The translations under genes and the position numbers were made by a program. DNA of 64,000 nt from an uncultured Flavobacteriales bacterium (GTDB lineage: Bacteria; Bacteroidota; Bacteroidia; CAIKAF01), in the NCBI GenBank assembly GCA_903825395.1, contig CAIKAF010000030.1, positions 7,553 through 71,552 on the forward strand, given 5' to 3'. The notes beneath the pieces were generated by a model. It had not been told where the DNA came from. It worked only from the letters and a program-made list of their open reading frames with translations, and did no database searches. Shown here in pieces: positions 1 to 64,000 of the stretch. How positions within the stretch are numbered: the first letter of the stretch is position 1; each line of letters starts with the position of its first letter.

Positions 1-3000
1 CAACCCTGTAGCATTTTTCCATGCACCCAAGTTGGCATATCCCAAATTGCCCATGGCTCCAATGAAAGGACCCGGGGTGTACAGGTTGTTGTAGTTGGAC
101 AATCCAACAAACAAGGCATTGTTGCTGATGTAAGGGATACCCTGAACCCGACAAGCCAAATTGTTGTTGCGGGAGCGAACATTGCTACCTGCATTCACAA
201 ATAAGCCGCCACTGAACTGGTCGCCATCACGTACAATACAGGTGTTGTGGTCGATGTCGATATTCACCATGTCATCAACCACAATGGCATAAACGGCAGC
301 AACTACGCCGCTGTCTCCAATCATAATTGCATTGTTGTAGATGCGGCTTGGTATGTTGTTTGACCCTGCTCCTTGTGATAAATAAATACCATAGGTAGGC
401 CAGCTTCCTCCGGCTTCAATCACATTTGAGGCCAAGCGCATTCCCGGGCCAGAAAAGTTGGTACGAATACCCATGGAAGTACCTGAGAAGGTGGAATTTC
501 CAATAATGGTATTGCCCTCTACCAACAAACTATCCTGATAGTCAATTTCCATACCCATAAAGGCTTGGCGGGTAAGTACGTTACCGGTGATTTGGGTGCC
601 CAACTCTCCTGCGCCATTCCCGGTGCCTCCTTTGTAGAAGATACCATACGATCCACCTTCAATTCGGTTGTTTGAAATGGTGTTGTAGTTGTCTCCGCCG
701 CTACCAATATCAGAAACCACGGCAGCCACCAAATTGCTAGTGGATAGGCCAACCGTATCTCCAACAATATAACAACGAGTAAGTGTATTGTGGGTTGCCC
801 GATTTCTAAAATCAACCACCCGGCCTACAGAACCACCGCTTTCAGAAATTGTAAGAGCCTCTAGGGTAACATAATCAACCCCATTAAAGCGAACGGTGTA
901 GTTCAAATTGGTAAGCGTAGAAGTAAAATCAATTTGAACAGCAGACGAATCGTTGGCCTGAGAACGGTAGGTTACGGTATTCACAGACGATGCACCAGGA
1001 ATCTCTGTCATTTCAACTTGTTCATTGTACAATCCGCTCACCGCTTCTACCAATACAGCACTGCAAATACCTCTAGCCTCTAGAGTATCGGCAGCTTCAC
1101 TGAACGAAACGAAGTTGGTTCCACCGGAAGGCAAAGAGGGATCGATGGTAAAGTTGCCAATTAATCCTTCAAACACACTCACATCAACCGAGTCGTTCGT
1201 GGTATTTTGATCGGCCACGCCATTGGGCAAAGTAGTCCAAGCTTCAATTTGATAGGTCTGACCTGTATTGAAGTTGAAGTTGCCTAAGGTTACTTGAGTC
1301 GTACCTCCAATTTGCAGGTTCAATCCAGTAACTGAAACGGGGGTTTGAACTGCTCCGTTTACACTCCAGTTCACATCTACAGAAGTCAGGTTGTTTAACC
1401 CATTGTTGCGAACAAGTGCTTCTACCGACTGACTTCCTGCACAGAAGAATGAACTTGGATTAACCATAGTGGTCACTCCTGCATCATCATTGAATATGGT
1501 GAATTCAATTGCCCCTGGATCAGGGGTATTGGTCCGGGCAATTCCGTTATAATCGATAGGAACTGTTGCCAATACATCCGTCCCAATGTTTTCAAGAGAT
1601 AGGGCTGTTGGCTTAAAGTTGCCGTTGGCCGCATCCAAAAACAAAGGATCTGTGCTCACAGAATTCTGGTCGCGGCTAGAGGCGTTCACAAAATCCAGAA
1701 GGGTTGGTGTTGCGGTCCCAAAATAACCAAAGTAAGGCACCCCATCGGTAGCATTCACAAATATGTCGTTGTAATCAGATGAGTCCAATGCTGTGGAAGA
1801 ACTATTGTAGAAACCATACTTTGTTCCTGTACCCGTCCGGCTAACTTGAACAATGTTGTTCAGAAAATCCGAGCCGGTTCCTGTGCCTGTAGCAAAAACA
1901 CCATAGGTGGTTCCACTTGGACTGGCAGCGTCATCCAATACTGTAGTATTGTGCAAAATCCGATTGTACAAGGCGCTAGACACATAGATACCATACTGCA
2001 ATCCATGGTTGTTGAACGCATGAACCAAGTTGTTTGACACAACCGTTTCCCGCCCTACAGCACCATCACCCAACAAATAAATTCCATACGCAGAATTTGT
2101 AAGGCCTCCCAAATTACCAGAAGGCTGATACACCCGGTTGCCACTAAAGTTGGAACTTAGAATATTTCCGGTCGTGTACAGTCCATAGAACGTGGTAATG
2201 TTGCTGATGTTCTCGCGACCCAATTCATTTCCTACGAAGGTCAATGAATCGGCATTGCTGATGAAAGACATATATAGGTAGTGGTCAACAAAGCGGTTAT
2301 TGGCAATTCGGTTACCAATGTTACCCAAGCCGCCTGTCAATCCGTTCATACGTACTCCATAGTATGGACCTCCGTTGGGGCCACCTTTAAACACACTATT
2401 TTCCACGGCGCAATAGCGAGCAGAAATCCCGCTGGTGCTGGTGCTGGTAGGAGATCCACTAAACAATAAGCCCGTGGATGTAGTTGAACTAGTACCAACA
2501 ATGGCAGACAAATCTGCTGTTACATAGCGTACTGTATCAAATCGGTTATCGCCGGTAAACAGCACTCCAAAACCATAGGTCGGATCTGTACCAATTAAAG
2601 TAAGGCTATCTAAGGTAACATACCTGGCTCCTTCAAATTTCACCAAATGTGGAGCAAGTACGTTCGGAGCGAAAGTCAACACGCCACCTTGACCATGAAT
2701 GTACAAGTAGTTTGTAGCACTGATGCCGGGATAGTTGTTGAAATTCAATTGTTCTGTCAGCGTATCGTTTGGATTCACGAATACATCCACAGGGCCACAA
2801 AGACCACCTTGAAGCAACACCTGTTGCATATCGGCCCAGGTATTGAAGTTGGTGCCGGCGGTAGGCTGAGTTCCATCCAAGGTATAATTCCCCGCTAAAC
2901 CGCCATACAAGGCCGACGTAACCGTATCGTTAATGGTGAATGGATCAGGTACACCATTCGGGTTAAACGAGTATGCTTTAAATGTCAATAAACCAGTTCC

Positions 3001-5535
3001 TGAAAGCGGATAGGTTCCTAAGAACACAGAGCTATCAGCACCCGATGGCAAGTTCATGGCCGTTAATGAAACTGTTCCTTGAGATACACCATTGACACTC
3101 CAAGCCAAATCGATGGAGTTCAAGGTATTGGAACCATTGTTCAGCAAGCGAACGAAAATTGAATCGTTTCCTGGGCAATAATTGGCCCCGGGATTGATAA
3201 ATTGAGGAACGGCCGCCTCATTAGGAGCTCCGGCAAATTCCCAAGCTCCCGGGTCTGGAAGGGCTCCGCGAGTTAGTCCCAAGATATCTGTTGGCACAAA
3301 ACCACCTGTATTCAGTCCCATGTTATTCATTCCAGGCGACTGAGGCTGGAAATCTCCAATGCTTGGATTGGTGTACACAGGATTATACGTATTACTTTGG
3401 GTCTCATACGCATTGCCTGTCGAGGCAACAAAAGCAGCTCTTGTTACGTGCGATGTATTATTGTAAAAACCATAATAGTTGGTACCATTAGACTGAATAA
3501 ACAGGTTGTTGTTGTTCAAGGTATTTACAAAAGCTCCGGAAGTAGAAAAATACATTCCATAGGTCAAACCGGTACTCGATCTAGTAATGGAAACAAGGTT
3601 GTTGGTTACGTCCGTTCCAATCATGCTGCCTACAACATACAAACCATAGGTTGCGCTGGAAGAAGGAGTAGTGGTGGCATCCAATGAAATGGTATTGTGC
3701 ATCACCTTATGATACTCTGGCGATGACATATAAATGCCATATTGAGTACCATTGGTCTTGAAATCGTAAATCACGTTGTTGGCTACCACACTTTCATTGC
3801 CCGCCGGAGCATCACCCAACAGGTAAATTCCATAGGCAATGGAGGTCATGTTGGAAGCGCCTTCTGGTTTAAAAATCCGGTTCCGCTCAATCCGAACCCC
3901 GCCAACAGCTCCGGTATTGTAAATACCATAAAACGTTGTTGTTGATGTTTTTGTAGGTCGGTGGCAGGTGTTATCATATATTTTTAGGCCTGCAATGGAG
4001 GTGGTATAAATGGCGTAGAAATAGGCATCGCGAACGTCATTTCCTTCAATTAATAAGTTGGCTGAGCCATTGGCCGTGGTTCCGGCAGCTGCGATTCCAT
4101 AGTAAGGGCCTCCGGTTGTCGTCCGACCAATAATGGTATTGCCAATAATTGCACAATTCGTGCAATTGTTTCCGGTGGACAATGGAGAGGTTAATGTGGC
4201 CGTTAGGGCAACTCCCACTGAATTGGAGGATGTGGTCGAAGTAACCGAACTGATATCGACAGTACAATTCCGCAACGTATCGTTACTGGAGTTGCCTGTG
4301 TATACTACGCCCCAACCAAAAGTTGCATTCAAAGAGCGAATAGTCAAATTTTCAATAGTAACAAATGAGGCCCCATTGAATCGAACCACAAATCGGTTGG
4401 TGGTATTCGCATTAAAATTAAGAATGCTGTTGTTGCCAAATATATTTATCCGATTGGTTTGGCTAGCGCCGGGAATAGAGTTGAAGGTTACCTGCTCGGT
4501 AAAGGTTCCTCCGCTCATTACGTTCACATCCACCGGTCCACACACCCCAAAGGTACTGAGCGCAGAAGCTAAATCGGCAAAGTTATTGAAGTTTGAGCCT
4601 GATGTGGGCAATGTATTATTAACCGTGTAAACACCTGTTAACGAAGGCACCCAAGACCGCACTACAGTGTCGTTGTTATTTACAGTATCTAATCCACCGT
4701 TGGGAGCACTAGTCCACACCTTCACTGTGGTTGATTGACCTGCAACGAAATTGACTGATCCCAAATTCACAATAGTGGAATACGAACCATTGCCTGTAAT
4801 GGTATCCAGCAATTGGTTAACAGGAATAGGCGGCTGTGTTACACCGTTTAGTTGCCAATTTAGAGTTAAAGAAGATATTTGGTTTGTACCAAAGTTTCCA
4901 ATGGTAGCTGAAATCGTTTGAGGTCCGGGGCAAACCAAGGTGGGATTGATGGACATCGTTGCTGCGTTGTTGAAGCCATTTTGAGCAACTCGGTACCGAA
5001 CTCCTCCATTAAATTGCCGGGGGTGGTTTATCGGGTTGGGGGCACTTCCTCCATATCCAACATTGGTACCGGTTTCAATGCCAACCGTGCCATCGGTGTA
5101 AAACGACTGTCCTCCGCTGTAGGTAGTGTACACGGTGCTAGGCCCACTCACCGCAAACCCAAAGGTTTGGCCCGGATTCATAAACAAGTTTACGGGTATG
5201 GGAATGGGCTGCAAGATCGGGTTGGCCGTGGTTGTGCCAAGGCTCACCAAGTTGGCTGTACCCAAGGATATCCATCCGTTCGCCGGAGTAATGGTCGGAG
5301 CTCCATTGATGGGCACAGGATTGTACCACAACTCAACCACCCCAGAACCATAAAAAGCACACAAAATGGTGTCAATAATTACGGGGGCATTTGATACACT
5401 TACATTAAACGTTACACCGCTTGCGCCATTTCCCCCAGCCAAAGGTGGAACTGTCACAACCGTGTTACCCTGCGCTTGTACATTTCCAGAAAACAAGAGA
5501 ACAAACGCGAAAACGGCAAAAAACAATTTCTTCAT
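1..5535 (-). CDS. Very large secreted surface protein, 5' part only (>=1845 codons, 3' end beyond left window edge); three ~600-aa modules of Ig/CARDB-like domain plus right-handed parallel beta-helix repeats
   Basis: ATG at 5535..5533 gives MKKLFFAVFAFVLLFSGNVQAQ signal peptide. This minus frame stays open to position 1. The track lists no sub-ORFs in this frame, as expected if ORFs without an in-window stop were dropped. Thrice-repeated segment NDT..G.YT....P..GTNF..F......G.CGPVDV......EQ..F...PG, followed by N/G/T-rich beta-helix turns. Confidence 0.8.
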   Translation of the reverse strand, partial: MKKLFFAVFAFVLLFSGNVQAQGNTVVTVPPLAGGNGASGVTFNVSVSNAPVIIDTILCAFYGSGVVELWYNPVPINGAPTITPANGWISLGTANLVSLGTTTANPILQPIPIPVNLFMNPGQTFGFAVSGPSTVYTTYSGGQSFYTDGTVGIETGTNVGYGGSAPNPINHPRQFNGGVRYRVAQNGFNNAATMSINPTLVCPGPQTISATIGNFGTNQISSLTLNWQLNGVTQPPIPVNQLLDTITGNGSYSTIVNLGSVNFVAGQSTTVKVWTSAPNGGLDTVNNNDTVVRSWVPSLTGVYTVNNTLPTSGSNFNNFADLASALSTFGVCGPVDVNVMSGGTFTEQVTFNSIPGASQTNRINIFGNNSILNFNANTTNRFVVRFNGASFVTIENLTIRSLNATFGWGVVYTGNSSNDTLRNCTVDISSVTSTTSSNSVGVALTATLTSPLSTGNNCTNCAIIGNTIIGRTTTGGPYYGIAAAGTTANGSANLLIEGNDVRDAYFYAIYTTSIAGLKIYDNTCHRPTKTSTTTFYGIYNTGAVGGVRIERNRIFKPEGASNMTSIAYGIYLLGDAPAGNESVVANNVIYDFKTNGTQYGIYMSSPEYHKVMHNTISLDATTTPSSSATYGLYVVGSMIGTDVTNNLVSITRSSTGLTYGMYFSTSGAFVNTLNNNNLFIQSNGTNYYGFYNNTSHVTRAAFVASTGNAYETQSNTYNPVYTNPSIGDFQPQSPGMNNMGLNTGGFVPTDILGLTRGALPDPGAWEFAGAPNEAAVPQFINPGANYCPGNDSIFVRLLNNGSNTLNSIDLAWSVNGVSQGTVSLTAMNLPSGADSSVFLGTYPLSGTGLLTFKAYSFNPNGVPDPFTINDTVTSALYGGLAGNYTLDGTQPTAGTNFNTWADMQQVLLQGGLCGPVDVFVNPNDTLTEQLNFNNYPGISATNYLYIHGQGGVLTFAPNVLAPHLVKFEGARYVTLDSLTLIGTDPTYGFGVLFTGDNRFDTVRYVTADLSAIVGTSSTTSTGLLFSGSPTSTSTSGISARYCAVENSVFKGGPNGGPYYGVRMNGLTGGLGNIGNRIANNRFVDHYLYMSFISNADSLTFVGNELGRENISNITTFYGLYTTGNILSSNFSGNRVYQPSGNLGGLTNSAYGIYLLGDGAVGRETVVSNNLVHAFNNHGLQYGIYVSSALYNRILHNTTVLDDAASPSGTTYGVFATGTGTGSDFLNNIVQVSRTGTGTKYGFYNSSSTALDSSDYNDIFVNATDGVPYFGYFGTATPTLLDFVNASSRDQNSVSTDPLFLDAANGNFKPTALSLENIGTDVLATVPIDYNGIARTNTPDPGAIEFTIFNDDAGVTTMVNPSSFFCAGSQSVEALVRNNGLNNLTSVDVNWSVNGAVQTPVSVTGLNLQIGGTTQVTLGNFNFNTGQTYQIEAWTTLPNGVADQNTTNDSVDVSVFEGLIGNFTIDPSLPSGGTNFVSFSEAADTLEARGICSAVLVEAVSGLYNEQVEMTEIPGASSVNTVTYRSQANDSSAVQIDFTSTLTNLNYTVRFNGVDYVTLEALTISESGGSVGRVVDFRNRATHNTLTRCYIVGDTVGLSTSNLVAAVVSDIGSGGDNYNTISNNRIEGGSYGIFYKGGTGNGAGELGTQITGNVLTRQAFMGMEIDYQDSLLVEGNTIIGNSTFSGTSMGIRTNFSGPGMRLASNVIEAGGSWPTYGIYLSQGAGSNNIPSRIYNNAIMIGDSGVVAAVYAIVVDDMVNIDIDHNTCIVRDGDQFSGGLFVNAGSNVRSRNNNLACRVQGIPYISNNALFVGLSNYNNLYTPGPFIGAMGNLGYANLGAWKNATGL

Positions 5536-5907
5536 GATTTGATAATTGGAGGTTAAAGGTACAATTTCTTTAGCATCTGAAAAGACTCTTGTGTATTTTT
5601 CATAGTATTCCAACCACTCTGACTAAAAAGAGTTTAAGTTTGCCTTTTTGGCTCAGGTAAAAGGAAGGTTTGCATTTTGTTTATCCCTCTTGCCCAGTTT
5701 TGACCATATACTTTCGGTGGTCCACCAAACCAAATCCTATATCCAAGATTTCGCTTTGCTGCTTCTGAACTTTGCCTAGAAACCCAATCCCCAAAAAAGC
5801 TTTCACATCCATTCTCAATGTTTTTATGGTTTAACATTTATTTTTAATTTTTATAATTTGATTTCCCACGAGTCACGGTGCACGTGGTTACCTTTATGAT
5901 TCAGCAT

Positions 5908-6363
5908 ATGAGAAAAAAAATCGGGTTTGGCTTATTCCTGTTTGCAGTGCTCTTCATAGGTATTGGCATTTGGCTTTGGAATAAACCACACCGCAATATC
6001 AGCAAAGAGTCAGCGGCTTTTTCAGGAACTTCAGATGAACTGTTTGACCGCATTTCTTCCCTGAACGATTCAGGAAGGTTGGCTCTTATCAATTCAACCG
6101 TTGAACTTCAAGGTGCTGTTCAAGAGTTTAGCAAAACCGACGATTCTACAGCGACAGTCAAGTTGGTCTCCTCAAAAACAGACGTAATTTGCACCTTTAA
6201 TAGTACTGAGGTCAAGCGCATTCCTGCCCTTATGCCCAATCAACCCATTCACATTCGAGGCATTTACACCGGATATGAAGAAGGACTGCCCGGTTTCGAT
6301 ATGCTCCCCACCATTACGTTAAATCGATGTATTTTGTTGGATGCTGCAACCGAGTCCAATTAA
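5908..6363 (+). CDS. Membrane-anchored OB-fold (tRNA_anti-like family) protein
   Basis: MRKKIGFGLFLFAVLFIGIGIWLWNKPHR N-terminal anchor, then KESAAFSGTSDELF...VELQGAV pattern typical of this Bacteroidota family. The 5878 start in the track is probably an upstream extension; a TACCTTTA box lies at 5889-5896. Confidence 0.55.
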   Translation: MRKKIGFGLFLFAVLFIGIGIWLWNKPHRNISKESAAFSGTSDELFDRISSLNDSGRLALINSTVELQGAVQEFSKTDDSTATVKLVSSKTDVICTFNSTEVKRIPALMPNQPIHIRGIYTGYEEGLPGFDMLPTITLNRCILLDAATESN

Positions 6364-6369
6364 CCACCA

Positions 6370-7038
6370 ATGAAAAGCACAACTGCAGCTCTATTGATTT
6401 TCTTGCTGGCCTTTGTTTTTTCAATGGGCTGCAAACATGAACTGCCCGATCCTCCACCTGAAAATTGCGATCCGAATAAGGTTTACTTTTCCAAAGACAT
6501 TGCTCCTCTGCTCCTAAGCAATTGCGCCATGCCCGGCTGCCACGATGCTGCTACTTCAGCTGATGGTGTCAATTTAAGCAGCTACGAGGCCCTGATGAAC
6601 AGCGGTATCATCAATACCAACGCCCCCTTCAATGGAGACTTCTGGGAGGTGCTGACAGAAACCGATCCCGATAAACGCATGCCCCCCTCCGGACCCTTAT
6701 CTCAATCTCAACTCGACTTAATCCAAGATTGGCTCTCTCAAGGTGCTCCAAATTCAATCTGCATCGAAGGCTGCGATACCACCCAATTTACATGGACAGG
6801 TAGCATTCAACCCATCATTCAAACCAAATGCCTGGGCTGTCACAATGCCACTACCCAAAACGGAGGCATCAATTTAAGCAGCTATGTACAGGTTAAAACC
6901 ATCGCCCTGAATGGCTTGTTGTACAACGCAATTACAGGAAGCGCCGGCGTTCAGCAAATGCCCCCGGCCAATCCCCTAAGCGCCTGCGAAAATTCCCAAA
7001 TTCAACAATGGATTCAAGCCGGAGCTCCTGAAAACTAA
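6370..7038 (+). CDS. Lipoprotein with two PSCyt1-like putative c-type haem motifs (CAMPGCH and CLGCH)
   Basis: Lipobox FSMGC. Two internal repeats of the form V/I.P.L...C..GCH...........NLSSY...........MPP.....S...L..I..W...GAP. Confidence 0.55.
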   Translation: MKSTTAALLIFLLAFVFSMGCKHELPDPPPENCDPNKVYFSKDIAPLLLSNCAMPGCHDAATSADGVNLSSYEALMNSGIINTNAPFNGDFWEVLTETDPDKRMPPSGPLSQSQLDLIQDWLSQGAPNSICIEGCDTTQFTWTGSIQPIIQTKCLGCHNATTQNGGINLSSYVQVKTIALNGLLYNAITGSAGVQQMPPANPLSACENSQIQQWIQAGAPEN

Positions 7039-7062
7039 ATACAACTCTTATACCCCAACCCC

Positions 7063-7596
7063 ATGAACAAATTGCTCATTTTTACCCTTGCTTTTGGTGT
7101 TTTTACACAGGCTAGTGCACAAAAATTTATGACCAAAACAGGTCAGGTTTCCTTTTTCTCTGATGCAGCCCTTGAAGATATTTCTGCGGTGAACAAGCAA
7201 GCCTTGGCTGCCGTCGATTTAGCTAAAGCTGAAGTGGCCTTTGTGGTTCAAATTCGCGGATTTGAATTTGAAAAAGCTTTGATGCAAGAACATTTTAATG
7301 AAAATTACATGCACTCGGATAAATTTCCAAGTTCAAAATTCAACGGTACTTTTCAAAAGGCCACAGCCATTACCTGGCCCGGAACGCATGAGGTTGAACT
7401 TGTTGGTAAATTAACCATTCATGGGGTCACTAAAGAGGTACGAGTACCAGCCACTCTGGCTGTTAAAGGAGAAGAAGCTCTATTGAACACCAAATTCAAG
7501 GTTAAACTATCCGATTATGGCATCAAAAACGACAAGGCCAATAGCATCTCTGAAATTATTGAAATCACGGTTAAAACTCCGATGAAAAAATCATGA
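7063..7596 (+). CDS. YceI-like polyisoprenoid/lipid-binding periplasmic protein
   Basis: Signal peptide. The segment KTGQVSFFSDAALEDISAVNKQ...HFNENYMHSDKFPSSKFNG...G.LTIHGVTKEV matches the YceI family pattern. Confidence 0.8.
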   Translation: MNKLLIFTLAFGVFTQASAQKFMTKTGQVSFFSDAALEDISAVNKQALAAVDLAKAEVAFVVQIRGFEFEKALMQEHFNENYMHSDKFPSSKFNGTFQKATAITWPGTHEVELVGKLTIHGVTKEVRVPATLAVKGEEALLNTKFKVKLSDYGIKNDKANSISEIIEITVKTPMKKS

Positions 7597-7967
7597 AAGG
7601 GGGAATCGCCATTGGATTTTTGCTGGTTTTTCTAAGCAGTTGCTATTACGACAAGGCCGAGGAATTGTACCCGCCCGGCAATTGCGACACGTTGACCGTA
7701 GGCTGGAATTCTTCGGTTAAACCTGTGCTTCAAAGCAAGTGCTATGGCTGCCACAACGCGGCCTCGGCCAATGTATCGGGAGCCGGAATCGCGCTAGAGC
7801 CCTATTCCAATCTGCAATCCTACCTAAATTCGAATGCAAATCGGTTTTTGGGTGCCATTGAACACGGTTCCGGTTATTCGCCCATGCCCAAAGGCGGTGG
7901 CAAGCTGTCGGATTGCGAACTCCTTCAAATCAACCAGTGGATTGCCTCTGGCTATCCTGAAAACTAA
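7593..7967 (+). CDS. Small lipoprotein with one PSCyt1-like CxxCH motif (CYGCH)
   Basis: ATGA overlap with the yceI-like gene. Lipobox LSSCYY. Same repeat type as in 6370-7038 (VKPVLQSKCYGCHNA...MPKGG..LS..E...INQWIASGYPEN). Confidence 0.55.
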   Translation: MKGGIAIGFLLVFLSSCYYDKAEELYPPGNCDTLTVGWNSSVKPVLQSKCYGCHNAASANVSGAGIALEPYSNLQSYLNSNANRFLGAIEHGSGYSPMPKGGGKLSDCELLQINQWIASGYPEN

Positions 7968-7972
7968 GCATC

Positions 7973-8860
7973 ATGCGCGCTCTTGCTCTTTTAATATTGA
8001 TGGCTGCTTTTGGGTCGGCCAATGCCCAGGGATTGCTGGATGAGTTGGAAACAGAAGCTCCAAAATCAAAAGAATTCACCATCGCCACCTTCAAAGCTCC
8101 ACGCATAATACAAGGGCACTCGGTCGAAATGCCGGCCAAAGGAGAGCTTTTATTCATCATTCAGCACCGCTTTGGCCGCGTCAATACTGGTTTTTACGAG
8201 CTGTTTGGCTGGGATCAGGCCTCCATCCGAATTGGTTTAGAGTACACCCTTCCCTTCTCCGATCGATTTAACATTGGCTTCGGTCGCAGTTCGTACGGAA
8301 AAACCTGGGATTTTTTCAGCAAAACCAAATTGTTGAAGCAAGCCAAAGGCGGAAGTCCCATCAGCTTAAGTTGGGTGTCAACGCTCGCCATCAATGGGCT
8401 GGATTGGCCAAATCCAAATCAAGAAAATTACTTTACGTCCCGAATGGCGTATACGCACCAGCTGTTGCTGGCCCGCAAATTCAATTCCTGGTTTTCTTTT
8501 CAATTAGCCCCAACCTTGGTGCATAAAAATTTAGTGCCCTTAAGCCAAGACCAGAACAGCTTTTTTGCCTTGGGCATGGGCGGGCGCGTCAAAGTGTCCA
8601 ACCGGGTTTCCATCAACGCCGAATACAGTTGGCTGCTGCCCGGGCAGCAAATTCCGCGCATCAACGGCTTAGAGCCACAAAATGCAATATCGCTGGGGGT
8701 GGACATCGAAACCGGAGGCCATGTTTTCCAGTTGCACATCACCAATACCCAAGCCATGTTCGACGTCGGCAGCATCGCTGAAACCACCGGCCGGCCTGAA
8801 TTGGGCGACATCCACGTGGGCTTCAACATCACCCGCACCTTCTCGTTCAAGCGGCACTAA
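7973..8860 (+). CDS. Putative outer-membrane beta-barrel protein (DUF5777-like)
   Basis: Signal peptide MRALALLILMAAFGSANAQ. Alternating hydrophobic beta-strand pattern with aromatic C-terminal strand NITRTFSF. Family assignment is from memory only. Confidence 0.45.
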   Translation: MRALALLILMAAFGSANAQGLLDELETEAPKSKEFTIATFKAPRIIQGHSVEMPAKGELLFIIQHRFGRVNTGFYELFGWDQASIRIGLEYTLPFSDRFNIGFGRSSYGKTWDFFSKTKLLKQAKGGSPISLSWVSTLAINGLDWPNPNQENYFTSRMAYTHQLLLARKFNSWFSFQLAPTLVHKNLVPLSQDQNSFFALGMGGRVKVSNRVSINAEYSWLLPGQQIPRINGLEPQNAISLGVDIETGGHVFQLHITNTQAMFDVGSIAETTGRPELGDIHVGFNITRTFSFKRH

Positions 8861-8897
8861 AAGCCAGTCTGCTGAATTTCAATGATGTATTGTTGAA

Positions 8898-9050
8898 TTG
8901 GGGCGGCTAATCCGGCTATCGCGGGCAGTACGCAGTCGCCGGCACCGGCTGCAGTGGGCTGCCACGAGCTCCCAAGGTCGCTGTGGCAGTCCACGCAGCC
9001 CGTGCCGCCGCCTTTGCGCGCTGCCCTGCTCTATCCGGGCCGCAATGCCC
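8898..9050 (+). repeat. Family-A GC-rich long-hairpin element, copy A1 (subfamily I)
   Basis: ggcaccggctgc (8941-8952) pairs with gcagcccgtgcc (8995-9006). agtgggctgccac (8953-8965) pairs with gtggcagtccac (8983-8994). Loop gagctcccaaggtcgct. Termini gggcggctaatccggctatcgc / ctatccgggccgc are shared with A6 and A7. Confidence 0.85.
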
Positions 9051-9114
9051 TCAGACCCAATTGTCTTTTGAAATGGAATCTTTTGTACCTTCCAATCACC
9101 AAATCTACCAACCC

Positions 9115-10350
9115 ATGAAAAAAGAACGGATTTTAGAGCATTTGGATGCGCCGGAAGAACTGGAACGTCTATATAGATTCGATCGCAAGGGATTTATCGA
9201 GGCCTTTCAAGATTGGGCCGAAACGGCTCCCGAACACCCGGCTTTTGCCTTTTGGAAAGCCCGCATCGATTACAAACCAACACCAAGCCCCGTTCAACGG
9301 GAAGATTGGTTTTGGGTGATTGGGGCAGCTCTATTGAGCGGTATTGTGGTTCGCATTCCAGATATGTTTGATGTCAGTCCTGAATTTTTCTACCCCCGCA
9401 ATATCAGCATTGCCATTATGCCCATGCTCATGGCTTATTTTCTTAGACCCTCATTTAGCAATAGCCGGTTTTGGATGATTCCCGCCCTGGGAGTAGCGCT
9501 GGCCACCCTCTACATCAATCTGCTGCCAGAATCTATGAATGAAGATGTGTTCTTCTTGGTTTGCCTTCACCTACCTTTATTTATGTGGAGCCTTACGGGC
9601 GTTTCCTTTCTTGGCAAGGACTGGAAAAATTCAAAAAACCGCTTGGAATTTTTGAGGTTCAACGGCGATCTGCTCATCATGTCAACCTTGGTTTTTCAGG
9701 CCGGCGGATTGCTTAGTCTGATTACCATCGGGCTTTTTGAACTTATTGAATTTAGCATTGCCGAATGGTACTCCCGAAATGTGATGGTGATGGGGGCCGC
9801 GGCCATTCCATTGCTTAGCACCCATTGGGTACGCAGCAATCCCAAAATTGTAAATCGGCTATCGCCACTGATTGCCCGCGTGTTTTCTCCCATTGTGCTG
9901 TTAACCTTGAGCATTTATTTGGTCGCCATGATTTGGTCGGCCTATACCCTGTTTGAAGACCGGGACGCCTTATTGCTGTTTAATATGGTTTTGATTGCCG
10001 TTTTGGCTCTGATTTTATTTTCAATGGTAGAGGTGTCGCAAGGGCAATCGGCCAGCCTGCAATTGAAAATTTTAATTGCGCTTTCATTGGTCACCATTGC
10101 CATAAATTGCCTGGCGCTATCGGCCATTGTGTACCGTATTGTAGAATGGGGTTTCACTCCCAACCGACTGGCTGTTTTAGGGGGAAATGTATTGTTTTTG
10201 ATTCACTTGATTTTGGTAGCCGGGGCTTTAATTAGGGGCCTTCGCAGCAAGGAGCAGAACAACGGCATTGAGAGCGCCTTAGTTTGGTTTTTACCTGTAT
10301 ATGCGGCTTGGACCTTGGTGGTGGTAGTTCTATTCCCCATCCTTTTCTAA
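9115..10350 (+). CDS. Polytopic inner-membrane protein of unknown function
   Basis: About 10 hydrophobic helices after a soluble N-terminus (MKKERILEHLDAPEELERLYRF). The track start at 8983 runs through repeat A1 and is rejected; ATG 9115 (or 9073) is preferred. Confidence 0.6.
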   Translation: MKKERILEHLDAPEELERLYRFDRKGFIEAFQDWAETAPEHPAFAFWKARIDYKPTPSPVQREDWFWVIGAALLSGIVVRIPDMFDVSPEFFYPRNISIAIMPMLMAYFLRPSFSNSRFWMIPALGVALATLYINLLPESMNEDVFFLVCLHLPLFMWSLTGVSFLGKDWKNSKNRLEFLRFNGDLLIMSTLVFQAGGLLSLITIGLFELIEFSIAEWYSRNVMVMGAAAIPLLSTHWVRSNPKIVNRLSPLIARVFSPIVLLTLSIYLVAMIWSAYTLFEDRDALLLFNMVLIAVLALILFSMVEVSQGQSASLQLKILIALSLVTIAINCLALSAIVYRIVEWGFTPNRLAVLGGNVLFLIHLILVAGALIRGLRSKEQNNGIESALVWFLPVYAAWTLVVVVLFPILF

Positions 10351-10385
10351 TGAATGTATGGCAGCAAATTGGATTTTGCGATTAA

Positions 10386-10548
10386 CCCGCCGCTGCGGCA
10401 GGGATTGAAACGGGTAGCCGGCCATGCTGCCGGAGCCTGGCCCGCGTGGCGCGGAGGCGACCTTGGGAGCCACCGCAAGCCCGCTGGGCCAGCCTTCCGG
10501 CAGCGGCCGCCTACCGGAGAAAGCCCGTAGCCGCCCCAAAAATCCCCC
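10386..10548 (-). repeat. Family-A GC-rich long-hairpin element, copy A2 (subfamily II)
   Basis: ctgcggcagggattga...ggaggcgaccttgggagccaccgca...gtagccgccccaaaaatccccc. Abuts the stop codon of the 10548-11978 gene. Confidence 0.85.
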
Positions 10549-11978
10549 TATTTCAAATACCAAATTTTGCTGTACAACGGCCCCGATTTCGCTGCATATC
10601 CCTGGGCTTGAAGCTGCCGCTCCAGCTCTGATTCGTGCGAGACCTCCTGGCCTGTAATGACGACCTTGTACCGTTTCTGCTCCACCATCTGCACCATTTC
10701 ATTCAGCGTCCAAATGCCCAGCTCAGCGCGCCGTTGCTGCGGAATTCGGTCGGCAATGCGAACCAAAAAAGGCCCGCAGCTAAGTTCCGGCGGACCGGCA
10801 AAGCCCAATTCATGAGCCATTAGCGGACTGAGCGTTAGCGCAGAATCGGCCAGCATTGGGGCCTGATGAGCAGACCAAACCGGTTTTGAATTTTTCCATA
10901 TCCACCAGGAAGGTTTAGGCTGGGCAACAATCAAGACAAAAATGAGCAGCGCCACGGCCCGCTGGGCCTTGCCGGATGGGAAAAAACGCTTAAAATCAGC
11001 CACAATTAAAATGAACAACGGAGCTGTAATTAGGGGGAAATATTGCATAAACAGGGGCTGCATGGACAACAAAAGCACAACCGGGAGAAAAAAGAAGCTG
11101 AGGTACAATAGCATTCCCGACCCATTTTTTCTCCGGGCATGCCACAGCAACATCCAGGTGGCCAAGGCTATAAAAATCAAGCCATCAATCCGTAAAGCCC
11201 AATCAAAAAAATAGGCTAAACGGTCTTGAAAAATCAGATTGGGAGCTCCGATTTCCCATTTCCAAGCCGTGGTAATTTGGTGGAATTCCACATTCCCAAA
11301 CCAAGCCTGTTGAGGAAACAACAGCAAGGACAACCACAATGGCAGAGCGCCCAACAGGCCGCCCAAGCCCAGTGGAAGCACCCGTTTCATGTTGGGACTG
11401 TGGGCAAAAATAAGCACCGCAATGGGTATGAAAACGGCATAATAGGTCTTGGTGGCTATGGCCAAGCCCAACCACAACCCCGACTGAAAGGCAAGGCCCG
11501 GACTACGGTCGCCGCGCAGGTACGATTCGGTACGAAACGCGGCAAGGAAGAAAAACAAGACCGGCAAGCCGTAGTTCGATGCCTCAGAAAACGAGCGGAG
11601 CTGAGGATAGGCCAACATAAACCCCAGCGCCAGCAACAGGCTCAAATACAGAGGCATTCCCCGCTTGCGGGCAGCCGCCACCAATACCAAGGTGCTTGCA
11701 GTCCAAATCAGCAGCGCCGCCACCTTTCCTATGGCCAGCAATGAAACCGTATTGCCCAGAAGAACGATGAAGGGTGCCAGAACCATTGGATAGATCGGTC
11801 CTTGAAGAAAAGCAAAATCGAGGTACATTACCTCGCCCTGCGCCAGGCGCCAAGCCGTCATCAGGTACATGCTTTCGTTGTGGTCGTAAAACCCAAAAAT
11901 ATGCCTGCCGGCAAACCAAAGACCGGGCAACATCAACAACCACCATGCTCCAGAAAAGCGCTTGGCCTTCAGCAACAC
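10548..11978 (-). CDS. Polytopic membrane protein, ArnT/PMT-like GT-C glycosyltransferase candidate
   Basis: More than 10 TM helices and an acidic first loop (YDHNESMYL). GTG start 3 nt after the pepN stop; start uncertain. Confidence 0.45.
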   Translation of the reverse strand: MLLKAKRFSGAWWLLMLPGLWFAGRHIFGFYDHNESMYLMTAWRLAQGEVMYLDFAFLQGPIYPMVLAPFIVLLGNTVSLLAIGKVAALLIWTASTLVLVAAARKRGMPLYLSLLLALGFMLAYPQLRSFSEASNYGLPVLFFFLAAFRTESYLRGDRSPGLAFQSGLWLGLAIATKTYYAVFIPIAVLIFAHSPNMKRVLPLGLGGLLGALPLWLSLLLFPQQAWFGNVEFHQITTAWKWEIGAPNLIFQDRLAYFFDWALRIDGLIFIALATWMLLWHARRKNGSGMLLYLSFFFLPVVLLLSMQPLFMQYFPLITAPLFILIVADFKRFFPSGKAQRAVALLIFVLIVAQPKPSWWIWKNSKPVWSAHQAPMLADSALTLSPLMAHELGFAGPPELSCGPFLVRIADRIPQQRRAELGIWTLNEMVQMVEQKRYKVVITGQEVSHESELERQLQAQGYAAKSGPLYSKIWYLK

Positions 11979-11981
11979 GGG

Positions 11982-14426
11982 TTAGCGTATCTTACTTTGC
12001 ATTTGAGCCGCCAAATCCGGATGCGCTTGCAGCCAGCTGTTCAACATGGCTTGGTGCCGATGCCTTGACAACAGTTCCTTCAAGGTGCTGCGCACCGGAC
12101 CCGCCAAACGCCCATTGCTGTGTTCCATAGCCACAAGAGCATAATCCAACAAAGCCGGACTCAGGTAGTCCAACCGAGCCAAGGCCGCCCAAGCATGAGT
12201 TTGAGTAATGAACTCATACCTGGGTGATGCATAATCTTCCAATGATTTTAAGGCGGAGGCGGCTTGTGGAAGTTGATGCTTCACGGTCAATTCCAAGCGG
12301 CAAATTTCCAAACTCTTTCCTCGATTCCCAGACAAGGCGGGCGTGGCCGCCAACCACTCTGCCGCCCGTTCAGGCTGCCAACGGCAGGCCAGATTCAGCG
12401 CATTTTCCAGCAACTGATAACTGGCATTCGCTTGATTAAAAATGGCTTGAATTTCAGGCATCAACCCTGTCATCAAAGGACTAGGCAGCAGGGTCAGTAG
12501 CATTTGCGTACTTCCCTTTTGCAGTTCCATGTCGCTGCTTTTAATGGCCGACCGGAAAGCCGAAAGCACTTCGGGATCTGTTTCAATGGAGGGAAGCAAC
12601 TGCCGCAAGGCTTCCAATTTTAAGGCATGAAATTCGTGGGGGGAATTTAACACCTGCAGCAGTACGTTTTTTTTGTCGTTTAATGATACCTCCCGCATTT
12701 TTTCAAGGGCGGCATACCGATCCAACAGGCCTTTGGCATGCAGAGCCATATTGCGCAGGGCTTCAGGACTAGCTTCAAAGGTCTGCTTGCTCAATATTTG
12801 TCGGTTTTCATCGGCCACCATAAAATCCACTTCGGCTCCATCGGGCAAGGGCACGGTCAAGGTCACATTTTTGCTTCGAATCCACTGGCGAGAGCGAACA
12901 ACTTGGCCGTTTTTTAAATATACCGCCAGGTTCATCGGCATTTGAAATACGGAAGATAGCTCACCCACCTCTTGCTCTTGGCGAATAATAAAGCGAGCCT
13001 CGGGTTTTCCGTCCGCATTGGTTACTGTTTCGGTTATCACATGAAAATGGGGCTCTCCGCCTTTGTACACCCATTGGTTCCAAAACCAATCCAATTCCAA
13101 GCCCAATTCGTCGTGAAAACTGTTCAGCAAATCCTGAGAGTCCACATTTTTAAAGCCAAAGCTGCGCAGGTAGCGTCGAATGGCCTTGTTGTAATTGGCA
13201 CGACCGCAAACCTCCCTCAACATGTACAAAACGTGGGCGCCCTTTGGATAGTGGCGTACGGTGCCTGCTTGAGAATGAGCAACGGGCAGCAAATCTTCGC
13301 GGCTGGCTTGTAGCGCACTTTGTGCGGCGTTGTGCCGATTCCAATCAAAATGATCGGCTCCAAAGGCCTCCTTTTCATACAGCCAATTGTAGAAGGTCGC
13401 GAACGATTCTTGCAGCCAATGGTGCTTGGCAGAACGGGCGGTAATCAAATCGCCAAACCACTGATGGGCCAGTTCATGGGCATTAACAGCCACGTAATTC
13501 CGATCGCGGTAGCCCCGCTCATCAACGCAGAAAAAGTCACCAAAAACGGTGGCCGAGGTGTTTTCCATGGCTCCATACATAAAATCCTGAACGGGAATCT
13601 GGCTGTAGGTTTTCCAAGGATAAGGTATGCCAATTTCCTGTTCAAAGAAGTCGAACATTTCCACCGAATAGCGGTAGGTGGGCTCGGCGCGATCGGCATG
13701 ATCGGGATAATACAGCAGCTTCATTGGAACACCGGAAGCCGATTTCTTTTCCAACACCTTGTACTCACCAATGCCCAGCATGATTAAATAATTGGCATGG
13801 GGAGCAGGCATTTTGTACTGCCATTCGATCTGACCGTCCTTTGTTTTTTTGCGCGAAACCAGGCCTCCGTTGGACAACACATAATAGGGCTCCGGGAAGG
13901 TAACCCTCAGTTCTGAAACCACTTTATCGTTTTGGCTATCGAACATGGGAATCCAGTGGCGGTTGTCGGTTCCTTGACCTTGAGACCAGATTTGTTTTCG
14001 GTTGGTGTTGCTGGGGTCGTCCCAGCCGATAAAATACAGGCCTTTTTTGGGCGTGGCGGTGTAGGTGATTTCGAGGGTATTCAGTTGGGCGGTGTCGGGG
14101 CTGGGATTAAACCGCAGCACGATGCCCTGGTTTGCCAATTCATAGGGAAACGCTTTCCCATTCAATTGCATGGAAGAAATTTGAATACCGGGGGCATCCA
14201 GGAAAATGGAATCTACGCCCAGGCGTTTGGCCTTGAAGGTATGGGTTACTTTTCCCATCACTTTTTTGGCTTCAGGCTTGAACGACAGTTCAGCCAGCAA
14301 GTAGGTAAAATCCACACCATGTTCGCGGGGCGGAGCACCGGGGTCGGTAGCGGTAAAATGAAGGGGCTGTTGGGCTTGAGTGGCCAGGGCGGCACACAGG
14401 CAAAGTGCAGTAAATACCATTCTCAT
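11982..14426 (-). CDS. pepN: M1-family aminopeptidase N with C-terminal HEAT-like region
   Basis: GAMENTSATVF exopeptidase motif, HELAHQWFGDL zinc motif plus downstream WLQESFATF glutamate. Signal peptide MRMVFTALCLCAALATQAQ. Confidence 0.9.
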   Translation of the reverse strand: MRMVFTALCLCAALATQAQQPLHFTATDPGAPPREHGVDFTYLLAELSFKPEAKKVMGKVTHTFKAKRLGVDSIFLDAPGIQISSMQLNGKAFPYELANQGIVLRFNPSPDTAQLNTLEITYTATPKKGLYFIGWDDPSNTNRKQIWSQGQGTDNRHWIPMFDSQNDKVVSELRVTFPEPYYVLSNGGLVSRKKTKDGQIEWQYKMPAPHANYLIMLGIGEYKVLEKKSASGVPMKLLYYPDHADRAEPTYRYSVEMFDFFEQEIGIPYPWKTYSQIPVQDFMYGAMENTSATVFGDFFCVDERGYRDRNYVAVNAHELAHQWFGDLITARSAKHHWLQESFATFYNWLYEKEAFGADHFDWNRHNAAQSALQASREDLLPVAHSQAGTVRHYPKGAHVLYMLREVCGRANYNKAIRRYLRSFGFKNVDSQDLLNSFHDELGLELDWFWNQWVYKGGEPHFHVITETVTNADGKPEARFIIRQEQEVGELSSVFQMPMNLAVYLKNGQVVRSRQWIRSKNVTLTVPLPDGAEVDFMVADENRQILSKQTFEASPEALRNMALHAKGLLDRYAALEKMREVSLNDKKNVLLQVLNSPHEFHALKLEALRQLLPSIETDPEVLSAFRSAIKSSDMELQKGSTQMLLTLLPSPLMTGLMPEIQAIFNQANASYQLLENALNLACRWQPERAAEWLAATPALSGNRGKSLEICRLELTVKHQLPQAASALKSLEDYASPRYEFITQTHAWAALARLDYLSPALLDYALVAMEHSNGRLAGPVRSTLKELLSRHRHQAMLNSWLQAHPDLAAQMQSKIR

Positions 14427-14430
14427 GGCT

Positions 14431-14438
14431 CAAATGTA
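14431..14438 (-). promoter_or_regulatory. Bacteroidota -7 box TACATTTG, 4 nt upstream of pepN ATG
   Basis: Minus strand reads TACATTTG-agcc-ATG; matches the TAnnTTTG consensus. Confidence 0.45.
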
Positions 14439-14563
14439 GCCAATTTTAACGGGAAGGAGTGGGGAATTAATTCGCTTTCTGATGTTTAAATTGCCAAACG
14501 CCCGGCTGAAATTTCAGCAGCGATTCCATTGATTTTGAATTGAATTCCTTAAAAGAATCAGGA

Positions 14564-16147
14564 TTAAAATTGAGCTTGATTGATGAGTGCTACCGTGAAA
14601 ATACTCAGCAAAAACCACCCTATAAATCCCTGAATTATGCAAATATACCGGGCAACTCCCTTGGTTGGAATATTTCCAAAACCCAATGTTGTAAACGCAT
14701 TTAAACTTAAGGCGGTTGCATTAGCAACACTTATTATAAAACCAAAAAGCATAGTTAAAAAAGGGAAAAAATAACCCTTATCATTTTTCGAGATGAAGTT
14801 CTTAAAGTTTATGATTAATTGAGACTTACTACTTAAATCCCAATCTGATGGAAAGAAAAAATAAATAAATCCGAAAATCAAAATAATATAAAAAGAAACA
14901 ACAAGAGCATTTGCGGGATCGGTACCATAGTTTGTATAGTATTTTAAAAGCCGATTTAAATTAAAATCAAAAAAAGTTTTAAAAGAGGGATTTAACACAT
15001 ATTGATCTGCCAATTTTCGGTGCTCAATTTCCCGAATCTTTACATAAACCTTATTGGCCGACTCAAAATCGCCGACTGTTTTATAAAAATCATACAGTCC
15101 CTTATGCACACGCAAAAGGGTTTTATATCCAAGGTCATCTTTAATTTGGTCTTTTGTGCTTGCATCATAAAAGTATTTGTTATGTATAATGCCAAACTCC
15201 AAATTGTTCAAAGAAGTCCAGTTAATATAACTCGTTTTATCTAATCCATTAAAATCAAATGCGAGATTTTTTAAAAAGGAATTGCTGTCTAAAAAAACAA
15301 AGCCCTTTTCAAACTGAATGTAGGCATTGGAATTAAATTGATTTCGAAACAAGGTGGCATAGTCAGAAAATAAATTCAATACATTAAACTCTTCTTTTCC
15401 CCCTGTAAAGGAACACCCAATAATATGGGTTGAATAAATATGGTCTAAATCCCAAAATATTTCTCCAAACTTGCAACCCTCGACCTGAAATTCAGACTCT
15501 TTATGCAGTTGTATGTACGTATTTCCTGTCGAGAAATCACTGTTCAAAATTTGACTGGTGGATTTTTGAAGCTCGATAAAAAAAAGATTGTTAAGTTTTG
15601 TGTGATTGAATTTTAAGAAAAATCGATAGTCTGTATTCTCTCTAAAGAGCACTTGAAAATCCTGAACGACGCAGGAATCGACCAAAATAGCCCCCCCGAA
15701 TTTCTGTCCATACAAGCCTACAAAATCTTCTGAGACCGTAGGGAAGTTGCAATTCTCAAAAAATACGGCTCCCTCAAAATAGACATTTGAAAAGCGAATA
15801 TCATTGTCAAATGTGCAGTTGACGAATTGAATGATTTTTCTTTTGGCCCTATACATCCCCTCTTTATCTTTTTGAGCACCCTTGGTTTTCAGGTAGTTTA
15901 AGAATCCGCCGTAGATGGTTTCTGGGGCCCCTCCGTTGGTGTAAGTGCTTGTGAAGGTTTCGGCTCCATTTTCAGGCAAATCATTGAGAAAATGAATGTT
16001 TTTATAAATAAGGCTGTCTTTGCCACTTAAGAATATATCTTGAGCCAACTGAGAGTAGCTTGAGTTTGGTTCGGTTTGGGCGTAAGCAAGCAAACCTAAA
16101 ACCCAAAGAGCTGCGGATAAAACAAAGTGAGTTCGTTTCATAGTCAA
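14564..16147 (-). CDS. K+-channel-like protein: secreted N-terminal domain (pentapeptide-repeat-like) fused to a 2-TM pore module
   Basis: Signal peptide. CTFDNDIRFSNVYFEGAVFFENCNF repeat-like stretch. C-terminal TMs flank the selectivity-filter-like FTTLGFGNIP (T-x-G-F-G). The gene is strongly AT-rich compared with its neighbours. Confidence 0.6.
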   Translation of the reverse strand: MTMKRTHFVLSAALWVLGLLAYAQTEPNSSYSQLAQDIFLSGKDSLIYKNIHFLNDLPENGAETFTSTYTNGGAPETIYGGFLNYLKTKGAQKDKEGMYRAKRKIIQFVNCTFDNDIRFSNVYFEGAVFFENCNFPTVSEDFVGLYGQKFGGAILVDSCVVQDFQVLFRENTDYRFFLKFNHTKLNNLFFIELQKSTSQILNSDFSTGNTYIQLHKESEFQVEGCKFGEIFWDLDHIYSTHIIGCSFTGGKEEFNVLNLFSDYATLFRNQFNSNAYIQFEKGFVFLDSNSFLKNLAFDFNGLDKTSYINWTSLNNLEFGIIHNKYFYDASTKDQIKDDLGYKTLLRVHKGLYDFYKTVGDFESANKVYVKIREIEHRKLADQYVLNPSFKTFFDFNLNRLLKYYTNYGTDPANALVVSFYIILIFGFIYFFFPSDWDLSSKSQLIINFKNFISKNDKGYFFPFLTMLFGFIISVANATALSLNAFTTLGFGNIPTKGVARYICIIQGFIGWFLLSIFTVALINQAQF

Positions 16148-16298
16148 CGATTTGAGAACGAATTTAGTGGTTTCAACAACATTTTATGGTGGGATTTTTG
16201 GTGAGGTCGGCAAATACCTACCAGCTATCTCACGAACAAGTATTCCCGACAATTTGGAGAGTTTTGAAGTAAAAAGCGTGATTCAGGGTTGAATGCCT

Positions 16299-16500
16299 GT
16301 TTTTTTACCACAGAGTTCGCAAAGGGAGGCGCAAAGGGCACAGAGAGGTTGTCGTTTAGCGCGTGCGCAAAGGAATTGCGAGCCTCCTTTGTGAACTTTG
16401 CGCCTCCCTCCGCGCACGTTGCGGTAAAAAATTGACAGCTATGCCTTGAAGGGGTTTTAACACAAAGCACCCAAAGTCGATACAAAGGACCCAAGGGGGG
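16299..16500. repeat. Family-B repeat, palindromic partial copy
   Basis: tttttttaccacagagttcgcaaagggaggcgcaaag ... ctttgtgaactttgcgcctccc...gttgcggtaaaaaa...ttttaacacaaag. Same word set as the copies at 25790, 49590 and 51720. Confidence 0.75.
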
Positions 16501-16568
16501 ATTCGTGATTAGAGTGGCTTATTGCGGCCTTGTTGGCATAGAAAAATCAAGCCATTGCCCGTCTTTTC

Positions 16569-17243
16569 TCACCACAGCTCTACCTCACTCTCCCAGTTCT
16601 TAATTGCCACCCGACTGCACAGATGCGCCGAATAATCTACAAATGTAGCCCTGGAATCCCCCGTCGGATTCACCGTCCTGCAATGCCATTGTTCCTCAGC
16701 CAGCGCCGCCCCAGCTTCGTTCAACACGATGCTGTGCACGGGAATCCGCATGCCCCGGCCATCGGCCTTCATCACCGCCTCTTTTTTACTCCATGAATCA
16801 AAAAAAGCCCGCTTTTCGTCCTCCGCATGCTGAATGTGCATCAATTCCATGGCCGAAAACTGACGGCTGAATAAGCCCGAATCTATTTCTCTATGCTTTT
16901 CCACATCAAACCCCACCCGATGCTCAGCATGAGTGGCCATACCAATCCAACCCCCGCTGTGGCTAATATTGAAATCCGGACCACCCGGAAAATATGGCCT
17001 ACCAAATTTATCCACCTCAAATTCCCTCCACCGCTCCGAGGCTATTTCATACATGCGTAGATACTCCAACCGCAGGCGCCGCCCCGCCAAAAACCTCCAT
17101 CGATCGGCCGCTTGTCCGTACCGCACTGCTTCATCTACCCATTCCAGCGGCAAGTCATACCTCAGCACACAATCCCGAAGCTCCGACATCGGCAGGTTCT
17201 CTTGCACCCGCACCCATTTCAATCGAAAAGGCTCAGTTCCCAT
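16569..17243 (-). CDS. Sfp-type 4'-phosphopantetheinyl transferase
   Basis: FNISHSGGWIGMA and WSKKEAVMKADGRG motifs characteristic of the PPTase superfamily. Confidence 0.8.
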   Translation of the reverse strand: MGTEPFRLKWVRVQENLPMSELRDCVLRYDLPLEWVDEAVRYGQAADRWRFLAGRRLRLEYLRMYEIASERWREFEVDKFGRPYFPGGPDFNISHSGGWIGMATHAEHRVGFDVEKHREIDSGLFSRQFSAMELMHIQHAEDEKRAFFDSWSKKEAVMKADGRGMRIPVHSIVLNEAGAALAEEQWHCRTVNPTGDSRATFVDYSAHLCSRVAIKNWESEVELW

Positions 17244-17931
17244 AGCTTAACCGTGTTTTCAGGTGATTCAACAACCAATCCATGTCCTCAAAAATCCAGA
17301 AATGATGCCCGGGCCTGCGCTGAAACTCAATCGGAATGCTGCTTTCCAGTTGCCAGTCTGTCAACTGCACATCGGGTACCTGCTCTTCCGTACCGCACAA
17401 AACCGACAACGGCACAGCATAAGGCTCGGCCAGCCGATGCCGAAAGGTGTCGATGGCATAAAAGTCATTTCGTACCATGGGTAGAAAAATACGCAACAAT
17501 TCCGGATTGTTCAAAATGGCCTCCGGCATACCATGCAATTCCCGAAGTTTTTCAGTGAACTCGGCATCGGTCAATATGCTGCGCTTTTTGTCGAAATGAT
17601 GCGCCGGAGCCACCTTCGAGGTCAATACCGCTCCATACGGCAGGGGCTTCCCCTCATCGCGCAGGCGCCGCATCAGCAAGTGCGCCACATAGCAACCCAT
17701 GGAATGTCCATAAAAGGCAAACGGGCCCTCCAATTGCCCCTGCATCTGCCGGTAATGCTCTTCGGCAATTTGATGCAAATTCCGCAACAATGGCTCTTTG
17801 ATTCGAGAACCCTTCCCGGGCATTTCAAAGGTAACGCAACGAAAATCAGGGTCGAGTGCTTCGGTCAATTTTAAGTACGAGGCGGCATTCCCGCCTCCAA
17901 ATGAAAACATGAACAAGGTTGGCTTAGTCAC
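17233..17931 (-). CDS. Type II thioesterase (alpha/beta hydrolase)
   Basis: LFMFSFGGGNAASY N-terminus, GHSMGC nucleophile elbow, ~230 aa. 11-nt overlap with the PPTase gene. Confidence 0.8.
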   Translation of the reverse strand: MTKPTLFMFSFGGGNAASYLKLTEALDPDFRCVTFEMPGKGSRIKEPLLRNLHQIAEEHYRQMQGQLEGPFAFYGHSMGCYVAHLLMRRLRDEGKPLPYGAVLTSKVAPAHHFDKKRSILTDAEFTEKLRELHGMPEAILNNPELLRIFLPMVRNDFYAIDTFRHRLAEPYAVPLSVLCGTEEQVPDVQLTDWQLESSIPIEFQRRPGHHFWIFEDMDWLLNHLKTRLSYGN

Positions 17932-17934
17932 TGT

Positions 17935-19875
17935 TTACGAAATTGAAGGATTGGCCGAGGCTTCTTCCACCGCCTTTTCCCAGTTTTGCATGGCCACATC
18001 CAATTTCTTCCGTAGGCTTTCATATTCAGCGAAAAAAGAGGGCGACAGGGTTTTAAATTCTTCGCTGTCTTGCAGTTTGGCATCCATTACCGCCAATTGT
18101 TCTTCCAGCTTTTGAACCTCTGCCTCTGCCTTTTCTAGGTTCCGCTGAACTTGCTTGGCCTGTTGCTGCTGGTCTTTGCTCATCGCCTTGGGTTCTACCG
18201 CCTGCACCTGAGGCTTTACCGTACTTTCTTTTTTGGCTTTATCCCGCTCCAATTCGGCAAAGGACTCCAGTTGCTTGTTCCTCAAAAATTCATCAATCCC
18301 GCCCAAATGGGTTTTAATTCCCTTCGGCGTAAATTCCAGGGTTTTGTTGGTGAGTCCTTGCAAAAATTCGCGGTCATGGCTCACCACAACCAAGGTTCCG
18401 GGAAAGTGCAACAGGGCTTGCTTCAGCACTTCTTTCGATACGATGTCCAAGTGGTTGGTCGGTTCATCCAGAATCAAAAAATTCAGGGGAGTCAACAGCA
18501 GCTTGGCCATGGACAGCCGAGCCTTTTCTCCGCCCGACAATACTTTTATTTTTTTCTCCACCTCTTCCCCGCTGAACAAGAATGCCCCTAGGATTCCGCG
18601 GATTCGGGTAAAGGCATCGGTTTGTGCGGCGGCATATTCCATTTCTTTCAGCAAGGTATGGTCGCCCTGAAGTCGGTCTGTTTGGTGCTGAGCAAAATAG
18701 CCCAGAGCCACATTGTGCCCCGTTTCCAATTCTCCGCTGTAATCCAAATCGCCGGCAATAATGCGCGACAAGGTGGTTTTGCCCATGCCGTTTTTACCCA
18801 CGAAGGCCACCCGGTCGCCCGATTCAATTTCAAAGGAAAAGGGCGCAATCACGCGCTTGTCGCCGTAAAACTTCGATAAATTTTCAGCTTTGGCCACCAC
18901 CTTTCCGCTGCGGGGCGGCTCAGGGAAGCGAATTTTCATGGCGAAAATCTCATCCTCGTCCACTTCAATCCGTTCGGTTCTATCCAATTTTTTTTGCAGG
19001 GACTGCGCAAAACTGGCTTTGCTGGCCTTGGCTTTGAACCGTTCAATGTTCCGTTCCAATCGAGCAATTTCCCGGTCTTGGTTCTTTTTGGCGTTCATCA
19101 GTTGCTCCCGCCGTTCCTGCCGCAATTCCAAGTATTTGGAATAGGGCGCCTTGTAATCTTCCAGGCGACCGGCCGTAATTTCCAGGGTGCGGTTGGTCAA
19201 GGCATCCAGAAAACGACGGTCGTGGCTAATCATCATAATGGAACCGGGATATCCCTTCAAAAACTCTTCCAGCCAAATAATCGATTCAATGTCTAGGTGG
19301 TTGGTAGGTTCATCGAGCAGCAGCAAGTCAGGCTTGGTTAGCAACAGTTTTGCGAGTTCTACGCGCATTTGCCATCCGCCCGAAAAGTCGGCCATGCGCC
19401 GTTCCATATCTTCGTCCGAAAATCCGAGGCCCTTCAGAACTTTTTCCAGTTTTTCGTCGGTCCGACTTCCTTCCAGCACATCAAAACGCTCTTGGGTGCT
19501 GGTCAAGTCTTCAATCAATTGGGAATAGGCGTCCGATTCGTAATCGGTTCGGGTTTGCAGTTCATGGGTAATCCGGTCCAGTTCAGCAGCAAGGCGTTGC
19601 ACTTCGGCAAAGGCCGTGGCGGTTTCTTCGCGAATGGATTTGGTCGATTTATGGGCAAATTCCTGAGGCAAATAGCCAATTTTGAATTCGCGCGGGCGCG
19701 CTACATCGCCTTCCGAAGGGTTAATCCATCCGGCCAGAATTTTCATCAGGGTCGATTTCCCGGCCCCATTTCGTCCCGCCAGTCCAATCCGGTCGCCCGA
19801 ATTCACCTGAAAATTCAATCCTTCGAACAATACGGTTCCACCGAAATAGACCGCCAGATTTTGAACGCTAACCAT
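17935..19875 (-). CDS. ABC-F family ATPase (two ABC domains, charged linker and C-terminal coiled coil)
   Basis: Two Walker A motifs (GRNGAGKST, GKNGMGKTT), two LSGG signatures (FSGGWQMR, LSGGEKAR), no TM domain. Confidence 0.9.
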   Translation of the reverse strand: MVSVQNLAVYFGGTVLFEGLNFQVNSGDRIGLAGRNGAGKSTLMKILAGWINPSEGDVARPREFKIGYLPQEFAHKSTKSIREETATAFAEVQRLAAELDRITHELQTRTDYESDAYSQLIEDLTSTQERFDVLEGSRTDEKLEKVLKGLGFSDEDMERRMADFSGGWQMRVELAKLLLTKPDLLLLDEPTNHLDIESIIWLEEFLKGYPGSIMMISHDRRFLDALTNRTLEITAGRLEDYKAPYSKYLELRQERREQLMNAKKNQDREIARLERNIERFKAKASKASFAQSLQKKLDRTERIEVDEDEIFAMKIRFPEPPRSGKVVAKAENLSKFYGDKRVIAPFSFEIESGDRVAFVGKNGMGKTTLSRIIAGDLDYSGELETGHNVALGYFAQHQTDRLQGDHTLLKEMEYAAAQTDAFTRIRGILGAFLFSGEEVEKKIKVLSGGEKARLSMAKLLLTPLNFLILDEPTNHLDIVSKEVLKQALLHFPGTLVVVSHDREFLQGLTNKTLEFTPKGIKTHLGGIDEFLRNKQLESFAELERDKAKKESTVKPQVQAVEPKAMSKDQQQQAKQVQRNLEKAEAEVQKLEEQLAVMDAKLQDSEEFKTLSPSFFAEYESLRKKLDVAMQNWEKAVEEASANPSIS

Positions 19876-19879
19876 GCGG

Positions 19880-19887
19880 CAAAGGTA
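19880..19887 (-). promoter_or_regulatory. -7 box TACCTTTG, 4 nt upstream of ABC-F ATG
   Basis: Minus strand reads TACCTTTG-ccgc-ATG. Confidence 0.45.
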
Positions 19888-19888
19888 G

Positions 19889-20085
19889 AAAAAGGGCGGC
19901 TGAACGCGGACAGTTTTCCCATAGAATTAACGATGTTGGGCGGCAGCCGGGCTTTCCGGGCAAGTCCGCGGCTACCGGGCGGGCTGCCAGCGGGCTGTGG
20001 TGGCTCCTCACGTCGCCTCCTCGCCGCGCGGCAGCGGCCGCCGGTAGCCTTGCGGGCATGCCTCGTCAATCCCTGCCGCGGGCCA
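19889..20085 (+). repeat. Family-A element, copy A3 (subfamily II) with an extra partial terminus
   Basis: aaaaagggcggctgaac..ttgggcggcagccgggctttccggg..ggctaccgg...tggctcctcacgtcgcctcc...ccggtagccttgcggg..cctcgtcaatccctgccgc. Confidence 0.85.
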
Positions 20086-20490
20086 ACCAAGGCTATTAAC
20101 TTTCAAAACAAATAAAAGTGCTCGCCACCGTGTTCTTTGGCAAATGGTCACCAAATCAAGACAACCCTACAATGAGCCCCCGTTTGCGCTGGCTTTCCTG
20201 AATTGCCCTCAACCCCTGCGCTTTGCCTAAAGGGGTCGGCCAATCCGCTAGGCTGTTGGAATTTGAATACACCAAATAGAATATCTGTTTTTTCAGCCGT
20301 CCTGAATTTGGTTTGTTTTTCTTAAAAATTCCAGCCTTCCTTTTACCACAAATAAAACCAATTTACACTGTTAGATATTTAGAAAACAGTTAAATGCCTA
20401 TTGGGGATAACACTGTAAAATTGAATGTTAAAATCGAAATCTTGTTGGTAAATCGGAAGCGATTTTTTTTAGTTTTGAAAAAAAACAAGC

Positions 20491-22053
20491 ATGAAATCAA
20501 CCTTTTTTGTTGTTCTATTTTTAAGCCTAACTGTTCGCTTTTTCGCCCAATGTACTCCGCCAGCAGGTTCGGTGGCTGCCACATCCAATACCATTTATTA
20601 TGCCGGCGGCAGTTGTACTTTCTATGACTCCTTATGCAACGTATTGACCAATATCCCTTCAGGCGAAGCCGTTTGGTCATGTTCGCCTGCAAAAACAAAA
20701 TGGGTATTGGTGAATCCTGTTTCTGGCGGATACTATGAATTCCCTAATTATACAGGAACTCCACCTCAGGTAGATTTCAGAAAGTACATGTTGCCCTTTT
20801 GGAAAGCCGACACCATATTTAATGAGTTGATTCTTTTATCGGGAGCTGGCAGTTCGGGCAAATTGATGTTTGAACCTCAGCAATTGCTTTCAGTGAAAGA
20901 CTACAATTATCAAAACTCATACAATGTAGGATCTGATTTTAGCTTAAATGGGCGGACCCTAACTCAAATTGCTCCTGCTATGTCGGCAGGTTATTCCACC
21001 ACCGTTGGTTCGGGTTTGCAAAATGTTCAACATAGTTCCTGGATTAATGTTTCTTACATACCCAATCAAAGCAATTGGGGGGGAGATAGCCTGACACGAT
21101 TTCGAGGAAATCATCTGCCAAACACCATTTCAAAATTGAATTCCCAACAATCCATAACAGTTCAGGCATTGGGAATGAGCATAACCGCAGGCCTAAATGT
21201 TAGCGGATTCGCCGGAGATCCCAACAATTTTACCCCAAACACGCCCTACATGAAAAGCTATGTGGAAATGTTTGCCGAACAGATAAGACAAGAATATGGG
21301 ATAGGCGTTCAATTATTTAATAGCTCATGTGGAGGCAAAACTGCCAAATGGGGCGATGATTACTGCACCCCTCTCGTAAATCCAAATCAACCGGATTTAG
21401 TTTTAATTGATTTTGGCATGAACGATATTTGGGGCAATACCAGTGCAAATCAATTCCGGACCTACATTCAATCTATAATGGCAAAAATACGGCAAGGGAA
21501 TCCGAATGTTGAATTTATTTTGGTGGCGAATATGCTTCCAGACGTTTCAGGAATGGGTTCTCCTTCCAATGGTGATGTTTTAATGAAAGGATTCGAACAG
21601 GAATTGCTGGGGCTTGAAACGTTGGGTGTGGTATGCTTTAATATGACCCAACTTAGCGACAGTATTTACCAGCGAAAAGGAGCCAAACATTGCAATGCCA
21701 ACGCTTTGCACCCCAACGATTACCTTGCACGATGGTATGCCCAGGGCTTGTTTGAGTTAATCCGACCTCAACCCAATACCTCAATTCATGAAACCGGAAT
21801 AATTCCAACCGTCAAGGCTACCAGCTACCCAAACCCATCCGCCGGGCCGGTGTTGGTTGAATGGCAAGGATTTTCTACCAATTCTCCAGCCATAGTACGC
21901 TGCCTCGATGTTAAAGGCAACGTTCTATATCAAGCAGAACACTCAGGAAATCAGGCACTTTTGAATGCAACAGTATTTAATACAGGAGTGGTTTTTATTT
22001 TAGTTGAACAAGGCAATATGCGGGCTGCTGTTCGCCATACCGTGCTTCATTAA
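20491..22053 (+). CDS. SGNH/GDSL-type hydrolase with T9SS C-terminal sorting domain
   Basis: Signal peptide, LVLIDFGMNDIW block, C-terminal SYPNPSAGPVLVEW...VFILVEQGN tail typical of Por secretion tails. Confidence 0.65.
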   Translation: MKSTFFVVLFLSLTVRFFAQCTPPAGSVAATSNTIYYAGGSCTFYDSLCNVLTNIPSGEAVWSCSPAKTKWVLVNPVSGGYYEFPNYTGTPPQVDFRKYMLPFWKADTIFNELILLSGAGSSGKLMFEPQQLLSVKDYNYQNSYNVGSDFSLNGRTLTQIAPAMSAGYSTTVGSGLQNVQHSSWINVSYIPNQSNWGGDSLTRFRGNHLPNTISKLNSQQSITVQALGMSITAGLNVSGFAGDPNNFTPNTPYMKSYVEMFAEQIRQEYGIGVQLFNSSCGGKTAKWGDDYCTPLVNPNQPDLVLIDFGMNDIWGNTSANQFRTYIQSIMAKIRQGNPNVEFILVANMLPDVSGMGSPSNGDVLMKGFEQELLGLETLGVVCFNMTQLSDSIYQRKGAKHCNANALHPNDYLARWYAQGLFELIRPQPNTSIHETGIIPTVKATSYPNPSAGPVLVEWQGFSTNSPAIVRCLDVKGNVLYQAEHSGNQALLNATVFNTGVVFILVEQGNMRAAVRHTVLH

Positions 22054-23993
22054 TGCTTGGCCAAATGAACCAATTCCGCCTTTTTATATTTCTGATTGCC
22101 TTTCTGGCAACGCAATCTTTACAGGCCACCCGTTACTTTGTTTGCAGTTATGGCAATAATACTGACGGCCTTTCCCCTGCCACTGGCTGGACTCAGCTTT
22201 CTCAGGTGAATTCCAGAACGTTTCTGCCTGGTGACACGCTTTTTTTTGAAGGAGGTAAAACATTTACCGGCCATCTGGAATTCGATGCTGCCGATGGCAA
22301 TAATCCGGCTATTCCTTTTGTATTAACCAATTTTGGTGCAGGAAGGTCCACCATTAATACAACCCAAATAACAAATTGTGGCTTTAAGGCGACCAACACT
22401 TCTGGAATTTATATTGAGAACCTAAATTTTATTGGTCCAGGAAACGGGAATCCCAGCAGCTCTGATGGTATTTTGTTTTTTACCAATCTCCCCACGGGTT
22501 ACCTCCAAAACATTAGAATTAGAAATGCTACCGTTAGCGGCTTTGGTCTTTGTGGAATTCGCTTTTATTCCAACTATCAACAAGGCATTCAAGCCGGATT
22601 TAAAGATGTTTGGATAGATTCCTGCGAGGTAAAGAATTGCAGAGAAAATGGCATCGTATCCCTGGCCTATGACGATCAGCAAACCACCACATATCAACAT
22701 TTCAACTTCAAAATCACCAATTCCGTGATTCATCATATTACGGGTTATGCGGCAAACAACCACAAAGGAAGCGGTATTGTGTTGTCACAGGTAGATTCGG
22801 CATTAATCGAACGCTGTGAGGCTTACGAAAACGGAACACTCAATACAGCCTGCGGTGGGCCGGGAGGAATATGGGTGTTTGCAGCCAACAGGGTTACCAT
22901 CCAATACTGCGAAAGCCACCACAACTCGGCAGGTTCAGGTTGCGATGGACTTGGATTTGACTTGGATGGCGGAGTTACCAACTCGAAAATTCAATATTGC
23001 TATTCGCACGACAACGATGGCGCCGGTATTTTATTAGGTAATTTTTGGGGTGCCCGCCCCTGGGGTAATAATGTGGTTCGCTACAACATTAGTGTTCGCG
23101 ATGCCAAAACAAACAACAGTCCTGTAACCCTGTTCACCGCCCCCAACACCCAATGGAATCGATTGGATTTTTACCATAATACCATTGTGGCATATACCTC
23201 GCCCAATAATACCTACCCTTCGTTCAGTGCCTTTCAAATGACAGATTACGGAGACCAAATGAATGGAGTGAATTGCTTCAACAATATTTTTCAAACCTTT
23301 GGCGGATTACCCTACATTCATATCCCTACCACATTTATGGCTGGCCAGCCCCATTTTGCAAACAATTTATATTGGGCATCCGGCGCTTCTGGCATTTTTT
23401 ATTACGGTGCAAACGTAAGTGGCCTGAACGCGTTCAGAGCCCTTGGACCCAATTGCGAATCATGGAACGGTAATCCATCCGGCCAAGAAGCAGACCCACA
23501 ACTAACCAATGTTTTGGCTGCAGCTCCTACCATTTATCCTGCTGCACTGAACTCATTATCTTCGTTCAAATTGCCAATTGGATCGCCGGCCATTGATGCT
23601 GCCCCAAATTTACAGTCCTTTTTAGGGGCTTCAACAGGAGGTGTGGATTTCTTTGGGAACACAACACCCTTCAACGGAATCGCCGATGCCGGCGCACATG
23701 AATATTCCATTCCAGCCAATGATTTTGCTTCCTACTCTAAGGCTATGCCATTAAATCCAAGTCCCAATCCCGCAACGGAAAGCATACGCATTGATTTATC
23801 AAACTGGATTTCTAGACCGTTGAAATTTAGTTTGTTTGACCAGACTGGCAGAAAGGTTACGGAAATAGACTACACCGATTCGAATCCGATTTTTGAATGT
23901 TCGTTGAATGGAATACCGTCCGGCTTTTATACCCTATGCATAAAAGGCAAGAATCAGGAACGCTACGGAAACCTCATTGTTCAGCCAAAATAA
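22053..23993 (+). CDS. Right-handed parallel beta-helix protein with T9SS C-terminal sorting domain
   Basis: TAATG junction with the upstream gene. Repeated N.x(I/V).(N/H)C / GIxL turns. C-terminal NPSPNPATESIRIDL...GFYTLCIKG tail. Confidence 0.65.
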   Translation: MLGQMNQFRLFIFLIAFLATQSLQATRYFVCSYGNNTDGLSPATGWTQLSQVNSRTFLPGDTLFFEGGKTFTGHLEFDAADGNNPAIPFVLTNFGAGRSTINTTQITNCGFKATNTSGIYIENLNFIGPGNGNPSSSDGILFFTNLPTGYLQNIRIRNATVSGFGLCGIRFYSNYQQGIQAGFKDVWIDSCEVKNCRENGIVSLAYDDQQTTTYQHFNFKITNSVIHHITGYAANNHKGSGIVLSQVDSALIERCEAYENGTLNTACGGPGGIWVFAANRVTIQYCESHHNSAGSGCDGLGFDLDGGVTNSKIQYCYSHDNDGAGILLGNFWGARPWGNNVVRYNISVRDAKTNNSPVTLFTAPNTQWNRLDFYHNTIVAYTSPNNTYPSFSAFQMTDYGDQMNGVNCFNNIFQTFGGLPYIHIPTTFMAGQPHFANNLYWASGASGIFYYGANVSGLNAFRALGPNCESWNGNPSGQEADPQLTNVLAAAPTIYPAALNSLSSFKLPIGSPAIDAAPNLQSFLGASTGGVDFFGNTTPFNGIADAGAHEYSIPANDFASYSKAMPLNPSPNPATESIRIDLSNWISRPLKFSLFDQTGRKVTEIDYTDSNPIFECSLNGIPSGFYTLCIKGKNQERYGNLIVQPK

Positions 23994-24134
23994 ATCGAGA
24001 TTAAGGTTCGTCTTGGGGCTCCCAAATTCAACGTGCCTAAGAAACCCCCTTAAACACCAACAGAACGATCCGCTTCCCCAGCGACATTTGTCACCAAGTG
24101 AACCTCTCCACAACTCCATCCAAGGTAGATTGCC

Positions 24135-24142
24135 TACCTTTG
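24135..24142 (+). promoter_or_regulatory. -7 box TACCTTTG upstream of pruA
   Basis: TAnnTTTG match 15 nt before ATG 24158. Confidence 0.4.
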
Positions 24143-24157
24143 TGAAAATTTGTTCTC

Positions 24158-25789
24158 ATGTCTCTAGGATTCTCTCGGGTGCTGCCCGCTTACAACGAAC
24201 CGGTTCTAAATTATGCTCCCGGCTCTGCCGAACGCAATGAACTGAAAAAAACCCTGGCCGAAATGCGCAACCAACAGGTTGATGTTCCCATGTACATCGG
24301 CGGAAAAGAAGTGCGCAGCAACGATACCTATCCGCTAAATCCCCCGCACGACCACCAACACGTATTGGGACATTACCATAAAGGTACCGCCCAGCATGTA
24401 GGCGAGGCCATCCAAGCCGCTCTCTCGGCCCGTGCCCGTTGGTCCAATATGCCTTGGGAAGACCGCGCCGCCATTTTTCTAAAGGCCGCCGATTTATTGG
24501 CCGGTCCCTGGCGCGCCCGCATGAATGCGGCTACCATGTTGGGGCAATCGAAAAACGCTTACCAGGCCGAAATTGACAGCGCCTGCGAATTGATCGATTT
24601 CTGGCGCTTTAATGTTTCGTACATGCAAGAAATCTATGCCCAGCAACCCAACAGCTCGAAAGGCGTGTGGAATCGGTTGGAACAGCGGCCCCTAGAAGGA
24701 TTTGTGTTTGCGCTGACGCCCTTTAACTTCACCGCCATTGCCGGGAATCTACCCACCGCTCCCGCTATGATGGGCAATGTGGCCGTATGGAAACCCGCCA
24801 ATTCTCAAATTTATTCGGCCAACATCATCATGCAAATCTTGCAGGAAGCAGGGCTTCCCGATGGAGTCATCAACCTAGTGTATGCCGATGGTCCGGTGGT
24901 GGGCGATGTGGTTTTCGGTCATCCCGATTTTGCAGGGATCCACTTTACCGGAAGCACCGGCACCTTCCAGCACATTTGGAAAACCATTGGTCAAAACATC
25001 CAATTGTACCGCTCGTATCCCCGCATTGTGGGCGAAACCGGAGGCAAAGATTTTGTGGTGGCTCACCCCAGCGCCCCGGTTCAGCAACTGGTGGCAGCAC
25101 TCTCCCGCGGCGCCTTTGAATTCCAAGGACAAAAATGTTCGGCCGCCAGCCGGGCCTACATACCCCAAAGCATTTGGCCTCAGGTAAAAGCAGGCCTATT
25201 GGCCGACATTTCTAGCTTTAGCATGGGTGGAACCGAAGAGTTTAGCCATTTTGTCAATGCCGTTATTGATGAAAAAGCCTACAACAGCATCACCGCATAC
25301 ATTGAGAAAGCCCGCAACTATCCCGGAAATGAAATTTTGATTGGCGGCGGCTACGACAAGAGCAAAGGGTATTTTGTTCAGCCCACCGTGGTGTTGACCA
25401 AAGACCCCAAGAGCATCACCATGGAGGAAGAAATTTTTGGCCCGGTGCTCACCATTTATGTGTACGAAGACGCCGATTTGGATGCTACGCTAGACCTAGT
25501 GAACAGCACTTCGCCCTATGCCTTGACCGGTGCCATTTTTGCGCGCGACCGCTACGCCGTTCAATACATGACCGAAAAGTTGAGGGATGCTGCCGGCAAC
25601 TTTTACATCAACGACAAGCCCACGGGAGCGGTTGTAGGTCAGCAGCCTTTTGGCGGCGCCAGAGCTTCGGGCACCAACGACAAAGCGGGCTCGATGATTA
25701 ATCTTCTGCGCTGGGTGAGCCCCAGAACGATCAAGGAAACCTTTGTCGCGCCTACCGATTACCGGTATCCTTTTTTGGATAAGGAATGA
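24158..25789 (+). CDS. pruA: L-glutamate gamma-semialdehyde (1-pyrroline-5-carboxylate) dehydrogenase
   Basis: 543-aa aldehyde dehydrogenase with ETGGKDF and FEFQGQKCSAASR catalytic blocks and the N-terminus typical of PruA. Confidence 0.88.
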   Translation: MSLGFSRVLPAYNEPVLNYAPGSAERNELKKTLAEMRNQQVDVPMYIGGKEVRSNDTYPLNPPHDHQHVLGHYHKGTAQHVGEAIQAALSARARWSNMPWEDRAAIFLKAADLLAGPWRARMNAATMLGQSKNAYQAEIDSACELIDFWRFNVSYMQEIYAQQPNSSKGVWNRLEQRPLEGFVFALTPFNFTAIAGNLPTAPAMMGNVAVWKPANSQIYSANIIMQILQEAGLPDGVINLVYADGPVVGDVVFGHPDFAGIHFTGSTGTFQHIWKTIGQNIQLYRSYPRIVGETGGKDFVVAHPSAPVQQLVAALSRGAFEFQGQKCSAASRAYIPQSIWPQVKAGLLADISSFSMGGTEEFSHFVNAVIDEKAYNSITAYIEKARNYPGNEILIGGGYDKSKGYFVQPTVVLTKDPKSITMEEEIFGPVLTIYVYEDADLDATLDLVNSTSPYALTGAIFARDRYAVQYMTEKLRDAAGNFYINDKPTGAVVGQQPFGGARASGTNDKAGSMINLLRWVSPRTIKETFVAPTDYRYPFLDKE

Positions 25790-26142
25790 TGTTTACGCTA
25801 CAATAATGTCAGCCCTGCGGGGTTTGGATGTCTTGAGCTCCAATACCTACTACAATAATTTCACCCCTACGGGGTTGGGTTGTTGTGCATTCCAATGCCT
25901 TCTACAATAATGTCACCACTACGGAGTTTGGATGTCCTGAACGCCAATTATTTCATGGGGGGGGGCTTATAGCTAGATATCGCCCTCTGTGCACTTTACG
26001 CCGACTTAGAGGTCTTTGCGGTAAAAACATCAAGACCTGACTGCCATTTTTTAACACAAGGCCCGCTAAGGGAGACGCAATGTTCGCAAAGGATTATCAC
26101 GCAGCTAACTTGTCCATTTTAGTACAACAAACGCCGCTTTAA
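25790..26142 (+). repeat. Family-B composite repeat: 3 x 52-bp units (25798-25953), Y/X' blocks and Z block
   Basis: ctacaataat(g/t)tca.cc..cgg.gtt units start at 25798, 25850 and 25902. These are followed by gggggcttatagctagatatcgccctctgtgcacttt..ctttgcggtaaaaac, ctgccattttttaacacaagg...gcaatgttcgcaaagg and aacttgtccattttagtacaacaaacgccgc. Confidence 0.85.
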
Positions 26143-26271
26143 ATGGAAAACAAAATATTGATAATTGGCAATTTAAAAAACAATCAAAAAAGGTGGACAA
26201 GTCAGGAAAAATCGGGTTTTGGCAATTTACAATGCAATTGGAAAGTGGGCAATATCATTCTAAACAAAAAC

Positions 26272-26302
26272 GCCATCGGTCTTTCGACGGATGGCTTTTT
26301 TT
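26272..26302 (+). terminator. Orphan rho-independent terminator
   Basis: gccatcggtc-tttc-gacggatggc (10-bp stem, 1 mismatch) followed by ttttttt. No annotated + strand gene within 480 bp upstream. Confidence 0.6.
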
Positions 26303-26456
26303 GATCCCCAAACTAGTCTATTCGCGAACCAATTTTGGGATGAGTTGAGGGTTTACACAGCTTTGGTATAAATGCAGCTTAATTCATTGTGGTAAAAGTT
26401 CGTATGTATTAAGAACAACATCGTTTTGTTTTGATTAGGGAATGCAGCAAAAGGCT

Positions 26457-26505
26457 TTTATAATTCGCCAAAACTGATTTTATTTTGTAATTTTGGCGAG
26501 TTATA
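26457..26505 (+). repeat. 19-bp direct repeat copy 1 (tttataattcgccaaaact) forming the left arm of a hairpin upstream of the ATPase gene
   Basis: tataattcgccaaaa (26459-26473) pairs with ttttggcgagttata (26491-26505), 1 mismatch, 17-nt loop. Confidence 0.8.
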
Positions 26506-26515
26506 AGTTGTTATT

Positions 26516-27931
26516 ATGAGTAAAATTATTGGAAGAAAGTTGGAGCAGGCTCTGCTGAAAGAAGCCATTGACAATGACAAGTCTGAATTAATTGCCCTAT
26601 ACGGACGAAGAAGAATTGGCAAAACATATCTGATACGTGAATACTTTAAGACTAAGCTTGTTTTTGAAATGTCAGGATTGTTTGGTGGCTCACTAAAAGA
26701 CCAGCTCGAAACTTTTAGTAAGGAGCTCGTCAAAAGAACAAAGCGAACGGAATTGGAAACTGCGAAATCATGGTTTCAAGCGTTTTCGATGCTTGAATCG
26801 TATTTGGATAAATTTAAGTCAGGAAGTAAGAAAGTAATATTTATCGATGAATTTCCTTGGATAGCTACTCCCAAATCGAAGTTTTTAATGGCTTTTGAAA
26901 ACTTTTGGAATACCTATTGCACCAAAAGGAATGATTTGATTGTGGTTATTTGTGGCTCAGCTGCTTCCTATATGGTTCAGAAAATTATAAAAAACAAAGG
27001 CGGACTGCATAATAGAATCACGAGAAAAATACGTTTGCTTCCATTTAATCTATATGAAACGGAAGGGTTTTTGTTAAAGAATGGTATAAAATTCACTCGT
27101 TATGACGTGATACAGATTTATATGACTTTAGGTGGGGTGCCGCACTATTTAGAAAAACTGAGTAAAGGGTTGAGTGCATCGCAAAATATTGATAAATTAT
27201 GTTTTAGTAAAGATGGTGTATTAAACGATGAATTTAACCAGTTGTTTGCTTCGCTATTTGACGAGTCTGAACGGCACATGAAAATTATAAAAACCTTGGC
27301 AAAATCAAATAAAGGACTCACGAGAAATGAATTAATAAATCAATGTAAACTGTCGTCTAGTGGTGATTTTTCTTCAAAACTTGAAGAGTTAATTGAATCT
27401 GGCTTTGTAACGGATTATCCATACTATCAGAATAAGAAACAGCTTACTCTTTATCGCTTATCCGATGAATATGCTAAATTTTACCTAAAGTTTATTGACA
27501 ATAATAAGAATGGTGGAGATGGGACTTGGCAAAAACTATATACTACACAATCCTATCTCTCATGGTCTGGGTTTGCTTTTGAAACGATTTGCCTTAAACA
27601 TATTCAACAAATCAAGAAGGCGTTGCGAATAGATGCTATTTATACAACGAGCAGCAGTTGGTTTAATGAAAATGCCCAAATCGATATGTTGATTGACCGT
27701 AGCGATAATGTTATGCAATTGTGTGAAATGAAGTTTTATAATACTGTTTTTACAATTGATAAATCATATTATCTGAATCTGAAAAATAAAATCGCAGCGC
27801 TACAACAAGATACCAAAACCCGAAAAAATATTTTTGTGACGCTGATTACTTCTTCTGGAATCAAGGAAAACGAATACAGCAAAGAACTAGTTCATAGTCA
27901 TTTAGGAATGGATGTTCTGTTTGTTGATTAG
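26516..27931 (+). CDS. AAA+ ATPase of the Arch_ATPase (PF01637)/DUF234 type
   Basis: Walker A GRRRIGKTYL, Walker B VIFIDEFPW, and a C-terminal region with the pattern expected for DUF234. The gene is AT-rich. Confidence 0.75.
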   Translation: MSKIIGRKLEQALLKEAIDNDKSELIALYGRRRIGKTYLIREYFKTKLVFEMSGLFGGSLKDQLETFSKELVKRTKRTELETAKSWFQAFSMLESYLDKFKSGSKKVIFIDEFPWIATPKSKFLMAFENFWNTYCTKRNDLIVVICGSAASYMVQKIIKNKGGLHNRITRKIRLLPFNLYETEGFLLKNGIKFTRYDVIQIYMTLGGVPHYLEKLSKGLSASQNIDKLCFSKDGVLNDEFNQLFASLFDESERHMKIIKTLAKSNKGLTRNELINQCKLSSSGDFSSKLEELIESGFVTDYPYYQNKKQLTLYRLSDEYAKFYLKFIDNNKNGGDGTWQKLYTTQSYLSWSGFAFETICLKHIQQIKKALRIDAIYTTSSSWFNENAQIDMLIDRSDNVMQLCEMKFYNTVFTIDKSYYLNLKNKIAALQQDTKTRKNIFVTLITSSGIKENEYSKELVHSHLGMDVLFVD

Positions 27932-27933
27932 TG

Positions 27934-27979
27934 TTTATAATTCGCCAAAACTCATCGATTTGGCTTCTTTTGGCGGAAC
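27934..27979 (+). repeat. 19-bp direct repeat copy 2 plus partner arm, immediately after the ATPase stop
   Basis: tttataattcgccaaaact at 27934-27952 is identical to 26457-26475. ttcgccaaaa pairs with ttttggcggaa. Confidence 0.8.
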
Positions 27980-28002
27980 ATGAAATTGCTAAAAGCATGT
28001 AA

Positions 28003-28033
28003 ACACAAAAAAGCCCCACATTGCTGTGAGGCT
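28003..28033 (-). terminator. Rho-independent terminator after tRNA-Asn
   Basis: Minus strand reads agcctcac-agcaat-gtggggct followed by tttttgtgttt. Confidence 0.5.
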
Positions 28034-28044
28034 TTCTCCTTTTG

Positions 28045-28121
28045 TGGCTCCCCCTCTTGGACTTGAACCAAGGACCCTCTGATTAACAGTCAGATGCTCT
28101 AACCAACTGAGCTAAGGAGGA
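28045..28121 (-). tRNA. tRNA-Asn (anticodon GTT), CCA encoded
   Basis: Reverse complement is tcctccttagctcagttggttagagcatctgactGTTaatcagagggtccttggttcaagtccaagagggggagcca. 7-bp acceptor stem (one G-U), anticodon loop ctGTTaa, TPsiC loop ggttcaagtcc. Confidence 0.9.
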
Positions 28122-28281
28122 GTATTTTCCCTTAAAAAGGGACGCAAATATAATGGGCAAACCGGATTTTTCCAAATCAACACACAGCAAATTCGCTGCA
28201 AGCTTTCATTTTTTTTCGCCAAACCCGATTCCCATTCCACGCATTCCATGGTTTTTCAAGGCCAAACCTGCCGATTTTTTC

Positions 28282-28289
28282 TACCTTTG
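28282..28289 (+). promoter_or_regulatory. -7 box TACCTTTG upstream of ahcY
   Basis: TAnnTTTG match 30 nt before ATG 28320. Confidence 0.4.
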
Positions 28290-28319
28290 CGCCCTAGACG
28301 ATTAAAAACTTCCATTTAA

Positions 28320-29633
28320 ATGAAGCCTTCTTTCCCCTTTACTCCCTTTAAAGTAAAAGACATCAGCATGGCCGAATGGGGCCGCAATGAAATCCGATTG
28401 GCTGAAGCTGAAATGCCCGGTCTTATGGCCTTGCGCGCTGAATACGGCAACAGCAAGCCCCTTGCCGGAGCCCGCATCGCCGGTTGCCTACACATGACCA
28501 TTCAAACCGCCGTGCTGATTGAAACCCTGGTAGATCTCGGCGCAGAAGTTACCTGGTCTTCCTGCAATATTTTCTCGACCCAAGACCACGCCGCTGCCGC
28601 TATAGCCGCCGCCGGCGTTTCTGTGTACGCCTGGAAAGGCCTCACCGAAGAAGAATTCGATTGGTGCATTGAACAAACTCTGTTCTTTGGCGAAAACCGC
28701 GAACCCCTAAATATGATTCTGGACGACGGTGGCGACCTTACCAATATGGTTCTAGATCGGTATCCCGAATTGGTGGCCGGCATCAAAGGCTTGTCTGAAG
28801 AAACCACCACCGGTGTACATCGCCTTTACGAGCGCATGAAAAAAGGCACTCTACCCATGCCTGCCATTAACGTTAACGACTCGGTGACCAAATCAAAATT
28901 CGATAACAAGTACGGCTGCAAAGAGTCCCTGGTGGATTCGATTCGCCGAGCTACCGATGTAATGATGGCCGGTAAAGTGGCCGTGGTATGCGGCTACGGT
29001 GACGTAGGTAAAGGTTCAGCCGCCTCCTTGCGCGGCGCCGGAGCCCGGGTTATTGTTACCGAAATTGACCCCATTTGTGCGCTGCAAGCCGCCATGGACG
29101 GTTTTGCCGTTAAACGACTTTCTACCGTTGTTGGAGAAGCCGACATCGTGGTTACCGCCACCGGAAACAAAAACATTGTAACCGGCGAGCACTTCCTGAA
29201 CATGAAAGACAAAGCCATTGTCTGCAACATCGGACACTTTGACAATGAAATCGATGTGGCTTGGCTCAACCAAAACTTTGGCCAAACCAAAGTCACCATC
29301 AAACCTCAGGTGGATTTGTACAACATCAACGGCAACGATGTTATTCTACTGGCCGAAGGCCGACTGGTGAACCTGGGCTGTGCTACCGGACACCCTTCAT
29401 TTGTTATGTCAAATTCCTTCACCAACCAAACGTTGGCTCAGCTGGAATTGTGGACCAACCACAAGGCCTATGGAAACGAAGTGTACACCCTACCCAAGCA
29501 TTTGGATGAAAAGGTGGCCTCGCTTCACCTGGCAAAAATCGGAGTGGAATTGGAACAACTGTCTCAAGATCAGGCCGATTACATTGGAGTAGAGGTGAAA
29601 GGGCCGTTCAAGCCAGAATATTACCGCTATTGA
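28320..29633 (+). CDS. ahcY: Adenosylhomocysteinase (S-adenosyl-L-homocysteine hydrolase)
   Basis: [28 protein letters not shown]-terminus, NAD-binding [18 protein letters not shown]-terminal KPEYYRY. Confidence 0.95.
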
Positions 29634-29635
29634 TG

Positions 29636-29660
29636 AAAAGGGCTTCGGCCCTTTTTTTTT
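29636..29660 (+). terminator. Rho-independent terminator of ahcY
   Basis: aaaagggc-ttcg-gccctttt followed by a T-run. Confidence 0.75.
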
Positions 29661-29693
29661 GCTCTATACCTAGCAGCTGGCCATGGGCTTCCG

Positions 29694-29701
29694 TATCTTT
29701 G
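29694..29701 (+). promoter_or_regulatory. -7 box TATCTTTG, 4 nt upstream of ATG 29706
   Basis: TATCTTTG-tagc-ATG. Confidence 0.45.
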
Positions 29702-29705
29702 TAGC

Positions 29706-30500
29706 ATGAAACGGGGGTTTATTTTAGCATGGTTGTTGATTTTGGTGGGTGCATCCTCCTGCTCTACAGATTCGGGTTGCTCCGACCCCAATGCCCTGAA
29801 CTACGATTCAACCGCTAGCCCAACCGCCTCAGATTGCGCATATCCCGGTCGGGAGTATGGGTTTCCGGTGTTTTATTTTGGGTCTACCCAAAGTGCCGCC
29901 TCGGGCGCTTTTTCCTTGCCTTTTTTTCAAACCTTAGACATGAGTCATCCATCGGCCATTCCCATTTCAGTGTATGGCGCAGGAAACGACCCTTTGTATT
30001 CAGCAGCGGCACCGGGCATTCTTGCGGCCTATGGCGTCACGGCCTTCCCTAAGTTTTGTGTTGGTGCACAAATGCCCACCACCGAATCGGCCCAAGTGGA
30101 AATGGATTTACAGCTGGAATTTCAATCGGCAGCCAAAGTGGGGATTGAAGTGAAAACTCAGAGTGTGGGTGGAGACTCCATAGCCTGGGATGTTTTTGGC
30201 TTCCGTTACCAAGGTCTGCATCAGGTGGCCTTTGTGAATGTGTATGCTTTAATTCCCGAGACCTTGGCTGTTCAAGCCGGGGGAGTCAATCAGCCGGAAC
30301 GGCATTTGAATGTATTGGCTGAGGGCGCTGCTGCTTCAGGCATAGGAACGGAAGTGCTGTTCTCTGAAACGGGAAGCCCGGCCTTTCGCCTGAGATTGTC
30401 AATGCTCCGCCCCGCCTCTTCACGCCGCTATGTAGCCGTAGTTTGGTTGGCCAATGGAAACACCTACCTGCCTGCAAATGCGGTTTGGATTGAACCTTGA
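29706..30500 (+). CDS. Lipoprotein of unknown function
   Basis: Lipobox LVGASSCS, followed by a Cys-containing linker. No recognisable motifs. Confidence 0.55.
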   Translation: MKRGFILAWLLILVGASSCSTDSGCSDPNALNYDSTASPTASDCAYPGREYGFPVFYFGSTQSAASGAFSLPFFQTLDMSHPSAIPISVYGAGNDPLYSAAAPGILAAYGVTAFPKFCVGAQMPTTESAQVEMDLQLEFQSAAKVGIEVKTQSVGGDSIAWDVFGFRYQGLHQVAFVNVYALIPETLAVQAGGVNQPERHLNVLAEGAAASGIGTEVLFSETGSPAFRLRLSMLRPASSRRYVAVVWLANGNTYLPANAVWIEP

Positions 30501-30567
30501 GGCGGAGATTCGGTCCGGAACAAACGCGATTCTGCAAGGGTAAACCAATAATTTAAATTCCAATTGT

Positions 30568-30957
30568 ATGCGGTTTAAAGTACATATGCCAAAACATCTA
30601 AGTCCCGTTTTTAGTGCCGAGTTAACCCAGGCTCAATTGCGTTTTAAGGAAGGTCAAATCCAACAAAGCTGGACACATTTGGAACGGGCACACATAGTAG
30701 GTCAACCCTATCCATATGCGCACTCGCTGGTGCATTGGAAGATGTTGATTTTTGGCTTTCGCACCAAAAATTCAAAGGAAATAATGGGCCAAGTACCAAG
30801 GCTGTTGGTGGGCGGAGTCAAATCGTTTGTAGGGGAAATTCCCGAAGGAAATACGGGTGGGGCCAACGTACCACCCTTAAAACGAATGCCAATCCCCGAA
30901 GACCTTTACCAGATTATCCACGCCAAGGAAGAGCGCAGAACCGCCCGCAGAACCTGA
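30568..30957 (+). CDS. DUF3703 domain protein
   Basis: SWTHLERAHIVGQPYPYAHSLVHWKML.FG....KEIMGQVPRLLVGGVKSFVG.IP.GNTGGANVPP matches my memory of the DUF3703 pattern. Confidence 0.65.
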   Translation: MRFKVHMPKHLSPVFSAELTQAQLRFKEGQIQQSWTHLERAHIVGQPYPYAHSLVHWKMLIFGFRTKNSKEIMGQVPRLLVGGVKSFVGEIPEGNTGGANVPPLKRMPIPEDLYQIIHAKEERRTARRT

Positions 30958-31022
30958 AGGGCTTTGGGCCTGCGCCAGGCTCAAACGCTCAGGAAAACAC
31001 CGCGCCTCAACGCATTGAGTTG

Positions 31023-31173
31023 GCCTGCGGCAGGGATTGACGAGGCTTGCCCGCAAGGCCAACGGCGGCAGCTGGCGCGTGGCGAGGAGGCGACTTTAGG
31101 AGCCACCGCAGCCCGCTGACAGCCCGCCGGTGGGCGCGGACAAGCCCGGAAAGCCCGGCTGCCGCCCAAAAAC
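31023..31173 (-). repeat. Family-A element, copy A4 (subfamily II)
   Basis: gcctgcggcagggattgacgaggcttgcccgcaagg...ggaggcgactttaggagccaccgcagcccgctg...aagcccggaaagcccggctgccgcccaaaaac. Confidence 0.85.
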
Positions 31174-31218
31174 AAAAAAATACCCCTGCAAATTGTACCT
31201 TGTCAACGAAACCGAAAT

Positions 31219-31560
31219 GTGTACTCTATGATTCAATGGCAAGCTGGGCAGCCGCCGGAAGGACCCTATTATGCGTCGATTTTTAACTATTTTCTGTCGG
31301 AAAATTTGGAGGGCTATGCCGAATACGATGCGCTAACGCTGGATTTGGTGCGCGAAATGCCTGGATTTTTGGGCTATGAAAGCATGAAGCACGATGGGCG
31401 GGGTAGTTTTATCAGTTACTGGTCAGATTTGGCTTCGATTCAACACTGGGGGCGGCATGCGGTGCACCAAAAAGCGAAGGAATTGGGGCGGTCAACCTGG
31501 TACCGGTATTACCACAGCATGATTGCCGAAGTGCAGCAGGCAAGGTTCCATGGGCTTTGA
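31219..31560 (+). CDS. Antibiotic-biosynthesis-monooxygenase (ABM) fold protein
   Basis: ~110 aa with YYASIFNY......Y...........PGFLGYES.......G.FISYW....SI..W pattern. Confidence 0.6.
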   Translation: MYSMIQWQAGQPPEGPYYASIFNYFLSENLEGYAEYDALTLDLVREMPGFLGYESMKHDGRGSFISYWSDLASIQHWGRHAVHQKAKELGRSTWYRYYHSMIAEVQQARFHGL

Positions 31561-31584
31561 GCCAAACCTGTTCGATATTGGTGG

Positions 31585-32169
31585 CTAGCGATTGGACTTG
31601 GGCAAAACCAACGAGCCCATCATCCGTGCTCGCAAATCTGCATACCGCTCTACCTGATTCAGCTCTGCCGCAAACGTTAAAATCACGGCTTTGGACTGCA
31701 GTACCCAAATGTACTGATCAAATTCCAATGTGTATATGCCTTCCTTTCGGCGGTGAACCATGCGGTAGTATTCTACACCCCTACCCTTCTCCCGTTGATT
31801 CAGCAGGATTTGCGCCTCGGGGAAAAAGCGCTTCACTTGGTCTTCACTGAAGGTTGCAAGGGCCGATAAATCCATGGGCTGATCAGAGAGGTCTTGCTCC
31901 AACAGGTTGATGTTCTCGCGAAATACATCTTGACTCGATTCCAAAGGAGAAAGTAAAATAAAGGAAGTGCCCATTAGCCCATCTTTCAGCACTTCCCAGT
32001 TGCTCGGATGTTCAATGCTGTATCCGGAAACCCGGCTCTTTTTCCAGTTCGAGGCCTTAGAAAGAGCGCTGGAATTTTGAGCCTGTGCCAGGGCTAAACT
32101 GCATTGCATGGCGAGGAAAATAATGCCCAATTGTTTTACCTGCGAAGCAAAGTCCCCAACACCCGCCAT
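31585..32169 (-). CDS. Secreted PsbP/DUF1795-like protein (start uncertain)
   Basis: Signal-like MAGVGDFASQVKQLGIIFLAMQCSLALAQAQ. GYSIEHPSNWEV......SFILLSP.......FRENINLL pattern. The longer track start (32220) overlaps the upstream gene. Confidence 0.45.
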   Translation of the reverse strand: MAGVGDFASQVKQLGIIFLAMQCSLALAQAQNSSALSKASNWKKSRVSGYSIEHPSNWEVLKDGLMGTSFILLSPLESSQDVFRENINLLEQDLSDQPMDLSALATFSEDQVKRFFPEAQILLNQREKGRGVEYYRMVHRRKEGIYTLEFDQYIWVLQSKAVILTFAAELNQVERYADLRARMMGSLVLPKSNR

Positions 32170-32198
32170 CCCAATCCTAAAACCCCAACCGATTCTGC

Positions 32199-33122
32199 TC
32201 ATGCCATTTCCTCTAGCCAATCCCGTTGAATCGCCACGGTCCCTTTTTTCCCTACCACAATTCCTGCCGCCCGATTGGCCCGGCGAAGGGCGGTTTCTAC
32301 TGCCAAGCCCTGAGCCAAACCCACCGCCAGAACGGCAATCACGGTGTCACCAGCTCCACTCACATCAAATACTTCTCGAGCCTGAGTAGGAATACGCTGT
32401 ACCTGACCTTCATGCCAATAGGCCATTCCCAGCTCACTTAAGGTAACCAACAGGTCTGAAATTCCGGATTTTTGAGCCGCTTCGGCCAAAGCATGCGCAA
32501 TGCCATCCTCGTTCATGGGCAGTTCCTTACCCAAATAGGCGCAGAGTTCTTTCCAGTTCGGACTAATCCAATGGCTGCCGGAATAAGCAGTCCAATCTGA
32601 ACTTTTGGGGTCGGTTAGGCAGCGCCCACGGGCCTCGCGGCACCGCGCATACACATATTCCAACACCTGTGGGTGGCAGCTTCCTTTGGCATAATCAGAC
32701 ACAATCCAAACGCCCGAAAAATCGGCCCCAGACAACAGCTGTATTAGGTCTTGAGGATTGGGCAGCGGCTGAGTCTGCTCTTCATCCAAGCGCAGCAGTT
32801 GCTGTGCGCTGGCCACAATTCGGGTTTTGTGGGTGGTGGGGCGATCTGAACACACCAATGGCCTAAAATCCACACCCAAATCATGAAGCAAGGTGCTTAG
32901 GGTTTTAGCTTCGGCATCTTGACCAAGCAAGCCGAAAAGTACGCACCGGGCTCCCATGCCCACCACATTGGCCGCTACATTTCCGGCTCCTCCCGGTTGT
33001 TCTTTGCGCTGCAGCACCCGCACTACCGGCACCGGAGCCTCGGGCGACATTCGATCGCTGCGCCCCAATAGGTAGCGGTCCAGCATCACATCGCCCAACA
33101 CATGAATGGTTACCGGCTGCAT
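32199..33122 (-). CDS. PfkB-family sugar kinase, RfaE domain-I type (D-glycero-beta-D-manno-heptose-7-phosphate kinase)
   Basis: VLGDVMLDRYL.G...R.SPEAPVPVV......QPGGAGNVA N-terminus and C-terminal DVSGAGDTV motif. Confidence 0.75.
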   Translation of the reverse strand: MQPVTIHVLGDVMLDRYLLGRSDRMSPEAPVPVVRVLQRKEQPGGAGNVAANVVGMGARCVLFGLLGQDAEAKTLSTLLHDLGVDFRPLVCSDRPTTHKTRIVASAQQLLRLDEEQTQPLPNPQDLIQLLSGADFSGVWIVSDYAKGSCHPQVLEYVYARCREARGRCLTDPKSSDWTAYSGSHWISPNWKELCAYLGKELPMNEDGIAHALAEAAQKSGISDLLVTLSELGMAYWHEGQVQRIPTQAREVFDVSGAGDTVIAVLAVGLAQGLAVETALRRANRAAGIVVGKKGTVAIQRDWLEEMA

Positions 33123-33126
33123 GCGT

Positions 33127-33852
33127 TTAGGTTAAGCGCACCGCCAGGTGCAGGTAATTGTTGACCGCCCCCAGCACTTCATATCCCCGATAATGGCTTG
33201 CAAAAAATTCGGTGAAGGCTTTAAACTCGTGGGTAGGCACTCCAAATTCATCAAAAATCAAAACATCGCCGGCCTGCAAGTGCGGAGCCAACATGTTCAT
33301 GGCATAGTAGGCCGAGCTGTACAAATCGCCATCCAGGTGTACCACACGGCGGCCGGTTTTGGGGATGTGCGCTAAAAAGGGCGGCAGGGTATCCTGAAAC
33401 AATCCGGCATGCCAGGTTATGCGGCTGTCCCTGATATCGGGCACCTGCCCTTCAGCACTCATATCTCCTTTTTTAAACACATTCCAATCTTCGGGTAGGC
33501 CCGTAAAGGTGTCAAATCCATGAAAAGTAGAGCGCTCATCGCGGTTGAATTCCACCCACCAGCGAAACGATTCTCCGCGAGCCACACCAAATTCCAGGTA
33601 GGTGATTTCTCCGCCCAATTCCTCGGTAGCCATCAGGTGCCGGTGCAAGCGCTGCCGGTTGTCGTAGCGGTAATGGGCAGAATAAAAATCATTCAGGGCC
33701 AATTTTCCATGCTTGGCTCTCCAGGCCGACATTTTACTCAGGTACACCAAATTCAACAAAGCGCCAGAAAAGGGTTCCACCAGCAGATGAAGGCGAAACA
33801 GCATAAATAAAGCCTTGATTTTGCGAATGAAAAACAACTTAATCCTCATCAT
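33127..33852 (-). CDS. TylF/MycF-like SAM-dependent O-methyltransferase
   Basis: YLEFGVARGESF, GFDTFTGLPE, VHLDGDLYSS and GDVLIFDEF blocks. Confidence 0.7.
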   Translation of the reverse strand: MMRIKLFFIRKIKALFMLFRLHLLVEPFSGALLNLVYLSKMSAWRAKHGKLALNDFYSAHYRYDNRQRLHRHLMATEELGGEITYLEFGVARGESFRWWVEFNRDERSTFHGFDTFTGLPEDWNVFKKGDMSAEGQVPDIRDSRITWHAGLFQDTLPPFLAHIPKTGRRVVHLDGDLYSSAYYAMNMLAPHLQAGDVLIFDEFGVPTHEFKAFTEFFASHYRGYEVLGAVNNYLHLAVRLT

Positions 33853-35681
33853 TTCTTTCCTTTTTTTGTCCCCGGATGCCCGGAATTCCCTTTTGATTTA
33901 TCCGTTACAGCTGCAGATTTCTTGGGCGCTGCGCTTGGTTTTTGATTCAATGGCTCGGGCAACAGCCAGGCCGTAATTCCCAAGCCGGTCAACAATGCGA
34001 TCCAGGGCATCATGGGCGTAAAATAGCGCGTCCAATCTTGCCACATAAAGGATATGTTCCCATACAAGGTGAGTCCGGCTGTCACCAGCAAGGCAGCCAT
34101 AGCCAGAGCATGTGCCCCGGAATAGCGGCGACGCAGCACATACACAGAACCCAGTCCGGCCAACAGCAGCAATAAATCCAGAGGATTGTAAGGGAAATTG
34201 AACCAGCTTCCAAACGACCCATAATACCGTTCCTCTGTCGAGGTCCGCACCAACAGGCGGCGAACGGTCAATTTAAAGGCGGGCGCGAAGGAGTTTTTAA
34301 TGGCCACCCAATTGTAAAATGTGGTACCTCCGTAGCTGCTGTCGGGCACCAATGCCTCCAACTGCTGCTGCGTTTGCATCATGCTTTCCCAATGGGAATC
34401 AATGGTTTCTGTTAGGCGCCCGGCCGTTTCATCGGACTTCATTCGAGTCCCTATTCCGTTCAATTGTCCGGCTATTTTTTCTGCATTTTCCCTCGATATT
34501 TTTCCCGCCTGCAAGAGCGGATTCAAGGCGGAGAACAACACATTTATCCGTTTGCTTGCCGAATCAATGGTTAGAGCGGTAGCCCTCTTTTCAAAATATC
34601 CATCCACCGATTGCTGCATGGCCTTGGCCCGGGCATAGGGCTGTGGGCGCACTTGAGGATTCAGCCACAAAAACAACACCAGCATGGTTGTTGCCGCTAC
34701 GCTGCCACTAATTAGCAGGCTTTTTCTGCGCTGCGCATCAGACCAAATCGTATAGAGCAAATAGGCATACATGGGCAAGGTAGCCACCACGGCCATGGCC
34801 CCGTTCAGTTTTGAAGACACTGCGGCTCCCATGCTCAAACCAAGGGCCAGCGACCACAGCGTCAACTCCTTTAGCGGTGCGGCCTGTGCAAAAGCAGCAT
34901 GCCAGCGAATCCACAACGCAAAGGAAAGCAAAGAGAAAAACACCACGAATGAATCAAGCCCTACGGCGGTATGCACATCGAAAAAAGCGGTATTAAACAG
35001 CATCAACACCGAAGCGAGTATGCCGGCCAGAGGCTGACGCAGCAAAAATCCAATCCAAAGTAAAACGGCAAAAATGCCTATGGTAAACAAGGCGTTCACT
35101 TGCCTGCCGGCATAAATTAAATCGGTAGGCGTGTAGGCAAAAGGAGCATTGCTGGGCTTACCTTCCGGGGTTTCAAATTTGAAATACCCATCGGGGTTCA
35201 CTTCGCCATTGCGGGCATACATCCAGGCGCCCATCAGGAACTTCCCTAAATTCGGGGCCTTCCAGCCAAAAGTCCAAAGGGCATTATCGAACCATTGATA
35301 ATCGCTGCGGGGAAAAGCCAGGGTATCGTATTTCACCAATTGGCTGTAGCCATTGTTTTCATTTTTCAGTGTCACGTAATCGTAGGGGAATTTCACTGTA
35401 TCGGGCGAAAATTGAGCCCATTTCTCGCCGGTAAACACATCCACTTTGTTTTCCCAGGCATAGGTGGGGAACCAATTGTCGAGCGCTTTGGGCTGCCGCA
35501 CATGGCCTTTGGCAAACATCGCCCAGGAAGAAACCGAAGCGCTGGTCCACATTTTCTCATCGTATCCCTCGGCAGGGCGGTCGTCCAAGCCAATCACATA
35601 AAACGATTTAATTCCGGCCAGAATCAGCAGTACAGCGCTGAGGGTCAGGGCCAAAGTTCGCGAGGTTAGCCATGCTTTCAT
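33849..35681 (-). CDS. Large polytopic membrane protein, GT-C/PMT-like glycosyltransferase candidate with Lys-rich C-terminal tail
   Basis: N-terminal TM, a ~160-aa loop, then more than 8 TMs. ATGA-type overlap with the downstream methyltransferase gene. Confidence 0.45.
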   Translation of the reverse strand: MKAWLTSRTLALTLSAVLLILAGIKSFYVIGLDDRPAEGYDEKMWTSASVSSWAMFAKGHVRQPKALDNWFPTYAWENKVDVFTGEKWAQFSPDTVKFPYDYVTLKNENNGYSQLVKYDTLAFPRSDYQWFDNALWTFGWKAPNLGKFLMGAWMYARNGEVNPDGYFKFETPEGKPSNAPFAYTPTDLIYAGRQVNALFTIGIFAVLLWIGFLLRQPLAGILASVLMLFNTAFFDVHTAVGLDSFVVFFSLLSFALWIRWHAAFAQAAPLKELTLWSLALGLSMGAAVSSKLNGAMAVVATLPMYAYLLYTIWSDAQRRKSLLISGSVAATTMLVLFLWLNPQVRPQPYARAKAMQQSVDGYFEKRATALTIDSASKRINVLFSALNPLLQAGKISRENAEKIAGQLNGIGTRMKSDETAGRLTETIDSHWESMMQTQQQLEALVPDSSYGGTTFYNWVAIKNSFAPAFKLTVRRLLVRTSTEERYYGSFGSWFNFPYNPLDLLLLLAGLGSVYVLRRRYSGAHALAMAALLVTAGLTLYGNISFMWQDWTRYFTPMMPWIALLTGLGITAWLLPEPLNQKPSAAPKKSAAVTDKSKGNSGHPGTKKGKK

Positions 35682-35685
35682 GGGG

Positions 35686-35693
35686 TAAAGATA
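35686..35693 (-). promoter_or_regulatory. -7-like box TATCTTTA, 4 nt upstream of ATG 35681
   Basis: Minus strand reads TATCTTTA-cccc-ATG (last base deviates from consensus). Confidence 0.35.
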
Positions 35694-35726
35694 CTAAGGG
35701 TTTTAGGATTATTGATGGGGTTGAAG

Positions 35727-35885
35727 TGGGGGCTGGGGGCGGCGGGCGGGCTTTCCGGGCTACTCCGCGGCTACCGGACGGGCTGGCAGCGGGCTGCGGT
35801 GGCTCCTGACGTCGCCTCCTCGCCCCGCGCCAGCTGCCGCCGGCATCCTTGCGGGGTAGCCTCGTCAATCCCTGCCGCAGGCGGC
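35727..35885 (+). repeat. Family-A element, copy A5 (subfamily II)
   Basis: gggggctgggggcggcgggcgggctttccggg..ggctaccgg...tggctcctgacgtcgcctcc...cctcgtcaatccctgccgcagg. Confidence 0.85.
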
Positions 35886-36120
35886 GTTGAGCGTGTTGGG
35901 GGTATTGATTCTCTATTGCGGTTTTGGCATGGCCTCGGCATTCAGAATGGGTGTCGCACTGCTGAACCCCTTTATTTTTATCATTCCCTTGCCTGAAATT
36001 TTTTCAAGGCAGCAGTAGCGACCTACCCTTAACGTTTAGAAAGAATATGGAGCATACCGATAAAACCCAGAGTCGAACTTTATGTGCCTCCATGCGTTAT
36101 TATCTCAGTATCAATTTAAA

Positions 36121-37044
36121 ATGGATTCCACAGGCCGTTCCAGATTCATGCACATTGCCCATAGCAAATTGCTGTCCGATTCGGCTCGAATCTGGGGCGA
36201 AAAAGCAATTCTAAGTATCGCCATTGTCTCGTTTATTATTCATTTGGCCCTTATTTATTTGCTTCAATGGGGCTGGATTTCATTGCCGGGGGGGACCGAG
36301 TTGTTAAGCAACCCCATCGCGGCCATTTATACCCCCTTTTCGTTTATTCTGCTGTACGAAGTCTATTTGTTGATTTATTACCTTCCGAAGTCCATCACCA
36401 CCTACATTAGCAAGCAGTATGAAATCATTACCCTGATTGTAATACGACGTCTATTCAAAGATTTGTCGAATTTATCGCTCACCTCAGACTGGTTTCAAAG
36501 CAATTACGACCTTCAGTTTACCTACGATTTAATCACATCCATTGTGCTGTTCTTTTTCATCTATTTGTTCAATGTGCAAAGTCGAAAACGGCATGCGCGC
36601 ATCCCTGAAGATGGAATTCAGGCACAATCCATTCAACGGTTCATTCAATTAAAAAAGACCATTGCAACAGCCTTGGTACCCTTGTTTTTGCTCCTTGCTG
36701 TATTTTCCTTCGGACATTGGGCTTTGGGTTTGATTCAAACTTCAGACGGGATAGCGCTATCGTTTAAAAACATCAATAATATTTTCTTCGAGCAGTTTTT
36801 CACTGTTTTGATTTTTGCAGATGTGATTTTATTGTTGTTCTCTTTCTATCATACCGACGATTTTCATAAGGTTATACGAAATTCAGGGTTTGTAATTTCT
36901 ACCATCTTGCTCCGCATTTCTTTTTCAGTTACAGGCCTGCTCAATACCGCTCTTATCGTGGCCGCCATTGTTTTCGGATTGCTTATTTTGTTGATTCACA
37001 ATCGGTTTGAAAAGCACTTGTCGGAGCAGCCACAATCGGTTTAG
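36121..37044 (+). CDS. Polytopic membrane protein of unknown function (AT-rich gene)
   Basis: About 6 hydrophobic helices. ATG 36121 (MDSTGRSRF) is preferred over the 36082 track start. Confidence 0.55.
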   Translation: MDSTGRSRFMHIAHSKLLSDSARIWGEKAILSIAIVSFIIHLALIYLLQWGWISLPGGTELLSNPIAAIYTPFSFILLYEVYLLIYYLPKSITTYISKQYEIITLIVIRRLFKDLSNLSLTSDWFQSNYDLQFTYDLITSIVLFFFIYLFNVQSRKRHARIPEDGIQAQSIQRFIQLKKTIATALVPLFLLLAVFSFGHWALGLIQTSDGIALSFKNINNIFFEQFFTVLIFADVILLLFSFYHTDDFHKVIRNSGFVISTILLRISFSVTGLLNTALIVAAIVFGLLILLIHNRFEKHLSEQPQSV

Positions 37045-37077
37045 TGTTTGGCGCGTTCCGATTCCCGGCCATAAACA

Positions 37078-37162
37078 GCCTGAAATTTAAGAACGATTTA
37101 GTGGTTACGGGGGTACAGTACGGTCTGACGATTGGCGGGCAGGCGATTGGCCCGCTTTTCAC
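37078..37162 (+). repeat. Flanking direct repeat, copy 1 (gcctgaaatttaa...cggtctgacg...ttttcac)
   Basis: Shares the 13-mer gcctgaaatttaa, the 10-mer cggtctgacg and the ttttcac end with 37968-38057 at similar spacing. Confidence 0.55.
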
Positions 37163-37247
37163 AAGATCGTTTAACCGAAAGTAAAACGTAATCTTTAAAA
37201 ACTATTTGTTGTTTCGACGAAAGATTTGGGCTGGCACTTGGTTGCTG

Positions 37248-37595
37248 TTAGAGGCCTTTTTCTTTCTTAATAATATCTTCAATTTGAGTTTTAAGTGTAG
37301 GAATAATATTCTCCACAACTCCCCATACAGCCCAAAGGTCAACGCCTATATAGTCGTGGATTAATTTATCTCTCATTCCTGCGATCTTCTTCCATTAAAT
37401 TCCTGAATACGTTGCACGGAAATCATCGTTTAACTTTTTAGCGGCTTCACCAATGATTTCAAAGTTTCTGATTACTGCGTCTTGAATCAGGTTGTTCTTT
37501 AAAAAACCATCTTCATCAATTCCTTCAGTGTATTCTTTTATTCTGGAAATGCATGAACCGATGTGCTCAATATTAATAATTGGATCTTTTTTCAA
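37248..37595 (-). pseudogene. hepT: HepT (DUF86) toxin interrupted by an in-frame TAA at 37397..37395
   Basis: The 66-aa ORF ends ...DDFRATYSGI*. The same frame continues WKKIAGMRDKLIHDYIGVDLWAVWGVVENIIPTLKTQIEDIIKKEKGL* to 37248. The catalytic Rx4HxY motif (RDKLIHDY) lies after the stop. Confidence 0.75.
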
Positions 37596-37873
37596 ACCAA
37601 CCTGATTAAATCCGATTCAATGAATGGCTTTAGGGATGCATTTACCGAGCGCAAAGTGACTAGGTCTACCTTGATTCCAAGCAGAACAGAAAGTTCTTGC
37701 TCCAAACCAATTAACTCAAGAAGATCAACCTCCATATCAAAATCGATAAGGATATCAAGATCACTCTTTTCATGCTCTTCTCCACGAGCATATGAGCCAA
37801 ATACCCCAATATAAGTAGGCTTAACCCTTTGGATAACAGTTTTAATTATATTTTCCTGTTGTGGAGTTATCAT
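37592..37873 (-). CDS. mntA: MntA-type nucleotidyltransferase antitoxin
   Basis: GSYARGEEHEKSDLDILIDF (GSx10DxD) motif. 4-nt overlap with the hepT start. Confidence 0.85.
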   Translation of the reverse strand: MITPQQENIIKTVIQRVKPTYIGVFGSYARGEEHEKSDLDILIDFDMEVDLLELIGLEQELSVLLGIKVDLVTLRSVNASLKPFIESDLIRLV

Positions 37874-37967
37874 AATTTAAAAATACACTTTTTTTGGTTG
37901 TTCTGTGACCTCTAGCGTTTTGCAAATAGGTGCAGGCATGATTTCAGGCACGAACCATGCTCAAATT

Positions 37968-38057
37968 GCCTGAAATTTAATTGCAATTGAAATGTTTAAA
38001 TGGGGAGTTATTAGTCGGTCTGACGGTTTCCGGCTTGGCGAAGGTGCCGATTTTCAC
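37968..38057 (+). repeat. Flanking direct repeat, copy 2
   Basis: gcctgaaatttaa (37968), cggtctgacg (38016-38025), ttttcac (38051-38057). Its first 9 nt also pair with atttcaggca at 37941-37950. Confidence 0.55.
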
Positions 38058-38600
38058 CATCCCGAAGCTTCGGGATTGATGAGGATAACCAAACTTTGAC
38101 TTACCACAAATGTGTTTACGGAGCACTGATCAGTACATTTTTGTTTGGTTATCGTCATTGAGCCTTGAGCGTAACTCATTTATACCCCCTATTAAACCTA
38201 CCAATCTGCCGATTTAGTTGTAAAGGCGAAGGCTTGATGCGTTGTATTTAATGTACTGATTTTTAACAAATCGTCAAAAGAAGGCCTTCAAGAACTAAAT
38301 ACATAAAGAGAGAGCCTAGGTTTAACGTTGCTCACATTTGCACAAACATAGAATCACTACTGCCAATGACCCCTTAGGGCTTTTGGGCTTACCATGCCGA
38401 ACATAGTATAAGATAGACCACCAAAAACGCAGCCAACACATGCATTTTCTTTAGATTGCCATAAGAATCCCTAAAGGACCTGTCAACTCCTTTTAAATCT
38501 TCTAATTCCGATGGGATAAATGCTTTGATGCATTCCAATTCTTTTTTACCTGAACGTTTAACCTATTAGCCCCCCTTCCTTCGATTTGCTCATTTTGGCC

Positions 38601-38608
38601 TATCTTTG
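38601..38608 (+). promoter_or_regulatory. -7 box TATCTTTG upstream of the FTR1 operon
   Basis: TAnnTTTG match 22 nt before ATG 38631. Confidence 0.4.
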
Positions 38609-38630
38609 ATTCGGTTTTCGGACGTACAGC

Positions 38631-39134
38631 ATGAATAAAAACAACCTTGCCCTGATTCTAGCCTGCCTAGCCCTGGGCCTTTCTATGTTTGCTTTTTTTA
38701 GAAACTCAGCTCCCGTTTCGGGCAGCGTTACCGTGGCCGATTCAACGGAAATGGAATCCGAAGAATTGGAGGTGGCCGTTTTAATGCAACGCTTCCAGTG
38801 GAACGTGAACAAACTTTATTTTGCGGGTTTGGCCAACAACAAACCCTTGGCCAATTTTTACCTGCACGAATTGGAAGAAAGCATGGAAGAGCTGGCCGAG
38901 CATCCCATCGAAGAAAACGGACAGCGCCTCGATGAATTGGTGCGTGCCTGGGGCTTGGCGCCCCTGGAAAGCTTGGAGGATTCCTTAGAAAAAACCGATC
39001 CAAAAGGCTTCAAATTGGCCTATGAAGCCTTCATTAAAAATTGCAATGGCTGCCACATTTCCAGTGGACATCCCTACATCCGAATTGTACTCCCCACTCA
39101 ACCCGTAATGGACAATCAAGATTTTAACCCATGA
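38631..39134 (+). CDS. Periplasmic helical protein with C-terminal CxxCH (class II cytochrome c-like)
   Basis: Signal peptide. Helix-rich E/L/A sequence. Single CNGCH about 25 residues from the C-terminus, the layout of cytochrome c'/c556-type four-helix bundles. Confidence 0.45.
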   Translation: MNKNNLALILACLALGLSMFAFFRNSAPVSGSVTVADSTEMESEELEVAVLMQRFQWNVNKLYFAGLANNKPLANFYLHELEESMEELAEHPIEENGQRLDELVRAWGLAPLESLEDSLEKTDPKGFKLAYEAFIKNCNGCHISSGHPYIRIVLPTQPVMDNQDFNP

Positions 39135-40006
39135 TGCTGCAATCCATTTTACTTGCTTCGGCCGGAACCTTTTCAAAAGGGTTTATTATTTTGTTTCGCG
39201 AAGGCTTTGAGGCCCTGCTTATTTTATTCATCTTGCTCGGCTTTCTCAAAAAATCGGGCCGCAGTGAACAGGCCCCGGCCTTATATTGGGGTGCCTTGAT
39301 GGCCGTAGGCGCTAGTTTGCTCATTGGCCTTTTGTTGGGAGCCCTGAAAATTTCAATGGAAGGTACCGCCGAAAAGGTGTTTGAAGGCCTAGCCATGTAC
39401 ATTACAGCGCTGTTGCTGGGCGGCATGATCTTGTGGATGATTCGCTTCCAAGGGAATACGGCCGAACTGAAAAGCCAAGCCGCCAGCCTTGCCGACCAAA
39501 ACAACCGCTGGGGTTTAGGATTGCTGATGTTTTTCAGTGTGCTACGGGAAGGACTAGAAACGGTTTTGCTGTTTATGGGACCGGTGGAAGAGGGCGGAAA
39601 CTGGTGGGCCGGGTTGGGTGGCGGACTCTTGGGTTTGGCCTTTGCCGCCGCTTTAAGTTTTGCCCTTTTCAATGGTCTAATTCGCCTGAATTTTTCTTTG
39701 TTTTTTAATGTTACCACCGGCATTTTGTTGTTCATGGCCGCAGGTATGGTGGCCTACGGTACGCATGAACTGATTGAAGCAGGTTGGCTTCCTGCCATAC
39801 AAGAGAAGGTATGGAACATCAATCCTGCCGATTTGCCCGACGGCAGTAAACACCCCTTCCACGATAAGGGAAGTGTGGGCGGTTTGCTCAAAGCCTTGTT
39901 TGGGTACAACGGAGATCCCGATTTACTTGAGCTGTTGCTGTGGTTGGGCTATTTGATGGGAGGTGGATATTTATGGTATCGCCTAAAACCCAAAAAACAA
40001 TCTTAA
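39131..40006 (+). CDS. FTR1-family high-affinity iron permease
   Basis: Two REXXE motifs in TM helices (REGFEAL, LREGLETV). ATGA overlap with the upstream gene. Confidence 0.85.
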   Translation: MMLQSILLASAGTFSKGFIILFREGFEALLILFILLGFLKKSGRSEQAPALYWGALMAVGASLLIGLLLGALKISMEGTAEKVFEGLAMYITALLLGGMILWMIRFQGNTAELKSQAASLADQNNRWGLGLLMFFSVLREGLETVLLFMGPVEEGGNWWAGLGGGLLGLAFAAALSFALFNGLIRLNFSLFFNVTTGILLFMAAGMVAYGTHELIEAGWLPAIQEKVWNINPADLPDGSKHPFHDKGSVGGLLKALFGYNGDPDLLELLLWLGYLMGGGYLWYRLKPKKQS

Positions 40007-40009
40007 GGC

Positions 40010-40426
40010 ATGGCTGCGCCCAACCTAAATAAAGCTGGTTTACGTTCTACCCCCGCCAGGCAGCGAATTTTAGAGTACCTAAACCAACATGACCGGGCGC
40101 TGGCGCTTACCGATTTAGAACGCGATCTTTCCGATGCCGGAGATCGGGCCACCTTATATAGAACCTTAAAGTCCTTCGAAGATGCCGGGGTGGTGCATAA
40201 AGTGGTGGGCCTTGATGGAGTAATTCGGTTTGCCTTATGCGAATCGGCTTGCCGACTACACCATGCTCATTTTCACACCCACGCCCATTTTTCTTGTCAA
40301 AACTGCGGACATTTGACCTGTTTGCAAGAAATTGAATTGCCGCGCATCGAATTGCCCGAAGGCTACACCACCGACGATGTTCAATTGGTGTTTAGCGGCA
40401 CCTGCCAGCATTGTGCAAAGCCCTAA
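40010..40426 (+). CDS. Fur-family metalloregulator
   Basis: RSTPARQRILEYL...ATLYRTLKSFEDAGVVHKV winged helix, His-rich HHAHFHTHAHF, CQNC...CQHC zinc site. Confidence 0.85.
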   Translation: MAAPNLNKAGLRSTPARQRILEYLNQHDRALALTDLERDLSDAGDRATLYRTLKSFEDAGVVHKVVGLDGVIRFALCESACRLHHAHFHTHAHFSCQNCGHLTCLQEIELPRIELPEGYTTDDVQLVFSGTCQHCAKP

Positions 40427-41316
40427 TCCTTACATTCCCAGCAGCGTACCGTCCGGTCGTCGCTGACACTGATTAGTTGCTGGTCGTTGAGCCACAACAA
40501 GGCATTCACCGAATGGGAATGAGCCTGTTTTATGACCGGCTTGCCCAGCCTGAGCTGAAAAGACAAATCCTTGGAATCCCAAATTTTTAGGGTTTTATCT
40601 CGGCTGCAGCTGGCCAGGTATTTAGAACTGGGCGAAAAGGCCAAGCCATAGATGGCATAATTGTGGGCTTCAATCTTGGGTTGAATTTCTTGCATTTGCG
40701 TATTGAACCAATACAGCCCCGCGTCTTTTCCTCCAAAAACCCAGCTCCCATTGGGGTGGCGGGTTATGGAAAAAATAGGCCATTCGCAGATGGAATAGCG
40801 TTCGGCCAGGGCTACTTCTACATCAATTCGGCATTTTAATACCCCCGAAGGGTCTCCGACCAACAGAATTTCATTCGAAGAAAAAGGCATCCAACTTCGA
40901 GCGGATTGAACGGGCAAGGCGATGCCTTGCAACCAGGCTCCACTCTCCCGGTCAAATTGGGCAAAAAATCCATCGCGGCTAAGCCCGCCTATCCGTTGTT
41001 CATCTAGCGCCTTTAGGTCAAATATACTGCCTCGCTGCAGTTCAAATCGGTGCAGAATTTGGCCATCGCTGATGCGCAAGCAGAGCACATCTCCGTTCAT
41101 TTGACCAACCCACAATAGGTTTGAGCGCGGGTCGGCAAACAAGCTATAAATACTGGATGTGGTATAGACCAAGGCCAGGGGTTCAGCATCTAAATTCCAG
41201 GCGGCGACAATTCGATCGCCCCCACCCGAAAAAAAAGAATAGGAGCTCAATCCTTGGCAAAGGGCGTACACCGGTTGGCTGTGTTCACCCAAGATTCGGT
41301 GCTGCAGCAGCTGCAC
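40423..41316 (-). CDS. WD40-repeat beta-propeller protein (no signal peptide)
   Basis: Repeated ...H...V..L......L.S.S.D.T(L/V)(K/R).W units, e.g. ASCSRDKTLKIWD and SVSDDRTVRCWE. Confidence 0.75.
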   Translation of the reverse strand: MQLLQHRILGEHSQPVYALCQGLSSYSFFSGGGDRIVAAWNLDAEPLALVYTTSSIYSLFADPRSNLLWVGQMNGDVLCLRISDGQILHRFELQRGSIFDLKALDEQRIGGLSRDGFFAQFDRESGAWLQGIALPVQSARSWMPFSSNEILLVGDPSGVLKCRIDVEVALAERYSICEWPIFSITRHPNGSWVFGGKDAGLYWFNTQMQEIQPKIEAHNYAIYGLAFSPSSKYLASCSRDKTLKIWDSKDLSFQLRLGKPVIKQAHSHSVNALLWLNDQQLISVSDDRTVRCWECKD

Positions 41317-41320
41317 GGTG

Positions 41321-42913
41321 TTAGGGTTGAGTAACCATTAAAAACACCTTGGTCAAGGACTGCGTTTTGCCGGCTACCGATTGAATCAGAATGGGTTCAG
41401 ATTGAGGTTGGTAGCCTTTGGGGCTTGCCAGCAGTGTAAAGGACTGATCGCCGGGAATGCTGACCCTAAATTCGCCATTTTCAGAGGTTTCAATGGTTTG
41501 AACCACCTTTCCGGCGGCATCGGTTAAGCGCAGTTCCGTTTCAAGCGCCATGGCATTGGATTTATCTAAAATCTTGCCTTGAAGCAGGCACACCGTAGGC
41601 CGTTTGGCCGCACTATTTCTGTCGATGGGCAGCACATAATTGCTTAAATCAATTTCATAGATATCGTAGCTTTCGCCCAAGCTTTCCTTGCGGCGGCTGC
41701 TTACCCAACCGGTATTCCCATCTACCGAAAGGCTAAAATAGACCTCATCGCCTTCGGTGTTTATGGGATAGCCTAAATTTTGAGGCGGCAGCCAGGTGTT
41801 TCCTTCGCGGCGGGTCACAAAAATATCGTAACCGCCCATGCTTTCGGGGCGGTTGGAGCTAAAAAACATGGTTTTACCATCGGGGTGAATGGAAACTGAG
41901 TTTTCGTCATACACCGTATTCACGGGAGCTCCCAGATTGGTAGCGCTACCGTATTCGGTGCGCTTTTCTTTTTTCAGCATCCAGATGTCGCCATTGCCTT
42001 TGGCTCCGCGTTTTTCCCGTTCGCTAATCAGGTACATGGTTTTGGCGTCGGCAGACAGGCAGGCGGAAGATTCAAAATAGCTGGTATTGATATCGCCGCC
42101 CATGGCCTTTGGTTCTCTCCAATTGCCTTTTTTGTCGCAGCGGGAATAAAAAATATCGCCGCCTTTTTCGCTTTTATACACGAAGAGCATATCGCCTTGT
42201 GGAGAAAGTCCCAAGCAGGCATCGTGTTCGGGAGTATTTACTTTTCCAGGAAGCGGTTCGGGCCCTTTCCAGATTCGGGTTAAGCTATCACGGCGGCTCA
42301 TCCAGATGTCTTGGAAGTAAATTCCATGTTCTTCATCCATGTCTTTGCCTGTATTTTCAATTCGGGCGCTGGTAAAAAACAAGGTGTTTTCATCCAAACT
42401 CAGAAAAACGGAACTTTCGACTCCGTCCGTGTTTAGTACTTCAAGGGGACGCAGGCTTACCGCCTGGGGTTTGGATTTTTCGTTCCGGGCATTTTTGGCA
42501 TACGAAAGCCATAACCCAGCATCATCTAAGTCTTCTCCTTTCAATTGAGGCTGGGCGCGTTGCAGCAGCTGGATGGCAGAATCGAGCTGCCCTTCTCCAA
42601 ACAAGGCCTTCCCTTCCCATAAATCCAATTCGGGAAAGGACTTCGTACTTACTTGTCGAGCCCGAGAAAACAAAAAAGAGGCTTCGGAGAAGAGTCGAAT
42701 TTGATGCGCTGATTTTCCGGCAGCCAAATAAATTTCAGGATTGTCTTTGATTTCAGAAAGCAGGTCGATGTAGCCATCGTAGGCGGCTTTAAAGTAGGCA
42801 TTTCGGTAATTTTCATTGGCCGAAGACCACTTAATCAACTGGGCGGGCTGCCAACGGGTTTGGGCGCTCAGGTTTACAGAAAAAACCAGTGTCAATATTA
42901 AAAAACATCTCAT
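41321..42913 (-). CDS. Secreted TPR + PD40 (TolB-like) beta-propeller + carboxypeptidase-regulatory-like domain protein
   Basis: Signal peptide. Repeated F(F/V)S.R....G..DI(W/F/Y) PD40 units. C-terminal Ig-like LQGKILD...GEFRVSIP segment. Confidence 0.6.
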   Translation of the reverse strand: MRCFLILTLVFSVNLSAQTRWQPAQLIKWSSANENYRNAYFKAAYDGYIDLLSEIKDNPEIYLAAGKSAHQIRLFSEASFLFSRARQVSTKSFPELDLWEGKALFGEGQLDSAIQLLQRAQPQLKGEDLDDAGLWLSYAKNARNEKSKPQAVSLRPLEVLNTDGVESSVFLSLDENTLFFTSARIENTGKDMDEEHGIYFQDIWMSRRDSLTRIWKGPEPLPGKVNTPEHDACLGLSPQGDMLFVYKSEKGGDIFYSRCDKKGNWREPKAMGGDINTSYFESSACLSADAKTMYLISEREKRGAKGNGDIWMLKKEKRTEYGSATNLGAPVNTVYDENSVSIHPDGKTMFFSSNRPESMGGYDIFVTRREGNTWLPPQNLGYPINTEGDEVYFSLSVDGNTGWVSSRRKESLGESYDIYEIDLSNYVLPIDRNSAAKRPTVCLLQGKILDKSNAMALETELRLTDAAGKVVQTIETSENGEFRVSIPGDQSFTLLASPKGYQPQSEPILIQSVAGKTQSLTKVFLMVTQP

Positions 42914-43785
42914 ATTCTTACTGAATTTTCATAGGCAGTCCATGTATTCATCAGCAATCCGATTCGGGTCATGGGCCCCACTCCACCGGGCACAGGGGTA
43001 ATGGCTGAACACTTGGGAGCTACTTCTTCAAAAGCCACATCGCCCTTTAAACGCCAACCTCTGGGGTGAGAAGAATCGGGTACGCGAGTCGTTCCCACAT
43101 CGATGACAACAGTGCCATCGCTTACCATATCGGCACGCAAAAACCCTGGAATTCCCAATGCCGCCACAATCACATCTGCCTGAAGGCAAATGTCCTTCAA
43201 ATTCTGAGTCTTAGAATGGGTCAAGGTCACTGTGGCATCAGCTCCAGGACGCGACATCAAGATGGATAGCGGAGTTCCGACGATATTGCTTCTACCGATT
43301 ACCACCACATGTTTTCCTGAAACAGAAATCTGGTTTCGGCGCAACAGTTCCATAATTCCCCAGGGCGTAGCCGCGACAAAACCGGGCAAGCCCAAGGTCA
43401 AGCGCCCCATATTTTCCGGATGGAATCCATCCACGTCCTTTTCGGGAGCAATGGCTCCGATAATGGTTTGATTGGAAATTCCTTTGGGCAGGGGCAATTG
43501 AACAATAAACCCATGCACACCGTCGTCTTGGTTTAAACCTTCAATGGCTTGGAGCAGTTCAGCTTCAGAAACGGATTCGGGAAAGCGGATGAGTCGAGAC
43601 TGAAAGCCCACTTCGGCACAATCGTTCATTTTATGCGTCACATAGCTTTCGCTGCCTCCGTCGTTTCCTACCAAAATTGCGGCCAAGCAAGGACTTGCGC
43701 CCGATTCCTGGACTTTTTGACGCAATTCAGCTCGAATTTCAGTAGCCAGTCGATTTCCGTCCAACATCAAGGGAGAAGCGTTCAT
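42910..43785 (-). CDS. folD: Bifunctional methylenetetrahydrofolate dehydrogenase/cyclohydrolase
   Basis: LAAILVGNDGGSESYV, VHGFIVQLPLP, GRSNIVG.PL and ITPVPGGVGPMT blocks. Confidence 0.95.
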   Translation of the reverse strand: MNASPLMLDGNRLATEIRAELRQKVQESGASPCLAAILVGNDGGSESYVTHKMNDCAEVGFQSRLIRFPESVSEAELLQAIEGLNQDDGVHGFIVQLPLPKGISNQTIIGAIAPEKDVDGFHPENMGRLTLGLPGFVAATPWGIMELLRRNQISVSGKHVVVIGRSNIVGTPLSILMSRPGADATVTLTHSKTQNLKDICLQADVIVAALGIPGFLRADMVSDGTVVIDVGTTRVPDSSHPRGWRLKGDVAFEEVAPKCSAITPVPGGVGPMTRIGLLMNTWTAYENSVRI

Positions 43786-45119
43786 CGAGGCCCCATTTTT
43801 GGCATATTCTGCATCATCTTTGCCATGTTTTGTTTGTTGCCCATGAGCTTCATCATTTTCCGCATTTCATCAAATTGCTTCATGAGCTTATTCACGTCTT
43901 GAATGGAAGTACCACTGCCTTTGGCAATGCGTTCTTTCCTTCGGCCATTTATTAGGGTGGGTTCTGCCCGTTCAGCGGGAGTCATGGAATGAATAATCGC
44001 CTCTACGCCTTTAAAAGCATCGTCGTCGATGTCAATTTCTTTCATCATTTTTCCTACTCCTGGAATCATTCCCATCAAATCTTTCAGGTTGCCCATCTTT
44101 TTGATTTGTTGAATTTGAGAGAGGAAGTCGTTGAAGTCGAATTGGTTTTTCTGGATTTTCTGCCGCAGTTTTTCGGCTTGCTTTTCGTCGAATTGTTCTT
44201 GGGCGCGTTCCACGAGCGAAACGATATCGCCCATGCCCAAAATTCGATCGGCCATACGTTCTGGGTAGAAGGCATCGAGGGCGTCGAGTTTTTCGCCGGT
44301 ACCTACAAATTTAATGGGCTTATTGACCACCGATCGAATGGTTAAGGCCGCTCCACCGCGGGTATCTCCGTCAAGTTTAGTCAGTACTACTCCATCGAAA
44401 TCCAAGCGGTCGTTGAACGCCTTTGCTGTATTCACCGCATCTTGTCCCGTCATCGAATCGACAACAAAAAGAATTTCATCGGGAGAGAGGGCGGCTTTCA
44501 GCGCTGCAATTTCCTTCATCATCGATTCATCTACCGCCAAGCGGCCGGCGGTATCGACCAATACCGTTGAAATTCCTTTTTCCTTGGCTTCGCGCACGGC
44601 CCGGCGAGCAATATCAACAGGATCGGTACTTGTTTTATCGCTGAACACGGGCACTCCAATTTGTTCTCCCAGCACATGAAGCTGATCTACGGCTGCGGGG
44701 CGGTATACGTCGGCAGCCACCAGCATCACCTTATGGCCTTTTTTGTTTTTTATGTATTGCCCAAGCTTTCCGGTAAAGGTTGTTTTACCTGAACCTTGCA
44801 ATCCGGCCATTAGAATAACCGCAGGCGAGCTTTTTAATTTAATATCGGCACGCTCGCCACCCATCAGGGCCACCAGCTCTTCATGCACAATTTTCACCAT
44901 CAATTGCCCGGGAGAAACCGCAGTAAGCACCTGCCGCCCAAGGGCCTTCTCCTTTACTCGGTCGGTAAATTCCTTAGCGACTTTGTAATTCACGTCCGCA
45001 TCTAAAAGAGCACGCCGGACTTCCTTCAGGGATTCGGCAACATTGATTTCGGATATTTTACCCTGACCTTTCAGGGATTTTATTGCCGATTCTAACCTTT
45101 CCGATAAATTCTCAAACAT
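43782..45119 (-). CDS. ffh: Signal recognition particle protein Ffh
   Basis: MFENLSERLESAIKSLKG start, GLQGSGKTT, DTAGR, Met-rich M domain. A TATCTTTG box at 45138-45145 lies inside the longer track ORF, so the ATG at 45119 is preferred. Confidence 0.95.
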   Translation of the reverse strand: MFENLSERLESAIKSLKGQGKISEINVAESLKEVRRALLDADVNYKVAKEFTDRVKEKALGRQVLTAVSPGQLMVKIVHEELVALMGGERADIKLKSSPAVILMAGLQGSGKTTFTGKLGQYIKNKKGHKVMLVAADVYRPAAVDQLHVLGEQIGVPVFSDKTSTDPVDIARRAVREAKEKGISTVLVDTAGRLAVDESMMKEIAALKAALSPDEILFVVDSMTGQDAVNTAKAFNDRLDFDGVVLTKLDGDTRGGAALTIRSVVNKPIKFVGTGEKLDALDAFYPERMADRILGMGDIVSLVERAQEQFDEKQAEKLRQKIQKNQFDFNDFLSQIQQIKKMGNLKDLMGMIPGVGKMMKEIDIDDDAFKGVEAIIHSMTPAERAEPTLINGRRKERIAKGSGTSIQDVNKLMKQFDEMRKMMKLMGNKQNMAKMMQNMPKMGPR

Positions 45120-45137
45120 GTATTGCTGGCTTTCTTG

Positions 45138-45145
45138 CAAAGATA
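45138..45145 (-). promoter_or_regulatory. -7 box TATCTTTG upstream of ffh
   Basis: Minus-strand TAnnTTTG match about 18 nt upstream of ATG 45119. Confidence 0.4.
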
Positions 45146-45320
45146 CCAAAATGATACCAAGCAAAACCCACCTGTGTCAAACCCCTTTCCAATGAAGAAT
45201 TCCAACAAAATTAGAAGGCCCTAGGATTGCGGCTGCGCTGCCGAGTCCATCCTGGAATTGGGTTCAACACGGTGGACCGACCATAAGCATTTCAAGAACA
45301 ATGCCCTTGGGGGCTACAGC

Positions 45321-45803
45321 CTATTTTTTCAGAATGTTCGCTTCGTACATGCGTATCCAAGCTTCCGGACTCTGTTGGACGGCAAGCCACTGAAGCGTTT
45401 CGATGGGCAACATACTCCCCCATTTCATGCGAATGCAACCCTTTCCCAAATCGGGTTTTTTTTGTAGTTCATTGAACAAACGCTGAGACACATCTTGGCT
45501 TAAGTCAGGAGACGAATACATGCCTAAGTGATATAGCGCGAGGTGGTTTTTTTGCCCCAGCAAACTAATAAAGGGCAGAGGCTGAGTTGGGGGGCAATGG
45601 TATCCGGGCGGATAGGTAGAAAAGGGAACCACCCAATGCACGCCTGCCGCATTGTGTTTCTCTTCGAAACCGGAAGGCAATGCGGCAGATACCTCTTCGT
45701 ACACCCGATGAAGGGCCTTGGCATTGGGTTCAGTTAGAGCAGAAAACCATGGAAAGTTCATACAGTCAAAAGGTAAGAGCTGTAAATGTAGGTCAAATTT
45801 CAT
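45321..45803 (-). CDS. Hypothetical protein, possibly DUF1801/YdhG-like
   Basis: Intact 160-aa ORF with no signal peptide. Weak by-eye resemblance only. Start could be the internal Met at 45761. Confidence 0.35.
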   Translation of the reverse strand: MKFDLHLQLLPFDCMNFPWFSALTEPNAKALHRVYEEVSAALPSGFEEKHNAAGVHWVVPFSTYPPGYHCPPTQPLPFISLLGQKNHLALYHLGMYSSPDLSQDVSQRLFNELQKKPDLGKGCIRMKWGSMLPIETLQWLAVQQSPEAWIRMYEANILKK

Positions 45804-45856
45804 CGAAACACTTAACCTTTCTTAACCCAAACTGAACATTGCATTGCGGTGACTTG

Positions 45857-45864
45857 TTACCTTT
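45857..45864 (+). promoter_or_regulatory. -7 box TACCTTTG upstream of the peroxiredoxin gene
   Basis: TAnnTTTG match 28 nt before ATG 45893. Confidence 0.4.
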
Positions 45865-45892
45865 GCACTAACAAAATCAAATCATAAACACT

Positions 45893-46522
45893 ATGTCATT
45901 AGTAGCGAAAAAAGCCCCTGAATTTACAGCGGCAGCGGTAATCAATGGAGAGGAAATCGTAGAGAAATTCTCCTTAAAGCAATATTTGGGTAAAAAGCAT
46001 GTTGTATTTTTCTTTTATCCAAAAGATTTCACCTTTGTTTGCCCTACGGAATTGCATGCTTTTCAAGAGAAACTAGCTGAATTTGAAAAGAGAAATGTAG
46101 CTGTTGTGGCCTGTTCAACTGACACCGAACAATCCCACTGGGGTTGGTTGCAAATGAGCAAAGAACAAGGTGGTATTCAGGGAATTACCTATCCGATTGT
46201 AGCAGATACAGATAAAACCATCGCCGCCAATTTTGGCACCTTATTTGGAGATTACGATTGGGATGAATACGGTCATTTGGTAGCAACGGGTCCGATGATT
46301 GCCTTCCGTGGATTGTTTTTAATTGACAAAGAAGGTGTAGTTCAACATGAGCTGATTAACCACTTGCCTTTGGGCCGGAATGTGGACGAGGCCTTGCGCA
46401 TGGTAGATGCCCTTCAGTTTTTTGAAGAGCGAGGCGAAGTATGTCCTGCGAACTGGCAAGCTGGTTCTGAGGGCATGAAGGCTACCCACGATGGCGTGGC
46501 CGATTACCTTTCAAAACATTAA
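45893..46522 (+). CDS. ahpC: Typical 2-Cys peroxiredoxin (AhpC/Tsa family)
   Basis: FFFYPKDFTFVCPTE peroxidatic Cys and EVCPANW resolving Cys. Confidence 0.88.
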   Translation: MSLVAKKAPEFTAAAVINGEEIVEKFSLKQYLGKKHVVFFFYPKDFTFVCPTELHAFQEKLAEFEKRNVAVVACSTDTEQSHWGWLQMSKEQGGIQGITYPIVADTDKTIAANFGTLFGDYDWDEYGHLVATGPMIAFRGLFLIDKEGVVQHELINHLPLGRNVDEALRMVDALQFFEERGEVCPANWQAGSEGMKATHDGVADYLSKH

Positions 46523-46525
46523 TGC

Positions 46526-46775
46526 CGTAAAAACGGCCGATTGGCCGTTTCGACATGCGGCATATCGCACCGTAACGCACCGTAAAAACGGCCGATAAGC
46601 CGTTTCGACATACGGCATATCGCACCGTAACGCACCGTAAAAACGGCCGATTGGCCGTTTCCATTATGCCATAACGCACCGTAGCGTAAAAACGGCCGAT
46701 TGGCCGTTTCCATTATGCCATAACGCACCGAATAGTAAAAACAACCGATAGGGCCTTTCGACATGCGGCCCGGAT
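46526..46775 (+). repeat. Tandem array of 5 hairpin units (periods 55, 55, 49, 49 bp)
   Basis: cgtaaaaacggccgattggccgtttc starts at 46526, 46581, 46636, 46685 and (degenerate) 46734. Each has an 8-bp perfect stem aaacggcc/ggccgttt with loop gatt. Inter-hairpin segments are themselves repeated. Confidence 0.85.
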
Positions 46776-46917
46776 AGAGCTAGGTAGCGCGCAAAGCACG
46801 GAAAGCAGCCTGCGTGGGCTGGGCGGGCGACCTTGGAAGCCCCGCCCGGCCCACTGCAGGCGCTTTTCCGTGCTGCGTACTACCTGCGATAGCCGGAAAA
46901 GCCGCCCCAAAAATACC
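46768..46917 (-). repeat. Family-A element, copy A6 (subfamily I)
   Basis: ggcccggatagagctaggtagcgcgcaaag...cgaccttggaag...ctgcgtactacctgcgatagccggaaaagccgccccaaaaataccc. Stems detailed in findings. Confidence 0.85.
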
Positions 46918-47044
46918 CTGCCCATTTCACCCGCGTAAAACGAGAACGGAAGAAGAAAGCAAACCCGTTGATTCATTGCTGCAGTGGCGGTGGCGGATGC
47001 GTAAAAAAACTTCATAAAATGCGGGTTTAGTGGGCACTAATTAC

Positions 47045-47052
47045 TACCTTTG
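47045..47052 (+). promoter_or_regulatory. -7 box TACCTTTG upstream of prs
   Basis: TAnnTTTG match 20 nt before ATG 47073. Confidence 0.4.
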
Positions 47053-47072
47053 CACCCTATTTGCGCGAAATC

Positions 47073-48011
47073 ATGAAAACCGGTCCTAAATTTTTTTCCG
47101 GCAGTGTTGACAGAGCACTTGCGGGAGAAATTGCCCAAGCCTATGGCTCAGGGTTAGGCGACAGCCAATTGGTCCGTTTTTCAGATGGAGAATTGCAGCC
47201 GGTGCTGGAAGAAACCGTTCGTGGATTTGATGTGTTTTTAATTCAGAGCACGGTTCCGCCGGCCGACAACTTACTGGAATTGTTGTTGATGGTGGATGCT
47301 GCCAAGCGCGCATCTGCAGACAATGTAGTGGCTGTGATTCCCTATTTTGGGATGGCAAGGCAAGACCGGAAAGACAAGCCGAGGGTGAGCATCGGTTCAA
47401 AGCTGGTAGCCAATTTATTGTCGGCTGCGGGGGTAACCCGAGTGATGACAATGGATTTGCATGCCGACCAAATTCAGGGATTTTTCGATGTGCCGGTAGA
47501 TCACCTGTATGCTTCTTCCATATTTGCTCCCCACATGCAATCTCTGGGCATTCCAGCTGAAGATTTAGTGGTTGCTTCGCCAGATATTGGTGGTTCAAAG
47601 CGGGCAAATGCCTATTCCAAATTCTTAGGATGCGGAATGGTTATGCTGTACAAAGAGCGGGTTCAGGCCAACCAAATTCAGTCTATGACCTTGATTGGAG
47701 ATGTAAAGGGCAAGCATGTTATATTGGTAGATGACCTCTGCGATACGGCCGGGACATTGACCAAAGCGGCCAATATTATGGCCGATAACGGAGCCGCATC
47801 TGTGCGTGCGTATTGTACCCATGGCATTCTTTCCGGAGATGCCGTTAAAAAAATTCAAGATTCAGCGCTCAATCATTTTATTACAACCAACTCAGTTCCT
47901 CAGCGTCAAGCGTTTGAGAAACTCGAAGTGTTGTCGGTGGCCCCTCTTTTTGGAGAGGTTATTCGTAAATTGGTGAACGATGAATCCATTAGTTCCTCTT
48001 TTTTGTTTTAA
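47073..48011 (+). CDS. prs: Ribose-phosphate pyrophosphokinase
   Basis: FSDGE, YFGMARQDRK, DLHADQIQGFF and VILVDDLCDTAGTL PRPP-binding loop. The ATG at 47073 is preferred over the TTG at 47061. Confidence 0.95.
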   Translation: MKTGPKFFSGSVDRALAGEIAQAYGSGLGDSQLVRFSDGELQPVLEETVRGFDVFLIQSTVPPADNLLELLLMVDAAKRASADNVVAVIPYFGMARQDRKDKPRVSIGSKLVANLLSAAGVTRVMTMDLHADQIQGFFDVPVDHLYASSIFAPHMQSLGIPAEDLVVASPDIGGSKRANAYSKFLGCGMVMLYKERVQANQIQSMTLIGDVKGKHVILVDDLCDTAGTLTKAANIMADNGAASVRAYCTHGILSGDAVKKIQDSALNHFITTNSVPQRQAFEKLEVLSVAPLFGEVIRKLVNDESISSSFLF

Positions 48012-48037
48012 TTCGTAGTCCGAAAAGTTCCTTTATC

Positions 48038-48616
48038 ATGAAAACGTTTGAATTGCAAGGCCAGTTGAGGTCTGAAATCGGGAAGAAAGACTCCAAGGCC
48101 GTGCGCCGGGAGGGTGGAATCCCTTGTGTATTGTATGGAGGCGCCGAGCCCGTGCATTTTTCTGTAAAAACACCCGATGTGCGCCACTTGGTGTACACTC
48201 CCAATGTGTATTTTGTTGAATTGAATTTGGATGGGAAAAAGCAAATGGCGGTCCTTAAAGACCTTCAGACGCATCCAGTAAGCGATGCCATTTTGCACAT
48301 GGATTTCCAAACCATACAAGACGACAAGCCGGTGGCCATGTCGATTCCGGTTACAGTGGGTGGAAACTCGCCCGGTGTTCGAAACGGTGGTAAGTTGGTG
48401 GTTAACCTACGGAAGTTGGCCGTTTCTGCGCTTCCGAAAAATATGCCCGACCAAATTACCGTTGATATCTCAAATCTGAACATCGGTGATGGTTTGCGTA
48501 TTCGTGAAATCGAACAAGAAGGCGTTGTTTTCTTGGAAAATGGATCGATTGTCGTGACGGCAGTACGCATGACCCGTAGCGCTCGCTCGGCTCAAGCCTC
48601 TGCTGACAGCAAATAA
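48038..48616 (+). CDS. rplY: 50S ribosomal protein L25/general stress protein Ctc
   Basis: R...GK..SKAVRREGGIPCVLYG N-terminus and the two-domain Ctc length. Confidence 0.9.
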   Translation: MKTFELQGQLRSEIGKKDSKAVRREGGIPCVLYGGAEPVHFSVKTPDVRHLVYTPNVYFVELNLDGKKQMAVLKDLQTHPVSDAILHMDFQTIQDDKPVAMSIPVTVGGNSPGVRNGGKLVVNLRKLAVSALPKNMPDQITVDISNLNIGDGLRIREIEQEGVVFLENGSIVVTAVRMTRSARSAQASADSK

Positions 48617-48660
48617 ATTCAGTGCCGCTTTTTGAGCGGTTTTAATTTAATTCTAGTTAT

Positions 48661-48687
48661 CCCCGCCTTCACGGGCGGGGATTTTTC
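48661..48687 (+). terminator. Rho-independent terminator after rplY
   Basis: ccccgcc-ttcac-gggcgggg followed by attttt. Confidence 0.8.
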
Positions 48688-48840
48688 TATTTTGTCTGGA
48701 TTCAATCCCTGGGCAATTTCATGTTGATGTTTCGTTGCTGCCTAGAAGGGCTGGATTATTGGGATTGCTTGGGGAAGGCGTGTCTCGGATTGTATTCAAC
48801 GGATTCTCTACCTTTAACCTTCTAATTGCAGACAAACATC

Positions 48841-49425
48841 ATGGGTATTTTTCTATTGGTTGGATTAGGAAATCCGGGTGATGCATACCGAAACACCAGG
48901 CACAACATCGGGTTTGATGTGGTGGATGCCATCGCCACAAAACTAAACCTTGAATGGAAAACCGATCGGTTTGGCTGGCTGGCGCGGGGAAAATACAAAA
49001 GCCGATCTCTGCTGTTGTTGAAACCCAACACCTATATGAACAAATCTGGAGATGCCGTCCGGCATTGGGTGAACGCCGAACATATTGAGCCTGAAGCCCT
49101 TCTGGTTGTAACCGATGACTTGGCCCTTCCGCTGGGGCAATTGCGCCTTCGCCCAAAAGGAGGAGCCGGTGGACACAATGGACTGTCGGACATTGAACGC
49201 GCATTAGGGCATCAACAGTATGCCAGAATGCGGTTTGGAATAGATCGGAAATTTAAAAGCGGTCAACAGAGCGATTATGTGCTTGGCGCTTGGGAGGCTG
49301 AAGACCTAAGCACGGTTGCATTTTCGAAAGAACGGGCAGCTGAAGGTGCATTGCTTTGGGTATTTCAGGGACTTTCACGGGCAATGAATACGGTGAATGT
49401 CAATCCGCCGAATCCTGAAATCTAA
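48841..49425 (+). CDS. pth: Peptidyl-tRNA hydrolase
   Basis: LLVGLGNPG..Y..TRHNIGF and GGHNGL motifs. The ATG at 48841 is preferred over the TTG at 48826. Confidence 0.9.
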   Translation: MGIFLLVGLGNPGDAYRNTRHNIGFDVVDAIATKLNLEWKTDRFGWLARGKYKSRSLLLLKPNTYMNKSGDAVRHWVNAEHIEPEALLVVTDDLALPLGQLRLRPKGGAGGHNGLSDIERALGHQQYARMRFGIDRKFKSGQQSDYVLGAWEAEDLSTVAFSKERAAEGALLWVFQGLSRAMNTVNVNPPNPEI

Positions 49426-49485
49426 CTGAGTTTAGGTGGAGGGGAAGAGTGGGGACCTTGAGGGATCAGGCAGAGAAAAAACCTT

Positions 49486-49871
49486 CCTAATTTGTCTGTT
49501 TTAGTACAACACATGCCGCAGGGTAGGAAATCCAAACCATTGATAATAACAGGGTATAAAAGGAATCCAGGTTCAACATCCATTTTTTAACCCAAAGGCC
49601 GCAAAGGGAGCCGCAAGGTTTGTAAAAATGTCACCTACAATAATGTCAGCCCTACGGGGTTTTGATGTCCTGAGCTCCATTATAACCATGGGGGGCTTAC
49701 ACTTAGATGTCGCCCTCTGTGAACTTTGCGCCGACTTGTAGCCCTTTGCGGTAAAAAAATAGCATCAATACCCAACTGCCATTTTTTAACACAAAGGCCG
49801 CCAAGGGAGCCGCAATGTTCGCAAAGGAGCCTCGGAACCTAACTTGTCTGTTTTAGTAAAACACATGCCGC
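49486..49871 (+). repeat. Family-B composite repeat, left copy (core IR-L 49590-49832, one 52-bp unit at 49635-49686) bracketed by 34-bp Z direct repeats
   Basis: cctaa(t/c)ttgtctgttttagta(c/a)aacacatgccgc at 49486-49519 and 49838-49871. The core is the reverse complement of 51720-52128. Confidence 0.85.
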
Positions 49872-50164
49872 ATTAAATGAAATACAAAATATTGACAACC
49901 AACAATTTATAAAATAAAAAACACAGCAGGGACATGCAGGGAAAAAGCCTTCGGGTTGGTCTGAAATTTGAAAAAATGAAGGGTTAAAAGAGGGGACGTT
50001 AAGACAGTCTAATGATTTGGAGCTATACGAAGTTGACGATTTCAACGCCATTCAATGTCAACTAGTCATAAACTTTAATCGATGCAAACAGCTTGATTTA
50101 ACACCTGAATCGGCACTTTTGAGTAGGCGTTGTTGGTGCTTCTTTCTTCGTTCAATTCATTTGT

Positions 50165-51478
50165 TTATTGTTTGATGAGTTTGTACGTATAGACAGCCTT
50201 TTCTGTTTGAGCTTTTATCAAATACGTCCCATTCGAGTAGTTTCTTAGATGAAACTGATTTTCGCTGGTTTCTTTTATTAACTGACCTTGCAGGTCGAAT
50301 ACCTTTACATTCTGAATCGTCTGGTTGGGTATTTCAATTTGGACATCTCCATCCGTTGGGTTTGGGTAAACGGTAATCTGTTTTTCTGGAATTGTACTTT
50401 CAGCAAGTCCAACAGTGTTCATTATTAAAGTGGAAAGCAACTGAATAGAAACTTGATAGGCCTGGGCTGGAAGTTGATTGATTAGAACACAAATGATAAT
50501 TCCTGTGGCTGTATCATACATCATGGAAGAATTATACCCTCCCCAAATAGTGCCACCGTGCGTCCAAACTGTTCTTCCATTAACCGTGGCCTGACTAATT
50601 CCCATGCCATAATTCCCAGACCCAACAAAAGTCGTTAATTCACTAAACGAATTGGAATTTAAAACCTGACCATTCATAAGCGCCTTATACCATTGAATCA
50701 TTTCCCATGATGTGGAGTACATAGCACCTGCTGCCCATGCTGCGCTATTTACAGAAGTTCTTGGGATGGAATTGTTGTTTACCCCGGCCTGCCAGGGGTG
50801 TGCAATAGGGAACAACATCGTTTCATATACATCCAGAAAAGTGCTGTCGAGTTGAAGAGGAGTTAAAATATGATCCCGCAAAAGCTGACTGTAACTTTGT
50901 CCGGTAGCACTTTCAGCAATCATGCCTGCAAGAAGGTAATTCGTGTTGCAATAGTTCCAACTTGTGCCTGCGGGAAATAGAGGGGGACCAGCCCATGTTA
51001 AAAGCTCCGTGGCCGTAAATACACGATTGGGATTTGCTAGCATGGAATCGGAATAGCCCGTAACGCTTGTGACGTCAGACAAACCACTGGTATGATTTAG
51101 CAGTTGTCGTATGGTGATATTTGAGTCTATATTATTAAAAGCTGGCACATATTGATGCAAGGCATCATCCAACTGGATTGCATTCATTTCAGCTAATTTC
51201 AATAAAAGTACTCCGGTAAATAATTTTGTATTGCTGGCGATGCCGAACAACATATTGGATGTCATCGGTGTGCCGGGATGTGAAATTCCTGTTGCTCCTT
51301 TCCATGAGCCCATTCCCGGATAAATAACACTTGCAGAAATCCCTTTTAGATTGTCGGCGGTTCTGATGCTGTCAATTTTGTATTGCAGTTCATTTGCTAA
51401 AAAAGGGCTCAACGTCTGTGCATTGACAATGCGTATCAAGCTCAAAAGAGCTACAATAAGGCCACATTTATTTTTCAT
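50165..51478 (-). CDS. Beta-lactamase-fold serine hydrolase (class C/PBP4*-like) with T9SS C-terminal sorting domain
   Basis: Signal peptide, SxxK motif (ASNTK), YCNTNY. C-terminal ITVYPNPTDGDVQIEI...GTYLIKAQT tail. Confidence 0.8.
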   Translation of the reverse strand: MKNKCGLIVALLSLIRIVNAQTLSPFLANELQYKIDSIRTADNLKGISASVIYPGMGSWKGATGISHPGTPMTSNMLFGIASNTKLFTGVLLLKLAEMNAIQLDDALHQYVPAFNNIDSNITIRQLLNHTSGLSDVTSVTGYSDSMLANPNRVFTATELLTWAGPPLFPAGTSWNYCNTNYLLAGMIAESATGQSYSQLLRDHILTPLQLDSTFLDVYETMLFPIAHPWQAGVNNNSIPRTSVNSAAWAAGAMYSTSWEMIQWYKALMNGQVLNSNSFSELTTFVGSGNYGMGISQATVNGRTVWTHGGTIWGGYNSSMMYDTATGIIICVLINQLPAQAYQVSIQLLSTLIMNTVGLAESTIPEKQITVYPNPTDGDVQIEIPNQTIQNVKVFDLQGQLIKETSENQFHLRNYSNGTYLIKAQTEKAVYTYKLIKQ

Positions 51479-51719
51479 TTGATTTCTTTCTAAGTGGTTG
51501 TTTGACTTTTATTGCTCTTTTAGGTTTTAAAATATTGAGTTTTAACGCATGAAGGGAGCCTAGTTCTGGCGGCTATAAACCTGGCCTAATTAGAAAAATT
51601 GGTTGTATTAACCCCGATTTTTTTCATCTCCAAAGTATGATTTTTTCACAAATCGGCAGCGGCCAACCTGATTTATTATGGTTGTTGGTGGATAAGTTAG
51701 GTGCGTGGTGGCATTACGA

Positions 51720-52290
51720 GACTCCTTTGCGAACATTGAGGCTCCCTTGCGGCCCTTGTGTTAAAAAATGGCAGTTGGGTATTGATGCTTTTTTTTACCG
51801 CAAAGGGCTCAAAGTCGGCGCAAAGTTCACGGAGGGCGATATCTAAGTGTAAGCCCCCGATAGTAATAATAGAGCTCAAGACATTAAAACCGCGTAGGGC
51901 TGATATTATTGTGGAACGTAATGCAGCTCACAACACCAGAACCCCGTAGGGCTGACATTATTGTAGAAAGTATTCAGGCTCACAACACCAGAACCCCGTA
52001 GGGGTGATATTATTGTAGAAAGAATTCAGGCTCACAACACCAGAACCCCGTAGGGGTGACATTATTGTAGGTGACATTTTTGCGAAAATTGAGGCTCCCA
52101 TTGCGGGCGTTGTGTTAACAAATGGCGGTTGGGCCTTGATGCCTTTTTTACCACAAAGGGCTCCAAGTCGGCGCAAAGGGCACAGAGTTTATGTCGTGTG
52201 GCGAGAGTGTGCAGGAGTTTGGAGGCTCCTTTGCGAACATTGCGGCTCCCTTTAAGGACTTTGTGTTAAAAAAACAGCTCTATTCCTTCT
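51720..52290 (-). repeat. Family-B composite repeat, right copy (IR-R 51720-52128 with 4 x 52-bp units, plus a further partial copy to ~52290)
   Basis: ctcctttgcgaacattgaggctcccttgcggcccttgtgttaaaaaatggcagttgggtattgatgc...caaagttcacggagggcgatatctaagtgtaagccccc nearly matches the reverse complement of 49690-49832. Unit landmarks accccgtagg at 51889, 51941, 51993 and 52045. Confidence 0.85.
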
Positions 52291-52423
52291 GCGCTTTTAG
52301 AATTGGCATTTCGCCACCGGAAGGTGCAGGTGCCGAGGAACTAATTATCCCTCTTTGCACCCAAATCCAAAGTCCATTGCTATAAAAATGGATTTCAGTC
52401 TAAAACAAACAAGGGCAATGCGC

Positions 52424-54868
52424 CTAATAATGAATCACCTCGCATTCAGGGTGCAGGCGTTTAAATCCGGCCGCCTCTTTCGCAGATATTCGGGTGTTGA
52501 ATATTTTGAGGGTTCTTAGCTCCATTAATTTTTCCGCCGGCTTCAATCGCTTTACACGGGTGCCCGATACATCCAAATGCCTTAGATCGGTATAGCGTTC
52601 TATGCCCTCCAGATTTTCTAAAGGACAGGAAGCCAATTCAAGCCTGCGTAGCCGTTCCAAGGATGGTAAAACCTGTAGTTTTGCAATTAAAGTGGCAGAG
52701 GCATTCACCGCTTCAAGCTCCACTAAGCCCTGTAAATCCAAAAGGCTGACCAAGGGATTTCCAGAAACATCAAGCCGCTTTAATCTCCGCAGAGAAGCCA
52801 CAAAAGCAAGATCATTTAGACCGGATTCAGGCAAAATCAATTCTTCCAAAAAGGGCATAAAAACGGCAGGGCCCGGACCTTTAAGTCCAGATTGAACCGG
52901 TTTTTGCAGTCGTGTGGCTTGTTCCAACTGATGCAAGGCCAATTTGCCCGGCAATTCAGGATTGCCTGCCAACATCACGGATTTCCAGTTTGAATCCAAC
53001 GCATCCCATTGTTGCTGCAACCAGTCGCTATGCCAAATAAAATTCCATTCCGGATGAGCAAAGGCCAAATCTAAGGTTTTACTGTAGGCCAGCGGATTCC
53101 CATCCAAATACACCTTCCCAAGATTGTTCAGACCCAACATGGGGGAGGCATCGGCAATGCTGTTGTTCTCGGCACGCAACACCCGCAACCGTGCCAATCC
53201 CGAAATCCAGTTCAAATTATCCATTCCGGTAGAATTGACCTCCAGGTACTCTAACTTTTTAAATCCGCTGATAACCTCAACGTTTTTAAGGGGGGTACCC
53301 GAAAGGATTAAGTACCGTAATTCTGAGACCGGTTTTAACAAGGCTAAATCTAGGGTGTCGGTATGTGAATAGCTTAGGCTGTCGAGCCGGATAAGCGCTT
53401 GAAAAAACTCTTTGCTTCCGGGTGTCCAGCCCTTTGCTCCTTCATCTAAAATAAGCTTTAGCTTGCTGGGCAAGCCCTTCCACCAGCGTTTGATATCGGC
53501 CGTTCCAAACACCAATGTAATGTGGGGAGCAGCCTGCCGAAATGCCTGGGCCTCTTTTTGGGTGAGGGCACTCCCGTCGCAAAACACATAGACCAAATTT
53601 TTTGAGGGGGCCAATGGCATAATCGAACCCACTGGAGTGGTTTCCAAATAAATTCGACTCAAAGCAGGCAACGATGCCAAGGGCCGAACATCGCTTATTG
53701 GACAATTATTTAAACTGAGAACACTTAAATTGGGAAAGCCCGCCAGGGGCTGCACATCGGCCACTTGGGTACTGTCTAAAATAAGGTGCTGAAGATTGCC
53801 CGACAACTGAATGTTGGCGATATCAACTATAGGGCAGCCCGTTAAATCCGCGAATTTCAAACCAACAAGCCGATTTATTTCATTGGCATCCGAAATCAAA
53901 GTACGCCTAAGTTGAATCGACTGCAGTCCATCCAAAAACCGAAGCGGGGACAAATCTAAGACGGGCGTGTGGCTCACATCCAAATACAGCAGCTGATTCA
54001 AGTTCCGCAATGCCGTTAAATCATCCACCTTTGTGCCGCGTAAGGCCAGCCATTTCAATTGTCCGAATTGAGCTAGAGGACCCAAGTCGTTAAGCCATGG
54101 GGCATAACTTAAGTCGAGGCTGTCGGTTGCCAACACTTGCAACAGCTGTTCTGCCAGCCATTTGGGCTCGATGGCAATGGATTCTCCCGACACCGTATAC
54201 CTGTTTCCAACGGCAGCTAAGGAATCAAAGGCCAGAATGTCCGACAAAAATCCAGTGTTGTTGGGCAGTGAAATCGAAGCGGAAACAAACCTCTTCCATG
54301 GAAAGCTTAATGTTGTCCACCACTGCAGCAAATCTTCCTCCAATCCCTTGCGGCTGGTATAAATGGAAACAATATATAGGACTTGGCGTTGTTCGTCCAA
54401 TTCGATTTCAAAAAAACGGGTTTGCCGATTTTCAATCGGACGGCCATCTAAATCTATAGCGGTCAATGTGCGCTGGGTTTCAACCAAAAAATACGGTCGC
54501 CCCAGTTGATTGATTTTTCGTTCAGACCGAACCAAGACGTGTTGGAACTTGACGCGCTTGAAGAAAAAATCCACATCCCGAAGGTAGGCCTGAACCTCCT
54601 TGTTGGTCACCTCCCTTCGGTTTTCAATCAAATCATCTTCAATCAACACTTTGGCATCCCGAAACACGCGCAGATAACTTTCACGGGCAATGGTTTCTTT
54701 ATCGGATGTATAAGCGGAATCGCTGCCCAATATGTTCAGGGAATAGGAATACCAATCAATCATGCGCTGGATGTCATTGGTCCAACGGTCATTGTCATTC
54801 TGAGCCAACCCGGGCTGAAGCAGGCCCAGAAAGAACAAACCACACACCCACAGCCGCCACTTATTCAT
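52424..54868 (-). CDS. Secreted leucine-rich-repeat (LRR) protein, 814 aa, with a non-LRR N-terminal domain
   Basis: Signal peptide MNKWRLWVCGLFFLGLLQPGLAQ. Many L..L..L.L..T.(I/V).D(L/I)..L units in residues ~250-810. Confidence 0.75.
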   Translation of the reverse strand: MNKWRLWVCGLFFLGLLQPGLAQNDNDRWTNDIQRMIDWYSYSLNILGSDSAYTSDKETIARESYLRVFRDAKVLIEDDLIENRREVTNKEVQAYLRDVDFFFKRVKFQHVLVRSERKINQLGRPYFLVETQRTLTAIDLDGRPIENRQTRFFEIELDEQRQVLYIVSIYTSRKGLEEDLLQWWTTLSFPWKRFVSASISLPNNTGFLSDILAFDSLAAVGNRYTVSGESIAIEPKWLAEQLLQVLATDSLDLSYAPWLNDLGPLAQFGQLKWLALRGTKVDDLTALRNLNQLLYLDVSHTPVLDLSPLRFLDGLQSIQLRRTLISDANEINRLVGLKFADLTGCPIVDIANIQLSGNLQHLILDSTQVADVQPLAGFPNLSVLSLNNCPISDVRPLASLPALSRIYLETTPVGSIMPLAPSKNLVYVFCDGSALTQKEAQAFRQAAPHITLVFGTADIKRWWKGLPSKLKLILDEGAKGWTPGSKEFFQALIRLDSLSYSHTDTLDLALLKPVSELRYLILSGTPLKNVEVISGFKKLEYLEVNSTGMDNLNWISGLARLRVLRAENNSIADASPMLGLNNLGKVYLDGNPLAYSKTLDLAFAHPEWNFIWHSDWLQQQWDALDSNWKSVMLAGNPELPGKLALHQLEQATRLQKPVQSGLKGPGPAVFMPFLEELILPESGLNDLAFVASLRRLKRLDVSGNPLVSLLDLQGLVELEAVNASATLIAKLQVLPSLERLRRLELASCPLENLEGIERYTDLRHLDVSGTRVKRLKPAEKLMELRTLKIFNTRISAKEAAGFKRLHPECEVIHY

Positions 54869-55673
54869 TGCGTCTAGATTGAGGGTGCGGGGTGCGGGTA
54901 CGTTCCAGTTTGGTTATGAGCCAACCGGAGTTTAGCTCAGGGCGTAGCTTTTGTTGCAAAACAAAATACCAGCCAGGGATTTGACGGCAGTGAAAACGAA
55001 CCCCAAGAACAGACTTAAAAACTACCCGTTTCCGCTGAATTTCATACCAGAGTACGCTCAATCCATCGGGACTAAAATCTTCTTTTACATAAGAGTGAAG
55101 ATTTTCTGCATCTTGAAAAGCGCGGAATAGATTCATGAACTCAATTTCATGCGACATGGGATGCAAGAAAACTTGCCCCGTATCCTTATGGCCTACCGTC
55201 AACTGAGAAATACCTTGAACGCCTACAATCACCCATTTTGACCCAATTTTCTCTTCTTGCACCGACAGCATCAACTGCACAGTATCCAATTTCCCTTCCC
55301 AGGTAAAAACCACTTGGACTTCGGCCAAAAAATTTCCGGCATGCAGAGATAAATACTGGTTATTTTCAACCGATTCAGCAACAAAAGCGGAAGTCAGGCT
55401 GTCTGGAATTCCGGCCTGTTTATCGATAAGCAGGGGAATGTACTTTCGCCGAAAATAGGGGGATCTAAAATCCACATGCCCTTCGTACCACCGCTGACCG
55501 TCTGGGGCTTCCTCTGCGTTGAACCGCCTAAAAAACTGATTTATTTGTTTGGTTGATGCCTGCAGTTGAATTTCACGGTTGGGATCTATACCAAAGTTCT
55601 GCCCCATTAGGCCATAAGAAGACAAAAGCCCGGGCAGAAGAAAAAGGGGCAAAAATCGGCCCCAATTCATCAT
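54861..55673 (-). CDS. Secreted hypothetical protein
   Basis: The ATG at 55673 overlaps the upstream TGA (AAATGATGA) and gives the signal peptide MMNWGRFLPLFLLPGLLSSYGLMGQ. The longer track start (55709) is rejected. Confidence 0.6.
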   Translation of the reverse strand: MMNWGRFLPLFLLPGLLSSYGLMGQNFGIDPNREIQLQASTKQINQFFRRFNAEEAPDGQRWYEGHVDFRSPYFRRKYIPLLIDKQAGIPDSLTSAFVAESVENNQYLSLHAGNFLAEVQVVFTWEGKLDTVQLMLSVQEEKIGSKWVIVGVQGISQLTVGHKDTGQVFLHPMSHEIEFMNLFRAFQDAENLHSYVKEDFSPDGLSVLWYEIQRKRVVFKSVLGVRFHCRQIPGWYFVLQQKLRPELNSGWLITKLERTRTPHPQSRRNE

Positions 55674-56254
55674 TTGCTGGTATGTGCTACCCGAACATCT
55701 CCCAACCATACATCCCAGTAATCGACCAAGCGGCCTCCAATTTGAGTTTGCTTTTTCTCAACATAAATGGTGATGTCCTTTTTGGTGGTATCCTCGTATT
55801 TTAACCCTTCATTGGTTTTACCCGTGAATTTTTGAAAAATGGTGATTACCCCTACATACCTTCCGTCGGGTTGCAATTCCAAATCGCTGACATATTGAAT
55901 GTTGTACCATTCAACAGTAACTTGATCGTAATTCAAGGCCATTAGGTGATCAAAATACCTGCGCACCGTGAAATATCGAATTTCGCGCCGATTCAAGGAG
56001 GAAACTCCGATTTGAGCATCATCAGAAAACAGTTCTACTGCCCGATCTATAACCCGTTGTGCCTCAGAAAAGGGCGTACTTTTATTCCCCACCAAGGTAA
56101 TGTATCGACTTAAATCTCGAACCTTTTCCAGGGCCAAAGAATCAATGGCGCGTTTCCGCTCCGGAGTAATTTCTAGTGTTTTTTCCTGGGAAAACAGGGC
56201 TCCGCCTAAACCCAGGAACAGTACTATGGAAAACAGCAATCTGGACATGTTCAT
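55670..56254 (-). CDS. Secreted hypothetical protein, paralogous by eye to the N-terminal domain of the LRR protein
   Basis: Signal peptide MNMSRLLFSIVLFLGLGGALFSQ. L..L.G..S....S.......I.R....LF.D....(NRRE)....V..Y pattern is shared with residues ~35-150 of the LRR protein. Confidence 0.6.
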   Translation of the reverse strand: MNMSRLLFSIVLFLGLGGALFSQEKTLEITPERKRAIDSLALEKVRDLSRYITLVGNKSTPFSEAQRVIDRAVELFSDDAQIGVSSLNRREIRYFTVRRYFDHLMALNYDQVTVEWYNIQYVSDLELQPDGRYVGVITIFQKFTGKTNEGLKYEDTTKKDITIYVEKKQTQIGGRLVDYWDVWLGDVRVAHTSK

Positions 56255-56919
56255 TGTTTTAGCAATTCAAGTTCTTTAATTTTCCCTTGCTCATCGAGTT
56301 TCAATTGCTCGGCTTGTCGTTCATACCGGCGTTGGTCTTTGATGTAGTCCAAGTATTTTCGAATGGTAGTAGGTCGGTCGTAATCCTTAGATCCGCTGGG
56401 ACTTGTACTTATAACTATAAGCACCGGAACTTGAGCTGAGGCAAACAAGGTCAGTGCTTCCTGAATGTGGGTGTTGGCCGCTTCTATTGTGGGGGCATTG
56501 GCAATCCGCTCAAAATGGGTAAGAACCTGCTGAAAAGCCTTGGCTGACCGCTCCTTAATTGCCGCCCTACGATCGGCTTCTGCTTTCTCTTCTGCCATGC
56601 GTTGTTCCTCTTGCTTCAAGTACTCGTCTACTTTGGCCAGCCATTGATCAACCTCAGGATGGTTTAAATTTAGATCTTTAATGCGGTTCCATTCGGCCCG
56701 CTTTTCAGCTACCGTCATCCCATTGTTGGTCATTAAGGCCTTTAATTTTTCAATGGCCTCTTGAACCACTTGTTCGCGTTGTTCTTGAGCTGCCTTTTCT
56801 GCCTTTTTACGGCCAGAACATCCGGGAGAGCCAAGAATTGCTGCTGAAAGTAACAAACAAACAGCCAATGTTTTATACCGGAAAAATGGAGAAATAAAAT
56901 GAACCATTCTGTACTTCAT
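56251..56919 (-). CDS. Lipoprotein with charged coiled-coil region and a C-terminal domain of the same type
   Basis: Lipobox LGSPGCSG, E/K/R/A-rich helix. C-terminal I.EAL.LF.S...PV........DYDRPTTIRKYLDYI. ATGA overlap with the next gene. Confidence 0.6.
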   Translation of the reverse strand: MKYRMVHFISPFFRYKTLAVCLLLSAAILGSPGCSGRKKAEKAAQEQREQVVQEAIEKLKALMTNNGMTVAEKRAEWNRIKDLNLNHPEVDQWLAKVDEYLKQEEQRMAEEKAEADRRAAIKERSAKAFQQVLTHFERIANAPTIEAANTHIQEALTLFASAQVPVLIVISTSPSGSKDYDRPTTIRKYLDYIKDQRRYERQAEQLKLDEQGKIKELELLKQ

Positions 56920-56959
56920 ACCTCAAAAGTAATGAATATTGGATTTAGGCGATGTGGTC

Positions 56960-57391
56960 TTAGCGCAAAGGCCGTGCCAAAGTGCAATTCAGCAGATTTT
57001 TTTCCACTTCCACCAGCCCAACTTCCTCGCATTGTGCACAGGTTTGTATTTCCTTTCGAACATAGTTCACCAAATCGCGTATTTCTCCTTCATCCAATTC
57101 AAAATTGGGGGGCATGATTCCATCGTAGCGCTGTCCCCCTACCTGAAGTTCTCCTTTTCTGCCATACCGGATGCTGCATACCAAATCTGCAATTTCCCAC
57201 CGATTTTGGTCTTGAATGGGCGGAATCAACTTACCCAGGCCTTCACCTTTTTCTCCGTGGCAATTCAGGCAATGTGTGGCATATACGGCCTTGCCGCGAG
57301 CTACAGAACCCGATTCCGGTTTCCTCCAAATCAGAAAAGCTGCCACAGCTAGAATACCCACCGAAACCAGCAATGCCACCCACTTATTCAT
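56960..57391 (-). CDS. Membrane-anchored class I c-type cytochrome
   Basis: N-terminal TM, CLNCHGEKGEG haem site, distal IMPP methionine. Confidence 0.8.
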   Translation of the reverse strand: MNKWVALLVSVGILAVAAFLIWRKPESGSVARGKAVYATHCLNCHGEKGEGLGKLIPPIQDQNRWEIADLVCSIRYGRKGELQVGGQRYDGIMPPNFELDEGEIRDLVNYVRKEIQTCAQCEEVGLVEVEKNLLNCTLARPLR

Positions 57392-58076
57392 ACCTTAAAC
57401 CCGGTTCAATTTGAATGGCCTTGGGACCAAAATCTGGAGATTCCTGCAGCAACTTATCAATATCGGCCATCAACCGGTCAACCTCGGTTGGGTTGGTACC
57501 ATCGTACAATCCGCGAACCCGGTTTTGTGTGTCGGACAAGATCAAGGCTCCGCTGTGGGCAAAACCGCCCGGAGCATTCGCATCTGCTTCTGCAAACGAT
57601 CCATGTGCAGCTGCCAATTCAAATATGCGCTCGGGATTCCCTGTCAAAAACTGCCATTGTTCTCCATCCGCTCCCAATTTTTCAGCATAGGCCTTTAACA
57701 CTTCCGGTTGATCGTGCTTGGAATCAATGCTAAAGCTCAACAACATCAGGCGAGGCTCGGCACGAAACCGCTCTTGAATCCGAAGCATTTGTCCCGACAT
57801 TCTTGGGCAAATGGTGGGACAGGTAGTAAAGAAGAAATCCGCCACCCGGATTTTCCCCGGCATGTCAACCGAAGCCAGGGTATCGCCGTTTTGATTGATA
57901 AACTCCCAATTGGGTAGGGCAAACACGCTGGAGTCTGCCGTTCCGTTGGCGTCGGTTGTCCAGCTCATTTCCCCAAGGAAAGGCAATGCTTCAGCGGTGG
58001 ATTTGCCATCCCCTGAGCAGCTCCAAAAAATCGTACCCAGTACAAACCACCACATGCAACTCCGAGCCATTGCCAT
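57384..58076 (-). CDS. SCO1/SenC copper chaperone (thioredoxin fold)
   Basis: FFFTTCPTICP CxxxC motif and downstream conserved His (FAHSG). Confidence 0.85.
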   Translation of the reverse strand: MAMARSCMWWFVLGTIFWSCSGDGKSTAEALPFLGEMSWTTDANGTADSSVFALPNWEFINQNGDTLASVDMPGKIRVADFFFTTCPTICPRMSGQMLRIQERFRAEPRLMLLSFSIDSKHDQPEVLKAYAEKLGADGEQWQFLTGNPERIFELAAAHGSFAEADANAPGGFAHSGALILSDTQNRVRGLYDGTNPTEVDRLMADIDKLLQESPDFGPKAIQIEPGLRYE

Positions 58077-58077
58077 T

Positions 58078-58494
58078 TTATTTGAGCGAATCTAAACTTT
58101 CAAGGGCCTGCCGTGCATCGGCCATGCTATGGCCATAGTGAACAGCGACAGCTTCAATTCCCCGCAATTCCATCTGCAGCACCGCCACTCCGGCCGTATC
58201 TTTAATCACCGCATATCGATGCATCCAATTCATCATTTCATTGTACGCGTTGTCCAGTGATTTTGCTTTTAAAAACCACGTATTCGCTTCACTTGAATCT
58301 GCCGAAGCATCGGCCTGCTGCTGGCATTTTTGCTTTAAAGACATTAGCGTTCCGGTGAGTGGCATAATGGAATCATGCACCACCAACATCCGATCATGCA
58401 GGCGCTGAACTTCAGATTCGTTGACTTCGCTTTTGCGTTCGCACCCCAACAACACAGCCCCGAACAACAGGCTTACCATGAGCATTTTTTTCAT
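58078..58494 (-). CDS. Helical lipoprotein of unknown function, Met/His-rich
   Basis: Lipobox LLGCE. HDRMLVVHDSIMP and MMNWMH patches. Confidence 0.5.
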   Translation of the reverse strand: MKKMLMVSLLFGAVLLGCERKSEVNESEVQRLHDRMLVVHDSIMPLTGTLMSLKQKCQQQADASADSSEANTWFLKAKSLDNAYNEMMNWMHRYAVIKDTAGVAVLQMELRGIEAVAVHYGHSMADARQALESLDSLK

Positions 58495-58769
58495 ACCTCA
58501 AAGGTAACCCTTTGACAACGCTTTTCCCAATGATTTTTCAGTTGTATGCGGCATATTTCCGAGCATTATGAGCCTTGTTCTTTCTAATTTCCCGGCCTTT
58601 TCTTTTCTCTCCACCAACCCATTAAGGCAAACGTTGTATGTTGGGTTGAATCCTGCCCCATTCCCCTTTCGGCCATCGAGAGGCCATTCTGAAAACAGCT
58701 GCTGGATTTCCAATGCCAAGAGACTTCAGCCGAACCAAGGGCACTACACCCGCCATTCTGCCTTCCATT

Positions 58770-60083
58770 TTATTTCCCCAAGGCCTTTTGATAGGTTTCA
58801 ATGGCGCGAAGCCGTGCTGCGGCATGCTCGACCATCGGTTTGGGGTAGGAAAAACTTTCTATTTCTGGCACCCAACGCCGAATATAGGTTCCCTTCGTGT
58901 CAAACTTGGCCGCCTGAGTGGTAGGATTAAATACTCTAAAATAGGGGGCAGCGTCGCATCCGGTCCCTGCAGCCCATTGCCAATTTCCGTTGTTGCTGGC
59001 CAATTCAAAATCCAGCAGATGCCTTGCAAACCAAGCTTCACCTATCCGCCAATCCACCAATAAATGTTTGACTAAAAACCCCGCAACAACCATTCGAACT
59101 CGGTTGTGCATAAATCCGGTGGCCAAGAGTTCCCGCATGCCCGCATCCACGATAGGGTAACCCGTTTGCCCTTGGCACCACCGTTCTATATCCTCTTCTC
59201 TGTTCAACCAGGGTATGGCATCGTAGGCCGGCTTAAATGCCCGATCTACCACCCTTGGATGGTGCCATAATACATGCATAAAAAATTCACGCCATGCCAG
59301 TTCTTTTACAAAGGTCTCACTCTGCTGAACCGCTTGTCGGTACAGGTCGCGAATGGAAATGGTGCCAAATCGCAAATGAACACCCAACTTACTGGTGGCA
59401 TCCAAGGATGGCGTATTTCGCGTTTCTGCATACTCTCTAATAATATGATTACCAACCTCTTGGGCAGGAAATTGAAAATCCGTTTTTTCAAATCCCATGG
59501 CTTGCAGTGCAGGCAGCTGACCAAATCCTTCCGCCTGTACCCAGCCTCCCTGAACTGTTTCAGATGCATACCGTGGCTGTAAGCTGACCTTTGCTGCCCG
59601 TTCCAACCATACGCGGCTGTAAGGCGTGTACACCGAATAGGGGCCTCCGCTTCCGGATTGGATTTCATCCGGCGCACACATGACCTGATCTTTAAATAAA
59701 TGAAATTCCGTTCCTTTTGATTTCAACAACTCTGCCACCCGGGCATCCCGCTGACGCGCATAGGGCTCATAATCTTCATTGGCAAAAACCTCTGCCGGAT
59801 GCAGACGTTCCAGCAGCAATTTCCACACGTCCAACACATCGCCATGCACCACATGAAGGGTGCCGCCCCTTGCTTTAATTTCATGCTGCAGCCGCTGCAA
59901 CTGAAGATGAATAAAGGCCACCCGCCGGTCGGTTTTATCCTGCAATCGCGATAAAATCTGTGCATCAAAAATAAACAGACCCATTGTCCCACCGCGGCTC
60001 AGCGATTCAAACAGCCCATGATTGTCATGCAGCCTCAAATCGCGGCGAAACCAAAAAATGCGCTGAATTTGCTCCATGCTCAT
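58770..60083 (-). CDS. Deoxyribodipyrimidine photolyase/cryptochrome family protein
   Basis: IFWFRRDLRLHDNHGL N-terminus. FAD-binding TGYPIVDAGMREL..TGFMHNR.RM and NNGNWQW blocks. The ATG at 60083 or 60077 is preferred over the TTG at 60092. Confidence 0.9.
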   Translation of the reverse strand: MSMEQIQRIFWFRRDLRLHDNHGLFESLSRGGTMGLFIFDAQILSRLQDKTDRRVAFIHLQLQRLQHEIKARGGTLHVVHGDVLDVWKLLLERLHPAEVFANEDYEPYARQRDARVAELLKSKGTEFHLFKDQVMCAPDEIQSGSGGPYSVYTPYSRVWLERAAKVSLQPRYASETVQGGWVQAEGFGQLPALQAMGFEKTDFQFPAQEVGNHIIREYAETRNTPSLDATSKLGVHLRFGTISIRDLYRQAVQQSETFVKELAWREFFMHVLWHHPRVVDRAFKPAYDAIPWLNREEDIERWCQGQTGYPIVDAGMRELLATGFMHNRVRMVVAGFLVKHLLVDWRIGEAWFARHLLDFELASNNGNWQWAAGTGCDAAPYFRVFNPTTQAAKFDTKGTYIRRWVPEIESFSYPKPMVEHAAARLRAIETYQKALGK

Positions 60084-60135
60084 AGAATGCAATTTCCGGA
60101 AACTTGTTCATGGCCGGGCAAAAAAAAGTGAAATT

Positions 60136-60300
60136 AGGGGGAGATTTTGGGCGGCCATTCCGGCTATCACAGGTAGTACGCAGCCAAGTGAAGCGCCTGC
60201 TGTGGCCGCAAAGTGGCTCCTAAAGTCGCCCTTTCCGGTCACGCAGCCTGCTTCACTTGGCTTTGCGCGCTACCTTGTTCTATCCGGGCCGCCACCCCCC
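60136..60300 (+). repeat. Family-A element, copy A7 (subfamily I)
   Basis: gggggagattttgggcggccattccggctatcacaggtagtacgcag...tggctcctaaagtcgcc...ctttgcgcgctaccttgttctatccgggccgcc. Perfect 12-bp stem 60183-60194/60250-60261. Confidence 0.85.
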
Positions 60301-60329
60301 GAAAGGAATTGCGGCGAGGTAGATTAAAT

Positions 60330-62396
60330 TTATTTCAAGTCAAACAAGGAATTCTCCAGGCCATGATTGACTTTGGCCTCTTTAAGAATGAAGGTCAGGT
60401 TCATGCCCTGAATGCTTTGATCCAACTGATGGGGCACCAAAACGCCATTCACCGGTTGATACCGAGAATACAAGGTGCTACCCATGGCCGAATTGGTTTT
60501 CAATAGCAAACCGGACTCTTCGCTATACCAACGCGTATCTACGCTGCCGGAAGGCCCCGTAAATTTCATTTGATAACAGCGTTCTCCATCCACTAAAATC
60601 ATGCCTTGCAGCTCGGCAGTATACCCATAATCTGAGAAGCTGGCCTCAAAAACCGGTTGCAATTGAGCCAGCATTTCCTGAATATCAGCAGGTTCCATGG
60701 CTTTTTCTCCTTCCGGACTCACGGTAGTTCCCTTCTTGCCGTTCACCACCGCCTTTTGGGCCACTTGTCCCATCTGCTTTACTACCATTCGACCCTTGTC
60801 TGGACCTTTAAAATCCGTTTCCATTTCTAGGGTAAAGCCTTGTATGGAAGCTTCCGCCTTTTGAGAAAATTCTTTAATGCCTTTGATGTTGTCCTTGCCT
60901 CCAACCACTTGAATGAATCGGTCTACCACCGTTTGAGCGGTAGTTCCATCCGGCGCAGGAGCCAAACTGCCGGCTTTCCGTCCAAAGGCATCAAAAAACT
61001 CGATTTTACCATCGGCATCATAGGGTAGCAATCCCGATTCAATGCTGTCTCTGCGGCCAACCACAACCAAGTTGTAGCTGAATGGTTTTACATAATTCAA
61101 CGCGGCATTTTGGATGTCTTCTTGGGTCAGGTTTGCTAGGTTCGTCAAATAATCCTGATAGTAGGTTGCAGGCAATTTGTACCTCTCCGTGTTAATTGCG
61201 AATCGGGCAATGGTTCCGGGATCTTCCAGAGAGCGAGCAAAAGCACCGGTAATTTCGGCCTTGGTTCGATTAATTTCATCCATCGAAATGGGTTCGTTGA
61301 CAATTCGATTCATTTCAGCCACCATTTGATACACGGCAGAATCAGTCACCGAGTTCCGAACTTCAGCAGTAATGGTGAAAGTTCCCTTAACCGCATCGGG
61401 AGAAATCGATGCATACGAACCGTAGGTGTATCCATGCGTTTCCCGCAGGTTTTTAAACAACCTTCCGCTCATTCCTCCACCTAAAATATTGGTCATCACC
61501 CGAACTGCGATGGCATCGGGGGCTCCAGGTTTTAAATCGACCGGATAAGTTAAGCGGATTGAACTTTGTACGCTGTTGCCCCGATCGTACATGAATACCT
61601 GTGAAGCTTGCGGGGCCTGAGCATCGGGGAATTTTCTGCTGGGTAGTTTTTCTCCCTGCCATTTCCCAAAAGCTTCTTCTGTCAAGGCCTTTGCTTCCTC
61701 CAAAGTAATGTCACCAACAATGGCCATGTACGATGATTTTGGACTAAATACCTGAGTGTACATCGTCCGGATGTCTTGAAGTGTAATGGCCTCAATGGTT
61801 TTCTTATCGGTTACCTCTCCATAGGGGTGTTGAGCTCCAAAATTGGCGACACCGGCAATATTGCTGGCAATTTGACCGGGGTCATCTTGCTGTGAGGCCA
61901 ATCCGGAAAGGGATTCCTTTTTAATGCGTTCGAGTTCCTTTTCTGGAAATGCAGGTTGCATGACTACTTCAGCCATGATGTTCAACATTTCTTTTTTATT
62001 CCGTGATAGTCCCGAAGCGAATGCAAATCCCGCTCCAGCTTGAATGGAAGCTCCAAGCATGTCGATTTGTTCATCCAATTCCACTTTTGGCCGTTTTGTT
62101 GTGCCGGCCATAATCATAGAATTAAACAATTCAGAGGTGCCCGCCTTTTCCCCTTCCAAGATGGGATCTACCTCTACTTGAAGCGAGAAGGTGACTACTG
62201 GCAGTTTATGGTTTTCAACCACAAACACGCGCAAACCATTTTTTAATTTAAAGGACTGATAGGTTCCAAGTTTAATTTTTGGAGCAGGACCGGCTTCTGG
62301 GGCTTTGCTGCGGTCAATTTGAGCAGAAAGGCTCCCTACGTATAAAGAACAGAAAAGGGCCAGTACGAATGTTGAATACGCTTTCATAGGTTGCAC
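60330..62396 (-). CDS. M16-family peptidase homologue lacking the HxxEH motif (probable non-catalytic partner) with C-terminal extension
   Basis: Signal peptide and M16 fold pattern. The position equivalent to HxxEH reads FNSMIMAG. Confidence 0.8.
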   Translation of the reverse strand: MQPMKAYSTFVLALFCSLYVGSLSAQIDRSKAPEAGPAPKIKLGTYQSFKLKNGLRVFVVENHKLPVVTFSLQVEVDPILEGEKAGTSELFNSMIMAGTTKRPKVELDEQIDMLGASIQAGAGFAFASGLSRNKKEMLNIMAEVVMQPAFPEKELERIKKESLSGLASQQDDPGQIASNIAGVANFGAQHPYGEVTDKKTIEAITLQDIRTMYTQVFSPKSSYMAIVGDITLEEAKALTEEAFGKWQGEKLPSRKFPDAQAPQASQVFMYDRGNSVQSSIRLTYPVDLKPGAPDAIAVRVMTNILGGGMSGRLFKNLRETHGYTYGSYASISPDAVKGTFTITAEVRNSVTDSAVYQMVAEMNRIVNEPISMDEINRTKAEITGAFARSLEDPGTIARFAINTERYKLPATYYQDYLTNLANLTQEDIQNAALNYVKPFSYNLVVVGRRDSIESGLLPYDADGKIEFFDAFGRKAGSLAPAPDGTTAQTVVDRFIQVVGGKDNIKGIKEFSQKAEASIQGFTLEMETDFKGPDKGRMVVKQMGQVAQKAVVNGKKGTTVSPEGEKAMEPADIQEMLAQLQPVFEASFSDYGYTAELQGMILVDGERCYQMKFTGPSGSVDTRWYSEESGLLLKTNSAMGSTLYSRYQPVNGVLVPHQLDQSIQGMNLTFILKEAKVNHGLENSLFDLK

Positions 62397-63725
62397 TTAA
62401 TTGGATGGTTGAGGTAAATAATACAACACTACCCGATTTTCCTTAACCAGGTATTGGTTGGCTACTCTCTGAATATCTTGTGAGGTAACCGAGCGGTACC
62501 GATCCATTTCGGTGTTGATTAAATTGGCATCTCCGTAGTAAACATGGTAATTCGCCAGATTTTCAGCGATACCTGCCACTTGTTGATTTTGCTCAATGAA
62601 TGAAGTTTCAATTTGGTTGATGATTTTTGTTTTTTCTGCCTCTGAAATCAGTTCTTTTTTCAACCTCTCTGCTTCAGCATCCATAGCCTTTTCAAGGTCA
62701 GCAGGCCCTGTTTCCTGGTTGCAAATACCGAGTGCGATGAACACCCCGGGATCCTCTAAAGGGAAAGGAAAGGCAAAAGTGGCGATGGCCTTTTGTTGTT
62801 CGTAAACGATGGATCGGTTGTATCTGGAACTACCGCCACCTGAAAGCAAGGTTGTTAACACCTGAAGTGCATAGTAATCGGAGGTTCCTTGAGCAGGTAT
62901 GCGGTAGGCTTGCACGACAGCGGGCAACTGAATCTTATCAAAGACAGTATCTCGAATCTCCTTACCTAAAGGTGGCTCTACTACTTTTGGCCGCGGAATC
63001 TCTCGAGTTCCTTTGGGTATTGAACCAAAGTACTTTTCAATCAATTGCTTGGTTTTCTCAATGTCTAAATCGCCCGCAATTGAAAGCGTAGCATTTTGAG
63101 GCACATAAAACGTTTTATAAAATTCCATAAACTCCTCCAGCTTAGCTGCATTCAAGTGTTCCATTGAACCAATAGGCACCCAGCGGTAGGGATGCTGCTT
63201 GTAGGCACGCTTAAACACCTCTTCCATCAAAGACCCATAGGGCTGATTGTCCACCCTCTGACGCTTTTCCTCTTTTACTACCTCACGCTGAGTTTCTACC
63301 CCAATATTTTCGACTTTGGCATGCAACATGCGTTCACTTTCCAGCCACAAACCCAGTTCCAATTGGTTGGACGACAGCACTTCATAATAGAAAGTACGGT
63401 CTTGAGATGTATTGGCATTGTTGGCTCCTCCGGCGGTTTGAATGTATTTGTCAAATTCACCACGGGCAATGTTGGCTGAACCCTCGAACAATAGATGTTC
63501 AAAAAAATGCGCAAACCCAGTTCGTTCAGGGTTTTCATTTTTCGAGCCAACGTGATACAACACAGAAACAGCAACAATGGGAGTGCTGTTGTCTTGGTGA
63601 AGAATCACGTGCAAGCCATTCGGCAAATCGTATTCTACAAATGAAATTTTTGATTGAGCAAAACCGACGGAACTAAAAAGTCCTGCTGCCAGCACTCCAA
63701 TCGCAGTGTTTCTAAACATCAACAT
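62397..63725 (-). CDS. M16-family (pitrilysin/insulinase) zinc peptidase
   Basis: HFFEHLLFEG inverted zinc motif with downstream E. Directly abuts the partner gene. Confidence 0.9.
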   Translation of the reverse strand: MLMFRNTAIGVLAAGLFSSVGFAQSKISFVEYDLPNGLHVILHQDNSTPIVAVSVLYHVGSKNENPERTGFAHFFEHLLFEGSANIARGEFDKYIQTAGGANNANTSQDRTFYYEVLSSNQLELGLWLESERMLHAKVENIGVETQREVVKEEKRQRVDNQPYGSLMEEVFKRAYKQHPYRWVPIGSMEHLNAAKLEEFMEFYKTFYVPQNATLSIAGDLDIEKTKQLIEKYFGSIPKGTREIPRPKVVEPPLGKEIRDTVFDKIQLPAVVQAYRIPAQGTSDYYALQVLTTLLSGGGSSRYNRSIVYEQQKAIATFAFPFPLEDPGVFIALGICNQETGPADLEKAMDAEAERLKKELISEAEKTKIINQIETSFIEQNQQVAGIAENLANYHVYYGDANLINTEMDRYRSVTSQDIQRVANQYLVKENRVVLYYLPQPSN

Positions 63726-63871
63726 ATTTGATTATTTGGCGTGCAAGGTATGACTTTTGCTATTTTTTTGCCAAGGTAAAATTGACATAATTCTTAATTG
63801 CGGTTAAATCATGGTTTTTAGCGGGGTTGGCTCAACGCCTATGTTAAGTTTTTATTAATTTAGAACCCGCT

Positions 63872-64000
63872 ATGAAACAACATCTTAGATCCCGTTCCAT
63901 TGTTAGCCTTGGAGGGTTTTTCTTAACCTTGTGGACCGGGGCAGTCTGGGCCCAACCGCTTCACATTACCGAAATCAATTACAACAGCGATTCTACCATA
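63872..64000 (+). CDS. Secreted protein, N-terminus only (runs off right edge), possibly lamin-tail-domain type
   Basis: MKQHLRSRSIVSLGGFFLTLWTGAVWAQ signal peptide followed by PLHITEINYNSD. Confidence 0.45.
   Translation, partial: MKQHLRSRSIVSLGGFFLTLWTGAVWAQPLHITEINYNSDSTI

Follow-up and report, generated by a model that had tools for sequence, protein, structure and literature searches.

Our analysis suggests that the seven GC-rich segments in this window (the whole stretch of 64,000 nt analysed here) form a long-stemmed, GC-rich branch of the Flavo-1 motif (RF01705), and that they act like extragenic palindromic DNA repeats of the REP/BIME type rather than as free-standing sRNA genes. 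We put the probability of this reading at about one half. Flavo-1 has been known since 2010. What is new is the long GC-rich branch, which the standard Rfam model does not detect.

A covariance model (R1), built from the seven segments that a first-pass annotation had named, recovers exactly seven copies in the 64-kb window, with scores of 124–141 bits and E values between 1e-23 and 5e-27. There is no eighth copy: with R1 the rest of the 64 kb reaches at most 23 bits. A pattern of 22 specified bases also matches seven times, against 0.00 matches expected from 100 shuffles. Each copy is about 150 nt long and has a GC content of 62–77%, compared to 47% for the window; together the copies take up 1,043 of 64,000 nt, or about 1.6%. 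Hence, the claim that there are seven copies, more GC-rich than their surroundings (0.62–0.77 vs 0.47), strictly intergenic and present in both orientations (three on the plus and four on the minus strand) stands when judged against genes supported by homology or Pfam. The proposed ranges also correspond to the R1 coordinates, except that the third (19889–20085) contains 47 extra nucleotides on the tail side.

The copies fall into subfamily A, with the base GGCCCGGATAGA, and subfamily B, with the base GGCAGGGATTGA. Copy c1 (8898–9047, minus strand, subfamily A; 123.8 bits with R1 and a pattern match) has its tail, the A-run end, 38 nt past the stop of a DUF5777 gene (7973–8860). Copy c2 (10391–10539, plus strand, subfamily B, 124.7 bits) sits between convergent gene ends, its tail 8–9 nt from the stop of the minus-strand gene at 10548–11978. 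The tail of c3 (19936–20083, minus strand, subfamily B, 135.1 bits) lies 61 nt upstream of an ABC-F start codon (19875). Copy c4 (31023–31169, plus strand, subfamily B, 140.6 bits) has the stop of a DUF3703 gene (30957) on one side and the start of an ABM-domain gene (31228) on the other. A divergent promoter region holds c5 (35734–35882, minus strand, subfamily B, 135.0 bits), with its tail 53 nt upstream of the start of a PMT-family gene (35681). The type copy c6 (46761–46910, plus strand, subfamily A, 135.0 bits) lies between ahpC and prs; two public contigs (L080 and L081) stop just short of it. Finally, c7 (60147–60296, minus strand, subfamily A, 138.9 bits) separates the stop of an M16 peptidase gene (60330) from a photolyase start (60083 or 60092). 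All seven are intergenic relative to supported genes, and the open reading frames that do overlap them are start-codon extensions or antisense frames (the GTG start at 8983, 19369–20115, 30735–31040 and 46713–47015).

One copy forms a rod of about 60 bp, an imperfect hairpin closed by a helix P1 (GCGGC/GCCGC). The basal internal loop is purine-rich and strand-specific, with GGGAUWGA opposite GGAWAGCCC. The mid-stem is free in sequence and fixed in length: 86 of 98 copies span 123–124 nt from one base module to the other. The apex reads GCGAC-NNNN-GRAGC with tandem G.A pairs, and the 3' end is a run of A. In c6 the basal 5' module GGATAGA (46772–46778, plus strand) occupies invariant alignment columns and forms the conserved internal loop with GATAGCC (46888–46894) through A.G, U-A, A-U, G.A and A.G; its T/A position covaries with the partner (UA in 91 cases, AU in 8). 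GGATWGA and GAWAGCC are invariant in all seven window copies and in 101 of 101 copies overall. The apical module GCGAC-CTTG-GAAGC (46827–46840, plus strand), invariant in 101 copies, folds into two G-C pairs, a tandem G.A/A.G, one C-G pair and a loop of 4 nt, for which the variants are TTTA (40), CTTG (34), CTTA (9) and others. The tail of c6 (46888–46913, plus strand) consists of GATAGCC, the P1 3' strand GCCGCCCC and the A-run. In a position profile of 100 copies GAWAGCC is invariant, CCGCCC is conserved at 79–96% and the next 5–6 nt are A in 56–67%, and this is the same in every gene context.

The fold is well supported. The minimum free energy of c6 is −92.4 kcal/mol (z = −8.8 against dinucleotide shuffles), while the reverse complement reaches z = −6.3. 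Across 101 relatives, 40 of the 45 base pairs show double compensatory changes, and 93.7% of cells are paired, compared to 69.7% in shuffles and 31–49% in slid controls. There are 955 double-change cells against about 50 single-side changes. Pairing is almost purely Watson-Crick, with wobble cells being rare (G.U 1.7%, A.C 0.9%). Most of what had been proposed about the anatomy is thereby confirmed: a terminus GCCGCCC(C) followed by an A-run; a shared core, which can now be written GCGAC-YTTR-GRAGC; and arms that fold back into a long imperfect hairpin, far more stable than shuffled controls and backed by strong covariation. The proposed pairing of 46795–46806 with 46862–46874 and that of the inner GC-rich arms are both part of the minimum-energy structure of c6.

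The first-pass annotation did not assign the elements to a named family, and here our results differ: a connection to a known Rfam family, which it had listed as grounds for refutation, exists, if indirectly. Flavo-1 was described in Bacteroidota by Weinberg et al. (2010; Genome Biol 11:R31, PMC2864571). In Rfam it has the type "Gene; sRNA" with no function assigned and a curated gathering threshold of 42 bits. RF01705 matches no window copy at this threshold or at E≤1 in the 64-kb window, does not match c4 even at E≤10 in a 301-nt stretch, and misses all of the roughly 25 copies contained in 144 kb from related MAG loci. Scanning the window with Rfam, in gathering as well as E-value mode, yields one tRNA and, on the hairpins, miRNA-precursor-like noise, and nothing else. 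Since the model is blind to every window copy, a plain Rfam scan could not have revealed the family, and the link to RF01705 runs through a chain of homology.

Because the Rfam model scores all copies too low, membership is supported by AT-rich intermediates and by the seed alignment. Two AT-rich long copies in other Flavobacteriales, L009:6556-6702 and L073:4874-5018 (with slightly different ends, L009:6549-6698 and L073:4868-5017), match R1 with E values of about 1e-7 (1.5e-7). At the same coordinates and on the same strand they are full-length matches to RF01705, at 33.5 and 35.4 bits. Canonical Flavo-1 copies on the same two contigs (L009:3285-3361, 61 bits; L073:2982-3058, 56 bits) carry the same basal-loop letters in the cmscan alignments. 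The 5' element (GCG-N3-)GGGAUWG.AG and the 3' element GGAWAGCCCG are common to the window copies, canonical Flavo-1 and the seed alignment. Furthermore, members of 142–149 nt with an AGCGAC..GGAGCU apex were already part of the 2010 seed (PMC2864571): NC_009613.1/1377002-1377143, 1308986-1309129, 2214869-2215012 and 2778208-2778065, and as a fifth NZ_AAPR01000003.1/277159-277307. Members of this length are carried by F. psychrophilum. A base-only model (R2) was too narrow to recover the AT-rich members; its best match in 84 kb lends weak support (14.3 bits, E about 1), but coincides exactly with a Flavo-1 seed member on plasmid p5482. On pBF9343, a conjugative plasmid, another seed member adjoins an ArdC-like gene. 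Among the matches listed from a genome scan are Flavobacteriales, Cryomorphaceae, Bacteroidia MAGs and Psychroflexus salis. Three pattern matches outside Bacteroidota or in viral contigs were rejected, as they are not matches to the covariance model.

One could argue that the copies are what the Rfam type implies, a structured noncoding RNA. Transcription of each copy would then run from head to tail, a protein would bind both G.A modules, and the long stem would serve as a spacer or a processed duplex. Strong covariation, the conserved asymmetric internal loop, and an apex with tandem G.A pairs and CUUG, GUGA or GCGA loops would all fit, as would copies that are better conserved than their flanks and 60–95 nt of extra space on the head side that could house a promoter. 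The conserved strand-specific tandem G.A modules and the CUUG/GNRA-type loops are as typical of RNA as they are of DNA, and they count against our DNA reading. So does the wobble bias, which tracks the element's own strand (G.U 75 vs A.C 39, about 2:1 for either reading direction of the neighbouring genes) and would be expected of an RNA copied from the element no less than of single-stranded DNA.

Indirect evidence on whether Flavo-1 acts as an RNA is mixed, and signals of transcription point the other way. Only 7 of 97 heads are preceded by the Bacteroidota −7 box TAnnTTTG, compared to 21 of 97 real gene starts in the same genomes, the latter being the promoters downstream of tails. Neither TAnnTTTG nor TTTG has a preferred position at the heads, where the only conserved word is the T-run, the pairing partner of the A-run. 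Composition and folding give no signal in the head flank, and neither sequence nor structure is conserved past about −14. Since the 5' flank is T-rich and the 3' end is an A-run, transcripts in both directions read U-run, hairpin, A-run, which is the reverse of an intrinsic (Rho-independent) terminator; no U-tract follows the hairpin, and the element ends without a terminator. A wobble frequency of 1.7% is very low for an RNA family, and hundreds of divergent paralogues with concerted evolution also speak against an sRNA gene. Published transcriptome data for F. psychrophilum (PMC9723704) place Flavo-1 matches in sense or in antisense to transcribed regions, with many others not transcribed at all. 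We consider the noncoding RNA rather unlikely. Random orientation relative to genes, no promoter box, no terminator and near-pure Watson-Crick pairing lead us to read the copies as a DNA repeat instead of an sRNA gene.

The position of the copies relative to genes is uneven in a consistent way. The tail end is tight against genes and the head end is not: genes reading into the tail have their stop codon a median of 17–23 nt away, genes reading into the head 78–117 nt, and free space is about 60–95 nt larger on the head side in every context. Of the flanking gene ends 58% are 3' ends. These observations could mean that the copies are cis elements of host transcripts, hairpins that end or protect the mRNA of the gene reading into them, possibly on the tail side only. 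The short distance from stop codon to tail leaves no room for a separate terminator, and canonical terminators are rare around the copies, adjoining at most 12% of them. Yet, the hairpin is followed by a U-tract in neither direction, 12 copies lie between divergent starts, and the head faces the upstream gene in 30 of 53 co-directional copies (30 sense, 23 antisense). The wobble bias is independent of the direction of host transcription, and canonical terminators are not enriched in genes reading into heads (9%). We therefore regard a role in ending or protecting host mRNA as quite improbable. Two related ideas were rejected: a polar terminator, given the same lack of enrichment of own terminators before heads, and the A-run as the T-tract of a neighbouring terminator, since a hairpin is present there in only 4–6 of 54 cases.

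Another conspicuous feature is alternation. Neighbouring copies have opposite orientations in 29 of 30 pairs, over distances of 0.05–13 kb and with genes in between. Head-to-head spacers can be as short as 50 nt, whereas tail-bounded blocks always hold at least one gene and have the tails close up against them. Head-to-head doublets are not a repeated unit, as their spacers are unrelated, and neighbouring partners are no likelier to resemble each other than random copies (72–74% vs 70.6% identity). Among the seed coordinates of F. psychrophilum, consecutive members repeatedly share one orientation and no alternation is visible; because that list is sparse and incomplete, it says nothing decisive about alternation in classical Flavo-1.

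A REP-like model leaves the kilobase-scale alternation, the tight spacing on the tail side and the strong conservation of each copy unexplained. One speculation, to which we would attach only a slim chance, is that alternation is functional: copies could be polar boundary elements that divide the chromosome into gene blocks enclosed in turn by tails and by heads, their direction being read by a putative hairpin- or cruciform-binding protein. The 29 of 30 opposite pairs, the gene-containing tail-bounded blocks, the 50-nt head-to-head spacers and a constraint above that of neighbouring coding DNA are compatible with this idea. If it were true, the copies would constitute an undescribed architectural or insulating system of Flavobacteriales chromosomes.

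Between close strains each copy is more constrained than its flanks, neighbouring coding DNA included. Copies c1 and c2 are 99.3% and 98.7% identical to their orthologues in L082 (96.1% for the region around c1 overall), and c7 and its orthologue in casp15-mb.160 (L060) are 100% identical, in a region with 95.0% identity. Where flanks are 85% and adjacent intergenic DNA is 63–75% identical, the figure for orthologous copies is about 93%. At larger divergence the picture changes. The c3 site is occupied in L085 and L086, where the tail and flank are conserved and the stems have been replaced. Copy c3 is 87–89% identical to its paralogues c4 and c5 but only 77% to its positional orthologue, which in turn shares 87–90% identity with copies from different loci of other MAGs. 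Paralogues that are closer than positional orthologues indicate gene conversion or turnover. The c2 site is empty in L086, a relative with 81% amino-acid identity. A metagenome scan for orthologous loci found one locus, and assemblies break at copies.

Do the copies move? No transposase, integrase or Y1 (RAYT) domain is present among the 52 genes of the window (49 were covered by a Pfam-A scan; folD, ffh and L25 had precomputed Pfam annotation), as had been claimed. All-against-all BLASTP of 805 ORFs reveals no recurrent neighbour family beyond ordinary paralogues, and copy pairs enclose ordinary genes, such as those for dihydrolipoamide dehydrogenase, a DUF1295 protein and an SprB-repeat protein. 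An association with phages was rejected: the single pattern match in the 2.9 million contigs of IMG/VR is a chance match that the covariance model does not confirm. 

A classical MITE, that is, an internally deleted insertion sequence with the arms as terminal inverted repeats and a DDE transposase elsewhere, would account for the high copy number in intergenic DNA in both orientations, for subfamilies with near-identical stems at separate loci and for the one occupied/empty site. The details do not agree with this explanation. The arms covary, whereas a site for transposase binding would be preserved in sequence; conservation lies in the loops and not at the termini; positional orthologues persist across species; and the 630 kb that surround 108 copies yielded neither a parent element nor a recurrent ORF. 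Target-site duplications are absent: the longest flanking direct match averages 5.42 nt, compared to 5.36 nt in controls, and matches of at least 8 nt flank 5.1% of copies and 3.7% of controls. Their absence also argues against reading the A-tail as a product of target-primed reverse transcription. The MITE is largely refuted, and we give it almost no credence. Hence, the original impression of a dispersed, REP- or MITE-like element survives in part: the copies are a repeat family of long hairpins with no mobility gene nearby, but target-site duplications and a parent element are missing and site occupancy differs only once. Mobility may be suggested by that one occupied/empty site and the turnover of sequence, with no trans-acting enzyme found.

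For the REP-like repeat that we favour, the following scenario seems conceivable. Selection would act on the element's own strand in its folded state, which could be extruded or single-stranded DNA, or RNA from either direction of read-through. A putative trans-acting protein might read both G.A modules. Copies would be kept paired, and gene conversion or a putative trans-acting enzyme would replace them or homogenise them across sites. Candidate roles for the host, such as transcript-end protection, insulation or DNA topology, would be secondary.

We know of no follow-up on the function of Flavo-1 since its 2010 Rfam entry. The branch described here occurs in a mostly freshwater group of Flavobacteriales, is invisible to the Rfam model and is missed by standard annotation, and it behaves as a constrained family of DNA palindromes rather than as an sRNA gene. 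There are practical consequences: copies break metagenome assemblies and yield spurious GC-rich ORFs. Some of its regularities go beyond current REP-like models, namely alternation over kilobases, unequal spacing at the two ends, and high conservation that gives way to wholesale stem replacement at larger divergence.

Among known systems, integron attC sites are similar in that structure is conserved rather than sequence, and in that recognition requires a folded single strand, whose unpaired bases are strand-specific. They differ in lying in same-orientation arrays by intI, in their R''/R' boxes, in their variable length and in not having a conserved apex. We rejected this identity: the copies are scattered among housekeeping genes, alternate and come without an integrase. 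Plasmid single-strand origins and single-stranded DNA promoters (ssoA with RSB and CS-6; Frpo) are imperfect hairpins of 130–300 nt that are active only as folded single strands. They are orientation-specific, and both their basal site and their apical loop are conserved; their likeness to the copies is one of analogy rather than of known sequence similarity. In contrast to them, the copies are chromosomal and dense, with GC-rich stems and without promoter boxes.

REPs, BIMEs and REPINs of Proteobacteria, which come with RAYT genes, share several features with the copies: they are extragenic, palindromic, abundant and found in both orientations, prefer gene ends, keep their hairpin through compensatory change and persist at orthologous sites. 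Successive units of BIMEs also alternate in orientation, but they do so within tight clusters, whereas here alternation extends over 0.05–13 kb with genes in between. REPs are 20–40 nt long, and both their 5' tag (GTAG or CGTC) and their stem sequence are conserved; the window units measure about 150 nt, CTAC/GTAG is no more than a variable part of the stem, and the stems covary. No RAYT gene is present among the 52 window genes. With Flavo-1 itself, the copies share the helix and internal loop at the base (GCG-N3-GGGAUWG.AG ... GGAWAGCCCG), a distal hairpin that varies, a multiple presence in each genome, a restriction to Bacteroidota and, in the long seed members, the GCGAC..GRAGC apex. What sets the window copies apart is that they are 62–77% GC and all of the long form with a fixed length, that they have a GC-rich P1 and a GCCGCCC tail with an A-run, and that they occur about once per 9 kb, alternating in orientation.

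The seven GC-rich segments of the window are copies of one repeat family, as the first-pass annotation had proposed, and the observation of a seven-copy hairpin family is real. The copies lie at 8898-9047(-) (c1), 10391-10539(+) (c2), 19936-20083(-) (c3), 31023-31169(+) (c4), 35734-35882(-) (c5), 46761-46910(+) (c6, the type copy, in the ahpC-prs gap) and 60147-60296(-) (c7). The GC content of the segments is 61.8-77.4%, compared to 47.0% for the window. Oriented with the GCCGCCC plus A-run end (the tail) 3' and aligned (n=7), they have invariant blocks in common near the 5' end, the head (CGGC-MS-GGATWGA), in the middle (GCGAC-NTNN-G-N-AGC) and near the 3' end (GAWAGCC-SG ... GCCGCCC). A covariance model built from this alignment and searched against the window with filters off recovers precisely these seven segments, at 124-141 bits; all its other window matches, at 23 bits or less, fall on the opposite strand of these copies. 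A pattern of 22 specified bases matches the window 7 times, with 0.00 matches expected. The type copy folds with a minimum free energy of -92.4 kcal/mol, far below shuffled controls (z = -8.8; -6.3 for its complement), and this structure contains the arm pairings that had been read from the sequence at first. At the base, subfamily A (c1, c6 and c7) carries GGCCCGGATAGA / GATAGCCGG and subfamily B (c2-c5) GGCAGGGATTGA / GAAAGCCCGG.

The fold is strongly supported by covariation. RNAalifold predicts 45 pairs for the seven copies, and 28 of these pairs have compensatory double changes. In an alignment of 101 further copies 93.7% of cells are standard pairs, against 69.7% after column shuffles and 31-49% when the partner is slid by 1-3 columns, and both sides have changed at 40 of the 45 pairs. 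Outermost is a weak T-rich 5' flank that is able to pair with the 3' A-run, followed by helix P1, GCGGC(AG)/(CT)GCCGC, and a GGG/CCC helix (CGG/CCG in subfamily A). Then come a conserved 5x5 internal loop, AUWGA/GAWAG (A.G, U-A, W-W, G.A, A.G), of which the W pair covaries, a semi-conserved module, CCGCAAGG/...GCGGA, and a sequence-free mid-stem. The apex, GCGAC-NNNN-GRAGC, has two G-C pairs, tandem G.A/A.G and a C-G pair, and the first and last letters of its loop are mostly complementary (UUUA in 40 copies, CUUG in 34). Element length is tightly fixed: of 98 copies, 90 have a base-to-apex distance of 48-50 nt along the 5' arm and 95 one of 46-48 nt along the 3' arm, under a search pattern that would have accepted 40-60 and 38-58 nt, respectively.

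At the conserved positions that are not Watson-Crick, purine faces purine on just one of the two strands. We therefore infer that the recognised form is a folded single strand and not duplex DNA. Pairs are Watson-Crick in 92%, G.U in 1.7% and A.C in 0.9%, and about 50 single-side changes stand against 955 double changes. This scarcity of wobble and single-side changes is unlike typical RNA families. Near-pure Watson-Crick pairing is expected where a mismatch does harm whichever strand it is on, or where one arm serves as the template for the other. The excess of G.U over A.C is small (75 vs 39) and tracks the element's own strand: the ratio is 16:8 where genes read sense and 21:10 where they read antisense.

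The 52 window genes are all ordinary (peptidases, ABC-F, AdoHcy hydrolase, prs, pth, photolyase, cytochromes and others). As the first reading had it, there is no transposase or integrase among them, nor a Y1 domain. No protein family recurs around 108 copies, and no target-site duplications were found at copies; the repeat fits poorly with a MITE. Orientation relative to genes is unbiased, with 30 sense and 23 antisense copies between co-directional genes, 21 copies between convergent ends and 12 between divergent starts. The A-run belongs to the element in every gene context. A terminator reading also fits poorly: both transcripts would run U-run, hairpin, A-run, the reverse of a terminator, and canonical terminators lie beside either element end in at most 12%. 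The 47 nt 3' of the c3 tail (19889-19935), initially counted as part of c3, hold a second GCCGCCC on the element strand, with a T-run behind it. Further on, just 5 nt short of the ABC-F start codon, is a TACCTTTG box, which matches the Bacteroidota -7 motif and suggests that the ABC-F mRNA is leaderless or has a very short leader.

Copies alternate in orientation. The order in the window is -,+,-,+,-,+,-, and of 30 neighbouring pairs across all loci, 29 face opposite ways (p = 6e-8). Two further opposite pairs, and one with both copies in the same orientation, come from contiguous tiles. When the two exceptions were searched with relaxed settings, neither held a hidden copy. A distant relative carries copies +,-,+, and short-plus-long pairs in two AT-rich Flavobacteriales are also opposite. 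The spacing of head-to-head pairs goes down to 50-80 nt in five doublets, whose spacers are unrelated, and every tail-to-tail pair has one or more genes between its copies, with a minimum spacing of 1.5 kb. Homologous recombination between copies (inversions between inverted, deletions between direct copies) would preserve alternation, not create it. The ends also differ in their distance to genes: median distances are 17-23 nt to a stop codon and 86-108 nt to a start codon for tails, and 78-117 nt and 157-174 nt for heads. In 63 of 86 copies the gap is smaller at the tail than at the head (p = 2e-5). This asymmetry is explained neither by a promoter at the head nor by terminators in front of heads: TAnnTTTG, the -7 box of Bacteroidota, lies upstream of only 7 of 97 heads (and 21 times downstream of tails, a side with 43 real gene starts), and the head flank has no other conserved word, composition or structure. 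Alternation and spacing polarity are new and statistically strong.

Copies at orthologous sites have changed less than the DNA around them. Against a close relative (L082) c1 and c2 are 99.3% and 98.7% identical (region overall 96.1%), and against casp15-mb.160 c7 is 100% identical (95.0%). Together these three copies carry 3 substitutions over 449 nt, against an expectation of about 20. Among relatives, two copies shared by L050 and L061 are 92.7% and 92.6% identical (region 85.3%, spacer 63%, flanking 100 nt 70-75%), one shared by L045 and L057 94.0% (right flank 86%, adjacent DNA 73%) and one shared by L043 and L014 98.7% (left flank 96.3%). At the c3 site three relatives have kept the tail and its flank, with different stems. 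Copy c3 is 87-89% identical to c4 and c5 of its own genome and 77% to its positional orthologue, which in turn shares 87-90% identity with copies that sit elsewhere in other MAGs. Similarly, the orthologous pair in L062 and L059 has a rare P1 variant in common and unlike stems. The c2 site is without the element in a relative with 81% amino-acid identity (L086). There, positions 9300-9480 (orthologous to window 10351-10547) hold about two tandem units of about 65 nt, gagcYgcatcc...aaaaYgcc.gg.aagga; the intergenic region is remodelled, not simply left empty. Such turnover is the mark of copies converting one another, or being excised and inserted anew, atop strong selection for pairing. Metagenome contigs L080, L081, L086 and L088 stop at or within copies, the last two starting at model position 61 of the c3 orthologue; evidently, these repeats break short-read assemblies.

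The window has other features. A tandem array of about four 55-nt units (46520-46730, 84-87% matches) fills the gap from the ahpC stop codon (46522) to the c6 head, and public contigs with the same ahpC end inside or just past it. Intergenic arrays of a 52-nt unit at 25798-25948 and 51888-52070 (2.9 and 3.5 copies) belong to one family on opposite strands; the unit holds the mini-palindrome CCCCTACGGGG, and this second repeat family is unrelated to the hairpin element. An ORF of at least 1,845 aa (1-5535, minus strand) runs off the window and has no Pfam domain at E<=1e-4. The only called gene in the 1.6 kb at 37044-38631 encodes a 93-aa MNT/Pol-beta-type nucleotidyltransferase (37592-37873(-)); the stretch could be a toxin-antitoxin remnant. 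A tRNA gene (28048-28121, minus strand, 69 bits) is the sole Rfam family in the window at gathering score.

A pattern scan with one genome per species found at least 79 stretches. Among the matches listed, nearly all are from Bacteroidota MAGs, most from K_DeepCast_35m_m2_130, ErkenSummer_bin-6618 and casp15-mb.160 (about 95% identical to the window over 5 kb) and a few from Flavobacteriales S010_51, a Cryomorphaceae MAG and Psychroflexus salis. Matches in a Microlunatus MAG, a Gemmatimonadota MAG and one viral contig were unconfirmed by the covariance model and are put down to chance. In AT-rich genomes copies have 34-40% GC, with modules and length unchanged.

These AT-rich copies, along with the seed alignment of Flavo-1, speak against the first impression of an unnamed family. 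The Rfam model of Flavo-1, RF01705, detects no copy in the window at E<=1, nothing in c4 alone at E<=10 and none of about 25 copies in 144 kb of related MAGs. It does match L009:6556-6702 and L073:4874-5018 end to end with a large insertion (33.5 and 35.4 bits, gathering score 42), at loci that also hold canonical 77-nt Flavo-1 copies (61 and 56 bits). The curated 2010 seed already includes long members (for example NC_009613.1/1377002-1377143, 1308986-1309129 and 2214869-2215012; NZ_AAPR01000003.1/277159-277307; PMC2864571, supplementary file 151), all with the apex AGCGAC...GGAAGCU/GGAGCU. A weak base-only model from the GC-rich copies has one match in 84 kb, exactly a seed member on plasmid p5482. 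Two seed members lie on conjugative Bacteroides plasmids (pBF9343, 733-806; p5482, 3658-3734), one with a recombinase gene on one side and a gene for an ArdC-like ssDNA-binding anti-restriction protein on the other, the second after traO/DUF4425 genes.

The literature searched gives no function for Flavo-1. The original paper listed it merely as a likely RNA (PMC2864571), and in the F. psychrophilum transcriptome matches are sense or antisense to transcribed regions, with many outside these (PMC9723704). A free-standing sRNA is the less likely reading; on balance the evidence speaks for a REP-like palindromic repeat at the level of DNA, kept for its fold. Because of the AT-rich intermediates and the long seed members, we assign the window copies to Flavo-1, as a subfamily that is divergent, long and GC-rich. 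The hairpin element belongs to a known family, and the public Rfam model misses this form of it.
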